Origin: a virus | Taxonomy: Duplodnaviria > Caudoviricetes | Length of the DNA stretch: 52,563 nt | Reading direction: 5' to 3' (one strand) | Virus record (IMG/VR): IMGVR_UViG_3300020183_004978 | Coordinates: 1 to 52,563 of that record | Part shown: in pieces, positions 1 through 52,563 of the stretch | Layout: each line of letters starts with the position of its first letter | How positions within the stretch are numbered: the stretch's first letter is position 1 | Program-made: the position numbers and the translations under genes | The notes under the pieces: generated by a model | Told to the model about the DNA's origin: nothing | Databases searched by the model: none | Seen by the model: only the letters and a program-made list of their open reading frames with translations

Positions 1-3000
1 TTTTTTCTCTTTTCCTATATATTTGTCTCTCTTCTATATCTGGGGGCACCAATTGATCGTCTACTATGTAAAAACAGTTTGCTTCGTCATTGTAAGCGAG
101 TCTAAGTAAGTTGTAGTTTCCTAAATATTTGCACAAATCTGAGAGTAAGTTATCTATAAAAGGTTTAAAATAAACAGAATTAGTTCCATCGTTTTTACAA
201 AATCTTTTTATAGTGTTGAGTAAATAATCTACTTCTATTAAAATATTCATTACTTTTCCTCGATATACGTCTTTACCAGTAGATCCGTCCTCTATAAAAT
301 TTGGTATACCGCGACTGAGGGCGTCGTTATCCTTCGGCTTAAATAACGGTTCGTTTTTAAATGAATCATCTAATACCGTCTTAGAAAAAAGCTCTTTAAA
401 TTTTTCGCCTTCTCTATCACCAGAATAGGGTATTATAAAATTAAAGGGGTTTGTAGTTAAGTGATTTAGACACGTTAGACAGAAGTTAGTATTTGGATTG
501 TAATCTACGTAGAAAAAAGGACGCTTGTTTTGCGCTTTTTCTTTCTTAGAATCGTACATGAGACACATGTGATTCATAAGCATCAATAGGGTCCCCAATT
601 TTATATATACCGGTCTTTCTAGCGTTATGCCTTGGGAAAACTCTTGACTTATTTGATAAGGTGCGATATACGACTTTAACAAAGTTCTGTGATCAACAAT
701 TTTATTTTCCAAACCTTTCACTCCAGTAGAATCCTTCAAAGTTACGTGGTTGTTGGACATTATACTGGCATTGAAGCCGTATTTCATGTAAAACTCTAGT
801 ATTTGATCGTCTGTTAAATTTAGCTTATCCATTCCATTTCCATAATTCTCTATGTCGGATAAACTATTGCTAATTATTTTACCATAAAACTCAGAGTATA
901 AGCCAGGTTGATCAAATATGCTTTTTGCGAGTTTTCCTTCATCTTCTAAAAAATCTATTTCTACTACTTGTTCGTTACTTTGATTGACTTTATTTAGGGA
1001 ATATATTTGAATAGTTCTTAGAGCCGTTTCTATAGAAGATGGATACTTTCCAGCTTCCTCTTTTTGAGCCACCAAAATATCTATTTTTGGGAGACTGTCT
1101 TGTATCTTTTTTATTTCTGCGTTTAATGTTTCTTTTTCTGCTTCTTCTTTTGATTTTATATCTTGAGCACTTTGATCTTTTTCTAAAAACTCTTTAGAGA
1201 TCTGATCATTTTTATTTATTACGTCTATTTTTTCTATAAAGTCGCTATCTGATATCAATATTACAAAGTCTATATTATTTACAGTTTTTCTCAATAATAA
1301 AATAGGATAATACCTCGTACTTTCTTCTCTATCTAAGTAATTAGTGCTATCATTGTCGGTGATAGATGAAATACTAAAATCTTTTTTTAAATCTATCTTA
1401 TCCATCTTAAATCTAGTTTCCGTTTCAACAAGTTTGCTAAGTAAGGATACACCTGCAGAACCTAGACCTGTATTGTTATACACTGCGTTATTACTATCAT
1501 TACTAGTTAGCACATCGTACACTAATTGCCTATAAATCCCCCTAACGATATTATTTTTGGTTGTTATACTTTCATTGCCAGTCAATTCACTAACTTTTTC
1601 AAAAATCGCATCTTTTATATCTACTCCTATGTTTGTAAAAAAAGTGCCATCAAGCAACGCTGTTTGTTGTGGGGATTTTATAGCTATAGTGATAGTCCTT
1701 TTAAGGGAAGATTTAGTTTTCACTAAACCCAAGCTTCTAGTTTCTTTTGAGTAAGAGAATATACTATCGTCAAAAGATTTTCTATACGATACATTATAAA
1801 AATCGTACTCTGTTCTAAATAAACCTTTAACGCGTGTTTCTAAAAAACCCTCATTGGCTATATCTCCCCCTATTTGAGCACTCGTAAAATCGGGTCCTAG
1901 TTTAGAAAAAGCATCCTTAGACGGAAGAAATTGTTTAAACGCTGCAGTATTTAAAGTTACTTGGCCTATAGCCGTGTCCTCTTTTAATATAACACCAAAT
2001 TTTCTAATAGCCCAACTTTTATCGCCTTCATACACTATGTCTGCAACGCTTTCGTCGTATAATCTTTTGGTTGAATTGGAGGGCGTATACAAAAAATTAG
2101 ATAGCGTGTAGGGTTTTACACCTTGTGGTAAAAACTTATTTCTCTCGTCTATTTTTTTCTGATATATTTCATTTATTGATAATGTTTTATTCTGCTCTTC
2201 TTCTGCGCGCTTTTTCTCTTCTTCTAATTGTTTGAGCCTCTCGTTTTTTTGGCTTGTCTGCGCATCTACTTGTTGTTTTCTCTTTTCGTTTTCTCTTTCT
2301 ACTAATTTTTTTATTTGATCTTGTATGAGTTCGTTAAACACCGTTGGTCTAGCTATGTTTAAAGACTCGGCTATAGCTCCAAGACCTATTAATTTAATAG
2401 AGCAATCGTAGCTACCGTCTTCTTTTCTTGAAAAACTAAAATTGGTTACCATACCCAGTATTCCATCGTAGTTTCCGTAAGATTTTTTACGATTTAGAGA
2501 TATTTGGTAATTTATTTTTTCTTTACTTAGGTTTTGAGAGAAAGCGTCTATCATTAAGTCTTCCGTAGATTTCAATTTCATCTCTCCTACTCCAACATTG
2601 GGTTTGCTTTCGTAATAATACGTGTGACCCCACTCCAAAAGCATCGTATAACCCAATTTAAAATACAACGCGTCTACTACGTCTAATTGGAATTTATTGA
2701 ACACCTTAAAGTTTACTGTGGCAGATTTTACAGATCCCATCCTGCCCATTGTTTCTATGTTGACACTAGTTATACCGGGCATGGGTTGGTAACCATAATT
2801 GTTGACTTCCTCTTCTCCCAACATTGCGTAAGCGCCTTGATCAATCCCCGAACGAAGCTGCTGAGAAAAAAGGGTGTCTGTTTTCTGATATTTAGAAGTG
2901 CCCGCAAATAACACAAAGTTTTTGGCAAGTGAATTTACGTCCGTGCTAAAATTAAAGCTTATCCCTCCCCCTACTTGTGCATTTACAAATAACGTCTCTC

Positions 3001-3211
3001 CTTTCATGAATCTAGAAAAATACCTGTTATCATCTTCAGAAACTTGTACTGATGATACTACTCTTACCCAAGCTGTCTTGTTAGCTAAAAACTGTAACTC
3101 TTGAACGTCTCTTTTTCCTTCTTGAGACCCCTTTTGAGATCTTACATTAAATTGTTCCACAAGCCACTGGGGTATGGGTACTCCTACTATATTAGATATC
3201 TTATTATCCAT
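1..3211 (-). CDS. Large baseplate hub-like structural protein, >1070 aa, runs off the window start
   Basis: Not in the ORF track. Manual translation from ATG at 3211 gives MDNKISNIVGVPIPQWL...KTAWVRVVSSV...PMPGITSVNIET...YFKLGYTMLLEWGH, and the same frame is open at the window edge (...FYIVDDQLVPPDIEERQIYRKREK). It abuts the stop of 3212..3520. Function inferred from position after tape measure and LysM-like genes. Confidence 0.7.
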   Translation of the reverse strand, partial: MDNKISNIVGVPIPQWLVEQFNVRSQKGSQEGKRDVQELQFLANKTAWVRVVSSVQVSEDDNRYFSRFMKGETLFVNAQVGGGISFNFSTDVNSLAKNFVLFAGTSKYQKTDTLFSQQLRSGIDQGAYAMLGEEEVNNYGYQPMPGITSVNIETMGRMGSVKSATVNFKVFNKFQLDVVDALYFKLGYTMLLEWGHTYYYESKPNVGVGEMKLKSTEDLMIDAFSQNLSKEKINYQISLNRKKSYGNYDGILGMVTNFSFSRKEDGSYDCSIKLIGLGAIAESLNIARPTVFNELIQDQIKKLVERENEKRKQQVDAQTSQKNERLKQLEEEKKRAEEEQNKTLSINEIYQKKIDERNKFLPQGVKPYTLSNFLYTPSNSTKRLYDESVADIVYEGDKSWAIRKFGVILKEDTAIGQVTLNTAAFKQFLPSKDAFSKLGPDFTSAQIGGDIANEGFLETRVKGLFRTEYDFYNVSYRKSFDDSIFSYSKETRSLGLVKTKSSLKRTITIAIKSPQQTALLDGTFFTNIGVDIKDAIFEKVSELTGNESITTKNNIVRGIYRQLVYDVLTSNDSNNAVYNNTGLGSAGVSLLSKLVETETRFKMDKIDLKKDFSISSITDNDSTNYLDREESTRYYPILLLRKTVNNIDFVILISDSDFIEKIDVINKNDQISKEFLEKDQSAQDIKSKEEAEKETLNAEIKKIQDSLPKIDILVAQKEEAGKYPSSIETALRTIQIYSLNKVNQSNEQVVEIDFLEDEGKLAKSIFDQPGLYSEFYGKIISNSLSDIENYGNGMDKLNLTDDQILEFYMKYGFNASIMSNNHVTLKDSTGVKGLENKIVDHRTLLKSYIAPYQISQEFSQGITLERPVYIKLGTLLMLMNHMCLMYDSKKEKAQNKRPFFYVDYNPNTNFCLTCLNHLTTNPFNFIIPYSGDREGEKFKELFSKTVLDDSFKNEPLFKPKDNDALSRGIPNFIEDGSTGKDVYRGKVMNILIEVDYLLNTIKRFCKNDGTNSVYFKPFIDNLLSDLCKYLGNYNLLRLAYNDEANCFYIVDDQLVPPDIEERQIYRKREK

Positions 3212-3520
3212 CTATCTATTTACGTTAACGGATTTGTAGTTATTTATAACTCCAGATATGTTCGCAGGAATCCTTATTTGGGCGCCTATGGGAGGGTATA
3301 TTGAATCTCCCGGTAAACTATTGGCAGAAGCTATGAAAACCCAAAGCCCGTCGTCATTGTAAAAATCCAAAGCGTACAAATCCAACCTATCTCCCATGGT
3401 GCTAATCAAGTAGATATCGTTTTCGGAATACTCAATGTCTGGGTACACGTTGTTCACGTAATACCTGGGTTCTGTTGGAGAGTTTTTGGTGATGTTTGTA
3501 TTTTCGTATCTGTTGTACAT
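3212..3520 (-). CDS. LysM/tail-X-like baseplate protein
   Basis: GDRLDLYALDFYNDDGLWVFIASAN...GAQIRIP matches the LysM-like pattern of baseplate proteins in contractile tails. Confidence 0.75.
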   Translation of the reverse strand: MYNRYENTNITKNSPTEPRYYVNNVYPDIEYSENDIYLISTMGDRLDLYALDFYNDDGLWVFIASANSLPGDSIYPPIGAQIRIPANISGVINNYKSVNVNR

Positions 3521-3549
3521 ACTATACCTATGAAGTAAAAGTTCTAATT

Positions 3550-5391
3550 TTAAAAACCTAGTTCAGTCTCAAAAGCGTTAATTTTACGAGGAGGCTTGTA
3601 TTTTTGTAACCGCAGATTCAGAACCTCTGACAGAGGCCTCTGATCGTTTTGAAAATTCGCATTGATCTCTTCATCAGAAGCTTGTATTTGTTCAGCTTGA
3701 TTCTGAAATGGTTTTATTTTAACGGTGTTATCAAACACTTCTCCTTTTATAAAATTTGTGTCGTCGTTTACTATGAACGGCACATTCATATCTTCATACT
3801 GACTTCCTTGTTTCGTGAAACCGTCTTTATCTAACACTGAAGTGTACTTTTCTCTTCTGGGTAAGAACTCGTGTATCGCTTTAAAAGAACACTGTACGTT
3901 AATAACGTGAGGAAGCTGTCTAAGATTTCCAAATACTTTCCCTCCTTTAAAGTTGAGTACTTCCCAAGGAACGTTATCGTCTACGGTGATACTTATATTT
4001 TCTATGAAACCCGGTAACCTATAAAAATAATCACCGATTGTTAATCTCATAAGTGGAGCTCTCATTATGCCGATAGTGGAATAATCAGGATACACTTGAG
4101 AGATAAGATAGTTTAATTTTTGATAGAGTGGTTCTTGCTCCTTATCCGTTTGAGGAGCTATCTTGAAAGAAAAACCTATTTGTCTGTTCGCCCCCTGATA
4201 CGTGTAAAACTCCTCTCCCCTCCCCAAGTATTTGTAAGGAGTTATGGTAGCATTGTGAGTATCGCTCATGCCACTCAAGAACGCTCTAAAAAACACAGCG
4301 CTTGCGTTTTGCGTGTTATCGTTGTCGACAGCTTCAAAAACGAATTTAATTATATCTTCAGGGTAAAAACCGTCTTTTTTTATATCAAAAGGAGTTGAAT
4401 CTTTAGCATCATAATATATTATGGGATTCATATTCATTTTGTCAACCCTAGAATCGTAAGCTTCACTTTTGTTGCCTGGATCTCCAATATTGTAATAAGA
4501 ACTTCTACCTGAAACTTTGAAAGTCTGTATCCCGTCTTTAATCGTAGATAGTTGGTCGGCTGCGTCATCTATTTCTTTGTAGTTTCTCTTAACTAACGCA
4601 CTATATTTGCTGCTATTTGGACCTTTTGCTATATTGTTGACAGCGTTTTCGGTGTTAACGTAGCGCCTTATAGTAGTATTTCCCACACCGTACACTGAAT
4701 CGGGGCCCCCAAAATACTGAAACAGGTTTTGCGGTCCCAGCGCTATTCCCAAAAGAGCTGCCTGGTTCCTAGAATCCATGTCTGGATTGTTAGAAAGCTT
4801 TATCTGTTTGAGCGCTATCAACCTGTTAGATTTGTATCCGTTGTCTGTATCTAAATTCTGTTGATTGACGGTATCGTAATACATCTTTTGTAGGGGGTTG
4901 AAGGGTATCGCGCCGTGTCTAACTCCGTGTATACCTGTACCCTGAACTCCAACTTGCGCTAGCGTGTTGATTCCTTTGTTGTAAAACCTAGTGTTTTCCA
5001 ATAGAATTCCCCCGTTTTCTAGTCTAGAAAAGAGGTTGGGCAAAACAGCATCTGTTTCTATTTTTGGGTTGCTGAGTTGCAATCCTATTTGTTTTAGGAT
5101 AAAAATCGGGCCCCTCGGCTTGTCTTCGAGGAACTTTTTTATCCTCTCTTTGTCTATCTGACTGGACCTTGTGAAAGTTAGCGTTCTGGGATCTACGTCT
5201 ATAGTACCTCCCCTAAGTGGAAAATCTGGATTGGTGCGATTGCTCAAGTAAAAATCTGTGATACTTTGAGGTATGCTATCGTTCTTTTCAAAGCTCTTCG
5301 TGTATCCTATAGGAAAAAGTATATAGGGTTCGTTATTAGGATCGAACTTGAGAGACTTGAGATCGGTTTTTAACTTGAGTAGTTTCGACAT
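3550..5391 (-). CDS. Baseplate/tail tube initiator-like structural protein
   Basis: C-terminal half (FRAFLSGMSD..YLGRGEEFYTYQG..RQIGFSFKI..APLMRLTIGDY..PGFI) resembles a tube-fold initiator; lies between tape measure and LysM gene. Confidence 0.6.
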   Translation of the reverse strand: MSKLLKLKTDLKSLKFDPNNEPYILFPIGYTKSFEKNDSIPQSITDFYLSNRTNPDFPLRGGTIDVDPRTLTFTRSSQIDKERIKKFLEDKPRGPIFILKQIGLQLSNPKIETDAVLPNLFSRLENGGILLENTRFYNKGINTLAQVGVQGTGIHGVRHGAIPFNPLQKMYYDTVNQQNLDTDNGYKSNRLIALKQIKLSNNPDMDSRNQAALLGIALGPQNLFQYFGGPDSVYGVGNTTIRRYVNTENAVNNIAKGPNSSKYSALVKRNYKEIDDAADQLSTIKDGIQTFKVSGRSSYYNIGDPGNKSEAYDSRVDKMNMNPIIYYDAKDSTPFDIKKDGFYPEDIIKFVFEAVDNDNTQNASAVFFRAFLSGMSDTHNATITPYKYLGRGEEFYTYQGANRQIGFSFKIAPQTDKEQEPLYQKLNYLISQVYPDYSTIGIMRAPLMRLTIGDYFYRLPGFIENISITVDDNVPWEVLNFKGGKVFGNLRQLPHVINVQCSFKAIHEFLPRREKYTSVLDKDGFTKQGSQYEDMNVPFIVNDDTNFIKGEVFDNTVKIKPFQNQAEQIQASDEEINANFQNDQRPLSEVLNLRLQKYKPPRKINAFETELGF

Positions 5392-5393
5392 CT

Positions 5394-7526
5394 TTACGTG
5401 TTTAGAGACATTTGTCCAAAAGTCCTATCAAAACCCAATAACGGATTATTTTTTACGTTTGTGTAGTTAGATTTAGCAGCTACTTGTCCGTCTAAGTTTA
5501 AGCTAGATTGAATAATTACCGGACGATCGCTTATGGCCCTTACTACAGAAGTTATAGCTCTTTGAAGAGATTCTTCATTTATCGATGGAATCATAGAAGA
5601 CGGGTTTTTGGTAAAAAGAGAGTAGTCCAATCTGTCTGGTTCTACCATTCTGCCTCCTGGATATATTATAGCGTCGCCTACTTTTTTCATAAGTCTAGGC
5701 TTTGCTGATTCTTCGCTTCCTTTTTCTTCTGAGGAAGTCGCTTTTTCTTTTACAGTGAGATACTTGTTTAATCCCTCGTCTAAACTTTGCGTAAAACTTG
5801 CTATTCCCCCTCTCAATTCTTGCATTCTTGCAACTATATTTCCTTTACCAAAAAAGTCTGCTACGCCTTGTATGCCTGCCAAAGCTACGTCAGACACAGT
5901 AGCTAAAAAGCCTACGAATTTTGAAATAACGTTCTTAATTTTTTCTACCAAACCCCTCATGGCATCGGGGTCTGTTAATTGTTTTACAAAACTTCTTATT
6001 TTATCCAAAAGTTCTGTTCTAGTTAAAAAGTCTACCAGACTTTGTTTGATTTTCTCCACAGACGCCGCCAAGTCTTCTTGCATGCTTTGGTTGATCATGT
6101 TCTCAACCTGTTCTTGTCCTATTTTTTTTATAAGATCGTCTTTTAGTTGGTTGTTTTCTCTTGACAATTTTACTTGAGCCATCAATTGCTCTTTTGTTGC
6201 GAAGCCAGTTTTTACCAAGACTTCTTGTTGTTTCAAGAAATCAGCCATTTGATCTATGCTCATTTCAAAAGTGTCAGCGTAAACTTGTTGCTCTATCCTA
6301 TTTAATTTTAAAAATTGAGTAGCGTTTCCTGCGTACTTCGTTATTTCTGCTGCAGCTCCAACCAAATCGTTATTTAAAAAAGCCTCTCTCGCTTTGTTTA
6401 AGTTTATGTCTTTTCCAAGTATAAGCTGTGCTTCGAACTCTTTAGATATGCTTTTTTCGAAGTCCAACATACCGTCTCCTATAGTTTGTAAAGATTTTAA
6501 TTCAAAACCCAAAGCTTTTACAGAAATCAAGCTTTTTGCCAATTGCCCTGGATATTTAGTAAACATCAAACCCAAGATGCCTGATTGACTGGCAGCTTCT
6601 TTAAGTATAGACTGATAGTTGAAAGATATTCCAGTTGCTTCTTTTAAATCGGACACCTGTCCTACAACACTACCCGCTATGGATTTCATACTCATTCCAG
6701 TAGCTACAGAAGACATATATATCTGCTCCCTAGTTTTAGCTTCTAATCCAGCAAATTTAGAAAGCGCTATATTTGCTTTTAGATTTTCCTCTGAAACTTT
6801 TACGTTTAAACCGCTTGCTGTGTTTAATTCTACTTGACTTTCAAGTAAAGATTTCGATGTGATGTAAGATTCGTTGGAGTTAAACGCGATTTGGGCGAAC
6901 TTATCGTTTAATTTTGTAGCCTCTGTAGCTGAGAGTCCTATTTGTCTACCAGCTTTAATTATTCTATCTTCGGTGCCAATCAATAAATCTAATATAGACG
7001 CCCAACTTTTAACAAGACCAGAAAGCAAACCTCCGAATATGGGTATCATTTCTATGTATTCGGTTACGTGTCCCGTCATACTAGTAAAAAAATCAGAAGA
7101 ATCTTTACTTAAGTTTTTTATGTATTTTCCTCCTTTTATAAAACCCCCCGCTAATTTATCTCCCACAGCGCCAGCTAGTTTGACTATGCCCCCTATAGCT
7201 AGTCCGATTGGACCAAGCTTTGTTAACGCAGTATTTGCAAGATTACTTATTTTTCCAATTACTGTACCCAAAGTAAGCTTACTTATGGAACTAGCTAAAT
7301 TGCTTGTCATAGAACCCAACTTCTTAAGATCTGATCCCATTACGCGAAAACCATCTTTGCTAGATCTTATAGAATTGGCGACGGTTTTGGTTATATCCAC
7401 TACACCTTGTAAAACCTTCTTGGATTCGCCACCTAATTTTTTAAGCGAGTCTTTTGCCTTACCCAAAAGATCGTTAACGTCTTTTGCATCGTTAGATCCG
7501 TCTCCTTGTGAATTGTTATCTGCCAT
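5394..7526 (-). CDS. Tail tape measure protein
   Basis: 710 aa, helical A/G/K/L/S-rich composition, directly downstream of tube and chaperone genes. Confidence 0.7.
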   Translation of the reverse strand: MADNNSQGDGSNDAKDVNDLLGKAKDSLKKLGGESKKVLQGVVDITKTVANSIRSSKDGFRVMGSDLKKLGSMTSNLASSISKLTLGTVIGKISNLANTALTKLGPIGLAIGGIVKLAGAVGDKLAGGFIKGGKYIKNLSKDSSDFFTSMTGHVTEYIEMIPIFGGLLSGLVKSWASILDLLIGTEDRIIKAGRQIGLSATEATKLNDKFAQIAFNSNESYITSKSLLESQVELNTASGLNVKVSEENLKANIALSKFAGLEAKTREQIYMSSVATGMSMKSIAGSVVGQVSDLKEATGISFNYQSILKEAASQSGILGLMFTKYPGQLAKSLISVKALGFELKSLQTIGDGMLDFEKSISKEFEAQLILGKDINLNKAREAFLNNDLVGAAAEITKYAGNATQFLKLNRIEQQVYADTFEMSIDQMADFLKQQEVLVKTGFATKEQLMAQVKLSRENNQLKDDLIKKIGQEQVENMINQSMQEDLAASVEKIKQSLVDFLTRTELLDKIRSFVKQLTDPDAMRGLVEKIKNVISKFVGFLATVSDVALAGIQGVADFFGKGNIVARMQELRGGIASFTQSLDEGLNKYLTVKEKATSSEEKGSEESAKPRLMKKVGDAIIYPGGRMVEPDRLDYSLFTKNPSSMIPSINEESLQRAITSVVRAISDRPVIIQSSLNLDGQVAAKSNYTNVKNNPLLGFDRTFGQMSLNT

Positions 7527-7531
7527 ATAGA

Positions 7532-7539
7532 ATAAATAT
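7532..7539 (-). promoter_or_regulatory. ATATTTAT putative late promoter motif (tape measure)
   Basis: 5 nt upstream of ATG; one of 13 intergenic copies found. Confidence 0.65.
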
Positions 7540-7806
7540 CTATGGCTTGATTTTTACTTTGCTTACGTAAGATGGAGCTTGTTCTTTTGGAAGTAAGTGA
7601 TCTGGAACGTTTATTTTTTTTATTTTATTGGGATCGGTGTTTTCTGTGATAACATTGTTTTGCGCGTCTCTTTCTTCTTTTATCTTTTTGATGTGTTCGC
7701 TTATGCTCTTGAGAAAAAAGCGTCGAGTTATGACGGGCATGTCCCACACCTGTTCGTAAGGAAACCCTCCCTGGCCAAAGTACGCCAGTTCCCAGACCTC
7801 CGTCAT
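7540..7806 (-). CDS. Tail assembly chaperone, second part (probable frameshift extension of the upstream ORF)
   Basis: Frame stays open upstream through the TTTTTTCCCGGG tract at the end of 7823..8581; position matches lambda gpT-type chaperones. Confidence 0.6.
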   Translation of the reverse strand: MTEVWELAYFGQGGFPYEQVWDMPVITRRFFLKSISEHIKKIKEERDAQNNVITENTDPNKIKKINVPDHLLPKEQAPSYVSKVKIKP

Positions 7807-7822
7807 AAAGTCTATCCTGTAA

Positions 7823-8581
7823 TCAGATCCCGGGAAAAAAGAATTCGGCAGTCATCGGGAGCTCCATGGTTACCTCCTCTCCCTCTTTGGTCGTAAAAGT
7901 TACGTTGGTGTCTATGTCTGGACTGATGCTGTTAATGTACTTTCTGAGCTCCAAAGAATCCTTGGAAATCAAGTAACCTCCGTCGATGAAGTCCCTAACG
8001 GCTTTCGTCGAATACTCTCCGTTCACAGAAGTGATTTGGTGTTTGAGCTTCATCGAAAACCTACCGGGTTCGACTCCAGTGGCCTTCTTAACCCCCTTGA
8101 TCTCCTCGTCTATCTTCTTGTCGTCCGCAACTGTGAGCAATTTGAAAGTCACGACGTTCTTGCTGTGGGGCAGCTCGAACTCAAACTCGTTCTTACCTTC
8201 GAACTTGCTCAAATCGACTTTTTTGTGGTCGAGTTGACCCAAATCGTACTGTATGGTTTCTTCCACGCCAGATTCTGAAGATTTATAAGAGAACGAGTAC
8301 TCGCTACCGTAAGCAAGTATCCTGGCAGCTATCAGGAGCGCATTACGATCTCCTATGAGCAGCTCTTCTTGCTTTATAGGAGAAACTATTAAAGACTTTA
8401 ACATCACCTCCAATGCGATACCCTGACGCAGTAGGTTCACATTAGTGATGATATCTTCCTCCCTCGCGGTCATGTACTTCATCTCTACGGTACCCTTTGC
8501 AAGCTCGCTACCTTCTGGGTACGCTTTACCCTGTGAAGGGAGCTCTATAATTTCTGTCGGAACTTTGAATTTTTCTGGCAT
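7823..8581 (-). CDS. T4 gp26-like baseplate hub assembly / tail assembly chaperone
   Basis: IELPSQG..MTAREEDI..LLIGDRNALLIAARILAYG..ELP.SK..VTFKLLT..ending FFFP. Confidence 0.7.
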   Translation of the reverse strand: MPEKFKVPTEIIELPSQGKAYPEGSELAKGTVEMKYMTAREEDIITNVNLLRQGIALEVMLKSLIVSPIKQEELLIGDRNALLIAARILAYGSEYSFSYKSSESGVEETIQYDLGQLDHKKVDLSKFEGKNEFEFELPHSKNVVTFKLLTVADDKKIDEEIKGVKKATGVEPGRFSMKLKHQITSVNGEYSTKAVRDFIDGGYLISKDSLELRKYINSISPDIDTNVTFTTKEGEEVTMELPMTAEFFFPGI

Positions 8582-8592
8582 AATCTTTTTCT

Positions 8593-8600
8593 ATAAATAT
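8593..8600 (-). promoter_or_regulatory. ATATTTAT putative late promoter motif (tail chaperone)
   Basis: Between terminator and ATG. Confidence 0.65.
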
Positions 8601-8621
8601 GGGAATATTGATTTTTAGAGC

Positions 8622-8648
8622 AAAAAAAACCTCCCAAAAAGGGAGGTT
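8622..8648 (-). terminator. Rho-independent terminator after the tail tube gene
   Basis: AACCTCCC-TTTTT-GGGAGGTT followed by a T run on the minus strand. Confidence 0.85.
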
Positions 8649-8674
8649 GCGAAATTTAATATTAAACGATCGAA

Positions 8675-9163
8675 CTAGAAGTTCAAAATACAGTAATCCA
8701 TTCCGATGCTCAGCGTCAGTTCGACAGCTTCAGAAGTGGCGAAGTCCAAGTTACCGAAAGTGGCCTCCTTGATGAAAGCACCCTTGATGATCCACTCGGA
8801 AACTACGTCACCGACGGGACCGAAGAGCTCGAGGCTGAGGTCCTTCTTGTACATGTCGGAGTAACCGTCGCGACCTGTGACGGACTCGTGGTGCAGGCGA
8901 ACCCACTCCATGACGGCCTGTTGGCCTGAGGGGGAGATCGGAGCGTAAAGCGCTAGGGCCATGTCCCTCCATTCCGCCTTGCCTTTGATCTTCCTGTAAA
9001 CGTTCATGTGGTCGAGCTTGATCTCATTGAGGGTAACGCCAGGAGCGTCCGCCTTCTTTATGAGGTACGAAGGTACACCCTCGATGTTCATGACGAACCT
9101 ATTGGTCTGCAGGGGTTCGAAGGCAGTGAACATTATTTCGTTGGCGTTAAGTATCCTTGGCAT
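8675..9163 (-). CDS. gp19: Tail tube protein (gp19-like)
   Basis: FEP..NRF..KGKAEW..QAVMEW..YKKD..GPVGDVVSEW.IKGAF pattern; follows the sheath gene. Confidence 0.85.
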   Translation of the reverse strand: MPRILNANEIMFTAFEPLQTNRFVMNIEGVPSYLIKKADAPGVTLNEIKLDHMNVYRKIKGKAEWRDMALALYAPISPSGQQAVMEWVRLHHESVTGRDGYSDMYKKDLSLELFGPVGDVVSEWIIKGAFIKEATFGNLDFATSEAVELTLSIGMDYCILNF

Positions 9164-9184
9164 CTTTCTTCAGTTTTATTTGGT

Positions 9185-9192
9185 ATAAATAT
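9185..9192 (-). promoter_or_regulatory. ATATTTAT putative late promoter motif (tail tube)
   Basis: Intergenic, upstream of ATG 9163. Confidence 0.65.
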
Positions 9193-9194
9193 TC

Positions 9195-9554
9195 TTAACT
9201 GGGTTTTTTATCGTCTTCCGTACTGGTGTAAACTCCAGTGATACCACCTATGTTAGCCTTCTCTTTCTTTATCATGTTAGCGAGAACTTTAGCTCCACCA
9301 GTGATACCAAGTGCTGTGGCTATCATTCCCAAAGTTTCCATGTCAACGGAAGCGAGCATGTCCATCAGGTTTTCGTTCACAACGGGTTCTTCGTGCTTAC
9401 CGTAACCCTCTTCTTTTGGGTGATCCATGCCTTCTTCTTTGGGTTTCATACCCTTTTCGTAGTTTTCTCTGAGAGCGATCCTCTTCTGAATTGCCTCGTA
9501 GAGGTGCTTGGGTACCTTTACCTTGACTATAGTGTTGTCAGTTATCTTCTTCAT
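9195..9554 (-). CDS. Hypothetical protein, possibly an internal head protein
   Basis: Intact 119 aa ORF with an A-rich leader; LRE and VNE motifs. Confidence 0.55.
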   Translation of the reverse strand: MKKITDNTIVKVKVPKHLYEAIQKRIALRENYEKGMKPKEEGMDHPKEEGYGKHEEPVVNENLMDMLASVDMETLGMIATALGITGGAKVLANMIKKEKANIGGITGVYTSTEDDKKPS

Positions 9555-9570
9555 TTGTGTTTTTTATTTT

Positions 9571-11298
9571 TTATTGTCCAAAAGTTACACCGGTCGGGAG
9601 AATGTTGAAATCAAGCAGTATGAACTCCGCAGTCCTTGTGGGCTGAAGGTAGATGCTACCTATCAGCTGGTTCCTGTCGATTGTGTCTGGAGTGTTGTTC
9701 GTCTCGTCCATTACGACTTGGAAGGCGTAGAGACCCTCGCGCTGCTGTACGAACTCTAGGTAGGGGTTCACTTGACTCAGGAATCGATTCCTAGTGACTT
9801 GAGTATTAGGCTCGAATACCAGACCCTCACCCACTCCACCGATGAACCTCTTGAGCGCGATCAGCAGTCTCCTTACGTTTACCCTATCGAGGGCTGAAGG
9901 CTTCGCTTGCAGCGTCTTCTGACCGTAGATGACCGTGCCTACTCCAGGGAAGGTTGCGATGGGGTTGACTTTACCAAGGTAAAGCGTGTTCCTATCGTTA
10001 ACAGAGAGTCGTCTTTCTGGTTGTATCACTGTGGGTATGCCGCCTCTATTGAAGCCGGCGGGTGCGAACCACTCTGCGGACACTCTATCGTTGTACTCGT
10101 AAACTGCTGGAACTATTACAGAAGCTGGAACGAAGTTAATTTGTCCCGTCTCCCTAGATCTAATTTGTACCCATGGCCAATAAGCAGCTGCGTAAGAGCT
10201 GTCTATATTTTTTGCGTTATTTACAGCTTGAGATATCGTAGATCCGTAGCTCACCATGTCCACTACAGCTATGCTATCCCCTCTTTCTGCAGAATTGAGA
10301 ACGAGTGAATTAACTTGGCTGGGCGCGTTAGCGTAATTGATACCGGGAGCGTATATTGAATTGAATCTGTAAAGATCTTTGTTTTTTAAAATGTTTATTG
10401 CCGTGTTATAGTCGTAAGCCATAACACCCTGAATATCAAGTCCTGTCGTATTAGGAATGTTTTGGAACATGCTAGGAGTGTCTGTGCTTTTAAATAAGTT
10501 TCCAGTTCCTCCTTGGAAGCTTCCCGAGCCAGTTTGCGGCAGCGAAGCAGTGTATTGAGTGAGAGGTTGTCCAGCTACATCCAAGTATCCAGGAGTGGAA
10601 TTAACGCTCTGCACTCTAACGTATCTTGAATTGTTTACGTAAGATCCAGTGATTTGTAAATAGTAATTTCCTGAACTATCTTCAGTTACTGTTTCGTATT
10701 GATCACCTATAACGTAGCTTATATAATTGTTTTGATTAGGATCCAAACTTAAACCCGAAAAAGTTTCTAAAACAGTCTTACTATTTTGATAATCGTCGCC
10801 CCTTCTAATTAAAAGGGTGAAAAGACCGCTAGAAGTATCTACTTGAGAAACCTCCCAACGAACGTTGACTGACGATCCAGATAAGAGTAAGCTAGTAGAT
10901 TCAACCGTGAAGTTATTCATAAGGGATCCCTGACCAATTGTTTCTAATTTAAAAGCGGTCGTCGATACCATTGAGGTGCCTATTGCGGCAACTGAAGAAG
11001 ACGCAGGAGTAAAAGATCCAGTTGCAACTCTTGTCACTAATAGAGTAGTTCCTCCCTGATCGAAGTAATTAGCGGCTGCTATGGAAGTTAAGTACTCAAG
11101 AACAACGTTACCAGAAACAAAAGTAGTACCAAACTTATTCTTATAGTCAGAATAGCTAGTGACCACTGTGGGAACGTTAGGTTTTCCTATTACGGTGGGA
11201 CCCACGAGTGCTGCACCAACTTCTATCGGTCCTTGACTTATTTGCGAGAGGTCGTTTTCCGTTATGAAAACGCCTGGTGAGAGTATTGCTTCGGCCAT
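9571..11298 (-). CDS. gp18: Tail sheath protein (gp18-like)
   Basis: SPGVFITEND N-terminus; WFAPAGFNRG, VNPIATFPG, GQKTLQ..SALDRVNVRRLL, FEPN motifs. Confidence 0.95.
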   Translation of the reverse strand: MAEAILSPGVFITENDLSQISQGPIEVGAALVGPTVIGKPNVPTVVTSYSDYKNKFGTTFVSGNVVLEYLTSIAAANYFDQGGTTLLVTRVATGSFTPASSSVAAIGTSMVSTTAFKLETIGQGSLMNNFTVESTSLLLSGSSVNVRWEVSQVDTSSGLFTLLIRRGDDYQNSKTVLETFSGLSLDPNQNNYISYVIGDQYETVTEDSSGNYYLQITGSYVNNSRYVRVQSVNSTPGYLDVAGQPLTQYTASLPQTGSGSFQGGTGNLFKSTDTPSMFQNIPNTTGLDIQGVMAYDYNTAINILKNKDLYRFNSIYAPGINYANAPSQVNSLVLNSAERGDSIAVVDMVSYGSTISQAVNNAKNIDSSYAAAYWPWVQIRSRETGQINFVPASVIVPAVYEYNDRVSAEWFAPAGFNRGGIPTVIQPERRLSVNDRNTLYLGKVNPIATFPGVGTVIYGQKTLQAKPSALDRVNVRRLLIALKRFIGGVGEGLVFEPNTQVTRNRFLSQVNPYLEFVQQREGLYAFQVVMDETNNTPDTIDRNQLIGSIYLQPTRTAEFILLDFNILPTGVTFGQ

Positions 11299-11318
11299 TT
11301 ATTATCTTTTTACTGATA

Positions 11319-11326
11319 ATAAATAT
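11319..11326 (-). promoter_or_regulatory. ATATTTAT putative late promoter motif (sheath)
   Basis: Extended context ATATTTATTATCAGTAAA is identical to the copy at 38089. Confidence 0.65.
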
Positions 11327-11347
11327 CTTTACTTTTTTGTAAAAAAA

Positions 11348-11587
11348 CTAAGCTACTTCTCCTGTTTCCAAGTTTAAAGTAACGTTTCCGTAGGTGTTTC
11401 TGATCTTCTCAAAAAGAAACGCCTCCCTTCTTTTTACGTCCGCCACTTTGGACTTTTGCTCTTCTATCATAATTTCAAGAGCGAGCTTTTGATAGTTCAA
11501 GTCTCCAAGTATTGAAGCTATTTCTGTGACGTTTTTCCTAATGTCTTGAATCTCTTGAAGCTCTTCTTCACTTAATCTTTTAGACAT
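11348..11587 (-). CDS. Small coiled-coil hypothetical protein
   Basis: 79 aa helical ORF ending YGNVTLNLETGEV. Confidence 0.7.
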   Translation of the reverse strand: MSKRLSEEELQEIQDIRKNVTEIASILGDLNYQKLALEIMIEEQKSKVADVKRREAFLFEKIRNTYGNVTLNLETGEVA

Positions 11588-11590
11588 AGA

Positions 11591-11803
11591 TTATTCTTTG
11601 GCTTTCTTCTCTATTTTTATTTGCTTTTCTGCTTTAGGAGCCCTTTTTCTCTTTTCTGGTTTAGTCGCTTCTTCAGCGCTTTCAGTATCTACAACCACTG
11701 GGTCTGGAGTGACAACAGGAGTGACTTCGATTTTTTCTTTTGCTTTGAGCTCTTGAGAGCCTGACTTACCTAAAAGTCCTTTTAAGAATGATAACAGTCC
11801 CAT
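11591..11803 (-). CDS. Small Lys/Glu-rich hypothetical protein
   Basis: 70 aa ORF preceded by the ATATTTAT motif; amphipathic N-terminus. Confidence 0.65.
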   Translation of the reverse strand: MGLLSFLKGLLGKSGSQELKAKEKIEVTPVVTPDPVVVDTESAEEATKPEKRKRAPKAEKQIKIEKKAKE

Positions 11804-11852
11804 ATTTTTATTTATAAATATACAAAAATTAGAATAGTTAAAAATAAAGTGC

Positions 11853-12629
11853 TTATATTTGCTTGCTTCTTACGAATTCCAAATCGAAAGTTATAGTTGA
11901 AACCTCTAAAGACTCGTTGTTAAACGGGCGATTGAAAGGTTCGGTTAATCTCCAACTTTTTCCCCACTTTTTGTTCATGTATTCAAAATTCATGGTATTT
12001 ATTTCTTCCAATCTACTGTTTAAAGCTGGATCGGATTTTTTAGTCTGACTTCCGTGAGTGTAGTACTCGTTACACATGCCGGTACCGTGATTGTATAACC
12101 TACTCAGCCCCACCACGCGTTTCACTGATTTGTTATGCAGTCTCATAATGTAGTCTGCATCTTCGCAATAAGCTGGGGAAAGGTTCTCATCGAAAAGCCC
12201 GTATTGTTGTACAACCCAATCTTTTATCAAAAATAGATCCCACGCCCCCTGACCAAAATCTCCCCCGTATGGGTGCACCATGCCTACGTCTTCTGGTATG
12301 GCGGCTTCGTACATTTCTTGAAGTAGACCTTCTGTAAAAGAAACGTCGTCGTTTACTATAATCCAGTAAGGCGAAAGAAGGTAAGACTTGATAATTAAGT
12401 TCCAAGCTACAGATACTCCCAAGTTAGAGGGTAAATGACACACACAAAGCTTTTCTACGAATTTGTGATTCATATTTTTCAAACTTTCCAGTTCTTCGTT
12501 TATTTCTCCCTCACCGTTATTGTTGAAAATCACAAAGTTATCCACTGGGTAATCTACGCTTTCGTACAAACGTTTTACCCAATGGGGATTTTTTAAGACA
12601 GCTGTTCCTATAACTGGTATTTTATTCAT
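11853..12629 (-). CDS. Glycosyltransferase, GT2-like
   Basis: NLGVSVAWN, IVNDDV, GLFDENL..AYCEDADY motifs. Confidence 0.85.
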   Translation of the reverse strand: MNKIPVIGTAVLKNPHWVKRLYESVDYPVDNFVIFNNNGEGEINEELESLKNMNHKFVEKLCVCHLPSNLGVSVAWNLIIKSYLLSPYWIIVNDDVSFTEGLLQEMYEAAIPEDVGMVHPYGGDFGQGAWDLFLIKDWVVQQYGLFDENLSPAYCEDADYIMRLHNKSVKRVVGLSRLYNHGTGMCNEYYTHGSQTKKSDPALNSRLEEINTMNFEYMNKKWGKSWRLTEPFNRPFNNESLEVSTITFDLEFVRSKQI

Positions 12630-12684
12630 TGGCTACAGCAATTCGTGCTTTAGCAATTTCAACTATTTTAAGCTTTGTGTTTTA

Positions 12685-13350
12685 TTAACATACTTCATTA
12701 AAGAAAAACATATGAAATAACCTACTACTATGAATATCCCAACCAAAATAATTTATTCCGGAATGGATTAATCCACCATCAAAAAGTATTAATCTATTAA
12801 ATACATTTCCTACAGTATCAACAGTTTCATAAGGTGTGCTATCTAGGAATGTTTTTTGATTAAATACTTTTAATCCATCACCAGCTTCCCAATTAATTTG
12901 AGTGTTATGAAATATTTTAGTTTGTTTATGTCTATAAAAACTAGTACCCGATTGAGGTGGAGCATCGGGTGTTAGATAAACTATAGCCGCCCATTTTTGA
13001 CTATCGCAATGAAATACTGATGGTACACCTGCTGAGCAATATTGAAAACGTCCATTTATGCCTATGTCAAACCACCCGTATCCATCGGCAAAATCTGCTA
13101 TTTTAGCTCCTATGATACTCTCAAACGCCTCTCTTATACCATCAAATAAAAATTGTTTTCTAGTACGATAACCTACAGCGCCCTCTCCTGGAAAATATAT
13201 TTGTTGTAAGGCAAAGTTTCTAACGGCGTGTGGATCAGTATAAAAATTATCTACAACAAAAAATCGTTTATCTTTTAAATCAGATATTCGACATTGATCT
13301 GTTTCAACTATTCCCCATTCTGATTCAGGATTTTTATCAATGTATTTCAT
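12685..13350 (-). CDS. 2OG-Fe(II) oxygenase (DUF6445-like)
   Basis: VVDNFY.DP..VR, HCD, AAIVYLTPDAP..SGT.FY, NVFNRLILF..H: HxD...H facial triad. Confidence 0.8.
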   Translation of the reverse strand: MKYIDKNPESEWGIVETDQCRISDLKDKRFFVVDNFYTDPHAVRNFALQQIYFPGEGAVGYRTRKQFLFDGIREAFESIIGAKIADFADGYGWFDIGINGRFQYCSAGVPSVFHCDSQKWAAIVYLTPDAPPQSGTSFYRHKQTKIFHNTQINWEAGDGLKVFNQKTFLDSTPYETVDTVGNVFNRLILFDGGLIHSGINYFGWDIHSSRLFHMFFFNEVC

Positions 13351-16139
13351 AGAAATATATTTTTAGCTACTTTTATAGTATCGTCTGTATTTTTAATTTT
13401 ATTAATAATTTTTCTACTAACTAAATCAGGATGTACGTACCAGTCTTCATAGTCGCGATCATCGTGTGGAGCTATGTTTGATAAGATTAATTCATATCCC
13501 TCAGACAATAAATATTCTCTAGATTTTAGCTTATATGATTGTATTTTATCAGTACAATGATCGTGTTCATATGTTATAATAGCAAATTTATATTTATGAA
13601 ATGGTATTTTAGTCAATATATCATACGTTACTGATGATGGATCACAATCAAGTTGTAGATAATCAATATTACGGGGGAAGTTAATTTCTTCTAATAAATC
13701 AATATAATTTATTTGTGTAGCATCTCTACATACAGCTATATTGTTTCTATCTCTAAAATATCTTTCAATTGATTCATATGTTATATCTAGCGATATGCCT
13801 TTCCAATTAAATTTAGATTCTAACAAATATGTATTATTTCCATAAAAGGGATAACCAGCGCCTATTTCTAAGTAAGTACCATTCTTTTTACCATCTAATA
13901 ATGTTAGTACAAACATATCTTGAAACGCCTCAGAGTAGTTTCTATCAATATTTTTAGCATTATTAAACTTGTATTTTAACTTCTTTAAATCACTACTATT
14001 ATATAAGTTTAAATCCCTGGCTGACGTTTCTAATTCTTGGTCTTTGGTTTTTAAAAAAGATATAAACTCGTCATCGTTTTTCCAGGCTTTCATAAACTTC
14101 AAATTATCAATAGTCGCTTGTTTATAAGATGTATCTAACGGTTCGTAAATAGAAAGATACTTAAATAAATTCTTAGATTCATTACATAATCCAGTCCACC
14201 AACCAGTGATTGCTCTTTCAAAAGTTAATCCATAAAATCCTGGATAGTCAAGTGTTGTTTTTAGTTTAGTTGGTTTTTTAATAGCTATTTTTTCTCCGAT
14301 GCAAGCCATTGTGTAAGCGCTAAACCATTTTTTGGCGTGCTCATAGAATCGGCTTAAATAAAAATAACCTTCGGGTCTAGTAGGTATTAATGCTACAGCG
14401 TGTTGTAACATTCCTTCTACCGAGTTGTTTCTGCTTCCTTGTGAATTAAAGCACATGCCCGCTCTTAATAACGCTTCATAACGCACTAATTCGTCATTAG
14501 TCCTTTCAGCCGCCCTTAAATAATATGATACCGCAGATGCTGTCTGTCCTATATCATGATAGTAGCAGCCCGTATAAAAGTTTATTTCTGCGTCTTCTGG
14601 GTATTGGATAAAGTGATCTAATAGCGCCTTTAGTACATCCTCTTCACCCATTAATTTATAAAATGATAATATGGATTGAATATTCATCCACTCATGTTTA
14701 CAATGAGTAAAGTTATTATAAGTTATATCTTCGCTTATTTTTATTTTTTCTTGTTTACCTCTTGTAATTACACCCAATCCCATATCAACATCAATGGTGT
14801 ACATTTCAAGGTCTGCTCTTATTTGTCTTAAATGAACAAACGCTTTCCAACAATCGCCTGTCCACGCTCCTCCTCTAAATGGAATAATTTGCATTTCTTC
14901 GGTAGTTGGAAGCATATCATGACAAATAATATATCCGTTTTTATTTAAACAACCTAACGAATTAATAATGTCTTTATATACTTGATCTACGTGGTGTAGA
15001 CCATCTATAAAGATAATATCAAACGTTTGCTTATTTGTTTTAAAAAACTCGTCTGATGTTAATTTTACAATATTATCCTGTTTGGGATAGGGGTCTACTC
15101 CGATTTTATTTTTTACTAGAATATCATTAAAGTTTACACAATCATCTACACCAATCTCTAGATAACTTTTAGCGTTAATTTTTTTCGCTATGTAATTTAT
15201 TATGTGTGTTCTTATACTTTTGCATAATTTGGGATACTTAAAATATTCTTCTTCAAATTTATTTTCTTGGTAAATATATTGTATTACATTGGCTGGGGGT
15301 AAAAAGAAATTTTTTAATTCTGAATCCTCTAATATTATTTTTGGTAGCTTATCTATGGGGTATGGATGTAAAACATGATCTGCTCTACCAAGAATATCAG
15401 TTCCGCCTTCTTTAGCATTAAATTCTTTTACGTGTTGTTTTGTTTTATCTGAACTTAATAACCCTATACCATCATCTACGATGTCATGAACGTGCATAAA
15501 TGATTCAAGTTTTTGAATTCTTTTACTAGCATCACCCATCCATGATAAATGCCATCCCACGATTTCATTGTCTGTTTCTTTATTAACGATTAAACTTTTA
15601 TATTTTATGTCTGTATTTAGGGTCTCTACTTCTCTAAGTTCACTTAACGTATATTCTTCTACGTGCTTTTTTAAACAGAAAAAGGGTGCTTTCCATTTTT
15701 TTACAGCACCATTAGGCTCGTGAATGCATAAATCTGCTCTTGTTGAATGAAAAGACATTGGTACTCGCACAATACGGTCTGAATGTGTTTTAGATACGTC
15801 TGCTAGTGTTTTTAAATAGATTGGATTTATTATTTCATCACAGTCGCTTATAAACCAAACTTCATCTTCTTGTATTAGTTTGCTTACAGCATTTCTTTGT
15901 TCTCTTTCTCGATTCCAATTATTAGATTGTTCGAGCTCAATATGAATTACTGAAATTTTATTGGAGGATAGATTATATTTTTCTAAAATTTGCTTGCATT
16001 TATATTCTTTATCTATACCGCTGTGTGTTCTATTTGCTTCGCAGATTACAAAACCATCTACATAATTTTGTAGAAGTTTGATTCTAAGAACTAGATGATA
16101 TTCTTCATTGAAAAACGGGAAGCAATCTATTATTTTCAT
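13347..16139 (-). CDS. Multidomain enzyme: GT17-like glycosyltransferase + class I methyltransferase + TPR + FkbM-like methyltransferase
   Basis: IIDCFPFFNE..REREQRN..ISDCDEI..GWHLSW (GT17); YLEIGV..FDIIFIDGLH..HD (methyltransferase); helical repeats; QDMFV..YLEIGA..NNTYLLE..IDYLQLD (FkbM-like). Confidence 0.8.
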   Translation of the reverse strand: MKIIDCFPFFNEEYHLVLRIKLLQNYVDGFVICEANRTHSGIDKEYKCKQILEKYNLSSNKISVIHIELEQSNNWNREREQRNAVSKLIQEDEVWFISDCDEIINPIYLKTLADVSKTHSDRIVRVPMSFHSTRADLCIHEPNGAVKKWKAPFFCLKKHVEEYTLSELREVETLNTDIKYKSLIVNKETDNEIVGWHLSWMGDASKRIQKLESFMHVHDIVDDGIGLLSSDKTKQHVKEFNAKEGGTDILGRADHVLHPYPIDKLPKIILEDSELKNFFLPPANVIQYIYQENKFEEEYFKYPKLCKSIRTHIINYIAKKINAKSYLEIGVDDCVNFNDILVKNKIGVDPYPKQDNIVKLTSDEFFKTNKQTFDIIFIDGLHHVDQVYKDIINSLGCLNKNGYIICHDMLPTTEEMQIIPFRGGAWTGDCWKAFVHLRQIRADLEMYTIDVDMGLGVITRGKQEKIKISEDITYNNFTHCKHEWMNIQSILSFYKLMGEEDVLKALLDHFIQYPEDAEINFYTGCYYHDIGQTASAVSYYLRAAERTNDELVRYEALLRAGMCFNSQGSRNNSVEGMLQHAVALIPTRPEGYFYLSRFYEHAKKWFSAYTMACIGEKIAIKKPTKLKTTLDYPGFYGLTFERAITGWWTGLCNESKNLFKYLSIYEPLDTSYKQATIDNLKFMKAWKNDDEFISFLKTKDQELETSARDLNLYNSSDLKKLKYKFNNAKNIDRNYSEAFQDMFVLTLLDGKKNGTYLEIGAGYPFYGNNTYLLESKFNWKGISLDITYESIERYFRDRNNIAVCRDATQINYIDLLEEINFPRNIDYLQLDCDPSSVTYDILTKIPFHKYKFAIITYEHDHCTDKIQSYKLKSREYLLSEGYELILSNIAPHDDRDYEDWYVHPDLVSRKIINKIKNTDDTIKVAKNIFL

Positions 16140-17112
16140 CTATAAATTTTTCTATTGTTAATTTAGGAGCTCTTAATAGAAAAGCGGCATTATCTTGAAA
16201 TCCGAAGGTCATTAAATAATAATCGCCATATTCAGCCATACCAATGCAAAATTCAACGTCAGCAGCCATAAAATGAAATTCTTGTGTTGTTTTAATTATA
16301 TTAAAATCTTTATCCCACACTATAAAACGATGATAATATACGGCATCTTTTCTCCCCTCTTCGCTGTTAAATAAATCTACTTCGTGTGTAATAGCAAAGT
16401 AACCATTTTTATATGGTAGAATTTGAGATCCGCCTCTTAAATCCCTTGGAAGTGTAATATGATTACTCATATGAACTGTTCGTGATGTACCAGTATTAGG
16501 ATTTACCTCAACTAACTCAGTTGGATTAGCCCATTTTACATAATAAAAGGGTTTATCTATAACGGGCATCCAGTTTTTTTCACAGTATGAATTTGGATCA
16601 TTTGGTGGAGCAATTCTTATTCTACTAATCTCTTTTATGCCATTTTCATTTATTTGTATCTCAGATAATTCCATTCTACCAACTCCATTAGTTGTAGTAT
16701 CTCTACGTACTCCTGATAGATATATTTTATTATTCCATTCAATAATACGGGCATCCTCTAATCCTACAAAATCCCATAATGGCTCATATATGTCAAATTG
16801 GCTAGTATCTACTTTATGATACTTATTTATTTTAAAATTATCATCTATTTCACAATACCAATTCCATGTTCGTAAATGAATATCATCTTCAGGGTGGATA
16901 TAAGTTAGAGGACCATATGGGTGTTGAAATAATTTTTTCTCTGAGTGGTAGAATGTATAATTTACATGTCTAATAATGACTGTAATTTTTCCATCTTTTA
17001 CCATTATAGATGGATTCATCAATCCAGTACCATTAGTAAGATTAGCGGGAATAAGGAGAGGAGTAATATCACCCCCAGCATCTATAATACGTTTAACTAG
17101 ATTTTTCTCCAT
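16105..17112 (-). CDS. Five-bladed beta-propeller glycoside phosphorylase/transferase-like protein (GH130/GT91-like)
   Basis: NPSI, GLEDAR, EKNWMP, LRGGS, Y.HRF, VEFC.G motifs. Confidence 0.7.
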   Translation of the reverse strand: MEKNLVKRIIDAGGDITPLLIPANLTNGTGLMNPSIMVKDGKITVIIRHVNYTFYHSEKKLFQHPYGPLTYIHPEDDIHLRTWNWYCEIDDNFKINKYHKVDTSQFDIYEPLWDFVGLEDARIIEWNNKIYLSGVRRDTTTNGVGRMELSEIQINENGIKEISRIRIAPPNDPNSYCEKNWMPVIDKPFYYVKWANPTELVEVNPNTGTSRTVHMSNHITLPRDLRGGSQILPYKNGYFAITHEVDLFNSEEGRKDAVYYHRFIVWDKDFNIIKTTQEFHFMAADVEFCIGMAEYGDYYLMTFGFQDNAAFLLRAPKLTIEKFIDENNRLLPVFQ

Positions 17113-17252
17113 AACTTAACTACTATCTTGTCATCTTTTACCATTAGAGATGGATTCATTAATCCAGTTCTTGAGGTTAATTCAGAAGCAATTATCAGGG
17201 GGTGAATGCTCCCTCCGTCTTTTATGGCTCTTTTGACTAGGTTTTTTTCCAA
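17097..17252 (-). pseudogene. Truncated paralog (51 aa) of the N-terminus of 16105..17112
   Basis: TTG-start EKNLVKRAIKDGGSIHPLIIASELTSRTGLMNPSLMVKDDKIVV aligns by eye with MEKNLVKRIIDAGGDITPLLIPANLTNGTGLMNPSIMVKDGKITV. Confidence 0.85.
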
Positions 17253-17254
17253 AA

Positions 17255-17473
17255 TTACAATTTATCCCCTTTGTTTATTCCGTACTTTATGTAGTTGTAC
17301 CAAACTCTCTCGTGGATGTAATATTGAATTGGTTTCCACAGTAGCTCCATAATTGTAAAAGCGCTACCTATTTTCAGAGATCCAGTAAAAAGCCAAACAG
17401 TTAAGAAACCTATAGTTGTACTAATTATCCTATAAGATATTGTCTTCGCTACGTGTCTCCTTTTGTTTACCAT
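17255..17473 (-). CDS. DUF2061-like small membrane protein
   Basis: RHVAKTISYRII...YYIHERVW signature; ATG at 17473 preferred over the track start. Confidence 0.8.
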   Translation of the reverse strand: MVNKRRHVAKTISYRIISTTIGFLTVWLFTGSLKIGSAFTIMELLWKPIQYYIHERVWYNYIKYGINKGDKL

Positions 17474-17816
17474 AAGTATCAATTTCTCCTTTTCTTATTT
17501 TAGTACCGCTTATTTCAGCGATATTTTGAGGAGGGTCGTGAAAAACAACTTCGTATCCCACTCCCCTTCCGTAATTTACGCTTTCTATGTCTGGTATGAT
17601 AGAAAGCAATATGTTACTGGCGTGTTTCTTAAAAAAATCGTGATTTTGTAACTCTTTAAATATTTTTTTTGCTGACTTTGGATTGTTTTCATCTATTTTC
17701 ACGTCCCTTATAGCTATCCAAACATTTTTACCTTTGTCTAACTGTTGACTAATCAACCACTCGTGACCCGAATGAAAATTCTGCCAACGACCTATGTACA
17801 ACGCATATTTTCTCAT
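17430..17816 (-). CDS. HxGH nucleotidyltransferase (cytidylyltransferase-like); candidate minimal ATP sulfurylase
   Basis: IGRWQNFHSGH and ISGTKIR motifs; overlaps the cysC stop. Confidence 0.75.
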   Translation of the reverse strand: MRKYALYIGRWQNFHSGHEWLISQQLDKGKNVWIAIRDVKIDENNPKSAKKIFKELQNHDFFKKHASNILLSIIPDIESVNYGRGVGYEVVFHDPPQNIAEISGTKIRKGEIDTYGKQKETRSEDNIL

Positions 17817-18256
17817 AGTCCCAATTTAAACAACAATTCTGAAACTGAGCTATCTTCTGATTCGTGTGTGGTATCTATTTGAATAAAATCGTAAGTTGGA
17901 GGCTGGTACTCCTTCACGTGATAGCTTTCTCTTCCCCTTTCTTCGGAAGTGCTCACGTATATTTCAGCCACAGGGTTTTCTTTTTTGAAATCTTCCCTTT
18001 GGTCTCTATAAGGAGACACCAAAGATACCACGACGTCGTGACCCTTGTAACTCATAAACTTAGCTATTTCTTGAGCTCTGTTTATGTTTTGACGACGACC
18101 CTCTTCCGAATAGTTTTTATTTTCAAAAATATTTCTTAGATCGTCTCCGTCTATGTGAACGGGATTGAGCGTAGCTTTTTTAGATATGTGCTCAATTAAC
18201 CTTTTTGCAAGAGTCGTTTTCCCAGCCCCCGGTTGACCTGTTAACCAGTATATCAT
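17813..18256 (-). CDS. cysC: Adenylyl-sulfate (APS) kinase
   Basis: WLTGQPGAGKTT P-loop, IDGDDLR, R..NI, VSPY..R motifs. Confidence 0.9.
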   Translation of the reverse strand: MIYWLTGQPGAGKTTLAKRLIEHISKKATLNPVHIDGDDLRNIFENKNYSEEGRRQNINRAQEIAKFMSYKGHDVVVSLVSPYRDQREDFKKENPVAEIYVSTSEERGRESYHVKEYQPPTYDFIQIDTTHESEDSSVSELLFKLGL

Positions 18257-18258
18257 AA

Positions 18259-19221
18259 CTAATTTTTTTCTATAGCCTTGTATATTTCGCTTGTGTCAAA
18301 CATTTCAGTTACGTCGTAATAGGGACACTCGTGAGCTATTCCATCGAAAGAGTAATCAAAAAGGTAAGAATCGATCATTTTAATTTCGTTCTTCGGTGGA
18401 TTGGCTATTATGTTTTTGTGTATGTCGTAACCAAAGTTTTTATATGATGTACCCACCCAAAGTACGGTAGATTTTAGTTTCATAGCCGCGGCTGCGTGTT
18501 GTAGGCAAGAGTCTATTAACACCCGCTTTTCAGAAAGCACGAGCATAGAAAAAAGATCGTGATTAGTCATCGACGCGTTAACGAATTCAACCCCAGGTAT
18601 AGAGTGGCCCGGATTTCTGCCCACTTGAATTATGTGATACGTGCTAGAGTACTTGTTTACTATTTGAGTTGATATCTCGTAGGGCATGTCCCTAGTCCAA
18701 GAATACAAAGTGTCTTGTTGTAAAGGACCCCCGTTAGTGTGCAAAATCATTACGGGCTTGTCTCTCTTCCAATTGTACATCAAACTCTTTTGTATCATAT
18801 TAGGATACAAAATTGGTTGCTGATTTTCGTAAGGCACGTTTAATAAGTTACACCAATTTTCTATTAGGTGTTTCTTTTTCATTATGTGATCTGACTGGAA
18901 GTACGGCTCGTGCCTAAAAACTATCGTGTCTTTGTCTTTTATGTAATCGTCATAAAAGTAAGAAGTTATGCCTACTCTGTACACTCTGTGTATATCTGGG
19001 TGATTAAGAAAAACTTCAGGGTAAGAAACTACGAGTATCAGCTTTCTATCTGAATACTTCTTTTTTATAGAAGATATTAGAGCTGTAGCTGCTACGTTTT
19101 TGCCCAATCCTCCTTCTACGTGCCAAACTACGTATTTTTGGCTGTTGTTTGATTTATCTTCCGAAACTGCGAATTTTTCTTCTCTCAGTAATTGTGATTG
19201 TGTTTTGTAACCTACCAGCAT
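18259..19221 (-). CDS. GT9-like (GT-B fold) glycosyltransferase
   Basis: GGLGKNV, IIQVG, IDSCLQHAAAA, VLW..T..FGY motifs. Confidence 0.75.
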   Translation of the reverse strand: MLVGYKTQSQLLREEKFAVSEDKSNNSQKYVVWHVEGGLGKNVAATALISSIKKKYSDRKLILVVSYPEVFLNHPDIHRVYRVGITSYFYDDYIKDKDTIVFRHEPYFQSDHIMKKKHLIENWCNLLNVPYENQQPILYPNMIQKSLMYNWKRDKPVMILHTNGGPLQQDTLYSWTRDMPYEISTQIVNKYSSTYHIIQVGRNPGHSIPGVEFVNASMTNHDLFSMLVLSEKRVLIDSCLQHAAAAMKLKSTVLWVGTSYKNFGYDIHKNIIANPPKNEIKMIDSYLFDYSFDGIAHECPYYDVTEMFDTSEIYKAIEKN

Positions 19222-19223
19222 AA

Positions 19224-20045
19224 CTACATTTTGTATCTAAAATCGTTGAAGAACCACGGATAAGCGTCCTGTATTAGCTTACAAGCGTTAGATCCCAAAA
19301 CCTCCCTAAAGTCGTCTCTCACTGGTTTCAACTGTTGTCTGATAATGTGATCTCCGAATACGCCGTACCACTTATCGTCTTCTTTTGTGTATTGAGGAAC
19401 GTTATTGAAATCGTGTTCGAAGTAAGGCAATTCTAAATACTCGTAAATAGCTCTAAGTTGAGGTTCGGGGTTTTCACACAACTCTTCGAATTTTATGAAT
19501 AAGATGTTTGGATGTATGCCTGTCACTAAAATCTCGTACAATCTATCCATTGAGGGACCTATTGGAGGATTGTTGGACCACACCATCATCCTCTTGTCTA
19601 CGTTCGTACCTGTCAAGTTTCCCCAATTTGACAAGTGATGATCTATAAGGGGGTTTTGTCTATACTTCTTTTCCATAGAAGCGTATATCGCTCTTATATC
19701 CCTTATCATGCAAATTACTTTAGGATTCGGATCGAAAGAGTTTAAAAAAGCGTACTCTGATCCCCAGCCCCTACACTTTTCTACGACGTAAGGTCTATCG
19801 GTGAGGGGTTCGTAAAATGCGTATAGTCCCGCTCTCAAAAAAGATTTGAAACCCGATTCCATCTCTTTTGGGTCCTGAGCCTTGAATTCTAAAGAATCTG
19901 AATAGATAGTCCTACACGCAGCTAACATCTCGTAAATTCCCGAGGTGGGAGTAGTGTGTATGTCTGGATTTTGACTTAGTATGTTTTGTATGAGAGTAGA
20001 GCCCGCTCTGGGTAAAGAACTATTATAGAACACTTTTTTAATCAT
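19224..20045 (-). CDS. Sulfotransferase family protein
   Basis: SLPRAGSTL 5'-phosphosulfate loop, IRD..AIYAS 3'-phosphate motif, IKFEEL..NP. Confidence 0.88.
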   Translation of the reverse strand: MIKKVFYNSSLPRAGSTLIQNILSQNPDIHTTPTSGIYEMLAACRTIYSDSLEFKAQDPKEMESGFKSFLRAGLYAFYEPLTDRPYVVEKCRGWGSEYAFLNSFDPNPKVICMIRDIRAIYASMEKKYRQNPLIDHHLSNWGNLTGTNVDKRMMVWSNNPPIGPSMDRLYEILVTGIHPNILFIKFEELCENPEPQLRAIYEYLELPYFEHDFNNVPQYTKEDDKWYGVFGDHIIRQQLKPVRDDFREVLGSNACKLIQDAYPWFFNDFRYKM

Positions 20046-20070
20046 AACAATTTAAACTAGTAAAAATAGT

Positions 20071-20418
20071 TTAGATCATAAACCTTCCGTTGTAGCTAGC
20101 AGTTAGTATTTCTGTTACAGATGTACCTTGTTGAGTAGCGATAATATCTAGTATCGTAGAATCATCAGTTCCCCAATTATCTATTGTGCTACCAGATAAA
20201 ACGACGTTATCAGCGTGTACTGTGTTAAACCCAACTATTTGACCGTTTTCGAAGGCACAGTTACCGTATAAAACTCTAAAATTAACTTTGTTTACACCTA
20301 AAATATATCGATCTGCAAGAGCAGCCACGTAAGATCCTGTAATGTATTCTGGAGTGGGATTGAATAGCGTATCTTGCGTTGCTTTACTAAGTACGGGACT
20401 TATCTTACCAAAAATCAT
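20071..20418 (-). CDS. Hypothetical protein, probably virion-associated
   Basis: 115 aa ORF with its own ATATTTAT motif; contains TGS and SGS. Confidence 0.65.
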   Translation of the reverse strand: MIFGKISPVLSKATQDTLFNPTPEYITGSYVAALADRYILGVNKVNFRVLYGNCAFENGQIVGFNTVHADNVVLSGSTIDNWGTDDSTILDIIATQQGTSVTEILTASYNGRFMI

Positions 20419-20430
20419 AGCCTTCTGTTT

Positions 20431-20578
20431 TTATTTATTAATAAATATTGAGTTTTCAAAGAATGCGTCTATTTGAAATACGCACCCTCCGTACAAATTT
20501 GGAAAAGCGTGATATTCCAATATTCGCTTCAATGTCTACAACCCTCTTGGGTTCAAGGTATCTAAAAAGTTTGTCCAC
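20431..20578 (-). pseudogene. Internally deleted FkbM-like methyltransferase remnant
   Basis: GTG-start DKLFRYLEPKRVVDIEANIG (degenerate DIGANIG) joined out of frame to EYHAFPNLYGGCVFQIDAFF (FkbM-like C-terminus). Confidence 0.6.
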
Positions 20579-21459
20579 TCTTTTACTCTTTCTTCCCAAC
20601 TCCACCTAGTTGAGTACGCTTGCTTTTGCAATTTTAAATGCTCTTTTAATTCTCCGCTCCTTACTTTGTGTATTTCTTCTGAAAGAATTCTAGAAAACTT
20701 TTTGTAGTGATATTCCTTGTTTGCTAAGTAAGGATACATTCTGGCCCAACCCTCTGTGGTTTCAGGCAGCGCTCCTAAATTGGAAGTCACCACTCTCAGT
20801 CCTGCAGATAGCGCTTCTATGACAGATATACAAGAAGTCTCCTCAAAAGTACACGGATAAGCCAGAACGTGAAAAGACGGTAGTTCTTTAAGTAGATCTT
20901 TATTTTCTATAGATCCTCGATAGGTGACTCCTGGTAAGCTCCTGGCTCTTTCGTACAACTGTTCGTACACGCTCTCTTGAGAGGAAGAAAAATCCTTACC
21001 ATATATTTTTGTGCTAGAAAAGACGTGTAGCTCGCAGTTTTCGGGGTTTAACTCTTCCCAAGAATCTAGTAACACGTCTAGTCCCCTCCAAGGAGTAGAA
21101 GTGTAGCACACTTTTACTGTTTCTATTGGAGATTCAAAATCTTTGTCGTAAGTCTGTATACACGCGTTCTTTATCACTTGCGTCTTGTATCCTGGTATGC
21201 CGTAAATCTTTCTGAAACACTCAGCTTGCCATTGACTGACAAAGACGAAAGCGTCTATTTGATCCACGAATGAAGACGTGTTTAAGAATTTAACAGCCTG
21301 TTGATCGTAAGAGAGCTGGTTCCAATACACTAGTTTTTTAGAAGCGTCTGCGTAAACTGGATAGTTAAAAATACTAAATGCTTCTTTGTGGTGCGAGGGT
21401 AACCTATTCATAAGTTCCTCGTACATCAACTCGGTTCCTCCCATCGGTTTGTCAAACAT
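20536..21459 (-). CDS. Glycosyltransferase, GT4-like
   Basis: GGTE, FVSQWQ, YTSTPWRGL, YP..FEETSCISVIEA..G, GALPET. Confidence 0.88.
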   Translation of the reverse strand: MFDKPMGGTELMYEELMNRLPSHHKEAFSIFNYPVYADASKKLVYWNQLSYDQQAVKFLNTSSFVDQIDAFVFVSQWQAECFRKIYGIPGYKTQVIKNACIQTYDKDFESPIETVKVCYTSTPWRGLDVLLDSWEELNPENCELHVFSSTKIYGKDFSSSQESVYEQLYERARSLPGVTYRGSIENKDLLKELPSFHVLAYPCTFEETSCISVIEALSAGLRVVTSNLGALPETTEGWARMYPYLANKEYHYKKFSRILSEEIHKVRSGELKEHLKLQKQAYSTRWSWEERVKEWTNFLDTLNPRGL

Positions 21460-22108
21460 ACTCTAATTTTTTTAGATAGTTTTCGAGGTTTCCCTGGTAC
21501 TTTTTGTATCCTATGTGATTCAGCGTTATAGTTGGGTCGATCCACACTCGATATCCCAATTCTTGCCACTTTTGAGCCAAAACGTAATCCTCTGATATTA
21601 AGTCTCCGTTTTTTACTTTCACATCGAACACCATCCTTTCTTTTTGCCCCTCCGAATCGTAATGTTCGCTGATATTCCACAGTTTTTCTAGAGCAAACTT
21701 AGAAACTTTTAAAAACCCAGTACCCACACCGTCTACGCAAATTATTTTTTTGTCTTCAGACCACTTTAGCTTTTTTTCTTCCAACTTAACAGTGTAACCC
21801 TCTTCTTCTGACTTTTTAACTAGGGCGGCTCCAACTATTGGCTCATGTCTTTTTAACAGACTAAAAAACCACTCTGGATCCCACTCTACGTCTGAATCTA
21901 TGAAGAAGAGGTCGTCGTACTGTTCTTGTATTGCTATTCTAACTAAAGAGTTTCTGGCTCTCTGTATAAGAGAATCGTAAGACGTGTAAACCGCGTGTAC
22001 AAACACGTTCTCTTGATAAGATCTTTTTACGGTTTGTAAAAGGGAATTGGCGTACCAAACGCCAACTGATCCGTCGTAACACGGAGTGCCTATCAAAACT
22101 CTTCGCAT
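21452..22108 (-). CDS. GT-A fold (GT2-like) glycosyltransferase
   Basis: IGTPCY, SLIQRARN, FIDSDV, GTGF, SEDY, L.HIG motifs. Confidence 0.8.
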   Translation of the reverse strand: MRRVLIGTPCYDGSVGVWYANSLLQTVKRSYQENVFVHAVYTSYDSLIQRARNSLVRIAIQEQYDDLFFIDSDVEWDPEWFFSLLKRHEPIVGAALVKKSEEEGYTVKLEEKKLKWSEDKKIICVDGVGTGFLKVSKFALEKLWNISEHYDSEGQKERMVFDVKVKNGDLISEDYVLAQKWQELGYRVWIDPTITLNHIGYKKYQGNLENYLKKLEYV

Positions 22109-22127
22109 TTTAGAATATAAAACTTAT

Positions 22128-25100
22128 TTATTTGTTTTCTAAATTTGTAATCCTAGTGTCAAGTTCTTGTACGGATTTTACTATTGATGCTATAAGTTCT
22201 TCGTAAGTCAACCTATAAGCGTCTTTGTCGTCATCGTGACCAAGGCCGTCGAATTTAACTCCCAATTCGTCTATTACTTGCTTCAATTCTTGAGCAATGA
22301 ATCCGTAGTGTTCCTTATTTCCTATTAAAGTGCCGTCTTTATCTCCGTAATTGTACTTACACTCTCTAACGTACGTTTCTCTATTATCCCAATTAAAAGC
22401 CACGGGTCTAAGCTTTTTAATAAAAGATAGACCAAGTTTTTCTGGTAAAGATTTTACGTTAGTTTTATCCCTGCAATCAGAAACGGTAGACCATGCAACG
22501 TATACACAGTTACAAACGTTATTTCCAGAGTTACCCCAAACTGTGTGTCCGGTCGTAGCGCTTGTAGCACTAGTTGCTCCGACTGCTATCGTGTTGTTGA
22601 CACCCGTATTAAGACCGCTCTGCGCCTTTACGCCTACCGCGGTATTACAATTTCCCGAAGTGTTACTCTTCAGAGCACAAAAGCCTACACCAGTGTTACA
22701 ACAACCGGCCGAAATACTACTCAAAACATCAGCTCCAAAAGCTGAGTTACAACCTCCCGAAAGATAAAGGCCTGACAAAGTCGACATTCCAACACCTGTA
22801 TTTTGAGCTGCCGTATTGGCCTGTAGAGATTTGTAGCCTATCCCTATGTTCGATCCACCGTTACCTGCGTTACACATCGCAAAAGTGCCTATAGCTATAT
22901 TTTCTGATCCGTTAGAACTATTGGCCAACGTGCAGGCTCCTATAGCAATGTTTCTGTTGTTACCGTTACACCTTAAAGAGAACGCTCCAATCGCTACGTT
23001 GTGACTTTCGAAAGTTGTAGCCATGTTGTTTGAGAATAAAGCGCACCTGCCTATAGCGATGTTGTAACCTCCGGTAGTGTTGCACCTAAGAGACAAGTAA
23101 CCTATCGCAACGTTGTTAGTTCCCCTTGTGTTTGCAGCAGCTGCCAAGCTGCCGATCGCAGTGTTAAAGGTGCCCGAAGTGTTACAAATAAGAGCGCTAG
23201 ATCCCACTGCAACGTTATTCACTCCTGTGGTGTTAGCTGTGATAGAGTAAGCGCCCACAGCGATGTTTGCAGTAGTTGTGTTTGTAGAGGCAAACGTATT
23301 CTTTAAAGCGTTTCTTCCCAATGCTATGTTGTGATTACCCGGATTCGCGTTTGGTGAAGACATGGCTTGGTATCCCATAACGATGTTGTGCCCTCCGTTC
23401 ATGCGACACGCTGTCCTGTATCCAAAAGCTATGTTGCAACCTCCACCTCCATTGCCCGCTTCCATCACAAGTTGACCGACTAAAAAGTTAGTGTCGCCGC
23501 AGTTACTGTCTCCTGCTCTGTATCCTATTATGGTTGATCTATGGAAATTACATCCACTCCTACCAGCTGACCTACCAATTAGAGTATTAGAATCCCCCGT
23601 CGTGATTCCACAACCTGGCAAATCTCCCAACATCACATTAAAAGCGCCGCTAGTTAAGGTGGTTCCTGCAGAACTTCCTATCAAAACATTTGCACGACCA
23701 GACGTCATCGCCTGCCCTACATCCCTTCCCACAACCGTGTTCCTAACTCCAGTAGTAAGACAAATTAAACCATGATGTGATATTGCAATATTAGCATAAC
23801 CGGTTGTAACTTTGTAAAGAGCGCAAGTACCAATGGCTATGTTTGAATTAGTAGGCCAATAGTTAGGGTTACCAGCGGGAGCAAAATTTGAATTTCTAAG
23901 CGCTTGGTATCCGATTGCTATTTGCAAATGATTACTTACGTTCGATAATAGAGCCTGATTACCTATTGCTATATTACGCCTACCGCTTACGTTAGAAGCT
24001 AGTGATCTAGACCCTATTGCGACGTTAGAATAACCTACAGTAGCTGCGGTGAGTGCGTACGCGCCAACTGCAATATTAGATGTAGCGGAAGTGGATCCAA
24101 AATTCTGGGCTAGTCCTGCTCCCCTACCCACCGCAACGTTGAAGCCTCCCGTAGTGTTTGCGCAAAGCGCTCTGTACCCCATCGCTACGTTGCTTGCACC
24201 CGTGATGTTTGACCCAAGAGCGTTGCAACCCAACACAGAGTTGGTAATTACTGCTCCCCCTCCCCTACCTACAGCAAGCGAATTTACCACTAAAGCAGTC
24301 CCATCGAAAGTTAAATTGGCTTCTCCATTAATAGTGCCCGCTACTCCTGTAGCTGTGAGTACGAAGTTGTCTACGTTGTTGTTAATGGTAGCAGCACCAG
24401 CTATGCCTTGAATTCCCTGTGTTCCCTGCGTTCCTTGCGCTCCGGTATTACCAGTGGTTCCCTGTGTTCCCTGTGCTCCAGTATTACCAGTGGTTCCCTG
24501 TATTCCCTGTGCTCCAGTGCTGCCTGTAGCTCCTTGCGTTCCTTGCGCTCCGGTATTACCAGTGGTTCCCTGTATTCCCTGTGCCCCAGTGCTGCCTGTG
24601 GCTCCCTGTGTTCCCTGTGCTCCAGTATTACCAGTGGTTCCCTGTATTCCCTGTGCTCCAGTACTGCCTGTGGCTCCTTGCGTTCCTTGCGCTCCGGTAT
24701 TACCAGTGGTTCCTTGTATTCCCTGTGCTCCTGTAGTTCCTTGTATTCCCTGAGTTCCCTGCGCTCCAATGTTACCAGTGGTTCCCTGTATTCCCTGTGT
24801 TCCCTGTATTCCCTGAATTCCTTGAGTTCCTTGTGTTCCCTGAGTTCCCTGCGCTCCGCCTGTTCCTGTAATTCCTTGTGTGCCTTGAGATCCTCCTGAT
24901 CCAGTCGATCCCTGTGTTCCCTGCGTTCCCTGTGCTCCTGTAGTTCCTTGTATTCCCTGAGTTCCCTGTGCTCCAATGTTACCAGTGGTTCCTTGTATTC
25001 CCTGTGCTCCAGTACTGCCTGTGGCTCCCTGCGTTCCCTGTGCTCCAATGTTACCAGTGGTTCCCTGTATTCCCTGTGCTCCTGTAGTTCCTTGTATTCC

Positions 25101-27512
25101 CTGGGTTCCCTGCGCTCCAATGTTACCAGTGGTTCCCTGTATTCCCTGTGCTCCAGTAGTTCCTTGTATTCCCTGAGTTCCCTGCGCTCCAACGTTACCA
25201 GTGGTTCCCTGTATTCCCTGTGCTCCCGTAGTTCCTTGTATTCCCTGAGTTCCTTGCGCTCCAACGTTACCGGTGGTTCCCTGTATTCCCTGTGCGCCTG
25301 TAGTTCCCTGTATTCCCTGAGTTCCCTGCGCTCCAACGTTACCAGTGGTTCCCTGTATTCCCTGTGTTCCCTGTATTCCCTGAATTCCTTGAGTTCCTTG
25401 TGTTCCCTGAGTTCCTTGAGTTCCCTGTATTCCCTGTGTTCCTTGTGTTCCTTGTATTCCCTGAATTCCTTGAGCCCCAGTTATGCCTTGTATTCCCTGA
25501 GTTCCTTGTGTTCCTTGTATTCCCTGAATTCCTTGAGCCCCAGTTATGCCTTGTATTCCCTGCGTTCCTTGAGCTCCTTCTATACCTTGTATTCCCTGAA
25601 TTCCTTGAGCCCCAGTTATGCCTTGTATTCCCTGAATTCCCTGTGTTCCTTGAGTTCCCTGAATTCCTTGTGCCCCAGTTATACCTTGTATTCCTTGTGT
25701 TCCCTGTATTCCCTGCGTTCCTTGAGTTCCTTGTGTTCCTTGCGTTCCTTGAGTTCCTTGTGTTCCCTGGATTCCTTGAATTCCTTGAATGCCCTGGAGA
25801 CTTAAGTCCGTCCTATATCGAAAATTTCCGCTTGTGTCACTTACTACTATATTAGTCTCTGTTGAACCAAGAGGAATATTAGTAAATGATAGACTACCGG
25901 TAATAGAAACGGATCCAGAAAATTGATGGGTGTTTATTGATGGTAAAGTTCCAAACTTAGTAGATCCTGTGATGAAATCCCTAGAAGAAGTGACTTCTTG
26001 GACTACCAAAGTTTGAGCTGTTATGTTACCCGTTGAAAATAAATTTCCGGTTAAAGAAAGAGTAGTTCCATCGAAAGTTAAATTACTTTCTCCATTAAAA
26101 GGTGTCGCTGAATTTCCTGTAGCAGTTACTACAAAATTATTTGTGTTATTAGTTAAAGATGTAGACGCGTCTGTGCCTTGAATTCCTTGTATTCCCTGAA
26201 TTCCCTGTGTTCCTTGAGTTCCCTGAATTCCCTGTGTTCCTTGTATTCCTTGAATTCCTTGTATTCCTTGAGTTCCCTGAATTCCTTGCGCCCCAGTTAT
26301 ACCTTGTATTCCTTGTGTTCCTTGTATTCCCTGAATTCCTTGAGTTCCTTGAGTTCCCTGTATTCCCTGCGTTCCTTGAGTTCCTTGCGCTCCGCCTGCT
26401 CCGCCTGTTCCTGTAATTCCCTGTGTTCCTTGAGCTCCTTCTATACCTTGTATTCCCTGAATTCCTTGAGCCCCAGTTATGCCTTGAATTCCTTGTGTTC
26501 CTTGTATTCCCTGAATTCCCTGTGTTCCTTGGGTTCCCTGAATTCCTTGCGCCCCAGTTATACCTTGTATTCCTTGTATTCCCTGAATTCCTTGCGCCCC
26601 AGTTATACCTTGTATTCCTTGTATTCCCTGAATTCCTTGTGTTCCTTGAATTCCCTGAATTCCTTGCGCCCCAGTTATACCTTGTATTCCTTGTATTCCC
26701 TGAATTCCTTGTGTTCCTTGAATTCCCTGAATTCCCTGAATTCCTTGAGCCCCAGTTATGCCTTGAATTCCCTGTGTTCCTTGAGTTCCCTGAATTCCCT
26801 GTATTCCTTGAGCTCCTTCTATACCTTGTATTCCCTGAATTCCTTGAGCCCCAGTTATGCCTTGAATTCCTTGTATTCCCTGAATTCCCTGTGTTCCTTG
26901 TATTCCCTGAATTCCTTGCGCCCCAGTTATGCCTTGTATTCCTTGTGTTCCTTGTATTCCCTGAATTCCTTGCGCCCCAGTTATGCCTTGTATTCCTTGA
27001 ATTCCTTGGGTTCCTTGAGTTCCTTGAATTCCCTGAATTCCTTGAGTTCCTTGTGTTCCCTGTATTCCTTGAATTCCCTGTATTCCTTGAATTCCCTGTG
27101 TTCCTTGAGTTCCCTGAATTCCTTGTGCCCCAGTTATACCTTGTATTCCTTGTGTTCCTTGTATTCCCTGAATTCCCTGTGTTCCTTGAGTTCCCTGAGT
27201 TCCTTGAGTTCCCTGTATTCCCTGCGTTCCTTGTGTTCCTTGCGTTCCTTGAGTTCCTTGTGTTCCTTGCGTTCCTTGAATACCTTGAACCCCCTGTGTT
27301 CCTTGAGTTCCCTGTAAACTTAAATCTGATCTGAATTTGAAAGATCCGCTTGAATCGATTACCGCTATATTGGTTTCCGTGGTGCCCTGTACGACGTTTG
27401 GAAGATTTAAAGAACCCGATATCAATACGCTTCCGCTTATCGAAAGCGATCCTGTAATTTGAGAATTGTCTAGGGCTATTAGACCATTTCTTACTACGAA
27501 TTCGTTAGCCAT
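22128..27512 (-). CDS. Long tail fibre: two collagen-like tracts, YadA-head-like NxAIG repeats, C-terminal peptidase S74 chaperone
   Basis: Gly-X-Y tracts; repeated N.A[IV]G..AL..N; SDCRDKTNV..L.FIKKLRPV.F..GFIAQE..terminal coiled coil. Confidence 0.88.
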   Translation of the reverse strand: MANEFVVRNGLIALDNSQITGSLSISGSVLISGSLNLPNVVQGTTETNIAVIDSSGSFKFRSDLSLQGTQGTQGVQGIQGTQGTQGTQGTQGTQGTQGIQGTQGTQGTQGTQGIQGIQGTQGIQGITGAQGIQGTQGTQGIQGIQGIQGIQGTQGTQGIQGIQGTQGTQGIQGIQGITGAQGIQGIQGTQGIQGITGAQGIQGIQGTQGIQGIQGIQGITGAQGIQGIQGIEGAQGIQGIQGTQGTQGIQGITGAQGIQGIQGIQGTQGIQGIQGIQGITGAQGIQGIQGTQGIQGIQGIQGITGAQGIQGIQGIQGITGAQGIQGTQGTQGIQGIQGTQGIQGITGAQGIQGIQGIEGAQGTQGITGTGGAGGAQGTQGTQGIQGTQGTQGIQGIQGTQGIQGITGAQGIQGTQGIQGIQGIQGTQGIQGTQGTQGIQGIQGIQGTDASTSLTNNTNNFVVTATGNSATPFNGESNLTFDGTTLSLTGNLFSTGNITAQTLVVQEVTSSRDFITGSTKFGTLPSINTHQFSGSVSITGSLSFTNIPLGSTETNIVVSDTSGNFRYRTDLSLQGIQGIQGIQGTQGTQGTQGTQGTQGTQGIQGTQGIQGITGAQGIQGTQGTQGIQGIQGITGAQGIQGIQGIEGAQGTQGIQGITGAQGIQGIQGTQGTQGIQGITGAQGIQGIQGTQGTQGIQGTQGTQGTQGTQGIQGIQGTQGIQGTTGNVGAQGTQGIQGTTGAQGIQGTTGNVGAQGTQGIQGTTGAQGIQGTTGNVGAQGTQGIQGTTGAQGIQGTTGNIGAQGTQGIQGTTGAQGIQGTTGNIGAQGTQGATGSTGAQGIQGTTGNIGAQGTQGIQGTTGAQGTQGTQGSTGSGGSQGTQGITGTGGAQGTQGTQGTQGIQGIQGTQGIQGTTGNIGAQGTQGIQGTTGAQGIQGTTGNTGAQGTQGATGSTGAQGIQGTTGNTGAQGTQGATGSTGAQGIQGTTGNTGAQGTQGATGSTGAQGIQGTTGNTGAQGTQGTTGNTGAQGTQGTQGIQGIAGAATINNNVDNFVLTATGVAGTINGEANLTFDGTALVVNSLAVGRGGGAVITNSVLGCNALGSNITGASNVAMGYRALCANTTGGFNVAVGRGAGLAQNFGSTSATSNIAVGAYALTAATVGYSNVAIGSRSLASNVSGRRNIAIGNQALLSNVSNHLQIAIGYQALRNSNFAPAGNPNYWPTNSNIAIGTCALYKVTTGYANIAISHHGLICLTTGVRNTVVGRDVGQAMTSGRANVLIGSSAGTTLTSGAFNVMLGDLPGCGITTGDSNTLIGRSAGRSGCNFHRSTIIGYRAGDSNCGDTNFLVGQLVMEAGNGGGGCNIAFGYRTACRMNGGHNIVMGYQAMSSPNANPGNHNIALGRNALKNTFASTNTTTANIAVGAYSITANTTGVNNVAVGSSALICNTSGTFNTAIGSLAAAANTRGTNNVAIGYLSLRCNTTGGYNIAIGRCALFSNNMATTFESHNVAIGAFSLRCNGNNRNIAIGACTLANSSNGSENIAIGTFAMCNAGNGGSNIGIGYKSLQANTAAQNTGVGMSTLSGLYLSGGCNSAFGADVLSSISAGCCNTGVGFCALKSNTSGNCNTAVGVKAQSGLNTGVNNTIAVGATSATSATTGHTVWGNSGNNVCNCVYVAWSTVSDCRDKTNVKSLPEKLGLSFIKKLRPVAFNWDNRETYVRECKYNYGDKDGTLIGNKEHYGFIAQELKQVIDELGVKFDGLGHDDDKDAYRLTYEELIASIVKSVQELDTRITNLENK
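24390..25793 (-). repeat. Collagen-like coding repeat, about 156 Gly-X-Y triplets
   Basis: 9-nt period; GTQ/GIQ/GAQ/GTT/GNT/GST triplets; no Pro. Confidence 0.95.
26178..27311 (-). repeat. Collagen-like coding repeat, about 126 Gly-X-Y triplets
   Basis: 9-nt period; GIQ/GTQ/GIT/GAQ triplets; no Pro. Confidence 0.95.
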
Positions 27513-27566
27513 ATTTTGTTACCTCGGTTCACTTTCCCCGAGATAGGGATTTTCACCTATAAATAT
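27513..27566 (-). promoter_or_regulatory. ATATTTAT motif plus two-hairpin 5' leader of the tail fibre gene
   Basis: ATAGG..CCTAT and CTCGG-GGAAAGTGAA-CCGAG stems between motif and ATG. Confidence 0.55.
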
Positions 27567-27574
27567 TCATTAAT

Positions 27575-27748
27575 CTACAAAGAAAAGACTCTGTATTTTC
27601 TTCCTGTGGTATCTTCCCCCTGAAGCTGTTGAGCTTTTGACTCAGCTTCTGCTTCGTTATCGTACTCGTACACTGGATCCTGCGGATTTAACCTTGCTAC
27701 CCATATTTGAGAATTTCCTGGTATGAATTCTAATTGTACTTGATACAT
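27575..27748 (-). CDS. Small hypothetical protein (57 aa)
   Basis: Below track cutoff: MYQVQLEFIPGNSQIWVARLNPQDPVYEYDNEAEAESKAQQLQGEDTTGRKYRVFSL, with A-rich leader; fills the gap. Confidence 0.75.
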   Translation of the reverse strand: MYQVQLEFIPGNSQIWVARLNPQDPVYEYDNEAEAESKAQQLQGEDTTGRKYRVFSL

Positions 27749-27758
27749 TTTTTTACTT

Positions 27759-28631
27759 TTATATTAACCTATAAATCGCTTTTACGTTCCAATTTCCTGC
27801 GGAGGGAAACACAATGAAATCTATGTTTCCTCCTCCTTGTCCCACGTATACGTCGACGGTAGAAGTATCTCCGATGTCGAGAGTAGAATTATCATACGTT
27901 TTTAAATCATTTCCCTTAAAAACTGCAGCGATATTTCCAGCTCTTGCGTTGGATCCTGAGTTTATTGTATATTCAAAGAAAGCAGCAGAGTAGGATTGCG
28001 TAGGAATGATTATTATGCTTGTATTTACTCCGCTTTGTGCTACGCCTCCTAAAGTAGCGTGCAGGGAAGAAGATAGAAAAATAGAACCCGTTATCGATAA
28101 GCTTCCACTTATGGTGACTTGTTGATTCAAATTATTGACGAACGACGCGGTCGAAGCGAAACTACTACTCAACACGGTTAAGGAACTCGTTTGGTTATCG
28201 TATACAGCTCCTGGTACGAACGAGGCGGTGAGAGAGTAAGACGCAGATATTGCTTTTTCTGCCCAACTAGAAGTTCCGTATAGAGATCCTGTTACTCCTC
28301 CTAACGCGTTTAAAGATCCGCTAACAGTCAAAGAACCCGTTACGAGTTCGGTAGAAGACGTAATTACTTGTACAACGATCGTTTGCGCAGTTAATGTACC
28401 CTTTACAGTAAAATCGTTAGCGAAAGACGAAGTTGTAGCAAAAATTGCGTGAGAAGCGCTGATTGCATCTTGAGCTTGAGAAGCAGATATAGCGAAAGAT
28501 GCTGTGTTTGAGAGAAGGCTAGAGCTAGATATTGTGTTCCAAAGTCCATTTTCAGCATCGTAAATAGGTACGTGACCACTCTGTGGCGCGTTTATGTTTA
28601 CTTCTACTGGCTCTCTACCTATTCTTTTCAT
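27759..28631 (-). CDS. Ser/Thr-rich virion structural or fibre-associated protein
   Basis: TASFA/SAS and [ST]GSL repeats; shares G..TAQT.VVQ..TSS with the tail fibre linker. Confidence 0.65.
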   Translation of the reverse strand: MKRIGREPVEVNINAPQSGHVPIYDAENGLWNTISSSSLLSNTASFAISASQAQDAISASHAIFATTSSFANDFTVKGTLTAQTIVVQVITSSTELVTGSLTVSGSLNALGGVTGSLYGTSSWAEKAISASYSLTASFVPGAVYDNQTSSLTVLSSSFASTASFVNNLNQQVTISGSLSITGSIFLSSSLHATLGGVAQSGVNTSIIIIPTQSYSAAFFEYTINSGSNARAGNIAAVFKGNDLKTYDNSTLDIGDTSTVDVYVGQGGGNIDFIVFPSAGNWNVKAIYRLI

Positions 28632-28633
28632 AT

Positions 28634-28975
28634 TTAATCCGTTGCGTTTTCAAGTATTGATAATACTACGTTTAAAGAGCCAGAAACTGGCGTTTCCATG
28701 ATTAACGCATCATTCTTTTCTAATATTACTTTACCAGGAAGCGGGTTTATAGCTTCTCCAACCGGTATGGAAGAGTTGTACAGTAAGTAAGCAGAAGTCA
28801 AAGATCCGCTTTTTTGAACTTGAACGCTTACGGTTTGTATACTGCCAGTAACATTAGTCACCGCAGCTGATAAAAGTATAGCCGCCACGTCTAAATTCTC
28901 TTGATATATCGTATTACTACCGCTATTAAGCGTTTTTGTTACGACTCTAAACCTATTAATGGGTATCGTTGCCAT
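28634..28975 (-). CDS. Small beta-rich virion structural protein
   Basis: 113 aa ending GKVILE.ND.L....VVLSILE; located in the structural operon. Confidence 0.6.
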   Translation of the reverse strand: MATIPINRFRVVTKTLNSGSNTIYQENLDVAAILLSAAVTNVTGSIQTVSVQVQKSGSLTSAYLLYNSSIPVGEAINPLPGKVILEKNDALIMETPVSGSLNVVLSILENATD

Positions 28976-28985
28976 ATTTTTGTGT

Positions 28986-30767
28986 TTATCCTTCTAGTGC
29001 TAAGTTTATAGGTACTATTTTGGCCGATATTGCTTTGGTAAACGTCCTACCTTCTATAGTTCCAGTCTCTTGTCTTATTATAAAGTCGTTTCCTGAGTAA
29101 AAGTCTCCAAATTCGTCTCCAGCAGTGTAGTAAACTCTACCCCCAGCTTCCTCTTTGACTCTAATGTTAAGATTAGTCTTTCCAATGCCTCTTTGATTGT
29201 TAGGGAGACCTAAAAAGTTCACTCCGGAGCCTGCGTAAGCGAAATCGTGAGACGTAGAACTCAATAAAGAGCCAAATTCTTCTAAAAGGTTACTTCCAGA
29301 GTTCTCGACTACTACTTTTTGTATAGTATCCATCGGTACTTGAATAGATTGGGACACTTTTAGCTTACCCGCCGCTGTCATTGACGTGAAAGAGCCGCTA
29401 GGATCGTCTATAATGAACTCCCTTATGTATTGGTAAGACTTTATGAAGTCCCCAGATAATGATCCAGTAGAGTTGGATATTAACGGATACACAGTTATCG
29501 CCCCCTTAGTAAATGATGATCCTGAAGGAGGCGGTAGTGTGAATATTTTACCAGCAGATGTGTCTTGCGCCTTAAAAAGAGACGCTGCAAACTGAAAAAT
29601 TCTTGCAGATCCGCTGGATAACAAGTCATCCGATAAAGCATCTATGAGCAAACCCGAATCCCTTATAGTTGAAGCGTAGTTACTTCCGCTAATTTCGTAA
29701 GTAGGAGCGAAAGCGCCTGATACTGCCAATTTAGAAATCATGTAATTTCTAATACTGTTCTTATTCGATAAAAGCAGCGCAGATCCCACTGTGTCTACAG
29801 ATTGAGAAATTATGGATAGGTCGGGATTGACGAGTATTCTAGACCCGCTAGATCTCAGTCCAAAATCTCCGAAGCTTGTGTTAGAGTTCAATAGCGAAGC
29901 CTGTGCTCCGTCTATAGCAAAACAACCTACCCTACAGAAGTTAGTGAAAAAAGACACTAATTGGGCGTATGCTCCTCCCCTGAGGCAAATGCCTATTCCG
30001 TTGAAAGTGACCTGAGTGTACGCGTCGGTTACCATAGACTTTAGCGGAGAAGACCCGTCCAAAGCAGAATCGTCCACTATCATGCCTCCAGGTCCATTAC
30101 CAACTAGGGGATTACCGGATCCTGAATCTAGAGGGACATAGAACTTATCAAATGGCGTGTGGATAGCAGAGCAGTTTTGAATGTAAGGAGAGGTTATTAT
30201 TGAAGCGCTGGGAGCGAAAGCAAAAAAGAATCCATTCCTTGGATCCTCCAAATTGTCTATCTTACACCCTTCCAGTCTCAGCCCAAAAGCGTAAGTGCCA
30301 TTATTCATCAAAAACAAGTTGGAACCACTGGTGGCTGAAGTGGGTTTTACGACGACCGTTCTTAAATCGTCCCCAAGTATAGATGTGTTGGAAGGAACTA
30401 TTACTGGGGCTTCTTCTGTGTAATATCCTGACTTTACGTTAATGCTAACCCTGTAAACTGGTAAACCAGGATTTGCCGCTATGCTTGCGCTTGCAGCAAT
30501 GGTGGCTTTTTTTATCGTCCTAAAAGAAGTTTCTAGGGTTTTGCCGTCGTTAGTATCGCTACCTTGTTCGGTAACGTAAAAAATCCTGTCAACTTTCCCT
30601 AAATTAGAGCCTACAGCAATCACCTGCTCATTAGCGCTACCGCTTTTCTTTAAGTATACTTTCCCGTCGTAAGTATTTATAGCCAATTCCCCAAAATCAA
30701 GCGAAGAAGTAGTTGGCACCTTACTTGGAACGCTGCTACGGCGCAGCTTGAGCGTCTGTTGAGCCAT
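28986..30767 (-). CDS. Fibre/appendage protein with Mtd_N-like anchor and beta-helix-like body
   Basis: LKLRRS..P....L..GELAINTYDGKVY N-terminus; YV...GSD.NDG..F.TIK.A, GDDLR.VVV.P, SPYIQNCS, DAYTQ, QLVS.FT. Confidence 0.7.
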   Translation of the reverse strand: MAQQTLKLRRSSVPSKVPTTSSLDFGELAINTYDGKVYLKKSGSANEQVIAVGSNLGKVDRIFYVTEQGSDTNDGKTLETSFRTIKKATIAASASIAANPGLPVYRVSINVKSGYYTEEAPVIVPSNTSILGDDLRTVVVKPTSATSGSNLFLMNNGTYAFGLRLEGCKIDNLEDPRNGFFFAFAPSASIITSPYIQNCSAIHTPFDKFYVPLDSGSGNPLVGNGPGGMIVDDSALDGSSPLKSMVTDAYTQVTFNGIGICLRGGAYAQLVSFFTNFCRVGCFAIDGAQASLLNSNTSFGDFGLRSSGSRILVNPDLSIISQSVDTVGSALLLSNKNSIRNYMISKLAVSGAFAPTYEISGSNYASTIRDSGLLIDALSDDLLSSGSARIFQFAASLFKAQDTSAGKIFTLPPPSGSSFTKGAITVYPLISNSTGSLSGDFIKSYQYIREFIIDDPSGSFTSMTAAGKLKVSQSIQVPMDTIQKVVVENSGSNLLEEFGSLLSSTSHDFAYAGSGVNFLGLPNNQRGIGKTNLNIRVKEEAGGRVYYTAGDEFGDFYSGNDFIIRQETGTIEGRTFTKAISAKIVPINLALEG

Positions 30768-30814
30768 ATTTATGGTGTTTTGCGAAGGCCTATATAGGCA
30801 CCAATAAATATGCG

Positions 30815-30946
30815 TTAGTGAGTACTAAGAATATGGATAGAAGCTATTCCGTTCGCCTCTAACCACTCTATGGCTTGATCGTAAGTTAGGTTTTCTGCGA
30901 CGGTCGTGTTTGTGGATGTGTCTAATATGTAGTGTAGAGGTTCCAT
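30815..30946 (-). CDS. Small hypothetical protein (43 aa)
   Basis: MEPLHYILDTSTNTTVAENLTYDQAIEWLEANGIASIHILSTH; fills the intergenic gap. Confidence 0.6.
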   Translation of the reverse strand: MEPLHYILDTSTNTTVAENLTYDQAIEWLEANGIASIHILSTH

Positions 30947-30960
30947 TAGTTAAACGTTAA

Positions 30961-31185
30961 TCAATAACTATTATTTCCAAGATCTACGTCGTAGAAGCTT
31001 CCAGAATCTCCCCACGTATCTACTCCTGCTATTGTCAAAGATCCTGTCGTAGAAGCGCTAGATGTAACAAAAACCGATCCCGTAACCACTAAAGCGTTGC
31101 TAGAAGATCCGCTTATACTCAATACACCTTTAGTTGTATCGTAAGATAAGTTTGACAATATTTGTTTTAATTTGATTCTTGCCAT
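30961..31185 (-). CDS. Small Ser/Thr/Gly-rich structural protein
   Basis: 74 aa with four [ST]GS motifs; co-oriented with neck genes. Confidence 0.65.
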   Translation of the reverse strand: MARIKLKQILSNLSYDTTKGVLSISGSSSNALVVTGSVFVTSSASTTGSLTIAGVDTWGDSGSFYDVDLGNNSY

Positions 31186-31188
31186 GTG

Positions 31189-32418
31189 TTATGCGAATTT
31201 GCCTACACCTATGATTACGTCATCGGATTCAAAAGAATACTTTAATACGTTAGGATCTATTACCAATTGAGATCCCCCCGCAACTTGTGTAAAACTGAAT
31301 ATGGCGCTCCTTTCTATAAATTGACCGTTACATAAGAACAAGAAATTGTTAGAATTAGTAGCGGGTAGAGGATACGGCGCACTTAGCCAAGCGCCAAAAT
31401 TAAAGGTTATAGAGTTAACGAACGATCCGACTGACTCCTTATTTGTGTTAAGGTAATCGATAACCAATGTATCAGTTCCAGTTTCGTTAATTATGTTATA
31501 CACTGCGTCTGCTGATTTAACATAAATATTAGTCTTATCGCTAGCCCTTGCTTTTTCCACGTCTGAATATGTTGTTTCTAAACCAAAAACGACCTTTGAA
31601 ACGCTATACACCCTATTCATAGCAGCGAGCTCCTTGTTTATGGAATCTGGTATTAGGTAGCCGTTTAATTTTATGCTAAAATTACACCTGATCGCCCTAT
31701 CCTCTCCCACTTCGTAGGTTATAGTGTCTTCGAAAGATTCTATATCGCTGTAAAATTGAAACTTATTGGCGTCTCCCCAATAACTCCTAGAAGCAAAATT
31801 TAAAGCTTCCACCACCTTGTCCATCTGTTCTATGAAGTGAGTGAATACTACGCATTCGTACTCTATTGTTACGTAATCCGGGGTAACACTAACTATGTAT
31901 TCCTTCTCTTCTGCCCTCTGCTGAAACGCATCCAGTCTAGTGTAAACGTTTCTTTTGGTATACCCTTTTTCGAACAGTTGTAAGTTTCTAGAAATGTTAC
32001 CGTCCAATTTGTGACCCAAGTTTCTGTTTTGCGTCATCGATCTCCTTTTGAAAACCAAGAGCGGAGCCATGAGTTTGTAGTAACCGTCCCTGTAATATCC
32101 ATCCGCCTGAATGCTTTTCCACACTTCGGGGTTTCCGTATATGATCGGTATGGGTAACCTAGTATTGTTTTGAATGACTGAAAGCCTTAGAACGTTATTG
32201 AAATAATACATCACCGCTTCGTCTATGTCCTTTATTCCTATGTTAAAGTTCCTGTCCTTGTCATCTTTTTGGGAAATCTCCCTAGCCCTGTTTATTTCTG
32301 GGGTGCCAGCCTTTGCCTTTTCTGAAAATACTTCGTTGGGATTGCCATACCCCTTTGTGTAAGGCTTTACCAACTTGTTCATGAACTCTTTTCTATTTTC
32401 AGGTCTCACTCTTGCCAT
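31189..32418 (-). CDS. Tail terminator / sheath stabiliser (gp15-like) with C-terminal extension
   Basis: IPIIYG.PE.W, PDYV.I.Y....T....QM..VVE, F.IKLNGYL; third gene of the neck triplet. Confidence 0.65.
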   Translation of the reverse strand: MARVRPENRKEFMNKLVKPYTKGYGNPNEVFSEKAKAGTPEINRAREISQKDDKDRNFNIGIKDIDEAVMYYFNNVLRLSVIQNNTRLPIPIIYGNPEVWKSIQADGYYRDGYYKLMAPLLVFKRRSMTQNRNLGHKLDGNISRNLQLFEKGYTKRNVYTRLDAFQQRAEEKEYIVSVTPDYVTIEYECVVFTHFIEQMDKVVEALNFASRSYWGDANKFQFYSDIESFEDTITYEVGEDRAIRCNFSIKLNGYLIPDSINKELAAMNRVYSVSKVVFGLETTYSDVEKARASDKTNIYVKSADAVYNIINETGTDTLVIDYLNTNKESVGSFVNSITFNFGAWLSAPYPLPATNSNNFLFLCNGQFIERSAIFSFTQVAGGSQLVIDPNVLKYSFESDDVIIGVGKFA

Positions 32419-32419
32419 A

Positions 32420-32911
32420 CTACAGCCTTTGCTTTGTTATTCCGAGTCTGTCTGGGCTCGTGAAGTGGGTTATGCATATAATAGAAAAAGAGGATCCGAA
32501 GTTTTCCAATCCTGCAGAATAAGCGTAATCGTTGTCCTTACCTAATACCAATTGGTTTTCGTTTACCCCATCAACCTCGTGATATAGTTCATTAAACACA
32601 ATCACGTCCCCAGTTTCAGGTACGACGTTGGCTTCCACTAAGTGATCTTTTAGGAATCTAAAAGTTACGGCCCTGTTGTAATCTGGTCCAAAATCGTTAG
32701 AAACGGCCGTAAAATCTTCCCTCTGTATCAAGCAATTCAACAATACTGGTCCCATGTAATACTTTGACATCGCTTCTCCGTATACGTTGGGTTGAGTTTG
32801 ATTTAATATTACTTTGTAATATCCGCACTGAGTGGACACGATATCCTCTATCAGTTCCCTGCTTATGGATTTAAAAAAATTAATATCTCTCTTGCTGCCA
32901 AATATTGCCAT
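32420..32911 (-). CDS. Head closure / neck protein (gp14-like)
   Basis: NVYGEA..K, L...NVVPE.GDVI..N..YEV; synteny. Confidence 0.65.
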   Translation of the reverse strand: MAIFGSKRDINFFKSISRELIEDIVSTQCGYYKVILNQTQPNVYGEAMSKYYMGPVLLNCLIQREDFTAVSNDFGPDYNRAVTFRFLKDHLVEANVVPETGDVIVFNELYHEVDGVNENQLVLGKDNDYAYSAGLENFGSSFSIICITHFTSPDRLGITKQRL

Positions 32912-32912
32912 T

Positions 32913-34079
32913 TTACACTATGTATATCATCATGGGTACTTGATTAAGAGTCTCGCTTAAAGTTTGGTTCTCAGTCTGTTTCCTCTCTAATTGTTTTTGT
33001 CTAGACATGTCTTCGAAGTCCTGACGCAATCTTTCTCTTAGAGCCTGTTGTTGGTCCTTGCCCTTAGAGATCAAATCTGCTGAGTTTAACGTAGTTTCGT
33101 CACCTGGTATGTCTATAGTGGCATATTTACCTCTCACCAAGCCCAATAACTCAGAAGCTAAGGCAAGCGTGTACTCGTATATCCACTGTCTGCCAGGATT
33201 GTTTATCTGACTGTAAGTTATCTTTCCGTAAGGAACGTTGGAGGGATTCGTGATCCTTCCCAAATCGCTATTGTATGGACTGTTATCGATTATATTAGAC
33301 ATCTCGGATTTTAAGCTGTACTCGAACCACAGTCTCATGTCTTGGGTCTCGGGTTTTGGAAATAACCTGAGCTTATTGTTGGTCATTTCGAAGCTGTAAG
33401 CTGATCTCCTAACTTGGTTTGACATTTCTATCTGTTGTATCCTAGAGATGTCCCAGTATATCGGAAACAATACGAAATTAAGACCAGGAGAGTAGCTAGC
33501 AAAACCAAAATTTTCAGTCGCGCCCTGATAGTTGATAGAACCACCTATGTAAGGATCGTAGTATTGGTTTATAGCTGGATTGCCCATATAGAATATTCTC
33601 TGTATGACTACCCTATCGCTTGGAGACATGCTCGCGCTTGCAGAAGCCCAAGTTTGCATATCGTACACTTGTTGACCAGCTACGAGATCCAAAGATCCTG
33701 TATAAAAAGTCGTAGTACCCCCCACTCCTATTTGCGAACCGTAAGTGTCCGCTAGGTTTACTATGCTATTGAGAGTGGGTACGATAACTATGTTGTTAAG
33801 GGCAGATCCTGTGGGAGAACCCTCCAAAGAGAGGTAGTTGTCTTTGATCTTAGCGTGATACAGTTCTTCTGAATACACGGATACTGACTCTTCAAAACAA
33901 GCATAGAGCTGTATGTCTTGAAGCTCCACGTCCATTATCGGGTATCCCAACTTTATAGCGCAGTACTTTGCGACCTTATCTGCGTCGGAAGCGAATTGGG
34001 CGTCTGTATCGTAGAAGCCGAACGGTGTTGACCCCGTTGTGAAACTTGAGGACCCGGGCCATATAATGGGGTTAGCCAT
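32913..34079 (-). CDS. Head-tail adaptor / neck protein (gp13-like)
   Basis: LGYPIMDVEL...Q, WIYEYTLAL..E.LG.VRGKY..IPG...TLN motifs. Confidence 0.8.
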   Translation of the reverse strand: MANPIIWPGSSSFTTGSTPFGFYDTDAQFASDADKVAKYCAIKLGYPIMDVELQDIQLYACFEESVSVYSEELYHAKIKDNYLSLEGSPTGSALNNIVIVPTLNSIVNLADTYGSQIGVGGTTTFYTGSLDLVAGQQVYDMQTWASASASMSPSDRVVIQRIFYMGNPAINQYYDPYIGGSINYQGATENFGFASYSPGLNFVLFPIYWDISRIQQIEMSNQVRRSAYSFEMTNNKLRLFPKPETQDMRLWFEYSLKSEMSNIIDNSPYNSDLGRITNPSNVPYGKITYSQINNPGRQWIYEYTLALASELLGLVRGKYATIDIPGDETTLNSADLISKGKDQQQALRERLRQDFEDMSRQKQLERKQTENQTLSETLNQVPMMIYIV

Positions 34080-34091
34080 TTATTTTTGGTT

Positions 34092-34099
34092 ATAAATAT
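34092..34099 (-). promoter_or_regulatory. ATATTTAT putative late promoter motif (neck operon)
   Basis: Intergenic, upstream of ATG 34079. Confidence 0.65.
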
Positions 34100-34104
34100 C
34101 GAAC

Positions 34105-34770
34105 TTACCTGAAGTTATCGTAGACACTCAGTATATCTTCGACTATACGATCTCGGTGATTAGTTTTGAGAGTGACGACCTTAAACCCATTTACTGTGTT
34201 AAAGTTAGTGCACAGGAAGTGAAAACCAGATTGTTTGGTGTCTTTTAAGTCTATTTGTGAAGTATCTCCGCATATCACCATCTTGGTGCCTACACATATC
34301 CTACCCAAGAGCAGTTCCATTTGTTTAGACGTTATGTTTTGACCCTCGTCCACCACAACGCAACAGTTCGTAAAGTTTCTACCACGCATGAAAGCAAGCG
34401 GTATAACTTCTATATTACCGTCTATTATTTCCTTATCTACCTTCTCCTTGCTATAAAGTCGGTACATGTTATCATATATGGCGGCAGTGTAAGGAGCGAG
34501 CTTTGCATCTTTGTCCCCAGGCATGAACCCGAGCTCTTCCCCAGCGTTAACAGCGGGACGTGTAAGTACCACCTTCTCTACTTCTTTCTTGAATAGGAGA
34601 TCAAGGGCGACTTGGGCAGCGACCAGGGACTTACCAGAACCTGCATGCCCCTTTATGACAGTAACTTTGTTTTCGAGTATTATTTGTTTTGCTACTTTCT
34701 GCTCTTCGTTGAGTTGAATAAGAAACCTTATTGGATTTTTCAACTTTTTCTTCGCAATCTCTTCAGTCAT
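34105..34770 (-). CDS. phoH: PhoH family ATPase
   Basis: G.AGSGKS, LTRPAV, LGFMPG, LAFMRGRNF, DEGQN, GD..Q.D, HR motifs; ATG at 34770 preferred because the upstream motif lies at 34783-34790. Confidence 0.95.
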   Translation of the reverse strand: MTEEIAKKKLKNPIRFLIQLNEEQKVAKQIILENKVTVIKGHAGSGKSLVAAQVALDLLFKKEVEKVVLTRPAVNAGEELGFMPGDKDAKLAPYTAAIYDNMYRLYSKEKVDKEIIDGNIEVIPLAFMRGRNFTNCCVVVDEGQNITSKQMELLLGRICVGTKMVICGDTSQIDLKDTKQSGFHFLCTNFNTVNGFKVVTLKTNHRDRIVEDILSVYDNFR

Positions 34771-34782
34771 GGTAACTTTTAT

Positions 34783-34790
34783 ATAAATAT
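34783..34790 (-). promoter_or_regulatory. ATATTTAT putative late promoter motif (phoH)
   Basis: Between the capsid terminator and ATG 34770. Confidence 0.65.
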
Positions 34791-34806
34791 GCTCGATTAT
34801 TGGCAC

Positions 34807-34838
34807 AAAAAAACCCAACCTTACGGGGTTGGGCTTTT
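34807..34838 (-). terminator. Rho-independent terminator after the major capsid gene
   Basis: GCCCAACC-CCGTAA-GGTTGGGT followed by a T run. Confidence 0.88.
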
Positions 34839-34858
34839 GTGATCTATAGTGAATCGAA

Positions 34859-36523
34859 TTACACTATGTTCAGATCGGCTACGATTACGCGACCGTAGTA
34901 TTCCGGACGAATCATTGTCATTGCGTAACGAGTCATGATACCCTTTCTTGGAGTGAAAGTGTTCGGATCGTACACAAGAGGAGTCATGATCAGCGGAACG
35001 TACGGGGAGTAAACAGCGCCTGTCTCGAGGAACTGATTGCCACGGAAACCGAGCAGAATCACGTTCTCAAGCATGTAAGGGTTCTTGTAAACCTTGTAGC
35101 GGCTGTTCAGGGCACCGATCTTCTGTACACCGAAGGCGTACTTCATAGTATCGGCAGCACCGTCTGTATCAGCAGCGAAGCCAGGGATGGATTCGAGAAT
35201 GGTAGCGACGCTGGGGGAAACAACCATGAAGTTAGCGCCGCCGCGCAGTGTGCGCTGGTGGATGATGTTGCTAACTTTTTGAAGTTTGATACCCAGAGTT
35301 TGGAACCAACTCATTTGGGTGTAGTACACACCTGCAGTATTTGAATCGAAAGCTGTACCCGTTGTGTTGATTTGGTTACCAACTTTAGCAGACCAGTACT
35401 CGGTAGTGGCTGCGTTCTGAATCAGCATATCGAGAACTTCCAGATCGATCTCAAGAGAGATGTACTCGGAAAGCATACCCGTCAGTTCGGCCTCTGCGTC
35501 CAACGAATGGTAAGCGTTGAGGTCCTGAGCGAATTCGGGAGTCCATTGAGCTTTCAGTTTTCTTGTTTTAGCAGATATGGTTTTGCTCTTCATTTGAACG
35601 TTAACCTCTGGCATAACGATAGTAGTAGCGCTCTGATCGTTGGGAACAGAGAAACCTTGACTAGATGTTCTATCTTCGAAATCACCGCGAGCATTGAAGT
35701 CTGTCTTCTTGTTGAAGAAGAGAGTGAAAGAAGAAGTGCTAGCTACTTCAGCAGTAGAAGCTGTAACAAAGAATTCTAAGTTAGCTCCATTAACGTTAGT
35801 GAAGCTCTGTAAGTTATCAGCAACGGGTATGATAGAACTAGAGACGAGCGTAAAGGCTCTTACACCGAGAATGTTAAGATCGCTTCCGTTTGTCAGAGAG
35901 CCAGTAGAGAAAACAATTTTCTTAATTTGGCCCGAAACAATGGAAGAAGAGAGGTTAGCGTTGAAATCGACGTCTGCGAAAGATGCAGTAGTGACTGCGC
36001 TACTCAAGATAGTAACAGACTCAGAGAATTGGTTCAGAGAGAATCCAAACTTACCGGCGCCGTAAAAAGCACCTTCAGCAGCGTTACCGAACTCGGCAGT
36101 GCGAGTACCGTAAACAGAATCACCGGATGTGAAAGGATTCTTGGTGTTACCGTACTGGAAGTCCAAGTAGAATACCAAGCCAGCAGGTAGATTCATCGGC
36201 TGAACGCTAACGAACTCTTTCGAAGCGATCTGACCGAAAATTTTGCGAACGAGCGGGAGAGCAACGCCTGCCCACTGCTCACCGGTACCGGGTGTGAAGG
36301 TGGCACCGTTAGCGGCAGTAACGCCACCGTTTGTTTGGGAGGATTCGATCACGAGCTGCTTAGCCTGGTTTTCCAGCATAACAGCCATGTTATTGCGATC
36401 GTAGTCTGCGAGACCCTTAAGAAGACCGGATTTTTCCCACTTCTTGGCGAGTCTTTGAGACACTCCCACTTGGTCGTGCCAAGGATTGGCCGACTCGAGA
36501 AGGGATTGTACTAAATTTGCCAT
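34859..36523 (-). CDS. gp23: Major capsid protein (T4 gp23-like)
   Basis: LENQA, LPLVR, VQPMNLP.GLVF, AKTRKLKAQWT.E.AQDL.A.H.LDAEAEL, Y.PYVPL, F.PRKG.MTRY. Confidence 0.95.
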   Translation of the reverse strand: MANLVQSLLESANPWHDQVGVSQRLAKKWEKSGLLKGLADYDRNNMAVMLENQAKQLVIESSQTNGGVTAANGATFTPGTGEQWAGVALPLVRKIFGQIASKEFVSVQPMNLPAGLVFYLDFQYGNTKNPFTSGDSVYGTRTAEFGNAAEGAFYGAGKFGFSLNQFSESVTILSSAVTTASFADVDFNANLSSSIVSGQIKKIVFSTGSLTNGSDLNILGVRAFTLVSSSIIPVADNLQSFTNVNGANLEFFVTASTAEVASTSSFTLFFNKKTDFNARGDFEDRTSSQGFSVPNDQSATTIVMPEVNVQMKSKTISAKTRKLKAQWTPEFAQDLNAYHSLDAEAELTGMLSEYISLEIDLEVLDMLIQNAATTEYWSAKVGNQINTTGTAFDSNTAGVYYTQMSWFQTLGIKLQKVSNIIHQRTLRGGANFMVVSPSVATILESIPGFAADTDGAADTMKYAFGVQKIGALNSRYKVYKNPYMLENVILLGFRGNQFLETGAVYSPYVPLIMTPLVYDPNTFTPRKGIMTRYAMTMIRPEYYGRVIVADLNIV

Positions 36524-36547
36524 TTTGATTTAATTTTTTGTTTTTTG

Positions 36548-37558
36548 TTATTTGTTTCCGAAAACTAGTTGCTGCCACCTGTCTACGGTCGGATTGGAAT
36601 CAACGATCGGAGTTTTGGGGGCGACACCTGCGGGTTTCGATGCGAATCCGCGGGATTCGTTGATGGCGTTCTTGTTTTTAGCGGTCAACGATTCGCTGAG
36701 GATGTCATAAACGTTTTTGACTTCTTTCACTGAAACAGCTTTGTCGAAGGACTTGACAACGCGAATCTTTTCAGATTCGTTGAGGTTCTTAGCCTTGAAG
36801 ATCTTGTTCATGTAGAGAAGCTTGGCGTTCAGAAGATTGATCTCTTGAAGCTTTTCGCTCAGGATCTTGATAGTATTTTTGGCTTCGTGAAGTTCTTCCT
36901 TAGCCTCTTCCATCTCTTTCTGGTGATCCTTTTTCTCTTTCATGTCGTGCTCGGAATGCTTCTCTTCTTCTTGCTTGTGCATCTTTGCCTCTTCATGCTT
37001 TTTCTTGTCCTCGTAAACATCGCTGTCCTCTTCGAGTTCTGCAAGGATTTCATCGAGGGAAAGAGCGTCCTTATCAGCATCACCCTTTTCGCCTTCAGGA
37101 GAAGTTACGAAAGGAGCGAGAACGTCTTTAAGGTCGCTGAACTTGATAGTTACTTCCATCTCTTCATCTTCTTCCATGGCTGACTCGTCTTCGGCCGACT
37201 CTTCGTCTGCCTCTTCTTCGCCCTCTTCGGCTTCTTTCATGTCATGATCTTTTTCTTCGTCTTCTTCCATGGCCTTAAGCTCTGCAAGGATTTCTTCGAG
37301 TTCTTCTTCTGTCATGTTCTCATAATCCTCTTCAACCTTTTCTTCCATGTGTTCTACTGGCTCTTGATAAGCCTCTTCTACTGTCTCATGTAGATCTTCT
37401 TCTGAGTTTTCCTCGAGCTCTTCTGACAATTTCAGGCGAAGCATTTCCTGAATCGCGGGTTCAAAAGCCTCTTGAAGCGAAGCCTTTGCGTTAGCAATCG
37501 CGGTAGCGCGAAGTGCTTTTGCATCAAGGATAGCTTGACGGTACAATTCGTTTTCCAT
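36548..37558 (-). CDS. Prohead core / scaffolding protein
   Basis: Very acidic coiled-coil protein directly upstream of the capsid gene; AI.DAK.L...A.ANAK..L.EAF, EINLLNAKLLY; ATG at 37558 after an A run preferred over the track start. Confidence 0.8.
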   Translation of the reverse strand: MENELYRQAILDAKALRATAIANAKASLQEAFEPAIQEMLRLKLSEELEENSEEDLHETVEEAYQEPVEHMEEKVEEDYENMTEEELEEILAELKAMEEDEEKDHDMKEAEEGEEEADEESAEDESAMEEDEEMEVTIKFSDLKDVLAPFVTSPEGEKGDADKDALSLDEILAELEEDSDVYEDKKKHEEAKMHKQEEEKHSEHDMKEKKDHQKEMEEAKEELHEAKNTIKILSEKLQEINLLNAKLLYMNKIFKAKNLNESEKIRVVKSFDKAVSVKEVKNVYDILSESLTAKNKNAINESRGFASKPAGVAPKTPIVDSNPTVDRWQQLVFGNK

Positions 37559-37662
37559 TTTTTTACTCTTGATTTTGGATTGCTTATTGAGAGAGTGAAA
37601 GCAATATAAGTATTGTGTGTGCAATAGGAACGTATTGAAACGCTCCATTTTTCAATAAATAT
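37559..37662 (-). promoter_or_regulatory. ATATTTAT motif followed by a structured leader of about 95 nt
   Basis: Stems GGAGCGT/ACGTTCC, TATTG/CAATA, ATTGCTT/AAGCAAT. Confidence 0.5.
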
Positions 37663-37694
37663 CTATATTTTCGGTAAAATTCAAATATACAAAT

Positions 37695-37721
37695 AAAAAA
37701 AGGGAGGCTAACGCCTCCCTT
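37695..37721 (-). terminator. Rho-independent terminator
   Basis: AGGGAGGC-GTTA-GCCTCCCT followed by a T run. Confidence 0.88.
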
Positions 37722-37748
37722 GCTAACTCCTATACTACCTACTAAAAA

Positions 37749-38069
37749 TTATTGAAAGTGTTGACGTATGATGTCTATTACGTCCTCTAAATCAAATCCG
37801 TCGTCCATGAGAGACTCTATGCCCGATATCACTTTATTTCCTCCAAGGCCCATAAACCTATCTTGATACATCTCATCGCTATACTCGTCCGGTTCTGGTT
37901 CGTATATATTTTCTGGGGAGGGAGGAGTTAGGTCCATTGCTTCTTCCACCGATTCGTTTTTATCTACACCTTCATTTATCTGCTTTTTACCGTAATTAGC
38001 GGTATCTTTTGAGTATGGACCGGTTTGATTCTCCATGATCCACGACTTAAAGTTGAAATTGTCTTGCAT
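37749..38069 (-). CDS. Acidic hypothetical protein, possibly an internal head protein
   Basis: 106 aa with its own ATATTTAT motif; IME, INE, VEE motifs. Confidence 0.65.
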   Translation of the reverse strand: MQDNFNFKSWIMENQTGPYSKDTANYGKKQINEGVDKNESVEEAMDLTPPSPENIYEPEPDEYSDEMYQDRFMGLGGNKVISGIESLMDDGFDLEDVIDIIRQHFQ

Positions 38070-38111
38070 GTTTTTTAGTTTACTGATAATAAATATGCGA
38101 CTTTTGGGATG

Positions 38112-38196
38112 TGCCTCAGACGGGAATCGAACCCATACGAGCTTTCAGCTCAACAGATTTTAAGTCTGTCTTGTCTACCTATTCCAACACCGAGGC
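38112..38196 (-). tRNA. tRNA-Leu(TAA)
   Basis: GCCTCGG acceptor stem, ACAGA-CTTAAAA-TCTGT anticodon arm, long variable arm, GGTTCGATTCC; CCA not encoded. Confidence 0.93.
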
Positions 38197-38236
38197 TAGT
38201 AGTTTAGTCTTTCAACGTTCTAACGATATTTTTTAG

Positions 38237-38309
38237 TGGACTCTCACGGGCTTGAACCGTGGACCTAATGATTATGAGTCATTTGCTCTACCAACTGAGC
38301 TAAGAGTCC
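38237..38309 (-). tRNA. tRNA with CAT anticodon (probably Ile2/lysidine; elongator Met possible)
   Basis: GGACTCT/AGAGTCC acceptor stem, AATGA-CTCATAA-TCATT, GGTTCAAGCC; lacks initiator features; CCA not encoded. Confidence 0.9.
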
Positions 38310-38318
38310 AGTGTACAT

Positions 38319-38477
38319 TTATAGGTCCTTAGTTCTCCTGAAGTGTCCAGACACGCTAAAAACTACAAGCACGAATAGAAGAAGGGCAAACCAAACGTCG
38401 ACCTTCTCTGCGACCCATATTATAGCAAAGGGAGAGAATATTGCGCTGATAAGTACGAGGAAGGACTTGTTGCTCAT
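38319..38477 (-). CDS. Small membrane protein (52 aa, two hydrophobic segments)
   Basis: MSNKSFLVLISAIFSPFAIIWVAEKVDVWFALLLFVLVVFSVSGHFRRTKDL. Confidence 0.6.
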   Translation of the reverse strand: MSNKSFLVLISAIFSPFAIIWVAEKVDVWFALLLFVLVVFSVSGHFRRTKDL

Positions 38478-38499
38478 AAGCTTTGTTGTTGCTACAAGT

Positions 38500-38507
38500 C
38501 AAATATA
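38500..38507 (-). promoter_or_regulatory. Possible Bacteroidota-type -7 promoter element for the small ORF and tRNAs
   Basis: TATATTTG fits TAnnTTTG; no clearly spaced -33 TTTG. Confidence 0.4.
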
Positions 38508-38544
38508 ATAGTCTCCTGATCGCGAATATCGTTTTGGAATCAAG

Positions 38545-38841
38545 TTATAAATCCCACTTTAAGATTACGGTCGTGTCGCTGTAACTGGAGACTGGAATTG
38601 GGGTAGAAACCTTGCCTACGACCAAGAGCTCGTTCCTATCGTTGTATAGTCCTACTGTGGTAAAGTAAGGTCTAAAGTCTGATCCTGTAGCGAAGTCCCT
38701 TACGTCGCCAAAACTACCCGTTCTAAGAGTGGGATTTAGGCTGTAATTGAAATCGTTCTGCTCTATGACGCAGCGAACCTCCCTTTGGTATACGGTGGTT
38801 TCTGCTTGTAGGTCTACTTTAAACGTTTGGTAACTTGGCAT
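38545..38841 (-). CDS. Stand-alone structural domain (TTVGLYN..NELL.V.K...P family)
   Basis: Similar by eye to the C-terminus of 51977..52563; own ATATTTAT motif at 38847-38854. Confidence 0.75.
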   Translation of the reverse strand: MPSYQTFKVDLQAETTVYQREVRCVIEQNDFNYSLNPTLRTGSFGDVRDFATGSDFRPYFTTVGLYNDRNELLVVGKVSTPIPVSSYSDTTVILKWDL

Positions 38842-38862
38842 ATAGAATAAATATTCCTAGGA

Positions 38863-40539
38863 TTAGTTCTCTCTCCTATCCTCCCTAGAATAAAATTCAA
38901 ACCTATCGTGTTCTGTAGGAGTGGCTAAAAGTATTCCTGGATATATTCTTCCTTTCATAGTTTCTTGATATATGTAAGACATCCAAGTCTGTTCGTAGGG
39001 ATGAGCCCACTTCGTCTCCAAGAACATCTTTCTGTTTCCCTCTTTTGATACTGTTTGCGGCCAATTACAGTAGTACACTTCTCCAGTGGCGTAAGGCACA
39101 CCCGTGTGAGACTTTATGTTTTTGAAGTTCGTAAAAGGCTCCTTTCCATAATCGTTTTCGGATTTGTTGGGGTGTTCTGGAAAATACTTCTCTCTTACGT
39201 CTTGGGGTATGTTATACCACGCCCACTGTCTTGAGTTGTCTCCGAAGAATTCTGTGAAGTTCCACTTGAGAAAATCAAAATTTTCTTTGAGCATTAGGCT
39301 CATCATTTTATCGTAAAAATCTTCTATTTTTCTTATGAAACCGCTTCTGCAAAATTCGTCTTTTCCCAAATAAAAAAACATGTCGTCTTCGAAGAAGAAG
39401 TGAAAATCTAAATCGTTTTCTTCGGCGTGTTCAGCTATGAACTGTCTTGCTCCGCATATGCCTATATTATTTTTGTGTATCTCTTCAAAACCGTATTTAT
39501 CGCACAGAAGATCGTAATCGCGGAATGTTTTTTCGTCCGTAGAGTTGTTGATTAGGTACTTTTTGGGCTTATTCAAAAAAGAATTGTCGTAAATATCAAA
39601 AGACGTGCAAAGCTTTTCAAATTGTTTCGGAGAGTTAAAAGTTAAAACGTACAGCGCAACTTTTACATCTTCAACGCTTTTCACCTCTTTTAACTCAATT
39701 TTCTCTTGCTTTGACACCAGCGAATCGTTTTTAAGGTCTTCAAAAAACTTACCCAATAATCCGTTTGATTCTATTTCGTAGTACTGTATTAATTCTGGGT
39801 ACAAATACGTCATTATAGTGAATACGCTCTCTTCGGTACCCATTAAGCCTTCGCTTAGGGTTTGATTGAGAATGCCGTAATAAATAGAATTTATTTCTTT
39901 GATGGACGATTTTGGTCCTCCAAATATTCCTCCTCTAGCAACTTTATCTACTTCAGCTTTAGAATACTGACACATATCTTTGTATGTGAATCCGTGAATT
40001 TCTACTTTTCCATCGTAAGGAAAACAAACGAAGCTAAACTTATTGAAGTACTTGTCTATCTTTTGAATAACCTTATCGTGCCAAAAATAACCCTCGTGTA
40101 CAGTATTGGTTAAGGCTCCGTCTATCCACACCAAATGAGAAGACCCAAACGGATCCAATATCGCAGCGTCGTTTAGCAAAAACATCTTAGACATTACTAT
40201 CAGGTTGTAATACTCTAATTTTGCTTGCGTGCTTTCTGTTAGCCAAGATGATTGGCTAAACCAATCTGGGTTTACTCTTATCTTTTCTATCTTTTTAAAT
40301 AGATCTCCGTTTTTTAAAAACCACTCTAAGCCTCTAACGATAACACGGGTATTGTGTTTTTTTCTTCTCTTCCAAACAAAATTTTCGTACTCTTCCTCTA
40401 TAAAAATAATCATATTGTCTTCTACTTTCATTAACTTTTCTAAGTTATTCAAGTAGTGTTCGAAACTTCTACTCCAACCCTCGGTTAGAGTGTCTCTTTT
40501 AATATTCCAAATGCCCGTAACTATGGTGATTTTACTCAT
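38863..40539 (-). CDS. HtrL/YibB(WlaTC)-like glycosyltransferase fused to a second GT-A domain
   Basis: TIVTG.W.I.R..W.RSF..Y, Y...VMSK..L, WIDG, GG.FGG, GTEE; second domain has GICGARQ, FFEDDM. Confidence 0.75.
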   Translation of the reverse strand: MSKITIVTGIWNIKRDTLTEGWSRSFEHYLNNLEKLMKVEDNMIIFIEEEYENFVWKRRKKHNTRVIVRGLEWFLKNGDLFKKIEKIRVNPDWFSQSSWLTESTQAKLEYYNLIVMSKMFLLNDAAILDPFGSSHLVWIDGALTNTVHEGYFWHDKVIQKIDKYFNKFSFVCFPYDGKVEIHGFTYKDMCQYSKAEVDKVARGGIFGGPKSSIKEINSIYYGILNQTLSEGLMGTEESVFTIMTYLYPELIQYYEIESNGLLGKFFEDLKNDSLVSKQEKIELKEVKSVEDVKVALYVLTFNSPKQFEKLCTSFDIYDNSFLNKPKKYLINNSTDEKTFRDYDLLCDKYGFEEIHKNNIGICGARQFIAEHAEENDLDFHFFFEDDMFFYLGKDEFCRSGFIRKIEDFYDKMMSLMLKENFDFLKWNFTEFFGDNSRQWAWYNIPQDVREKYFPEHPNKSENDYGKEPFTNFKNIKSHTGVPYATGEVYYCNWPQTVSKEGNRKMFLETKWAHPYEQTWMSYIYQETMKGRIYPGILLATPTEHDRFEFYSREDRREN

Positions 40540-41407
40540 TGATTCCGTTAATTTCTTCTAATATTTTATAAAAGCTCTTATTTACTTTAAAAAAATCTTG
40601 AGGCGCTTCTTTGTAATTGTCTTCATGCCACCACACATCGAAATTTAGCGTTTTAAACCACTCCTTATGATTTTGGTACATTAACCCCATTATGTGCTCT
40701 TCAAAATATAATCTCTTTTCTTCTTTAGAAATTAATCTTAAATAAAAATCAAACTTATCGACTATTTTGTTCCATAAATCTACTTTTCCACCAAAAAAAC
40801 CTCCTATTATATGCACACTTTTATCGTATTTTGTATAGTATCTCTCATTAACCGTGCCATCCCAGTAATTACGAAAGTTTTCTTTAGCTACTATAACAAA
40901 CTTATCTTCTGAAGATGAAATTAAATTTTCCAAAAATTTATCATTAAATAGAGTGCTTTCAAAGTATCCTCTATACCCAAGCATTGGCAGATATTTGTTA
41001 GGTATTATTCCTGTGTGAGATAAACCAGCATCAAACCAAAAATAATAATCGTACGTTCTATCTTCTTTTTTAAACCAAGAAAACTTAGAATATTGTATTT
41101 CCACGCATCTATCGGATTTTTTTGTTGCCTCAAAATCTTTTATAGAATTGATCATTTCTGCATATTCTGTCTTAGCTATATCGTATACTTGAAATTTTAA
41201 TTTATCTTGTGAAACTTGGTGAGTTTCATAAAAGAAATTTTTTAAATCTTCTATCTCTCTTTCAGATGTATAGCATAAAAAATCTGCTTCAGACATCTTT
41301 AAAAGTGATAAAAGGCTAAATCTATAATGATCTTTTCTACCAGACCTTCCTCCTAAGTCACCTCCATATAGGTCAGAATAAATACACGTTGTTATTTTAA
41401 CTTTCAT
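40532..41407 (-). CDS. HtrL/YibB-like glycosyltransferase
   Basis: IQYSK, YFWFDAGL, IIGGFFGG, EE.IM motifs. Confidence 0.7.
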   Translation of the reverse strand: MKVKITTCIYSDLYGGDLGGRSGRKDHYRFSLLSLLKMSEADFLCYTSEREIEDLKNFFYETHQVSQDKLKFQVYDIAKTEYAEMINSIKDFEATKKSDRCVEIQYSKFSWFKKEDRTYDYYFWFDAGLSHTGIIPNKYLPMLGYRGYFESTLFNDKFLENLISSSEDKFVIVAKENFRNYWDGTVNERYYTKYDKSVHIIGGFFGGKVDLWNKIVDKFDFYLRLISKEEKRLYFEEHIMGLMYQNHKEWFKTLNFDVWWHEDNYKEAPQDFFKVNKSFYKILEEINGINE

Positions 41408-41408
41408 C

Positions 41409-42125
41409 TTATTCTCTCATTTTTACGCACATATCAAAATCAAGATACTTTGAATCTAACTTATCCGGATAATATGCATTCCAATTATACGTCATAATAT
41501 AATGATTTGAATCTACCGTTTTATTTATGTCTGAAAAATCTTTTTTTTGAGTTATTAATGGTAATTTTGCAGAAAACGATTGTAATTTTGGATAAAGTCC
41601 TAGATACATAAATTCGTCTATGGGTTTTTGTCTATGAAAATTTTCTATTATTTTATTAGTGTCCCACTCTCTAATACATTCGCATGCTATTTTGGTTAAT
41701 ATGAACCCCGATGTACCAAAAATACCCCTATGTTCGTTTATGTCTTTTGGCGGAACTTTAGTCAAATCTACTAAATTTTCTGAAAATTTATTTAGAGGTC
41801 TATGTATAGAAGGGGCGAAATGAAAAAAACACCAATCAATATTACTTAATTCTTCTTCTATAAGAGGTATCATTTTTTTTGCGTACGGCATAAAAAATAT
41901 ATCGTCTTCAAAAACCATTGCATATTCGTAACCTCGCTCTAGTATAATATTTGCTACTTTTTGATGAGAATACGCGCAACCCATATAACTATCTGTATCA
42001 ATCGCATCAAATCTCTCAAAATCCCAATCCATGTAATCAAACTCCTTTCTAACAGATTCTAATCTATCTTTTCTTCTCTCTAAATTAATTACAAATTTTG
42101 GAATAGTCTTAAAATTAATTTTCAT
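41409..42125 (-). CDS. Glycosyltransferase family 25
   Basis: VINLERRKDR, RFDAID, GCAYSH, VFEDD. Confidence 0.85.
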   Translation of the reverse strand: MKINFKTIPKFVINLERRKDRLESVRKEFDYMDWDFERFDAIDTDSYMGCAYSHQKVANIILERGYEYAMVFEDDIFFMPYAKKMIPLIEEELSNIDWCFFHFAPSIHRPLNKFSENLVDLTKVPPKDINEHRGIFGTSGFILTKIACECIREWDTNKIIENFHRQKPIDEFMYLGLYPKLQSFSAKLPLITQKKDFSDINKTVDSNHYIMTYNWNAYYPDKLDSKYLDFDMCVKMRE

Positions 42126-42876
42126 AAATTAAATGGTTTTTGTTGTCATAACCTCTTCTATGTACAAATATTACTGAACCTATTTCGGTAGCCTTTTCTA
42201 TATTTCTGTTTAAGTCAGTCCAATAACCATAAGTGTCTATGTCGTTAGTTGGGCAATTATACCTAACAGATAATATAGAAAGAATGCTCTGATCATGTCT
42301 ATGATTATTTGAAAAACCATCTATGCACCCAGGTATTTGAGCATATTTCCAACCTTCTATTATCATTTGTTTATACTTCCCTTCACTTTTGAATCCAAAA
42401 ATACCTGAAGATAGTTGTTTTCCGTTCAACTCGTCTTCGGTAGCATGCATAATTTTTATACAATCTTCGTGAGTAAAATTTTTATTTACGTGAGTGTCTC
42501 CGACTAAAAATATATCTTCACTATCTATTAAATCAAATATGGGCTTTAAACTTTTTAGTGCACAAACTCCTGCGTCTAGCCATAAAACATTTTTGGAAAC
42601 CTGAATAGAATCATATAAAGACTCCATTTTTAAGAAATGACATTTTGTTTTTATTGAAGATATGTTTTTATAAAAATCATAATTTTTATTTGCGTCTACT
42701 AAAAAAACTTTTTTAAGATTTTTCAATCTTGATATCTCTGATGCGTCTAATCCAAAATCACATACAAAGATAGCATCTACCAAATGTAAGCTATCTTTAT
42801 GAATGCTACTTATTAAGGTCAATAAAGATTCAAAATATGGACTATTAGCTCCAGTTATTACGATATTGTTATGCAT
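42115..42876 (-). CDS. DUF1647-like GT-A fold protein
   Basis: ITGA.S.YF, DFGL, LWLDAG, HRHDQSILSIL. Confidence 0.7.
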   Translation of the reverse strand: MHNNIVITGANSPYFESLLTLISSIHKDSLHLVDAIFVCDFGLDASEISRLKNLKKVFLVDANKNYDFYKNISSIKTKCHFLKMESLYDSIQVSKNVLWLDAGVCALKSLKPIFDLIDSEDIFLVGDTHVNKNFTHEDCIKIMHATEDELNGKQLSSGIFGFKSEGKYKQMIIEGWKYAQIPGCIDGFSNNHRHDQSILSILSVRYNCPTNDIDTYGYWTDLNRNIEKATEIGSVIFVHRRGYDNKNHLIYEN

Positions 42877-43684
42877 TTTTATTGTTTATGTAAGTTTGTA
42901 TTATTTTCTCTGGAAACATATATTTTTTTGCCAATTCAAAATTAGCTTTTACTGAATCTATTTTTGATAGATACAGTTCGGGCGTTAACGTGTCTAAAAT
43001 TTGTGCTACATGTTCCGGTTCTGTGAAAAAGAACATGCCGTTAGAATCAAAAAATTTCCCTATATTTTTTATTCCTAAATAAATTGGAACTGTTCCTGAT
43101 AGAAAACAATCTAATAGTTTTTCGGAAAAATAATCTCCATCATCATTATTTTCTATGACTATAGAAAACCTATAGTCTTTTAAACCTTTTATTTTAAAAT
43201 CTATGGGTTTTTCTGGTCCCGTGCCATAAAAATCGACTTTATTGTGTTTTATAGCTTCATACACTCTAAATCTCATTTTGTGATAAGAATTCCATTGTTT
43301 GCAAGAAAAAATAAAACTTGTCATTTTAGATTTTTCATGTAAGTTAATATCTTCTTCTCTTAGCCACGTCCCTCCATGGGGAACATACACCGCATTTTCT
43401 GCTCTATTTAGCATATCAGTACTATGAGTGAAAATATTTTTAAAATTATTTTTACTTTTTACTACGTTATTGTAATTATCTCCATTTATTATAGAAGGTT
43501 CTACTATCCAAGCATAGTTTTGTTTATCTTCTCTTATTTTAGACGTGAAACACATTCTGTCTACGTATATTGCTATATCGTATTCTTCTGTGTTTCTAGT
43601 CCAATCGACTCCTGGATGTATATATCTCGATAAACCGGGTTGACCGATTAAGTTTTCATCAAATAGCTTAATAATCTCATTCAT
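42869..43684 (-). CDS. GT10-like (alpha-1,3-fucosyltransferase family) glycosyltransferase
   Basis: YRFSIVIEN...DYFSEKLLDCF..GTVPIYLG, the GT10 donor-binding motif. Confidence 0.85.
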   Translation of the reverse strand: MNEIIKLFDENLIGQPGLSRYIHPGVDWTRNTEEYDIAIYVDRMCFTSKIREDKQNYAWIVEPSIINGDNYNNVVKSKNNFKNIFTHSTDMLNRAENAVYVPHGGTWLREEDINLHEKSKMTSFIFSCKQWNSYHKMRFRVYEAIKHNKVDFYGTGPEKPIDFKIKGLKDYRFSIVIENNDDGDYFSEKLLDCFLSGTVPIYLGIKNIGKFFDSNGMFFFTEPEHVAQILDTLTPELYLSKIDSVKANFELAKKYMFPEKIIQTYINNKNA

Positions 43685-43689
43685 ATTTT

Positions 43690-44448
43690 TTATTTTTGAT
43701 ACAATAATCTCAATATGTTATCTATTGATTTTTTATTTTCTTCTCTATTGTAAGGTCTCGGAAAATGACAATCTATATACGCATCTTGAGTAATTTTATT
43801 AAAATCGTACCTATTCCAATAATCTCTATCTAGTCTATCTGTAGCATAGCCTTCTCTAAATCCTCTAGAAAGTTTTATTATTCTGTGTTCATTATCTATT
43901 TCAAAATCTCGTACACATTTTCCTATATATAACTCATCTGTATCCCACTTTCTATTATGTTGTATGTCAAAACTATCTAACCTCTCAATAAATTCATAAT
44001 ATGAGCAATTTAATTTTAATATTTCTTTATACGTGCTTCCCATTGCTAAATTATAGCACATGGGATATCTCGTTTGTCTATAATATCCGTAAGCGTCAGA
44101 AGTGTATATTACAATTTGATCGTCTTTTGCATTATTAGCATTATTTAAAAAATAAGATTTTAACATCGGTAACATATCGATGTCAGAAGTTAAATACGTT
44201 TTATGTTCATATAATGAAGTCGCATACAATCTAGCGACTTGAGATTGAAAAGAAGTTTCTATGTTTTTTACTTTTTTGTAACCTACTATTATGCAGTTTT
44301 CTTCTTCTTTAATAAAATTTTCTTCCCCTATTATTACTAATATAGGAGTAACTCCTATAACGTTATTCCAAGCATCTTTTATTATTTGCCAAAAACCATC
44401 ATACTCTGGATTATTATCAGTTGCTACTATAACATAATCTATATTCAT
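43690..44448 (-). CDS. Putative GT-A fold glycosyltransferase
   Basis: Q..RL, TSDIDMLP (DxD), YPMCY, W.TDE, D.H.PRP. Confidence 0.6.
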   Translation of the reverse strand: MNIDYVIVATDNNPEYDGFWQIIKDAWNNVIGVTPILVIIGEENFIKEEENCIIVGYKKVKNIETSFQSQVARLYATSLYEHKTYLTSDIDMLPMLKSYFLNNANNAKDDQIVIYTSDAYGYYRQTRYPMCYNLAMGSTYKEILKLNCSYYEFIERLDSFDIQHNRKWDTDELYIGKCVRDFEIDNEHRIIKLSRGFREGYATDRLDRDYWNRYDFNKITQDAYIDCHFPRPYNREENKKSIDNILRLLYQK

Positions 44449-45101
44449 AAGAGAGTGTTATTATTTAATACCCATATTGAATCTGACTGAATCGCGTCTT
44501 CGGCTACATATTTAAAATATAGCTGTACATATTTTTTTTTCTGTAAATATTTTTTTATTTCTTCGTACATTGTTTGATTTTTCCATATTTCTGTATGTTC
44601 GCATTCTATATGAAAAGATAGTATATTATGTATTTTTTCTTTAAAACTTAATAAAACTTCATATGTTAACCCTTCTACGTCTATTTTGCAAAGATCTATT
44701 TTTTTATTTATCCTTTTTATCAAATCCTCTCCCGTAATAGTTTTTATTTTTATTTTTTGTAAACCTGAACCTTGTCTTTCGTACCACGTATCCTTTCTAT
44801 TATATAGAGAACTGGTGCCTGCATCTGCTCCTAAAACTTGATAAAAAATTCTTTCTCCTCTTTCTATATAGATTGCATCCTTTATTATATTAAAATTAGG
44901 ATAATCTTTACTTATTTTTTCGTATTGTATTGGATTAGGCTCTACTACCCACACGTTTTCGTCTTTTATATCGAAATTTTTTCTTAACGCATTTGCATCA
45001 TGACCGTGCATAGAACCTATTTCTAATACGACTTTAGGATTTATATTAGTTTTTTGTTTTATTGTATTAATATATTCTATCATACTTTTATAGATAACCA
45101 A
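44445..45101 (-). CDS. FkbM family methyltransferase
   Basis: LEIGS..G.D, VEPNP, KIDVEG..YEVL, QSD.IW. Confidence 0.85.
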   Translation of the reverse strand: MVIYKSMIEYINTIKQKTNINPKVVLEIGSMHGHDANALRKNFDIKDENVWVVEPNPIQYEKISKDYPNFNIIKDAIYIERGERIFYQVLGADAGTSSLYNRKDTWYERQGSGLQKIKIKTITGEDLIKRINKKIDLCKIDVEGLTYEVLLSFKEKIHNILSFHIECEHTEIWKNQTMYEEIKKYLQKKKYVQLYFKYVAEDAIQSDSIWVLNNNTLL

Positions 45102-46359
45102 CGATCCTATTTACCCAACCTTTAGATTCAGAGTGTGGCCAAACTACCCAATATTTAGGTTGAGTAACTGTTTGAAACTCTCTCCATATTTTACAAAATC
45201 CATCTGTGTCCTGCATTAAGCGCTGTATTTCCTCTTTAGTTATGTCTTGTCTGTGAACCGTTTCTTCGTTCTCGCCGTGAAAAGCTACCACCCAAAAATC
45301 GTAGTCTTTTTCTGGCAGAGATCCGTGACCCACGTCTATGCAGTGTTTGAAGACCCTAGAAAAAGAAGACAGCCACAGTTCCTCGTCTTCTATTGGTGGA
45401 TTTGGAGGGTAGTAGTTGTCTATGGTATACTTTTGAATTGCTCTCCTACTAAACAGCATACCTGCGTACTTTTCGTAATCTCTCAGCGTTCTAACTTTAC
45501 CAAAACCGTAGGGACCATCGTGACCTTCTTGTTCCAGTCCATCCATGCCAAAAAGTTTCCTATTTATCAAGTGAGACTTTGCGTTTTTCTCTGACCACTG
45601 CGGATCGTCTCCCCAAACCTGCTTCCTGTAGCTCCTGGTGTACTCATGCCAGCATATAACTTTATGGGGATGGAATATATCGTATCCCCAAGAGTAAGCT
45701 CTGGCAGCTATCGAGATCTCTTCCCCGTGAAACAGGTAATCGGGGTTGTGTTGAACCTCCTCGCAAAACTTTCCAAGCGTAAAACAGAAGTGAGCAGAGA
45801 AAAACCTACCTGGAACGGGGAGCGTCCTCTCTTGCCAGTTCTTTACGGTCTCGGGTTTGAAAAATACCGCACCTTCTGGTATGAACCTATCGAAGACCAT
45901 TTGCCAAGGTTCTTGTGCGCGACCTTCCGGATCGTTGTGAGGTTGGTAAGAAGAAACGTAAGCGGTTAATAGAGGTTTCTTGTGTCCCTCTTTTTGTAAA
46001 TCTTTGACCATCTTGATCAACTCTTGGTCCCAATTCTTTACGAATCTGTGATGTGAGTCCAAGTGCAAAGTATACTCTTGTTTTGGCAACTCCTGTTCGC
46101 AGTAAAGCTTTTGCAGAGAGTTTCTTGCCCAGCAAACGCCCTTGGTTTCTTTGTAGTGAACGTCTATTATCTTGAACCTACTATCTTCTTTGTACTTGGA
46201 TAGGTCGTCGAAACCATCCTCTGGGTTGTACTGTCTACAGATGGCTATGGTAAGCTTTTCTGGGTTTTTTGCGTTAGCTAAAAGATCTTCTATGGTAGGT
46301 ATCAACTCTGGATCCCTGTAAGAAGCTATCTGAACGAATATAGTATTTTTATTACTCAT
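45088..46359 (-). CDS. GT60-like polypeptide/hydroxyproline GlcNAc transferase, paralog 2
   Basis: IFVQIASYRDPE, GVCWAR, LDSHHRF..NWD, FHGEEI..AARA..WGYD.F.P. Confidence 0.8.
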   Translation of the reverse strand: MSNKNTIFVQIASYRDPELIPTIEDLLANAKNPEKLTIAICRQYNPEDGFDDLSKYKEDSRFKIIDVHYKETKGVCWARNSLQKLYCEQELPKQEYTLHLDSHHRFVKNWDQELIKMVKDLQKEGHKKPLLTAYVSSYQPHNDPEGRAQEPWQMVFDRFIPEGAVFFKPETVKNWQERTLPVPGRFFSAHFCFTLGKFCEEVQHNPDYLFHGEEISIAARAYSWGYDIFHPHKVICWHEYTRSYRKQVWGDDPQWSEKNAKSHLINRKLFGMDGLEQEGHDGPYGFGKVRTLRDYEKYAGMLFSRRAIQKYTIDNYYPPNPPIEDEELWLSSFSRVFKHCIDVGHGSLPEKDYDFWVVAFHGENEETVHRQDITKEEIQRLMQDTDGFCKIWREFQTVTQPKYWVVWPHSESKGWVNRIVGYL

Positions 46360-46364
46360 AGATT

Positions 46365-47618
46365 TTATTCGTATTTTATAACACCTTCAATAACATCGCA
46401 CCAGCCCTTTGATTTTGAGTGAGGCCAAACTCTAGTAGAGTATGGTAATTGCAAGCTTTCGTACTCTCTCCAAATGTGTATGAATTGATCTGTAGCAGAA
46501 GCGTTCATAATAGATTTTATTTCGTTTTCATCTGCGTCTTTTCTGTGTAAATCTTTGCCTTCTTCGTCTAAGAAAGCGACGGCAAAGAAATCGTAATCTG
46601 TCTCTGTAAGAGATCCTTTGTACACGTTTATGCAGTGTTTTTGAACGTTCATCAAGCCAGATTCATAGTCTCCTTGAGTAGGAGGAAAGTTGTTATCTCT
46701 TGTGTAAGAGTGAATTTGCCTAGTAGAGAATTTTAATCCAGAGTAAACTTCGTAATCGTACAAACTTCTGACGTTTCCGAAAGCGTAGGCTCCCATTGTT
46801 TTTTTTCTTTGGCAAGAAGAACACCCGTCTTCCATGCCAAATAAAATTCTGAACCTCTTGTAAGAGTTCTTATCCCTCTCTGACCAATCGGAGCTATCGT
46901 CCCAGTGTTTTTTCTTTCCTTCTCTAGTGTATTCGTGATAAACTATGGGTTTGTGAGGAGAAAATAAATCGTACCCCCAAGTGTACGCTCGAGCAGCCAA
47001 AGACGTCTCTTCTCCGTGAAAGTAAAGCTCTGGATCGTAGGGCACTTCTCTAGCAAAAGATCCGAGGGTGAAGACGAAGTGCGCTGATAAGAACCTTGTT
47101 GGAAATGGTTCCTTCAAATCCCTCCAGTTGTCCACGTGATGGGGTCTCAGGAACGCGGCGCCTTCGGGTAAAAACCTATCTATGTTTAGACCCCACACTT
47201 CTTGCAATTTACTCTCCGTTTTAGGATCGTAAGAAGGAAGGTACGAGCTTATAAGGGGTTTTTCGTAACCCTTACACCTTAAAAAATTAACATAATCCTT
47301 TAACGTAGAGTCCCAGTGTTTTTCGAATCTGTGATGTGAGTCCAACTGTAAGTAATAGTCCTCCCCAGAGTACAGTTTTTGTATCTCGCTTCTGGCCCAA
47401 CAAACCCCCTGAGCGTCTTTGTAGTCTATGTCAAGTATAGAAAACCTATCATCGTTTTCATACTCTTTAAGATCGTCCCACTCGTCTTCTAGAGCGTGTT
47501 GCCACGCGATGGCAATTCTTAAGTTTTTGGGGTTTTTTGCTTTATTAATTAAATCCCTTAGAGTTTTTTTAAGTTCAGGATCCCTATAAGAGGCGATCGA
47601 AACGAATGTTAATTTCAT
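46365..47618 (-). CDS. GT60-like polypeptide/hydroxyproline GlcNAc transferase, paralog 1
   Basis: FVSIASYRDPE, GVCWAR, YYLQLDSHHRF..WD, FHGEE..LAARAYTWGYDLFSP, R.L.DYE.Y.G. Confidence 0.8.
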   Translation of the reverse strand: MKLTFVSIASYRDPELKKTLRDLINKAKNPKNLRIAIAWQHALEDEWDDLKEYENDDRFSILDIDYKDAQGVCWARSEIQKLYSGEDYYLQLDSHHRFEKHWDSTLKDYVNFLRCKGYEKPLISSYLPSYDPKTESKLQEVWGLNIDRFLPEGAAFLRPHHVDNWRDLKEPFPTRFLSAHFVFTLGSFAREVPYDPELYFHGEETSLAARAYTWGYDLFSPHKPIVYHEYTREGKKKHWDDSSDWSERDKNSYKRFRILFGMEDGCSSCQRKKTMGAYAFGNVRSLYDYEVYSGLKFSTRQIHSYTRDNNFPPTQGDYESGLMNVQKHCINVYKGSLTETDYDFFAVAFLDEEGKDLHRKDADENEIKSIMNASATDQFIHIWREYESLQLPYSTRVWPHSKSKGWCDVIEGVIKYE

Positions 47619-47676
47619 ATGTAACCTTATGTATTTAGTGACTGCTTAAAAAATAATAAAGTCAAGCATCATTATT

Positions 47677-50600
47677 TTACAGTTGTACGCAATATGGATC
47701 GTCGCAATCCGCTACGGTACCGTCGTTTCCTCCAAAATTAGTGGTATCAAAGGTCATTTCTATAAAACTATCGATTTCAAAACACTCTCCAAAATTTGAA
47801 GAATTTGCTTTGTAATAATTACCTACCGTTAACGCGTTATTTGTCACTAATACTGAAGTACCGCCATCGCTACACCTAGTGGCGTTATACTTGTAGTTCG
47901 TTGGTATAGGAGTACCTGTAGGAGTGGGTGATACTGTATTACTTGGTGTGACTGTGTTACTTGGTGTGACTGTGTTACTTGGTGTGACTGTCGGTGTTTT
48001 CGTAATAGAAGGAGTGGGAGTGGGAGTTGCTGGTACGCAACACGATCCGTTGCTAATAACCGTAAACACCGCTGTGGTTCCATAACTACACCCTGGACAT
48101 GAGATAGCTGTTTCTTGTATCGATATGTTATTAGAATAGGGTCTATTTGCATCTACGCATATTTCAGAACCTGATTCGGCTCCACCCTCAAAGAACAATC
48201 CACTGCAATCGAAATAGTTAAACGAACTGTTATTAGTTATTACGGCCTCTTGACAATCACAATAGTGTGGAGATTTGCTAGTGTCTACACACAGCGGCGA
48301 ACTTCCATAACTAGTATTTCCTGTCGATACAGATCCGGAACGTAACACTCCATTGCAATCGAAGTAATATATGTCTCCTGCTGTTGTAACATTTATATTC
48401 ACAGAAGTAACACAATTATTACATGGAGTTGTACTTGGAGTATTAGTTGGAGTGACAGTGTTGCTAGGTGTCACTGTGTTACTCGGTGTCACTGTGTTGC
48501 TAGGCGTCATTGTGCTACTAGGTGTCACTGTGTTGCTAGGCGTGACTGTGTTACTTGGCGTCACTGTGTTGCTAGGTGTCACTGTGTTGCTAGGCGTGAC
48601 TGTATTACTTGGTGTGACTGTGTTACTTGGCGTGACTGTGTTACTTGGTGTTTCACTAGGTGTCACAGTGTTACTTGGTGTCACTGTATTACTTGGCGTG
48701 ACTGTGTTGCTAGGCGTGACTGTGTTACTTGGCGTGACTGTGTTACTTGGTGTCACTGTATTACTTGGCGTGACTGTGTTGCTAGGCGTGACTGTGTTAC
48801 TTGGCGTCACTGTGTTGCTAGGTGTGACTGTGTTGCTAGGCGTGACTGTATTACTTGGTGTGACTGTGTTACTTGGCGTGACTGTGTTACTTGGTGTTTC
48901 ACTAGGTGTCACTGTGTTGCTAGGTGTGACTGTGTTACTTGGCGTCACTGTATTGCTAGGTGTGACTGTGTTGCTAGGCGTGACTGTGTTACTTGGTGTG
49001 ACTGTGTTGCTAGGCGTGACTGTGTTGCTAGGCGTGACTGTGTTACTTGGTGTGACTGTGTTACTTGGCGTGACCGTGTTACTCGGTGTTTCACTAGGTG
49101 TCACTGTGTTGCTAGGTGTGACTGTGTTACTTGGTGTCACTGTGTTGCTAGGTGTGACTGTGTTACTTGGCGTCACTGTGTTGCTGGGTGTGACTGTATT
49201 ACTTGGTGTGACCGTGTTACTTGGCGTGACTGTGTTACTTGGTGTGACCGTGTTACTTGGTGTTTCACTAGGTGTCACTGTGTTACTTGGTGTCACTGTA
49301 TTACTTGGAGTGACTGTATTACTTGGTGTGACTGTGTTACTTGGCGTGACCGTGTTACTTGGTGTCACTGTATTACTTGGAGTGACTGTATTACTTGGTG
49401 TGACCGTGTTACTTGGCGTGACTGTATTACTTGGTGTGACCGTGTTACTTGGTGTTTCACTAGGTGTCACTGTGTTACTTGGTGTCACTGTGTTACTTGG
49501 AGTGACTGTATTACTTGGTGTGACTGTGTTACTTGGCGTGACCGTGTTACTTGGTGTCACTGTATTACTTGGTGTGACTGTGTTACTTGGCGTGACTGTA
49601 TTACTTGGCGTAACTGTGTTACTTGGCGTGATGCTAGGTGTGACAGTACTAGATGGCGTTATAGATGGAGTTTTGGTTACAGAAGGAGTTGGGGAAGGAG
49701 ATACGGGAGCGCAAGTAGTGATCGAGGTGATCACTCCATTGTTGTCTGTAACGACCAGGTAGTTAGTGGATCCGTTCAACCACTTTATCACGTGACCAGA
49801 AGCACCGGTCTTGAGAGGAACGCTCAACACTCCACTGTAGTTTTTCGTGTATAATGTGATACCTGTGACTATTGCAGCGCCCTCTGAAGAGTAAGAATAC
49901 ACACTACCCATCAAAAACGCTGCGTCTGCGCAAACTACTCCATCGTATGTTGGGTGTTCGTATACCAGATCACACTCTGTGAAATTTATAATTTCTCCAT
50001 CAGTATTTGTTTCTATGGAATACCTACCTCCGGACCAAGTTATGAGATCGTTGGTTCCGTACGTGTAAAGGGGAACGCTTAGCGTGTTTCCTACTCTTAC
50101 TGTGTATACAACGATACCCAGTCTCATGGATCCAACATTATAGGAGTATACTGTTCCTATCGGAGATGTCAATACATCTGAACAGCTCACATTTCCATAA
50201 CTTGTTTCTTCCCTGGGAGTCGTAGAAGTTCCTATAGTGGAACTAGGAGTGTTGGTGGGTGTCACCGTAACTGTCAAGCTAGGAGTGACGCTGGTAGTAG
50301 TCGTAGGGCTGTTAGTGGTGGTGGGCGTAATAGTTTTGGTAGGGTTGGGAGTGACTTGAGGGGTTACGCTGGGAGTATTTGTAACAGTAACGCTTGGGGT
50401 TACAGTGTTTGTGGGAGTGATAGAAGGAGTGGCTGTAGAGGTAGGTGTTACGCTTGGCGATAGTCCAGTAGTAGAAGTGTTCGTTGGCGTGATTGTGATT
50501 GTGGGAGTGTTAGTGGCGGTAACGCTAGGAGTGACAGAAGGAGTTGCCCCCACCAGTGAAACTGTACTAGACTCCGGCGAAGGCGAGCACGTATCGTTAT

Positions 50601-50769
50601 TTATTAGCGTAACGCTTGTCGCTGAAAAGGGAATGTCTATTGGCACTCCCGCGACCAAGTCTACCGTATCTACGTCAGACATCACTAGGTTTGTAGTGTC
50701 GTAGTATATGCTGTACGGACCGCTAGCGAGGTTGTAAGTGGTTAATCGTATAGTGACTTGTCTTCCCAT
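47677..50769 (-). CDS. Mucin-like Thr/Pro/Ser-rich protein with (TPSNTV)n stalk and Cys-rich domains; probable virion appendage
   Basis: 1030 aa; about 60 TPSNTV units; duplicated G.VYSY..LSVPL.T..I.W domain; no signal peptide seen. Confidence 0.8.
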   Translation of the reverse strand: MGRQVTIRLTTYNLASGPYSIYYDTTNLVMSDVDTVDLVAGVPIDIPFSATSVTLINNDTCSPSPESSTVSLVGATPSVTPSVTATNTPTITITPTNTSTTGLSPSVTPTSTATPSITPTNTVTPSVTVTNTPSVTPQVTPNPTKTITPTTTNSPTTTTSVTPSLTVTVTPTNTPSSTIGTSTTPREETSYGNVSCSDVLTSPIGTVYSYNVGSMRLGIVVYTVRVGNTLSVPLYTYGTNDLITWSGGRYSIETNTDGEIINFTECDLVYEHPTYDGVVCADAAFLMGSVYSYSSEGAAIVTGITLYTKNYSGVLSVPLKTGASGHVIKWLNGSTNYLVVTDNNGVITSITTCAPVSPSPTPSVTKTPSITPSSTVTPSITPSNTVTPSNTVTPSNTVTPSNTVTPSNTVTPSNTVTPSNTVTPSNTVTPSNTVTPSETPSNTVTPSNTVTPSNTVTPSNTVTPSNTVTPSNTVTPSNTVTPSNTVTPSNTVTPSNTVTPSETPSNTVTPSNTVTPSNTVTPSNTVTPSNTVTPSNTVTPSNTVTPSNTVTPSNTVTPSETPSNTVTPSNTVTPSNTVTPSNTVTPSNTVTPSNTVTPSNTVTPSNTVTPSNTVTPSNTVTPSETPSNTVTPSNTVTPSNTVTPSNTVTPSNTVTPSNTVTPSNTVTPSNTVTPSNTVTPSNTVTPSNTVTPSNTVTPSNTVTPSETPSNTVTPSNTVTPSNTVTPSNTVTPSNTVTPSNTVTPSNTVTPSSTMTPSNTVTPSNTVTPSNTVTPTNTPSTTPCNNCVTSVNINVTTAGDIYYFDCNGVLRSGSVSTGNTSYGSSPLCVDTSKSPHYCDCQEAVITNNSSFNYFDCSGLFFEGGAESGSEICVDANRPYSNNISIQETAISCPGCSYGTTAVFTVISNGSCCVPATPTPTPSITKTPTVTPSNTVTPSNTVTPSNTVSPTPTGTPIPTNYKYNATRCSDGGTSVLVTNNALTVGNYYKANSSNFGECFEIDSFIEMTFDTTNFGGNDGTVADCDDPYCVQL
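48430..49660 (-). repeat. 18-nt coding tandem repeat (TPSNTV) with five 12-nt TPSE interruptions
   Basis: Interruptions near 48650, 48896, 49088, 49262, 49454; variation is mostly synonymous. Confidence 0.95.
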
Positions 50770-50789
50770 TCTTTTTTATCTGTACGCTT

Positions 50790-51941
50790 TTAACATATTA
50801 TACTACCGTCTAAGGTTATGTAAACAAAGTTGATACCCGCTGATATGGTTACTTGGTAAGTGCAACCGAATCCCGATGAAGGACAAGTAGATGGATCTCC
50901 TGCGATAGTTTTATTGTCCACGTCGCTAAACGTCACCGTGTCTCCGATATTCAGAGGGCCTATGTTAACTAGATTAGCACAACTAGTTGTCAGTGCTCCT
51001 ATATTTATTTGCGCGCCCGTATTTATTTGATATTGTAAGTTTCCATTAGTGTTCACGTACTTACCGAACACTTCCAATTCAGTATAGGGTGTAGTGCTTG
51101 GAGTGACAGTGTTAGTTGGAGTGACAGTGTTAGTTGGAGTGACAGTGTTGCTTGGCGTGACTGTGTTACTTGGTGTGATGCTTGGCGTCACTGTGCTACT
51201 TGGAGTGACAGTGTTAGTTGGAGTAGGGCTTGGAGATCCTCCGGGAGTTTTCGTTACAGTTGGAGTTACTGTGTTAGTGGGAGTATTCGTAGGCGTTTTG
51301 GTATTGGTAGGAGTGTTGGTGGGCGTGACTGTGTTCGAAGGTGTTTGACTTGGAACGACTATCGAGGAGGAATCCTGGTCTATCTCAAACTCAAAACCTT
51401 GTGGGTTTATAAAGTAACACACGTAGTTTGGGTTGGTGATTATAGCGAAAGCTTGAGAGTATATTATGTTTCCCACCTTTACGTTGGAAGCATTCATATC
51501 TAGCAAATTTCCGTTTCCATCGTCATATATATTGTAATTGGCGCTGCTGAGAAGGAAACTCTTCCTTGCTATCTGTTCTCCAAAAACGTTTCTAGGAATG
51601 TACAAAGCCGCTATTTCGGCTCCTGATTGGGTTGGAAAGAATCTTACGTCCTCGTCCATGGAACCCGATGCCGCTGTAGATTGGTAGCTAGAATCGTAAG
51701 CCGATCCACTTCCAAGCAAACTACCAGAAATGTAATTTCTGTAAAAAAGTTGTTCTATTAAGTTGTAATTGATTTTGAATTGGGGGGTTTTTCGACTAGA
51801 GGTTACAGGAGTATTAATCCCCCTTACTATCGAAATACCTACGCTATTAAAATTACTATCAGAATATGAAGCAGAGTACTTTAACTTTACGGGAGCGGTC
51901 GAAATATCAGAAAACTTAATAGTATTCTTTGACCTACTCAT
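50790..51941 (-). CDS. Structural protein: phage N-terminal domain + TP[ST]NT[VP] linker + Cys-containing C-terminal domain
   Basis: IPR..FGE.I...SF......DDGNGNL......VGNIIY, followed by a T/P-rich tract. Confidence 0.7.
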   Translation of the reverse strand: MSRSKNTIKFSDISTAPVKLKYSASYSDSNFNSVGISIVRGINTPVTSSRKTPQFKINYNLIEQLFYRNYISGSLLGSGSAYDSSYQSTAASGSMDEDVRFFPTQSGAEIAALYIPRNVFGEQIARKSFLLSSANYNIYDDGNGNLLDMNASNVKVGNIIYSQAFAIITNPNYVCYFINPQGFEFEIDQDSSSIVVPSQTPSNTVTPTNTPTNTKTPTNTPTNTVTPTVTKTPGGSPSPTPTNTVTPSSTVTPSITPSNTVTPSNTVTPTNTVTPTNTVTPSTTPYTELEVFGKYVNTNGNLQYQINTGAQINIGALTTSCANLVNIGPLNIGDTVTFSDVDNKTIAGDPSTCPSSGFGCTYQVTISAGINFVYITLDGSIIC

Positions 51942-51976
51942 TATTTTTCTTTGAGATTTTTAAGTCTTTTCCAAAA

Positions 51977-52563
51977 TTAAAAGTCTAATTTTACGCGAAT
52001 TAAACACTCTTTCGTAAAGTCTTTTACCAGTGGTTTTGATAGTTTTGCTACGGCTAACAATTCGTTGTTATCGTTATACATACCTACCGTTGTTATGTAA
52101 GTTTGGGGACTGAATATGAAATCAGAGTATACTAAATCTCCAGATCCAGAAGTAAAAGATGGATTTGTTGTGTAATTGTAATCTCCATTTTTTATCCTAA
52201 CAAAAACGTAATCTGAGGATATAGTCTCTTTTGAGTTTAGTTGAAAACTATTTGCACCGGTGTTAGTCATAAAAGTAAACAGAGTAGTTTCAGCGGCTTT
52301 AGAATTTACGTTCGAAAAAGTAGGTGCGGTAAACGAAAGACCTCCATTAGCATACGTTAATGATAAAGCCCTAGGATTAAGAACTATCAATCCTACGTCA
52401 GGTAAAAACAAACCGTAAGAACCACTGACTGTGTATCCCTTAGTGGCTCCACTTAGGGTGGGAGAGTTTCTTGCGGTTCCATTAGAACCCGAAACTATAT
52501 CGTACGCCCTTCCGCAATCCAAAAAGGTGACGACGGTAACATCGTTAGAATTATCTGTTAATT
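51977..52563 (-). CDS. Structural protein, 5'-partial
   Basis: Frame is open to the window end (LTDNSNDVTVVTFLDCGR...); YNYTTNPSF..PQTYITTVGMYNDNNELLAVAKLSKPL.KDF..E.LIRVKLDF. Confidence 0.75.
   Translation of the reverse strand, partial: LTDNSNDVTVVTFLDCGRAYDIVSGSNGTARNSPTLSGATKGYTVSGSYGLFLPDVGLIVLNPRALSLTYANGGLSFTAPTFSNVNSKAAETTLFTFMTNTGANSFQLNSKETISSDYVFVRIKNGDYNYTTNPSFTSGSGDLVYSDFIFSPQTYITTVGMYNDNNELLAVAKLSKPLVKDFTKECLIRVKLDF

What the first reader, a model, noticed from the sequence alone, without database searches (positions are those of the whole stretch)
17255..20045. Compact PAPS supply and sulfation unit with a possible minimal, non-canonical ATP sulfurylase
Seen: sulfotransferase, GT9-like gene, cysC, a 128 aa HxGH nucleotidyltransferase overlapping the cysC stop, and DUF2061. 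No sat or cysDN is in the window. Established: PAPS synthesis needs ATP sulfurylase plus APS kinase, and Sat-type sulfurylases belong to the HxGH nucleotidyltransferase superfamily but are roughly three times longer. Inference: the small protein makes APS, and cysC here serves virion sulfation rather than acting as an auxiliary gene for host sulfur assimilation.
Basis: partly seen in the sequence, partly recalled or inferred. Interest (0 to 1): 0.75.

Follow-up and report, generated by a model that had tools for sequence, protein, structure and literature searches.

The report
Candidate minimal ATP sulfurylase beside viral cysC
A tiny enzyme gene next to the phage's APS kinase belongs to a large unstudied family that probably performs the first step of sulfate activation in many marine microbes and viruses that lack the known enzymes for it.

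Summary
The five genes are real, on the minus strand: sulfotransferase, a 320-aa unknown, a short-lid APS kinase, a 128-aa HxGH nucleotidyltransferase (NT) whose ATG overlaps the cysC stop, and DUF2061. "GT9-like" is only a lead.

NT is not a shrunken Sat. It is a shortened relative of archaeal NMNAT/NadM with its own invariant motif.

- NT lies within 600 bp of an APS kinase, or is fused to it, in 49 of 60 cellular loci.
- 50 of the 58 long forms among the top 150 family representatives carry an APS-kinase domain, in either order.
- 39 of 50 NT-bearing genomes have neither Sat nor CysD, though 50 of 50 have APS kinase.
- In a Chitinophagaceae sample, 55 of 55 NT-less cysC genomes have CysD or Sat. 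The one NT genome has neither, and NT sits where sat sits in the 8 Sat genomes examined.
- Other loci place NT after sulfite reductase and cysH, or with cysQ-like and sulfotransferase genes.

Best reading (about 0.65): a third, minimal type of ATP sulfurylase that feeds CysC. There is no biochemistry. Virion sulfation rests on gene position only. The window is about 32% of the virus genome.

The parts
19224..20045 (-). PAPS-type sulfotransferase, 273 aa. Its closest solved relatives are tyrosylprotein sulfotransferases.
   Evidence: PF13469 56.2 bits and PF00685 45.1 bits. phrog_27463, E 4.4e-37. PDB: TPST1, E 2.2e-6, with the 5'-phosphosulfate loop and the 3'-phosphate motif aligned.
18259..19221 (-). 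320-aa protein of unknown family; possibly a GT9-like glycosyltransferase (a lead only).
   Evidence: No Pfam or PHROG hit. An Atlas neighbour cluster has PF01075 in 26% of members. Homologues sit beside the same module in L007 and L090.
17813..18256 (-). Short-lid APS kinase (CysC-like), 147 aa.
   Evidence: PF01583 70.9 bits. TIGR00455 scores 71.7, below its 138.7 cut-off. All 22 PDB hits are APS kinases, best 8a8h at 9e-13. The P-loop, DGDxxR and Arg/Asn columns are invariant, but the N-terminal extension and about 18 lid residues are missing compared with the long forms.
17430..17816 (-). 128-aa HxGH nucleotidyltransferase; candidate minimal ATP sulfurylase.
   Evidence: Its ATG overlaps the cysC stop. 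It keeps all 25 family-invariant residues, including the HxGH motif, the IPDIESVNYGRGVGY block and ISxTxxR. AF2 model pLDDT is 79.5. Fold matches are PPAT/NMNAT/NadM at Z 8.2-9.2. Linkage to APS kinase is shown.
17255..17482 (-). DUF2061 small membrane protein (75 aa; 72 aa if it starts at the ATG at 17473).
   Evidence: PF09834 57.5 bits. It lies within 100 bp of NT in 60 of 80 viral loci and elsewhere in the locus in 19 more. It is fused to the N-terminus of CysC in 10 Chitinophagaceae-type loci.
20536..22108 (-). Context: two glycosyltransferase-like genes (307 aa GT1-type, 218 aa) between the module and the fibre gene.
   Evidence: PF13692 and PF00534 for the 307-aa protein. The 218-aa protein has only weak hits.
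13347..17112 (-). Context: a 930-aa GT17/methyltransferase/TPR protein and a 335-aa protein whose DNA matches cyanophage genes annotated 'beta-mannosyltransferase' and 'MGP protein'.
22128..27512 (-). Context: a 1794-aa collagen-like tail fibre directly upstream of the modification block. It is a possible target of the modifications (inference).
   Evidence: Gly-X-Y repeats are visible. It hits many tail-fibre PHROGs, for example phrog_5073 at 1.5e-183.

Best explanation
The 128-aa protein belongs to a large uncharacterised family of about 110-150-aa HxGH nucleotidyltransferases. The family descends from the archaeal NMNAT/NadM branch. It has lost about 30 residues of the acceptor-binding part and gained an invariant IPDIESVNYGR(G/D)VGY loop.

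It most likely acts as a sulfate adenylyltransferase (ATP + sulfate -> APS + PPi). The translationally coupled short-lid APS kinase then converts APS to PAPS, which pulls the unfavourable first step forward. DUF2061 probably tethers or assists the pair at the membrane. In this phage the PAPS would feed the adjacent TPST-like sulfotransferase.

Shown: gene identities, conserved linkage and fusions, and the absence of known sulfurylases in most carrier genomes.

Inferred: the reaction itself, the role of DUF2061, and the target of sulfation.
For: 1. Linkage to APS kinase. An APS kinase lies on the same strand within 100 bp of NT, or is fused to it, in 43 of 60 cellular loci, and within 600 bp in 6 more. 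These loci come from Marinimicrobia, Bacteroidota, group III euryarchaea, Thaumarchaeota and others. The same holds within 100 bp in 40 of 80 viral loci.

2. Fusions in both orders. 39 of 41 longer homologues carry PF01583. Among the top 150 family representatives, 58 are 230 aa or longer, and 50 of those 58 carry PF01583. L021 is NT-CysC, while L023, L026 and L032-L034 are CysC-NT. Fused kinase-NT proteins in Salvo, Sano and DLP_6 phages keep the invariant residues.

3. The partners are genuine APS kinases. 6 of 7 tested exceed the TIGR00455 cut-off, scoring 157.7-278.5 against 138.7.

4. Complementarity with known sulfurylases. All 50 NT-bearing genomes have an APS kinase. Only 4 have Sat and 7 have CysD, so 39 of 50 have neither. 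These include two complete chromosomes (G015, G046) and all 9 Chitinophagaceae-type genomes (G040-G048).

5. Baseline. Of 151 sampled Chitinophagaceae genomes, 56 have cysC. Of these, 42 have CysD, 13 have Sat, and only NT-bearing G046 has neither. In the 8 Sat genomes whose loci were read, sat follows cysC directly, which is the slot NT occupies in G046.

6. Operon contexts.
- Nitrospiraceae: sulfite reductase, then PAPS_reduct (CysH), then NT.
- Bacteroidota L037: CysC, NT, one further gene, a CysQ-like Inositol_P protein, a flippase, then further on a Sulfotransfer_1 gene.
- Marinimicrobia: CysC, NT, an aminotransferase, then Sulfotransfer_5.

7. Not a housekeeping enzyme. The five carrier genomes tested hold other PF01467 paralogues.

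8. Viruses. All 3 complete related viral genomes have cysC and NT but no Sat or CysD.

9. Chemistry. The HxGH motif is essential in the human ATP sulfurylase domain (PMC11697783, passages read).
Against: - There is no biochemical evidence of any kind.
- The protein shows no specific similarity to Sat. hhalign gives 9.3% probability. The PDB profile search finds only NMNAT-type relatives. The top 50 fold rows are PPAT, NMNAT and NadM.
- The invariant loop, residues 81-88, is modelled with pLDDT below 50, so no active-site argument can be made.
- 11 of 50 carrier genomes also have Sat or CysD. These include three with fused CysC-NT (G026-G028) and the Nitrospiraceae.
- Many carriers are incomplete single-cell or metagenome assemblies.
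- 40 of 80 viral loci show NT and DUF2061 without cysC in the fetched stretch; UvdE lies upstream instead in 33 of them.
- The window's own CysC is a short-lid form below the NCBIfam equivalog cut-off.
- The carrier set and the baseline set differ in taxonomy and assembly quality. The Fisher values ignore relatedness and are not true probabilities.
Confidence: 0.65

Rival explanations
1. The pair makes a different 3'-phosphorylated nucleotide donor. The NT would attach a nucleotide to some other anionic acceptor, and the CysC-like kinase would then phosphorylate the 3'-OH. From recall, precedents are the Campylobacter phosphoramidate pathway, whose Cj1415 kinase is a CysC homologue, and PPAT plus dephospho-CoA kinase.
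For: The window's kinase is a divergent short-lid form below the TIGR00455 cut-off. The top structural matches are PPAT. JGI names many family members PPAT.
Against: In other lineages NT is paired or fused with kinases that pass the APS-kinase equivalog cut-off. It also sits beside CysH, sulfite reductase, CysQ-like genes and PAPS-type sulfotransferases. The carrier genomes tested hold separate PF01467 paralogues. The carriers lack the known APS source.
Confidence: 0.17
2. The NT is an NMN or NaMN adenylyltransferase for NAD salvage, and the P-loop kinase is a nucleoside kinase. From recall, NadR combines NMNAT with ribosylnicotinamide kinase. Host Sat would supply any APS needed.
For: The nearest sequence relatives with structures are archaeal NMNAT and NadM (1f9a at 1.5e-8; 30% identity to 1f9a). 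The GRxQPxHxGH and NP(F)T motifs are shared. In Xylella phage Bacata the fused gene lies next to a protein annotated 'COG3236 / GTP cyclohydrolase II'.
Against: NCBIfam NMNAT models match only the first 33 or so residues, far below cut-off (19.7 against 181.2). The protein is about 30-50 residues shorter than NMNATs in the acceptor part. None of the 58 long forms carries a Nudix or NadR-type domain, while 50 carry APS kinase.
Confidence: 0.08
3. The NT is a non-catalytic or regulatory partner of APS kinase, and APS comes from the host or from an unrecognised source.
For: Inactive sulfurylase-like domains fused to APS kinase exist; 3cr8, titled 'Hexameric APS kinase from Thiobacillus denitrificans', appears, and its inactive sulfurylase-like domain is from recall. 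The virus could draw on its host's sulfurylase.
Against: Both His of HxGH, four Arg and the ISxTxxR motif are invariant across 49 diverse members, which fits an active enzyme. Cellular carriers with complete chromosomes have no other known APS source.
Confidence: 0.07

Closest known systems
Sat-type ATP sulfurylase (PF01747; the Sat domain of PAPS synthase)
   Same: It is proposed to catalyse the same reaction. Both belong to the HxGH/HxxH nucleotidyltransferase superfamily. In the 8 Chitinophagaceae Sat genomes whose loci were read, sat occupies the same genomic slot directly after cysC. Both are fused to APS kinase in some lineages.
   Different: It is one third the size and has no PUA-like N-terminal domain. 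It has no PF01747 match, and hhalign probability is 9.3%. It has GRWQxxHxGH and YGR(G/D)VGY instead. The GR resemblance is at motif level only and is not supported by any alignment.
Archaeal NMNAT / NadM NMNAT domain (TIGR01527, PDB 1f9a, 1ej2, 2qjo)
   Same: These are the closest sequence and fold relatives. They share the GRxQPxHxGH, NP(F)T and IPxxDIExxN-like elements and the C-terminal SxTxIR motif.
   Different: The NT is about 30-50 residues shorter. Only the N-terminal third matches the NMNAT models, far below cut-off. It has a family-specific invariant loop. It is linked to APS kinase rather than to Nudix or NadR domains.
CysDN (heterodimeric GTP-coupled ATP sulfurylase)
   Same: It is proposed to fill the same pathway role. 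In the Chitinophagaceae sample, cysC genomes have either CysD, Sat or this NT.
   Different: The fold is unrelated (PAPS_reduct-type ATP pyrophosphatase plus a GTPase). The NT has no GTPase partner.
Metazoan PAPS synthase and bacterial Sat-CysC fusions
   Same: They show the same two-step logic and the same kind of kinase-sulfurylase fusion, in either order.
   Different: The sulfurylase half here comes from a different family. The fused forms are only about 245-430 aa.

Membership tests
HxGH (cytidylyltransferase-like, PF01467) nucleotidyltransferase superfamily | N-terminal (T/H)xGH motif | tested here: met
   H15-S-G-H18 in the window protein. H15, G17 and H18 are invariant in 49 sequences.
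HxGH (cytidylyltransferase-like, PF01467) nucleotidyltransferase superfamily | C-terminal ISxTxxR-type motif | tested here: met
   I102, S103, I107 and R108 are invariant, and T105 is at least 90% conserved.
HxGH (cytidylyltransferase-like, PF01467) nucleotidyltransferase superfamily | Rossmann-like nucleotidyltransferase fold | tested here: met
   AF2 model pLDDT 79.5. PPAT/NMNAT/NadM matches at Z 8.2-9.2, with mostly 105-112 residues aligned.
HxGH (cytidylyltransferase-like, PF01467) nucleotidyltransferase superfamily | Pfam PF01467 score above the gathering cut-off | tested here: not met
   15.6 bits against 21 for the window protein. 33 of 58 long relatives match at E<=1e-5.
Sat-type ATP sulfurylase (PF01747) | Match to the ATP-sulfurylase domain profile | tested here: not met
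   No Pfam hit. hhalign of the family against 10 Sat sequences gives probability 9.3%, covering only the HxGH region.
Sat-type ATP sulfurylase (PF01747) | QxRNPxHxxH and GRDHAG active-site signatures | tested here: not met
   The session's Sat set has QTRNPIHRAHE and GRDHAG. The NT has GRWQNFHSGH and YGRGVGY. Only HxGH is shared.
Sat-type ATP sulfurylase (PF01747) | N-terminal PUA-like domain; about 380-400 aa | tested here: not met
   The NT is 128 aa. The Sat ORFs are 383-397 aa.
Sat-type ATP sulfurylase (PF01747) | Catalyses ATP + sulfate -> APS + PPi | not testable with these tools
   Needs an enzyme assay or complementation.
Archaeal NMNAT / NadM (TIGR01527, PRK01153) | Full-length match above the curated cut-off | tested here: not met
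   TIGR01527 scores 19.7 against 181.2, and PRK01153 scores 22.1 against 127. Only residues 5-37 match.
Phosphopantetheine adenylyltransferase (archaeal PRK00777; bacterial CoaD) | Match above the curated cut-off | tested here: not met
   25.2 bits against 104. PPAT leads the fold list, but a shared fold does not show function. The carrier genomes tested have separate PF01467 paralogues.
APS kinase (the 147-aa neighbour) | PF01583 above cut-off, with P-loop and DGDxxR motifs | tested here: met
   70.9 bits against 21.1. G7, G12, K13, D36, G37, D38 and R41 are invariant. 22 of 22 PDB hits are APS kinases.
APS kinase (the 147-aa neighbour) | NCBIfam equivalog score (TIGR00455) and a full-length lid | tested here: not met
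   71.7 against 138.7. The lid is about 18 residues shorter than in the long forms.
PAPS-dependent sulfotransferase (the 273-aa gene) | Sulfotransferase domain with 5'-PSB and 3'-PB motifs | tested here: met
   PF13469 and PF00685 are above cut-off. Both motifs align with TPST1.
Glycosyltransferase family 9 (the 320-aa gene) | PF01075 match | tested here: not met
   No match even at E<=10. The only support is an Atlas neighbour cluster with PF01075 in 26% of members.

The most novel reading that the evidence does not exclude
A third, independently evolved and minimal ATP sulfurylase is born from an NMNAT-like ancestor. Together with APS kinase and the DUF2061 membrane protein it forms a compact PAPS synthase. 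This would be the only sulfate-activating system in several marine and soil lineages and in hundreds of viruses. In this myovirus it would supply a tyrosylprotein-sulfotransferase-like enzyme that sulfates the collagen-like tail fibre or its glycans, which would make this the first case of phage-encoded virion sulfation.
Probability: 0.2. Interest if true: 0.88.

Novelty: new variant of a known kind. Interest (0 to 1): 0.72.

Why it matters
From recall, sulfate activation is currently thought to rely on two enzyme types, Sat and CysDN. Pathway reconstructions use their absence to score genomes as unable to activate sulfate.

This family has 875 representatives at 50% identity clustering with E<=1e-10, and 514 viral contig stretches encode a relative. 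Its members are annotated as PPAT, NMNAT or hypothetical.

If the family is a sulfurylase, several things follow:
- Sulfur budgets and sulfation capacity would need re-reading for Marinimicrobia, uncultured Bacteroidota, marine archaea, some Chitinophagaceae and many phages.
- A roughly 120-aa sulfurylase would be a useful minimal part for making PAPS.
- Phage cysC could be read as part of a self-contained PAPS supply.

The prediction can be tested directly with one small soluble protein.

Tried and rejected
- Complex prediction of CysC with NT gave no verdict (score 0.00). It is not evidence either way.
- hhalign of the NT family against 10 Sat sequences aligned only the HxGH region at 9.3% probability. 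The idea of a truncated Sat is rejected.
- The VIA list shows no Sat among its 50 rows. Foldseek lists Sat entries only at ranks 22 and 45, with TMq 0.36-0.46.
- Clade-wide anticorrelation tests were uninformative because NT is rare. It was found in 1 of 151 Chitinophagaceae and in 4 of 151 genomes in the phylum of G015. The family sample was used as a baseline instead.
- The 'longer' search with DUF2061 found only 6 close relatives and no informative fusion.
- Pfam on the neighbours of the distant cysC in complete viral genomes gave a GHMP kinase and a 2OG oxygenase but no sulfotransferase.
- Literature searches found nothing on this family. The terms were DUF2061; ATP sulfurylase + APS kinase + cytidylyltransferase; sulfate adenylyltransferase + non-canonical + sulfotransferase + phage; cysC + sulfotransferase + cyanophage; and phrases such as 'novel/alternative/lacks ATP sulfurylase'. 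The library omits most subscription journals, and supplements were closed.
- Housekeeping PPAT or NMNAT was considered and rejected, because separate paralogues exist in the carrier genomes tested.
Full report
WHAT IS THERE. The window is a linear viral fragment of 52,563 bases that CheckV rates 32% complete. It covers the structural region of a myovirus, with a tail sheath at 9571-11298, a major head protein at 34859-36523, and baseplate and fibre proteins.

On the minus strand, one search shows five tightly packed ORFs:
- a 273-aa sulfotransferase at 19224-20045 (PF13469, PF00685);
- a 320-aa protein with no family match at 18259-19221;
- a 147-aa APS-kinase-like protein at 17813-18256 (PF01583, 70.9 bits);
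- a 128-aa protein at 17430-17816, whose ATG shares ATGA with the cysC stop;
- a DUF2061 protein at 17255-17482 (PF09834).

The 'GT9-like' label for the 320-aa protein is not verified. Pfam gives nothing even at E<=10. Only one Atlas neighbour cluster, with PF01075 in 26% of its members, points that way. No Sat or CysD/CysH domain is present in the window. With two thirds of the genome unseen, that absence is weak evidence by itself.

THE SMALL PROTEIN. It has the HxGH and ISxTxxR motifs but falls below every curated cut-off. PF01467 scores 15.6 against 21. The archaeal PPAT, NMNAT and NadM models match only about the first 33 residues.

It belongs to a large family:
- 2469 of 2472 candidate proteins of similar length score E<=0.001. 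The 120 listed are 62-100% identical and are named PPAT, NMNAT or hypothetical by JGI.
- 514 of 516 matched viral stretches encode a relative.
- 60 of 97 matched stretches in cellular genomes encode a relative.
- A profile of 49 members finds 3359, 875 and 91 representatives at E<=1e-3, 1e-10 and 1e-30.

Twenty-five positions are invariant across the 49 members. They include G9, R10, Q12, H15, G17, H18, R37 and N45, the block I74-P-D-I-E-S-(V)-N-Y-G-R-(G)-V-G-Y88, and I102, S103, I107 and R108.

By profile, the nearest solved proteins are archaeal NMNATs and NadM (1f9a at 1.5e-8). No Sat appears. The AF2 model has pLDDT 79.5, but the invariant loop at residues 81-88 is below 50. It superposes on PPAT, NMNAT and NadM at Z 8.2-9.2 over residues 1-116, against about 145 residues in the targets.

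So this is not a shrunken Sat. It is a shortened NMNAT-branch enzyme with a new conserved loop where the acceptor site should be.

LINKAGE TO APS KINASE. I called ORFs in the 142 loci held at that point (60 cellular, 80 viral, 2 from cultured phages) and classified them with iterated HMMs built from the window's proteins.

In the 60 cellular loci:
- cysC lies on the same strand within 100 bp of NT, or is fused to it, in 43.
- It lies 100-600 bp away in 6.
- It lies farther away in 2.
- It is absent from the fetched stretch in 9. Four of these are Nitrospirae-type loci, four are at contig edges, and L040 has only about 800 bp of upstream sequence.

In the 80 viral loci:
- cysC abuts NT in 40 and is absent from the stretch in 40.
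- DUF2061 lies within 100 bp in 60, elsewhere in the locus in 19, and was not called in 1.

Fusions occur in both orders. CysC-NT is seen in L023, L026 and L032-L034, and NT-CysC in L021. DUF2061-CysC fusions precede NT in 10 Chitinophagaceae-type loci.

Three independent searches agree:
- 39 of 41 longer homologues carry PF01583.
- 58 of the top 150 family representatives are 230 aa or longer, and 50 of those 58 carry PF01583. None carries a Nudix or NadR-type domain.
- Cultured Xylella, Xanthomonas and Stenotrophomonas phages encode a fused kinase-NT (phrog_10255) that keeps the invariant residues, with YGRDVGY in the loop.

The partners are genuine APS kinases. Six of seven tested exceed the TIGR00455 cut-off, scoring 157.7-278.5 against 138.7. 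The window's own kinase, like those of Marinimicrobia and the archaea, is a short form. It lacks the N-terminal extension and about 18 lid residues but keeps the P-loop, DGDxxR and the conserved Arg/Asn columns.

COMPLEMENTARITY WITH KNOWN SULFURYLASES. All 50 have an APS kinase. Four have Sat and seven have CysD, one of them partial. That leaves 39 of 50 with neither.

The 39 include two complete chromosomes: G015 at 0.97 Mb and G046 at 4.74 Mb, rechecked. They also include all nine Chitinophagaceae-type genomes, G040-G048.

As a baseline I took 151 sampled Chitinophagaceae genomes, asking for at least 90% completeness. Only G046 has NT. Fifty-six have cysC at E<=1e-20. Of those, 42 have CysD, 13 have Sat, and only G046 has neither. 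So 55 of 55 NT-less cysC genomes have a known sulfurylase.

In the 8 of those 13 Sat genomes whose loci I read, sat follows cysC after a gap of about 30-40 nt. That is exactly where NT sits in G046. Fisher tests give about 4e-19 and 4e-11. They ignore relatedness and differences in assembly quality, so they are only illustrative.

OPERON CONTEXT.
- In Nitrospiraceae, which have a separate Sat-CysC fusion, NT directly follows sulfite reductase (NIR_SIR plus TusA) and a PAPS_reduct-family CysH. This links NT to APS itself and not only to PAPS.
- In a Bacteroidota genome the order is CysC, NT, one further gene, a CysQ-like Inositol_P protein, a polysaccharide flippase and, further on, a Sulfotransfer_1 gene.
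- In Marinimicrobia the order is CysC, NT, a class IV aminotransferase and Sulfotransfer_5, amid polysaccharide genes.
- Thirty-four of the 50 carrier genomes have PF13469 sulfotransferases. Few have a strong CysH. For most carriers the product is therefore probably PAPS for sulfation.
- The five carrier genomes tested contain other PF01467 paralogues, so NT is not the housekeeping PPAT or NMNAT.

THE VIRUS. Among 26 related viral records searched (three more were not held), 15 have cysC, including all three rated 100% complete. In two of those three, cysC lies far from NT. Five large records, including those three, have no Sat, no CysD and no PF13469 match.

The sulfotransferase accompanies the module in only 4 of 80 viral loci, plus one MAG contig, L007. 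In the window it is TPST-like, with both PAPS-binding motifs aligned. The module is embedded among glycosyltransferase and methyltransferase genes, next to a 1794-aa collagen-like fibre.

This position makes modification of the virion plausible, but it proves nothing. Modification of the host surface, or a general PAPS/APS supply, are equally open.

WHAT COUNTS AGAINST. There is no assay. No specific similarity to Sat was found. The key loop is poorly modelled. Eleven carriers also have Sat or CysD. Many carriers are incomplete assemblies. Half of the viral loci lack an adjacent cysC. The complex prediction gave no verdict and is not used as evidence.

COMPARISON AND NOVELTY. The protein would work like Sat or CysDN but is a member of neither family. 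It fails the Sat profile, the Sat signatures and the Sat domain architecture. Its closest kin are NMNATs, whose membership cut-offs it also fails.

Six literature searches found no description of it. Of PMC11697783 I read passages only. They confirm that the HNGH histidines are essential for human ATP sulfurylase and that the DGDN motif is essential for APS kinase. Statements about Cj1415, NadR, CoA synthase and the unfavourable equilibrium of sulfate activation come from recall.

I rate this a new variant of a known kind: a new enzyme family for a known reaction.

VERDICT. The main inference is supported by comparative genomics, with confidence about 0.65. The virion-sulfation inference remains open. 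Interest is 0.72.

Noticed in passing
window 17097-17252 (-) and 16105-17112 (-): A 51-aa ORF just downstream of DUF2061 repeats the N-terminus of the next gene, the 335-aa protein. It looks like a truncated tandem duplicate of that gene's 5' end. DNA of the 335-aa gene matches Synechococcus phage genes annotated 'beta-mannosyltransferase' and 'MGP protein' at 64-68% identity.
   Followed up: no
L035 2632-6417 (also L028, L029): Nitrospiraceae operon in the order sulfite reductase (NIR_SIR + TusA), PAPS_reduct-family CysH, then the small NT. These genomes also carry a separate 582-588-aa Sat-CysC fusion.
   Followed up: partly
window 17813-18256; L008-L027 and viral loci: A distinct short-lid APS-kinase subfamily of about 145-155 aa. 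It lacks the N-terminal extension and about 18 lid residues, and is found with the NT in viruses, Marinimicrobia, group III euryarchaea and Thaumarchaeota.
   Followed up: partly
L001 3142-4318 (Xylella phage Bacata); L002 3590-4321: Cultured siphophages encode a fused kinase-NT of about 245 aa, annotated 'adenylylsulfate kinase', 'kinase' or 'hypothetical protein'. In Bacata it lies next to a protein annotated 'COG3236 / GTP cyclohydrolase II'.
   Followed up: partly
L155 4605-5129: In a complete 237-kb related viral genome, a 175-aa ORF two genes upstream of cysC-NT starts with a PRTGSTS-type loop like the 5'-phosphosulfate-binding loop of sulfotransferases. It has no Pfam match.
   Followed up: partly
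33 viral loci, e.g. L127 5105-6004: In the viral loci without an adjacent cysC, a UvdE UV-endonuclease gene ends on the NT start codon. Peptide deformylase, carbamoyltransferase and 2OG-Fe(II) oxygenase genes follow downstream. One database protein of 410 aa (P0121) combines a UvdE domain with the NT.
   Followed up: no
window 22128-27512 (-): A 1794-aa fibre with very long runs of Gly-X-Y collagen-like triplets, rich in Gln, Thr and Ile, and a C-terminal part matching tail-spike PHROGs. GC content and skew rise locally.
   Followed up: no
window 13347-16139 (-): A 930-aa multidomain protein with a GT17-like domain, methyltransferase domains and a TPR repeat.
   Followed up: no
L153 and L154 (complete viral genomes G071, G076): There, cysC lies about 90-160 kb from NT-DUF2061. 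Its neighbours include a GHMP kinase and a 2OG oxygenase (Pfam). Reading ORF starts only, they also include GroEL-, IscU- and IscA-like genes.
   Followed up: partly

What the first reader, a model, noticed from the sequence alone, without database searches (positions are those of the whole stretch)
38863..51941. Candidate phage-encoded mucin-type O-glycosylation system: (TPSNTV)n proteins followed by two GT60-like initiating transferases and a glycan-extension cassette
Seen: two genes carrying T/P/S tandem repeats (about 60 TPSNTV units in the 1030 aa protein) are followed directly by nine co-oriented, tightly packed enzyme genes: two GT60-like paralogs, an FkbM methyltransferase, an unclassified DxD protein, GT10, DUF1647-like, GT25 and two HtrL/YibB-like proteins. 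Established: characterised GT60 enzymes (Dictyostelium Gnt1 on Skp1 hydroxyproline; Dictyostelium Gnt2 and Trypanosoma cruzi OGNT2 on Thr of mucin-like proteins) start alpha-GlcNAc O-glycans on polypeptides, and GT10 enzymes are fucosyltransferases. Inference: substrate, initiator, extenders and cap are encoded together, so the phage may build its own mucin-like glycan coat in the host cytoplasm. Possible roles are a stiff stalk, protease or antibody shielding, or surface mimicry. No flippase, polymerase or export genes are present, which argues against host capsule or LPS synthesis.
Basis: partly seen in the sequence, partly recalled or inferred. Interest (0 to 1): 0.92.

Follow-up and report, generated by a model that had tools for sequence, protein, structure and literature searches.

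The report
Phage mucin-like fibres with own glycosyltransferases
A large freshwater phage carries two proteins with long Thr-Pro-Ser repeats directly followed by nine soluble sugar-adding and methylating enzymes, headed by two relatives of the enzymes that start mucin-type sugar chains in protists, so the phage probably sugar-coats its own fibre proteins inside the host cell.

Summary
The 1030-aa protein has 64 exact TPSNTV units. The nine enzyme genes that follow are co-oriented and tightly packed. Both GT60 calls are strong (Pfam PF11397, E 4e-68 and 2e-66). FkbM, GT10, GT25 and one HtrL domain are confirmed; "DUF1647-like" is not.

New evidence supports the interpretation but does not prove it.
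- In 67 related viral loci with upstream sequence, 47 have a strongly T/P/S-rich gene in the co-oriented block before GT60. Such genes make up 76/186 ORFs in that block and 10/826 elsewhere in the loci.
- GT60 plus a two-domain HtrL-GT gene is a conserved core that brackets a variable, AT-rich enzyme set.
- The same core lies beside unrelated TP-repeat proteins in bacterial genome assemblies (a T9SS cargo, a VgrG).
- A GT60b model is closest to animal polypeptide GalNAc-transferases.
- None of 380 cassette ORFs has two or more hydrophobic segments.
- The closest isolate lacks both GT60 and TP-rich genes.
- Phage XacN1, which has the core, was reported to contain virion glycoproteins.

No transfer to the repeats has been shown. 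Rivals are host-envelope remodelling, other protein targets, and DNA glycosylation.

I found no paper describing this. The scan has noted the same theme on other genomes. Confidence 0.55; interest 0.72.

The parts
51977..52561 (-). C-terminal part of a gp106-like protein. The frame is open at the contig end, so the N-terminus lies outside the window. Context gene directly upstream of the block.
   Evidence: 50% identity to residues 153-337 of Flavobacterium phage immuto gp106. The family is also present in Mel-JY01, RM378 and LR756508. In immuto these paralogs lie just upstream of the tail fibre and tail spike genes.
50790..51941 (-). 383-aa protein: globular N-terminal domain (about 1-190), T/P/S repeat tract (about 195-285), and a Cys-containing C-terminal domain. 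Candidate acceptor 1.
   Evidence: Translation. T+P+S reaches 0.73 in a 60-aa window. The N-terminus is weakly collinear with immuto gp105 (two HSPs, E 0.002 each) and matches LR756508 (E 1e-6). phrog_15511 matches the repeat part.
47677..50769 (-). 1030-aa protein with three T/P/S tracts (about 59-168, 343-762 and 902-935) separated by globular, partly Cys-rich domains. Candidate acceptor 2.
   Evidence: 64 exact TPSNTV units and 251 Thr. The globular domains match no Pfam family and have no BLAST relatives among the ORFs of the viral loci L007-L086, the records G001 and G003, phage immuto and the bacterial loci L120-L156.
48443..49631 (.). 18-nt tandem repeat array that encodes the TPSNTV units.
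   Evidence: Tandem Repeats Finder: period 18, 67.7 copies, 79% matches; higher-order period 192 nt.
46365..47618 (-). GT60a, a 417-aa GT60-family glycosyltransferase with an extra beta-rich C-terminal domain. Proposed initiating enzyme.
   Evidence: PF11397 E 3.8e-68 (231 bits, cut-off 21). phrog_24687 E 7e-138. DSH motif at 93-95. 48% identical to GT60b.
45088..46359 (-). GT60b, a 423-aa GT60-family glycosyltransferase. It is the copy orthologous to the single GT60 of most relatives. Proposed initiating enzyme.
   Evidence: PF11397 E 1.5e-66. 63-67% identity to 80 viral loci. Invariant A12-Y14-R15-D16, D101-S102-H103, H211-G212-E213-E214 and H238 in 26 sequences. AF2 model pLDDT 85.5. Foldseek ranks 1-10 are all GT27 polypeptide GalNAc-transferases.
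44445..45101 (-). FkbM-family methyltransferase, 218 aa. Proposed glycan O-methyl cap. First gene of the AT-rich variable part.
   Evidence: PF05050 E 5e-11. TIGR01444 51.8 bits against cut-off 37.7. GC 0.27.
43690..44448 (-). 252-aa protein without a family. Probably a GT-A-type glycosyltransferase.
   Evidence: No Pfam, PHROG or NCBIfam hit. DID at 89-91. The Atlas gives only a weak lead to GT8/nucleotide-diphospho-sugar transferases (score 0.94, 131-136 shared features).
42869..43684 (-). GT10-like glycosyltransferase (fucosyltransferase family), 271 aa.
   Evidence: PF00852 E 1.8e-9, 37.9 bits against cut-off 23.9.
42115..42876 (-). 253-aa protein, possibly a GT8-like glycosyltransferase.
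   Evidence: Only PF01501 at E 1.3e-3, 18.8 bits, below the cut-off of 24.3. A 50% identical homolog sits in the G001 cassette.
41409..42125 (-). GT25-family glycosyltransferase, 238 aa. Part of the commonest four-gene cassette of relatives.
   Evidence: PF01755 E 2.6e-16. Homologs in 50 ORFs of the related loci.
40532..41407 (-). 291-aa protein, probably HtrL/YibB-like. Conserved partner next to the terminal gene.
   Evidence: No Pfam hit. Atlas feature score 0.97 with 24 of 30 hits in HtrL_YibB-bearing clusters. Homologs in 58 ORFs of the related loci.
38863..40539 (-). 558-aa two-domain glycosyltransferase: N-terminal HtrL_YibB domain and C-terminal GT2-like GT-A domain. Conserved terminal gene of the cassette.
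   Evidence: PF09612 E 9e-18 on residues 3-253. Invariant FNSP, NSSD, G..R and EDD motifs in the C-terminal half. AF2 model pLDDT 82. Foldseek best hits are two-GT-domain enzymes (K4CP, LH3, Mimivirus R699, LARGE1, PmHS2), E about 1e-11, but TM only 0.25-0.31. 40-43% identical homologs in XacN1, Xoo-sp13, CM1 and RAS14.
38545..38841 (-). 98-aa protein equal to the C-terminal domain of the gp105/gp106 family. It marks the downstream border of the block and is preceded by the recurring motif at 38847-38854.
   Evidence: E 1e-20 to immuto gp105 residues 257-357. Motif ATAAATAT at 38847.

Best explanation
The block is a self-contained cytoplasmic protein O-glycosylation module of a T4-like freshwater myovirus.

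Proposed mechanism:
- The two T/P/S-repeat proteins are fibre-like virion proteins, and their repeat tracts are the acceptors.
- GT60a and GT60b start the chains. By analogy with all characterised GT60 enzymes, they put alpha-GlcNAc from UDP-GlcNAc on Thr of the TP-rich tracts.
- The conserved two-domain HtrL-GT enzyme and its HtrL-like neighbour extend the primer.
- The exchangeable, AT-rich middle set (GT25, GT8-like, GT10, an unclassified GT-A protein and the FkbM methyltransferase) builds and caps a strain-specific outer glycan.
- All steps use soluble enzymes in the host cytoplasm before virion assembly.
- The result would be stiff, protease-resistant, mucin-like stalks on the particle.

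Shown here: the repeats, the enzyme families, the conserved gene order, the enrichment of TP-rich neighbours, and the lack of membrane components.

Inferred, not shown: the acceptor, the sugars, the order of steps, and virion location.
For: (1) Family and fold.
- Both copies match PF11397 far above the cut-off. DxH, GEE and ASYRD-type residues are invariant in 26 sequences.
- The AF2 model of GT60b (pLDDT 85.5) has GT27 polypeptide GalNAc-transferases as its ten best PDB matches (E 1e-10 to 1e-8).
- Reviews describe GT60 as the polypeptide alpha-GlcNAc-transferases that start mucin-type O-glycans in protists, some capped with fucose. They also describe GT60 as Gnt1 acting on Skp1 (passages of PMC8724618, and PMC6939170).

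(2) Co-occurrence in viruses.
- There are 80 related loci. Of the 67 with at least 1 kb upstream, a gene with >= 70% T+P+S in a 60-aa window lies in the co-oriented block before GT60 in 47, and directly adjacent in 34.
- Such a gene lies up- or downstream in 56 of the 67.
- In clusters of GT60 at 90% identity, 10 of 14 have one upstream and 11 of 14 have one on either side.
- Rate in the upstream block is 76/186 ORFs, against 10/826 ORFs elsewhere in the loci.

(3) The repeat is the only shared feature. The globular domains of the window's two proteins have no relatives among those neighbours.

(4) Independent replicate in bacterial genome assemblies.
- The GT60 plus HtrL-GT pair recurs there.
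- TP-rich ORFs make up 11/95 of ORFs within two genes of the pair, against 5/166 further away (Fisher p 0.013).
- These neighbours belong to unrelated classes: a T9SS-tailed protein, a VgrG, a laminin-G-like protein and a PqqD fusion.

(5) Genome-wide contrast. The closest isolate, phage immuto, has no GT60 or HtrL-GT match and 0/161 TP-rich ORFs. Two near-complete GT60-bearing records have 7/284 and 3/276.

(6) No membrane or export parts. 0 of 380 cassette ORFs in 70 loci have two or more hydrophobic segments, and there are none in the window.

(7) Experiment in a relative. Phage XacN1 carries the GT60 (46% identity) and the HtrL-GT (43%). Its authors report at least two virion glycoproteins and suggest that the phage GTs make them (passages of PMC5852040).

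(8) Modular design. The core is conserved and the middle is variable (cassette sizes 4 to 12 genes). In the window the middle has GC 0.27-0.29, against 0.41-0.46 for GT60 and the repeat genes.
Against: - No biochemical or proteomic datum links these enzymes to these repeats.
- Gene adjacency could simply reflect a shared hypervariable fibre region.
- 11 of 67 loci fail the strict threshold. L063-L065 have no TP tract in the upstream protein.
- In XacN1-type phages the cassette contains a carbamoyltransferase and lies near the DNA polymerase gene. The nearest PT-linker protein there is about 5 kb away on the opposite strand.
- In most related loci a DNA polymerase gene follows the cassette.
- TP-rich ORFs also occur away from GT60 in G001 and G003.
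- GT25, GT8, GT10 and HtrL families are classically linked to LPS/LOS synthesis.
- Virion location of the two window proteins rests on weak similarity only.
- The bacterial enrichment is modest, and ORFs there were called mechanically in GC-rich DNA.
- Foldseek TM-scores are about 0.5 for GT60b and 0.25-0.31 for the HtrL-GT.
Confidence: 0.55

Rival explanations
1. Host envelope remodelling. The cassette makes or alters a host LPS, LOS or capsule oligosaccharide during infection, for example to block superinfection or to stop progeny sticking to debris. The TP-repeat genes are only neighbours.
For: - GT25, GT8-like, GT10 and HtrL/YibB are families typical of LPS/LOS loci.
- A jumbo-phage review reads variable GT clusters of cyanophages as makers of diversified outer polysaccharides (passages of PMC7824862). 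A cyanophage paper reads its 13 GTs the same way (passages of PMC12801897).
- The variable, AT-rich middle part resembles serotype cassettes.
Against: - Characterised GT60 enzymes act on polypeptides, and the model resembles polypeptide GalNAc-transferases most.
- 0 of 380 cassette ORFs in 70 loci has two or more hydrophobic segments, so no polytopic membrane protein such as a flippase or polymerase is present. Seven have one borderline segment.
- TP-rich neighbours are enriched in viruses and in bacterial assemblies.
- XacN1 virions contain glycoproteins.
- The phage looks lytic and T4-like.
Confidence: 0.15
2. Protein glycosylation, but of other targets. The enzymes decorate capsid, tail or host proteins, as in mycobacteriophages. 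The TP tracts are plain flexible linkers that happen to be common in the fibre genes next door.
For: - Mycobacteriophage glycans sit on capsid and tail-tube C-termini (as summarised in PMC12619734; the original paper was not held).
- In the window the block lies just upstream of the scaffold-like and major capsid genes.
- Some cassette-bearing loci lack strong TP tracts.
- TP-rich ORFs also occur away from GT60.
Against: - The TP tract is the only feature shared by otherwise unrelated neighbours in phages and bacteria.
- Enrichment is 76/186 against 10/826 ORFs.
- The closest GT60-free isolate has no TP-rich ORF at all.
Confidence: 0.15
3. DNA hypermodification. The transferases glycosylate hydroxymethylated bases of phage DNA to evade restriction.
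For: - Weak, sub-threshold hits of the 558-aa C-terminal domain to TAGT (E 7e-4, 20 bits against cut-off 27.5) and to phrog_842, a beta-glucosyl-HMC glucosyltransferase family (E 8e-6).
- A DNA polymerase gene is adjacent in relatives and in XacN1.
- Phage GT-A enzymes are known to build diverse glycans on DNA (passages of bioRxiv 10.1101/2023.12.21.572611).
Against: - Those DNA GTs co-occur with 5mYOX/TET or ThyS-like genes.
- Of five large cassette-bearing records, only one has a PF00303 gene. Two of the three that are >= 90% complete have none.
- None has Tet_JBP, but that search's control rang nowhere, so it is weak.
- The same gene pair lies in bacterial chromosome-sized contigs next to secreted TP-repeat proteins.
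- The GT60 fold is closest to polypeptide transferases.
Confidence: 0.07

Closest known systems
CAZy GT60 / Pfam PF11397 polypeptide alpha-GlcNAc-transferases of protists (Dictyostelium Gnt1 on Skp1 hydroxyproline; Dictyostelium and T. cruzi mucin-type pp-alpha-GlcNAcTs)
   Same: - Strong family match, DxH motif and GT-A fold.
- Soluble enzyme, like cytoplasmic Gnt1.
- Thr/Pro-rich repeat proteins as the likely acceptors.
- Downstream two-domain glycosyltransferase and a fucosyltransferase-family gene. These parallel PgtA in the Skp1 pathway and the fucose caps mentioned in PMC6939170 and PMC8724618.
   Different: - Encoded by a bacteriophage, and by some bacteria.
- Carries an extra beta-rich C-terminal domain of about 90-120 residues.
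- The Pfam match skips profile positions 45-95.
- No prolyl hydroxylase in the cassette.
- Activity and sugar are untested.
Animal GT27 polypeptide GalNAc-transferases (mucin-type O-glycosylation initiators)
   Same: Best structural matches of the GT60b model (ranks 1-10). Act on dense Ser/Thr/Pro tandem repeats. Have a catalytic GT-A domain plus a C-terminal accessory domain.
   Different: - Sequence identity is only 11-14%, and there is no PDB match by sequence.
- GT27 enzymes are Golgi membrane proteins with a ricin-type lectin domain (from the review passage, and recalled knowledge).
- The phage enzymes are soluble.
Mycobacteriophage virion glycosylation (Freeman et al. 2023, known to me only from citing passages and reference lists)
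   Same: Phage-encoded glycosyltransferases that modify the phage's own structural proteins in the host cytoplasm (summary in PMC12619734).
   Different: There the glycans sit on C-termini of capsid and tail-tube subunits. No GT60, no dedicated tandem-repeat acceptor genes and no conserved GT60 plus HtrL-GT core are described in what I could read. The original paper was not held.
Serine-rich-repeat adhesin glycosylation islands of Gram-positive bacteria (GtfA/GtfB with accessory Sec) - recalled, not searched here
   Same: - Acceptor with long Ser/Thr repeats encoded beside its enzymes.
- Cytoplasmic O-GlcNAc initiation.
- Strain-variable extending transferases, including two-domain enzymes.
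   Different: The initiator there is a GT4 (GT-B fold) pair, and export uses SecA2/SecY2. The nine enzymes here gave no group-1 (GT4-type) glycosyltransferase family, and none has a membrane segment.
Xanthomonas/Stenotrophomonas jumbo phages XacN1, Xoo-sp13, CM1 and RAS14
   Same: They carry the GT60 (44-46% identity) and the HtrL-GT (40-43%) as the two ends of one cassette. XacN1 virions contain at least two glycoproteins.
   Different: The middle of their cassette holds a carbamoyltransferase and two other ORFs. There is no TP-repeat gene directly upstream; a giant protein with PT linkers lies about 5 kb away on the other strand. The authors did not assign the family or name an acceptor in the passages I read.

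Membership tests
CAZy GT60 / Pfam PF11397 (GlcNAc) | Significant match to the family profile above the curated cut-off | tested here: met
   231 and 225.7 bits against a cut-off of 21. Re-found on the DNA.
CAZy GT60 / Pfam PF11397 (GlcNAc) | GT-A fold with a conserved DxH metal-binding motif | tested here: met
   DSH at 93-95 and 101-103, invariant in 26 sequences. The AF2 model has an alternating beta/alpha N-terminal domain. The best PDB matches are GT-A enzymes.
CAZy GT60 / Pfam PF11397 (GlcNAc) | Transfers alpha-GlcNAc from UDP-GlcNAc to Thr or hydroxyproline of a polypeptide | not testable with these tools
   Needs an enzyme assay or glycoproteomics.
Mucin-type O-glycosylation system | Acceptor with dense Ser/Thr/Pro tandem repeats | tested here: met
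   64 TPSNTV units; three tracts with >= 60% T+P+S in 30-aa windows.
Mucin-type O-glycosylation system | Repeats actually carry O-glycans | not testable with these tools
   The only indirect datum is the report of glycoproteins in XacN1 virions.
GT10 fucosyltransferases | Match to the GT10 catalytic C-terminal domain above the cut-off | tested here: met
   PF00852, 37.9 bits against 23.9, residues 116-233. The donor sugar is untested.
GT25 | Match to PF01755 above the cut-off | tested here: met
   60.5 bits against 24.
FkbM methyltransferases | Match to PF05050 and TIGR01444 above the cut-offs | tested here: met
   43.4 bits against 22.7. 51.8 bits against 37.7.
HtrL/YibB | Match to PF09612; equivalence to E. 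coli YibB | tested here: inconclusive
   The Pfam domain is met for the 558-aa protein (65.2 bits against 24.1). The NCBIfam equivalog score is far below its cut-off (73.4 against 264.9), so it is a domain relative and not YibB. The 291-aa protein is HtrL-like only by an Atlas lead.
DUF1647 | Match to the family profile | tested here: not met
   No such hit for the 253-aa protein at E <= 0.1; only a sub-threshold GT8 hit.
Phage DNA glycosyltransferases (TAGT / JGT-like GT-A) | Family match above the cut-off, and co-occurrence with a 5-hydroxymethylpyrimidine-forming enzyme | tested here: not met
   TAGT 20 bits against a cut-off of 27.5. PF00303 is present in 1 of 5 cassette-bearing records and absent from 2 of the 3 that are >= 90% complete. 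Tet_JBP is in 0 of 5, but the control rang nowhere.
Polysaccharide (O-antigen/capsule) gene cluster | Flippase, polymerase, or initiating or exporting membrane proteins in the cluster | tested here: not met
   No hydrophobic segment in the window's 11 proteins. 0 of 380 cassette ORFs in 70 related loci have two or more segments.
Serine-rich-repeat adhesin (aSec) islands | GtfA/GtfB GT4 initiator and SecA2/SecY2 export genes | tested here: not met
   No Glycos_transf_1/GT4 family among the nine enzymes, and no membrane protein. The family definition is recalled.

The most novel reading that the evidence does not exclude
GT60 plus the two-domain HtrL-GT may be the core of an undescribed, prokaryote-wide cytoplasmic mucin-type O-glycosylation system.
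- Its recognition element would be the Thr-Pro repeat tract itself.
- It would be used by phages for virion fibres, and by Bacteroidota, Gemmatimonadota, Verrucomicrobiota and others for proteins that leave the cell (T9SS cargo, VgrG spikes).
- A swappable enzyme set would write strain-specific glycan 'serotypes' on phage particles.
- Such a system would also be a plausible prokaryotic or viral relative of the eukaryotic GT60/GT27 mucin initiators.
Probability: 0.3. Interest if true: 0.85.

Novelty: new variant of a known kind. Interest (0 to 1): 0.72.

Why it matters
Self-encoded glycosylation of virion proteins is established for chloroviruses and mimiviruses, and recently for mycobacteriophages. 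No mucin-type system with GT60 initiators and dedicated tandem-repeat acceptors has been described for viruses of bacteria in the papers I could search.

The family is not rare. At least 7339 protein clusters at 90% identity match GT60b. 292 viral contigs encode a relative.

If the reading is right:
- Many abundant freshwater phages wear a variable glycan coat. This bears on host recognition, adhesion to polysaccharide matrices, resistance to proteases and grazers, and on how metagenomic 'auxiliary' glycosyltransferases are interpreted. At present these are usually read as host-surface or DNA modifiers.
- There would be a compact, soluble, membrane-free enzyme set for making mucin-like glycoproteins in bacteria.

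Tried and rejected
- Megablast of the whole block against isolated phages found nothing.
- Sequence search of GT60b against PDB chains gave only a chance hit (E 0.2).
- NCBIfam has no model for either GT60 copy.
- Pfam found nothing in the two repeat proteins, the upstream gene, or the 98- and 106-aa genes. The 366-aa gene gave only a chance hit at E 0.038.
- The globular domains of both repeat proteins had no BLAST relatives (E <= 1e-3) among the ORFs of the viral loci L007-L086, G001, G003, immuto and the bacterial loci L120-L156.
- BLASTP of the 291-aa protein against the 558-aa protein was not significant.
- The idea noted earlier, that a structural gene is split by the island, is only partly borne out.
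  - The upstream ORF is the C-terminal part of a gp106-like gene cut by the contig end, not an N-terminal half.
  - The 383-aa N-terminus plus the 98-aa protein could be the two ends of a gp105-like gene, but the N-terminal match is weak.
- The recurring motif ATAAATAT occurs 18 times against 5.2 expected. It has no copy on the strand that would serve minus-strand genes between 38855 and the window end. Promoter and terminator scans were at chance level: 43 promoter-like sites found against 44.5 expected, and 12 terminator-like sites against 8.5 expected (sd 3.4). The transcription unit is therefore not settled.
- One literature search was badly framed. It returned only one paper naming PF11397, on a brown alga.
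- Searches for 'GT60' with 'phage' gave no study of these enzymes in phages. One preprint merely lists GT60 among viral CAZy genes.
- A search combining bacteriophage, glycosyltransferase, threonine-rich, O-glycosylation and tail fiber also gave no such study.
The XacN1 supplementary figure and tables, which may name the glycoproteins, could not be seen.
- I did not use the complex-prediction, sequencing-run or read-laying tools.

Full report
WHAT THE WINDOW IS. The window is a whole IMG/VR virus record of 52,563 bases, estimated to be 32% complete. It is the structural region of a T4-like myovirus. PHROG matches include the major head protein (34859-36523), tail sheath, baseplate hub, tail-fibre proteins and a 1794-aa collagen-like fibre. 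The major head protein is 55.7% identical to that of Flavobacterium phage vB_FspM_immuto and 49% identical to that of Microcystis phage Mel-JY01. The order scaffold-like gene, major head protein, PhoH, head-completion gene is the same as in immuto. All long ORFs lie on the minus strand.

THE OBSERVATION. It is correct at the given coordinates.
- The 1030-aa protein has 64 exact TPSNTV units (67 TPS.TV), 251 Thr, and three T/P/S tracts separated by globular, partly Cys-rich domains.
- Its DNA shows an 18-nt array of 67.7 copies with a 192-nt higher-order period.
- The 383-aa protein has a shorter tract.
- The nine genes that follow overlap or are at most 5 nt apart (coordinates).
- Pfam confirms two GT60 (PF11397) proteins at E 3.8e-68 and 1.5e-66, FkbM, GT10, GT25 and an HtrL_YibB domain.
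- PHROGs knows the GT60 proteins as phrog_24687.
- 'DUF1647-like' is not supported. The 253-aa protein gives only a sub-threshold GT8 hit.
- The 291-aa and 252-aa proteins have only language-model leads, to HtrL-like and to GT8/nucleotide-sugar-transferase clusters.
- None of the 11 proteins has a membrane-like segment.

THE GT60 ENZYMES.
- The paralogs are 48% identical.
- In an alignment of 26 sequences, the DSH motif and the ASYRD-type and HGEE-type residues are invariant.
- The AF2 model of GT60b (pLDDT 85.5, pTM 0.81) has a GT-A-like N-terminal part and a beta-rich C-terminal domain from about residue 333.
- Its ten best PDB matches are all GT27 polypeptide GalNAc-transferases, the animal initiators of mucin-type O-glycans (E 1.3e-10 to 1.1e-8, TM about 0.5). 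Wall-teichoic-acid and other GT-A enzymes follow.
- There is no PDB relative by sequence and no NCBIfam model.
- The family did not ring in 14 control genomes.
- Review passages state that GT60 comprises the polypeptide alpha-GlcNAc-transferases that start mucin-type glycans in protists, some capped with fucose, and Gnt1 of the cytoplasmic Skp1 pathway.

THE CONSERVED CORE AND THE VARIABLE MIDDLE.
- 292 viral contigs encode a relative of GT60b, and 80 loci were kept.
- At least 7339 protein clusters at 90% identity match at E <= 1e-5. All are unnamed or generically named.
- In 70 of the 80 loci a homolog of the 558-aa gene closes the cassette.
- Cassette sizes are 4 genes in 36 loci, 5 in 11, 7 in 12, 8 in 5, 9 in 5 and 12 in 1.
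- The commonest form is GT60, GT25, the 291-aa homolog, then the 558-aa homolog.
- In the window the GT60 genes have GC 0.41-0.43. The five genes from FkbM to GT25 and the 291-aa gene have 0.27-0.29. The 558-aa gene has 0.36. This fits an exchangeable middle.
- The 558-aa protein has an HtrL domain and a C-terminal half with invariant GT2-type motifs (FNSP, NSSD, G..R, EDD).
- Its model (pLDDT 82, pTM 0.54) best matches enzymes with two glycosyltransferase domains: K4 chondroitin polymerase, LH3, Mimivirus R699, LARGE1 and heparosan synthase 2. TM-scores are low, 0.25-0.31.
- The jumbo phages XacN1, Xoo-sp13, CM1 and RAS14 have the same two end genes, around a carbamoyltransferase and two other ORFs.

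THE CO-OCCURRENCE TEST. I called ORFs mechanically, kept the longest non-overlapping ones, and flagged those with >= 70% T+P+S in a 60-aa window.
- Of 67 loci with at least 1 kb upstream of GT60, 34 have such a gene directly upstream, 47 have one in the co-oriented upstream block, and 56 have one up- or downstream.
- By clusters of GT60 at 90% identity, the counts are 7, 10 and 11 of 14.
- In the upstream block 76 of 186 ORFs of >= 150 aa are flagged, against 10 of 826 elsewhere in the loci.
- 11 loci fail the threshold. I inspected seven of them and one locus where the TP gene lies downstream instead (L009).
  - L042, L052, L058, L069 and L071 still have shorter TP tracts.
  - L079 has a 125-aa TP-rich ORF on the other strand.
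  - L065, which stands for L063-L065, has none.
- The globular domains of the window's two proteins have no relatives among those neighbours, so the repeat tract is the shared feature.
- Genome-wide counts of flagged ORFs among ORFs of >= 100 aa:
  - The complete, GT60-free genome of phage immuto has 0 of 161.
  - G001 (98% complete) has 7 of 284, one of them next to GT60.
  - G003 (90% complete) has 3 of 276, two of them next to GT60.
  - The window has 2 of 42, both next to GT60.
- So TP-rich genes also occur away from GT60.

REPLICATE IN BACTERIAL GENOMES.
- A scan of one genome per species found 37 loci, mostly in metagenome-assembled genomes of Saprospiraceae and other Bacteroidota, Gemmatimonadaceae, Verrucomicrobiota and others. 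Some lie on contigs of 0.4-3 Mb.
- The GT60 plus HtrL-GT pair is adjacent there too.
- Among 27 loci with enough context, 9 have a TP-rich ORF (>= 60%) within two genes, and 12 have one anywhere in the flank. That is 11 of 95 near ORFs against 5 of 166 far ORFs (Fisher p 0.013).
- The neighbours are of unrelated kinds:
  - a protein with a T9SS sorting domain above the cut-off (L124);
  - a VgrG with Phage_GPD at E 2e-90 and a (TP)n tail (L151);
  - a laminin-G-like protein (L146);
  - a PqqD-domain fusion (L140);
  - a protein weakly like the crAss muzzle protein (L138).
- Several N-termini read like twin-arginine signals. That is my reading of the printed sequences against a recalled consensus.
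- ORF calling in GC-rich DNA is noisy, so this replicate is supportive rather than strong.

ARE THE REPEAT PROTEINS VIRION PARTS? Only indirect evidence exists.
- The ORF upstream of the block is the C-terminal part of a gp106-like gene (50% identity). The 98-aa gene downstream equals the C-terminal domain of the same paralog family (E 1e-20).
- The 383-aa N-terminus is weakly collinear with immuto gp105 and matches a nearby gene in LR756508.
- In immuto these paralogs lie directly before the tail fibre and tail spike genes.
- C-termini of TP-rich neighbours in related loci match phrog_8510, 'virion structural protein' (E 1e-14).
- XacN1 virions were reported to hold at least two glycoproteins, which the authors tentatively ascribed to ORF328 and ORF334. 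ORF334 is the GT60 homolog.

RIVALS.
- Host-envelope remodelling is the usual reading of such clusters, and the extender families fit it. The lack of any polytopic membrane component in 380 cassette ORFs, the polypeptide-type initiator and the TP-rich neighbours speak against it.
- DNA glycosylation is suggested by weak sub-threshold hits of the 558-aa C-terminus and by the neighbouring DNA polymerase genes. However, only one of five large cassette-bearing records has a thymidylate-synthase-family gene, and two of the three near-complete ones have none. The Tet_JBP search found none, but its control rang nowhere. The pair also occurs in bacterial chromosome-sized contigs.
- The enzymes might glycosylate other proteins, with the TP tracts as mere linkers. 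The data cannot exclude this.

COMPARISON AND NOVELTY.
- The two lead enzymes are members of GT60 by sequence and fold. Their chemistry is untested.
- The system works like mucin-type initiation plus extension. It resembles the Skp1 pathway in being cytoplasmic, and the serine-rich-repeat adhesin islands of Gram-positive bacteria in encoding acceptor and enzymes together (the latter is recalled). It differs from each in enzyme family, carrier or export.
- Virion glycosylation by phage enzymes is known for mycobacteriophages, which I know only through citing text.
- My searches found no paper on GT60 or PF11397 in phages, or on TP-repeat acceptors.
- The scan itself has noted the same theme on several other genomes.
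- I class it as a new variant of a known kind.

VERDICT. Observation confirmed; interpretation partly supported. The best explanation is self-glycosylation of TP-repeat fibre proteins, started by GT60, at confidence 0.55. Interest is 0.72.

Noticed in passing
window 11853-27512: A second 'fibre plus enzymes' module. The 1794-aa collagen-like fibre is followed by GT4-like and GT2-like genes, a sulfotransferase, an APS kinase, a GT17-methyltransferase fusion, a DUF6445 protein and a GT2 gene.
   Followed up: partly
window 38545-38841 and 50790-51941: The 98-aa protein equals the C-terminal domain of the immuto gp105/gp106 family. The 383-aa N-terminus weakly resembles the N-terminal two thirds of gp105. 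Together they may be the ends of one gene into which the repeat-plus-enzyme island was inserted.
   Followed up: partly
window 7532-38854, + strand: The motif ATAAATAT occurs 18 times against 5.2 expected. 15 of the copies are on the + strand at or before 38854, mostly before minus-strand structural genes. There is no + strand copy inside the block 38855-52563.
   Followed up: partly
L124, L128, L148, L152 (bacterial genome loci): The TP-repeat proteins next to the GT60 plus HtrL-GT pair have N-termini that read like twin-arginine signals. L124 also has a T9SS sorting domain above the cut-off; L128 has one only below the cut-off. This hints at glycosylation in the cytoplasm before export.
   Followed up: partly
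L151:15052-17523: A VgrG (T6SS spike) with a long (TP)n C-terminal tail lies two genes from a GT60 gene on a 465-kb Achromobacter contig.
   Followed up: no
L140:9230-9955: A PqqD-like (peptide-recognition) domain fused to SQTPMITPSV-type repeats lies directly before GT60 plus HtrL-GT on a 1.17-Mb Gemmatimonadaceae contig.
   Followed up: no
related viral loci, e.g. L025:15044-17779: In most related loci the cassette is followed by a 125-140-aa gene and a DNA polymerase of about 900-960 aa (phrog_262, E 2e-55). Upstream lies a family of large proteins that share an N-terminus beginning MAYQNINQY.
   Followed up: no
NC_055915.1 49172-59988 (L116/L118): Phage immuto lacks GT60 but has its own 13-gene sugar cluster, with aminotransferases, an epimerase and a 'pilin glycosylation protein'.
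   Followed up: no
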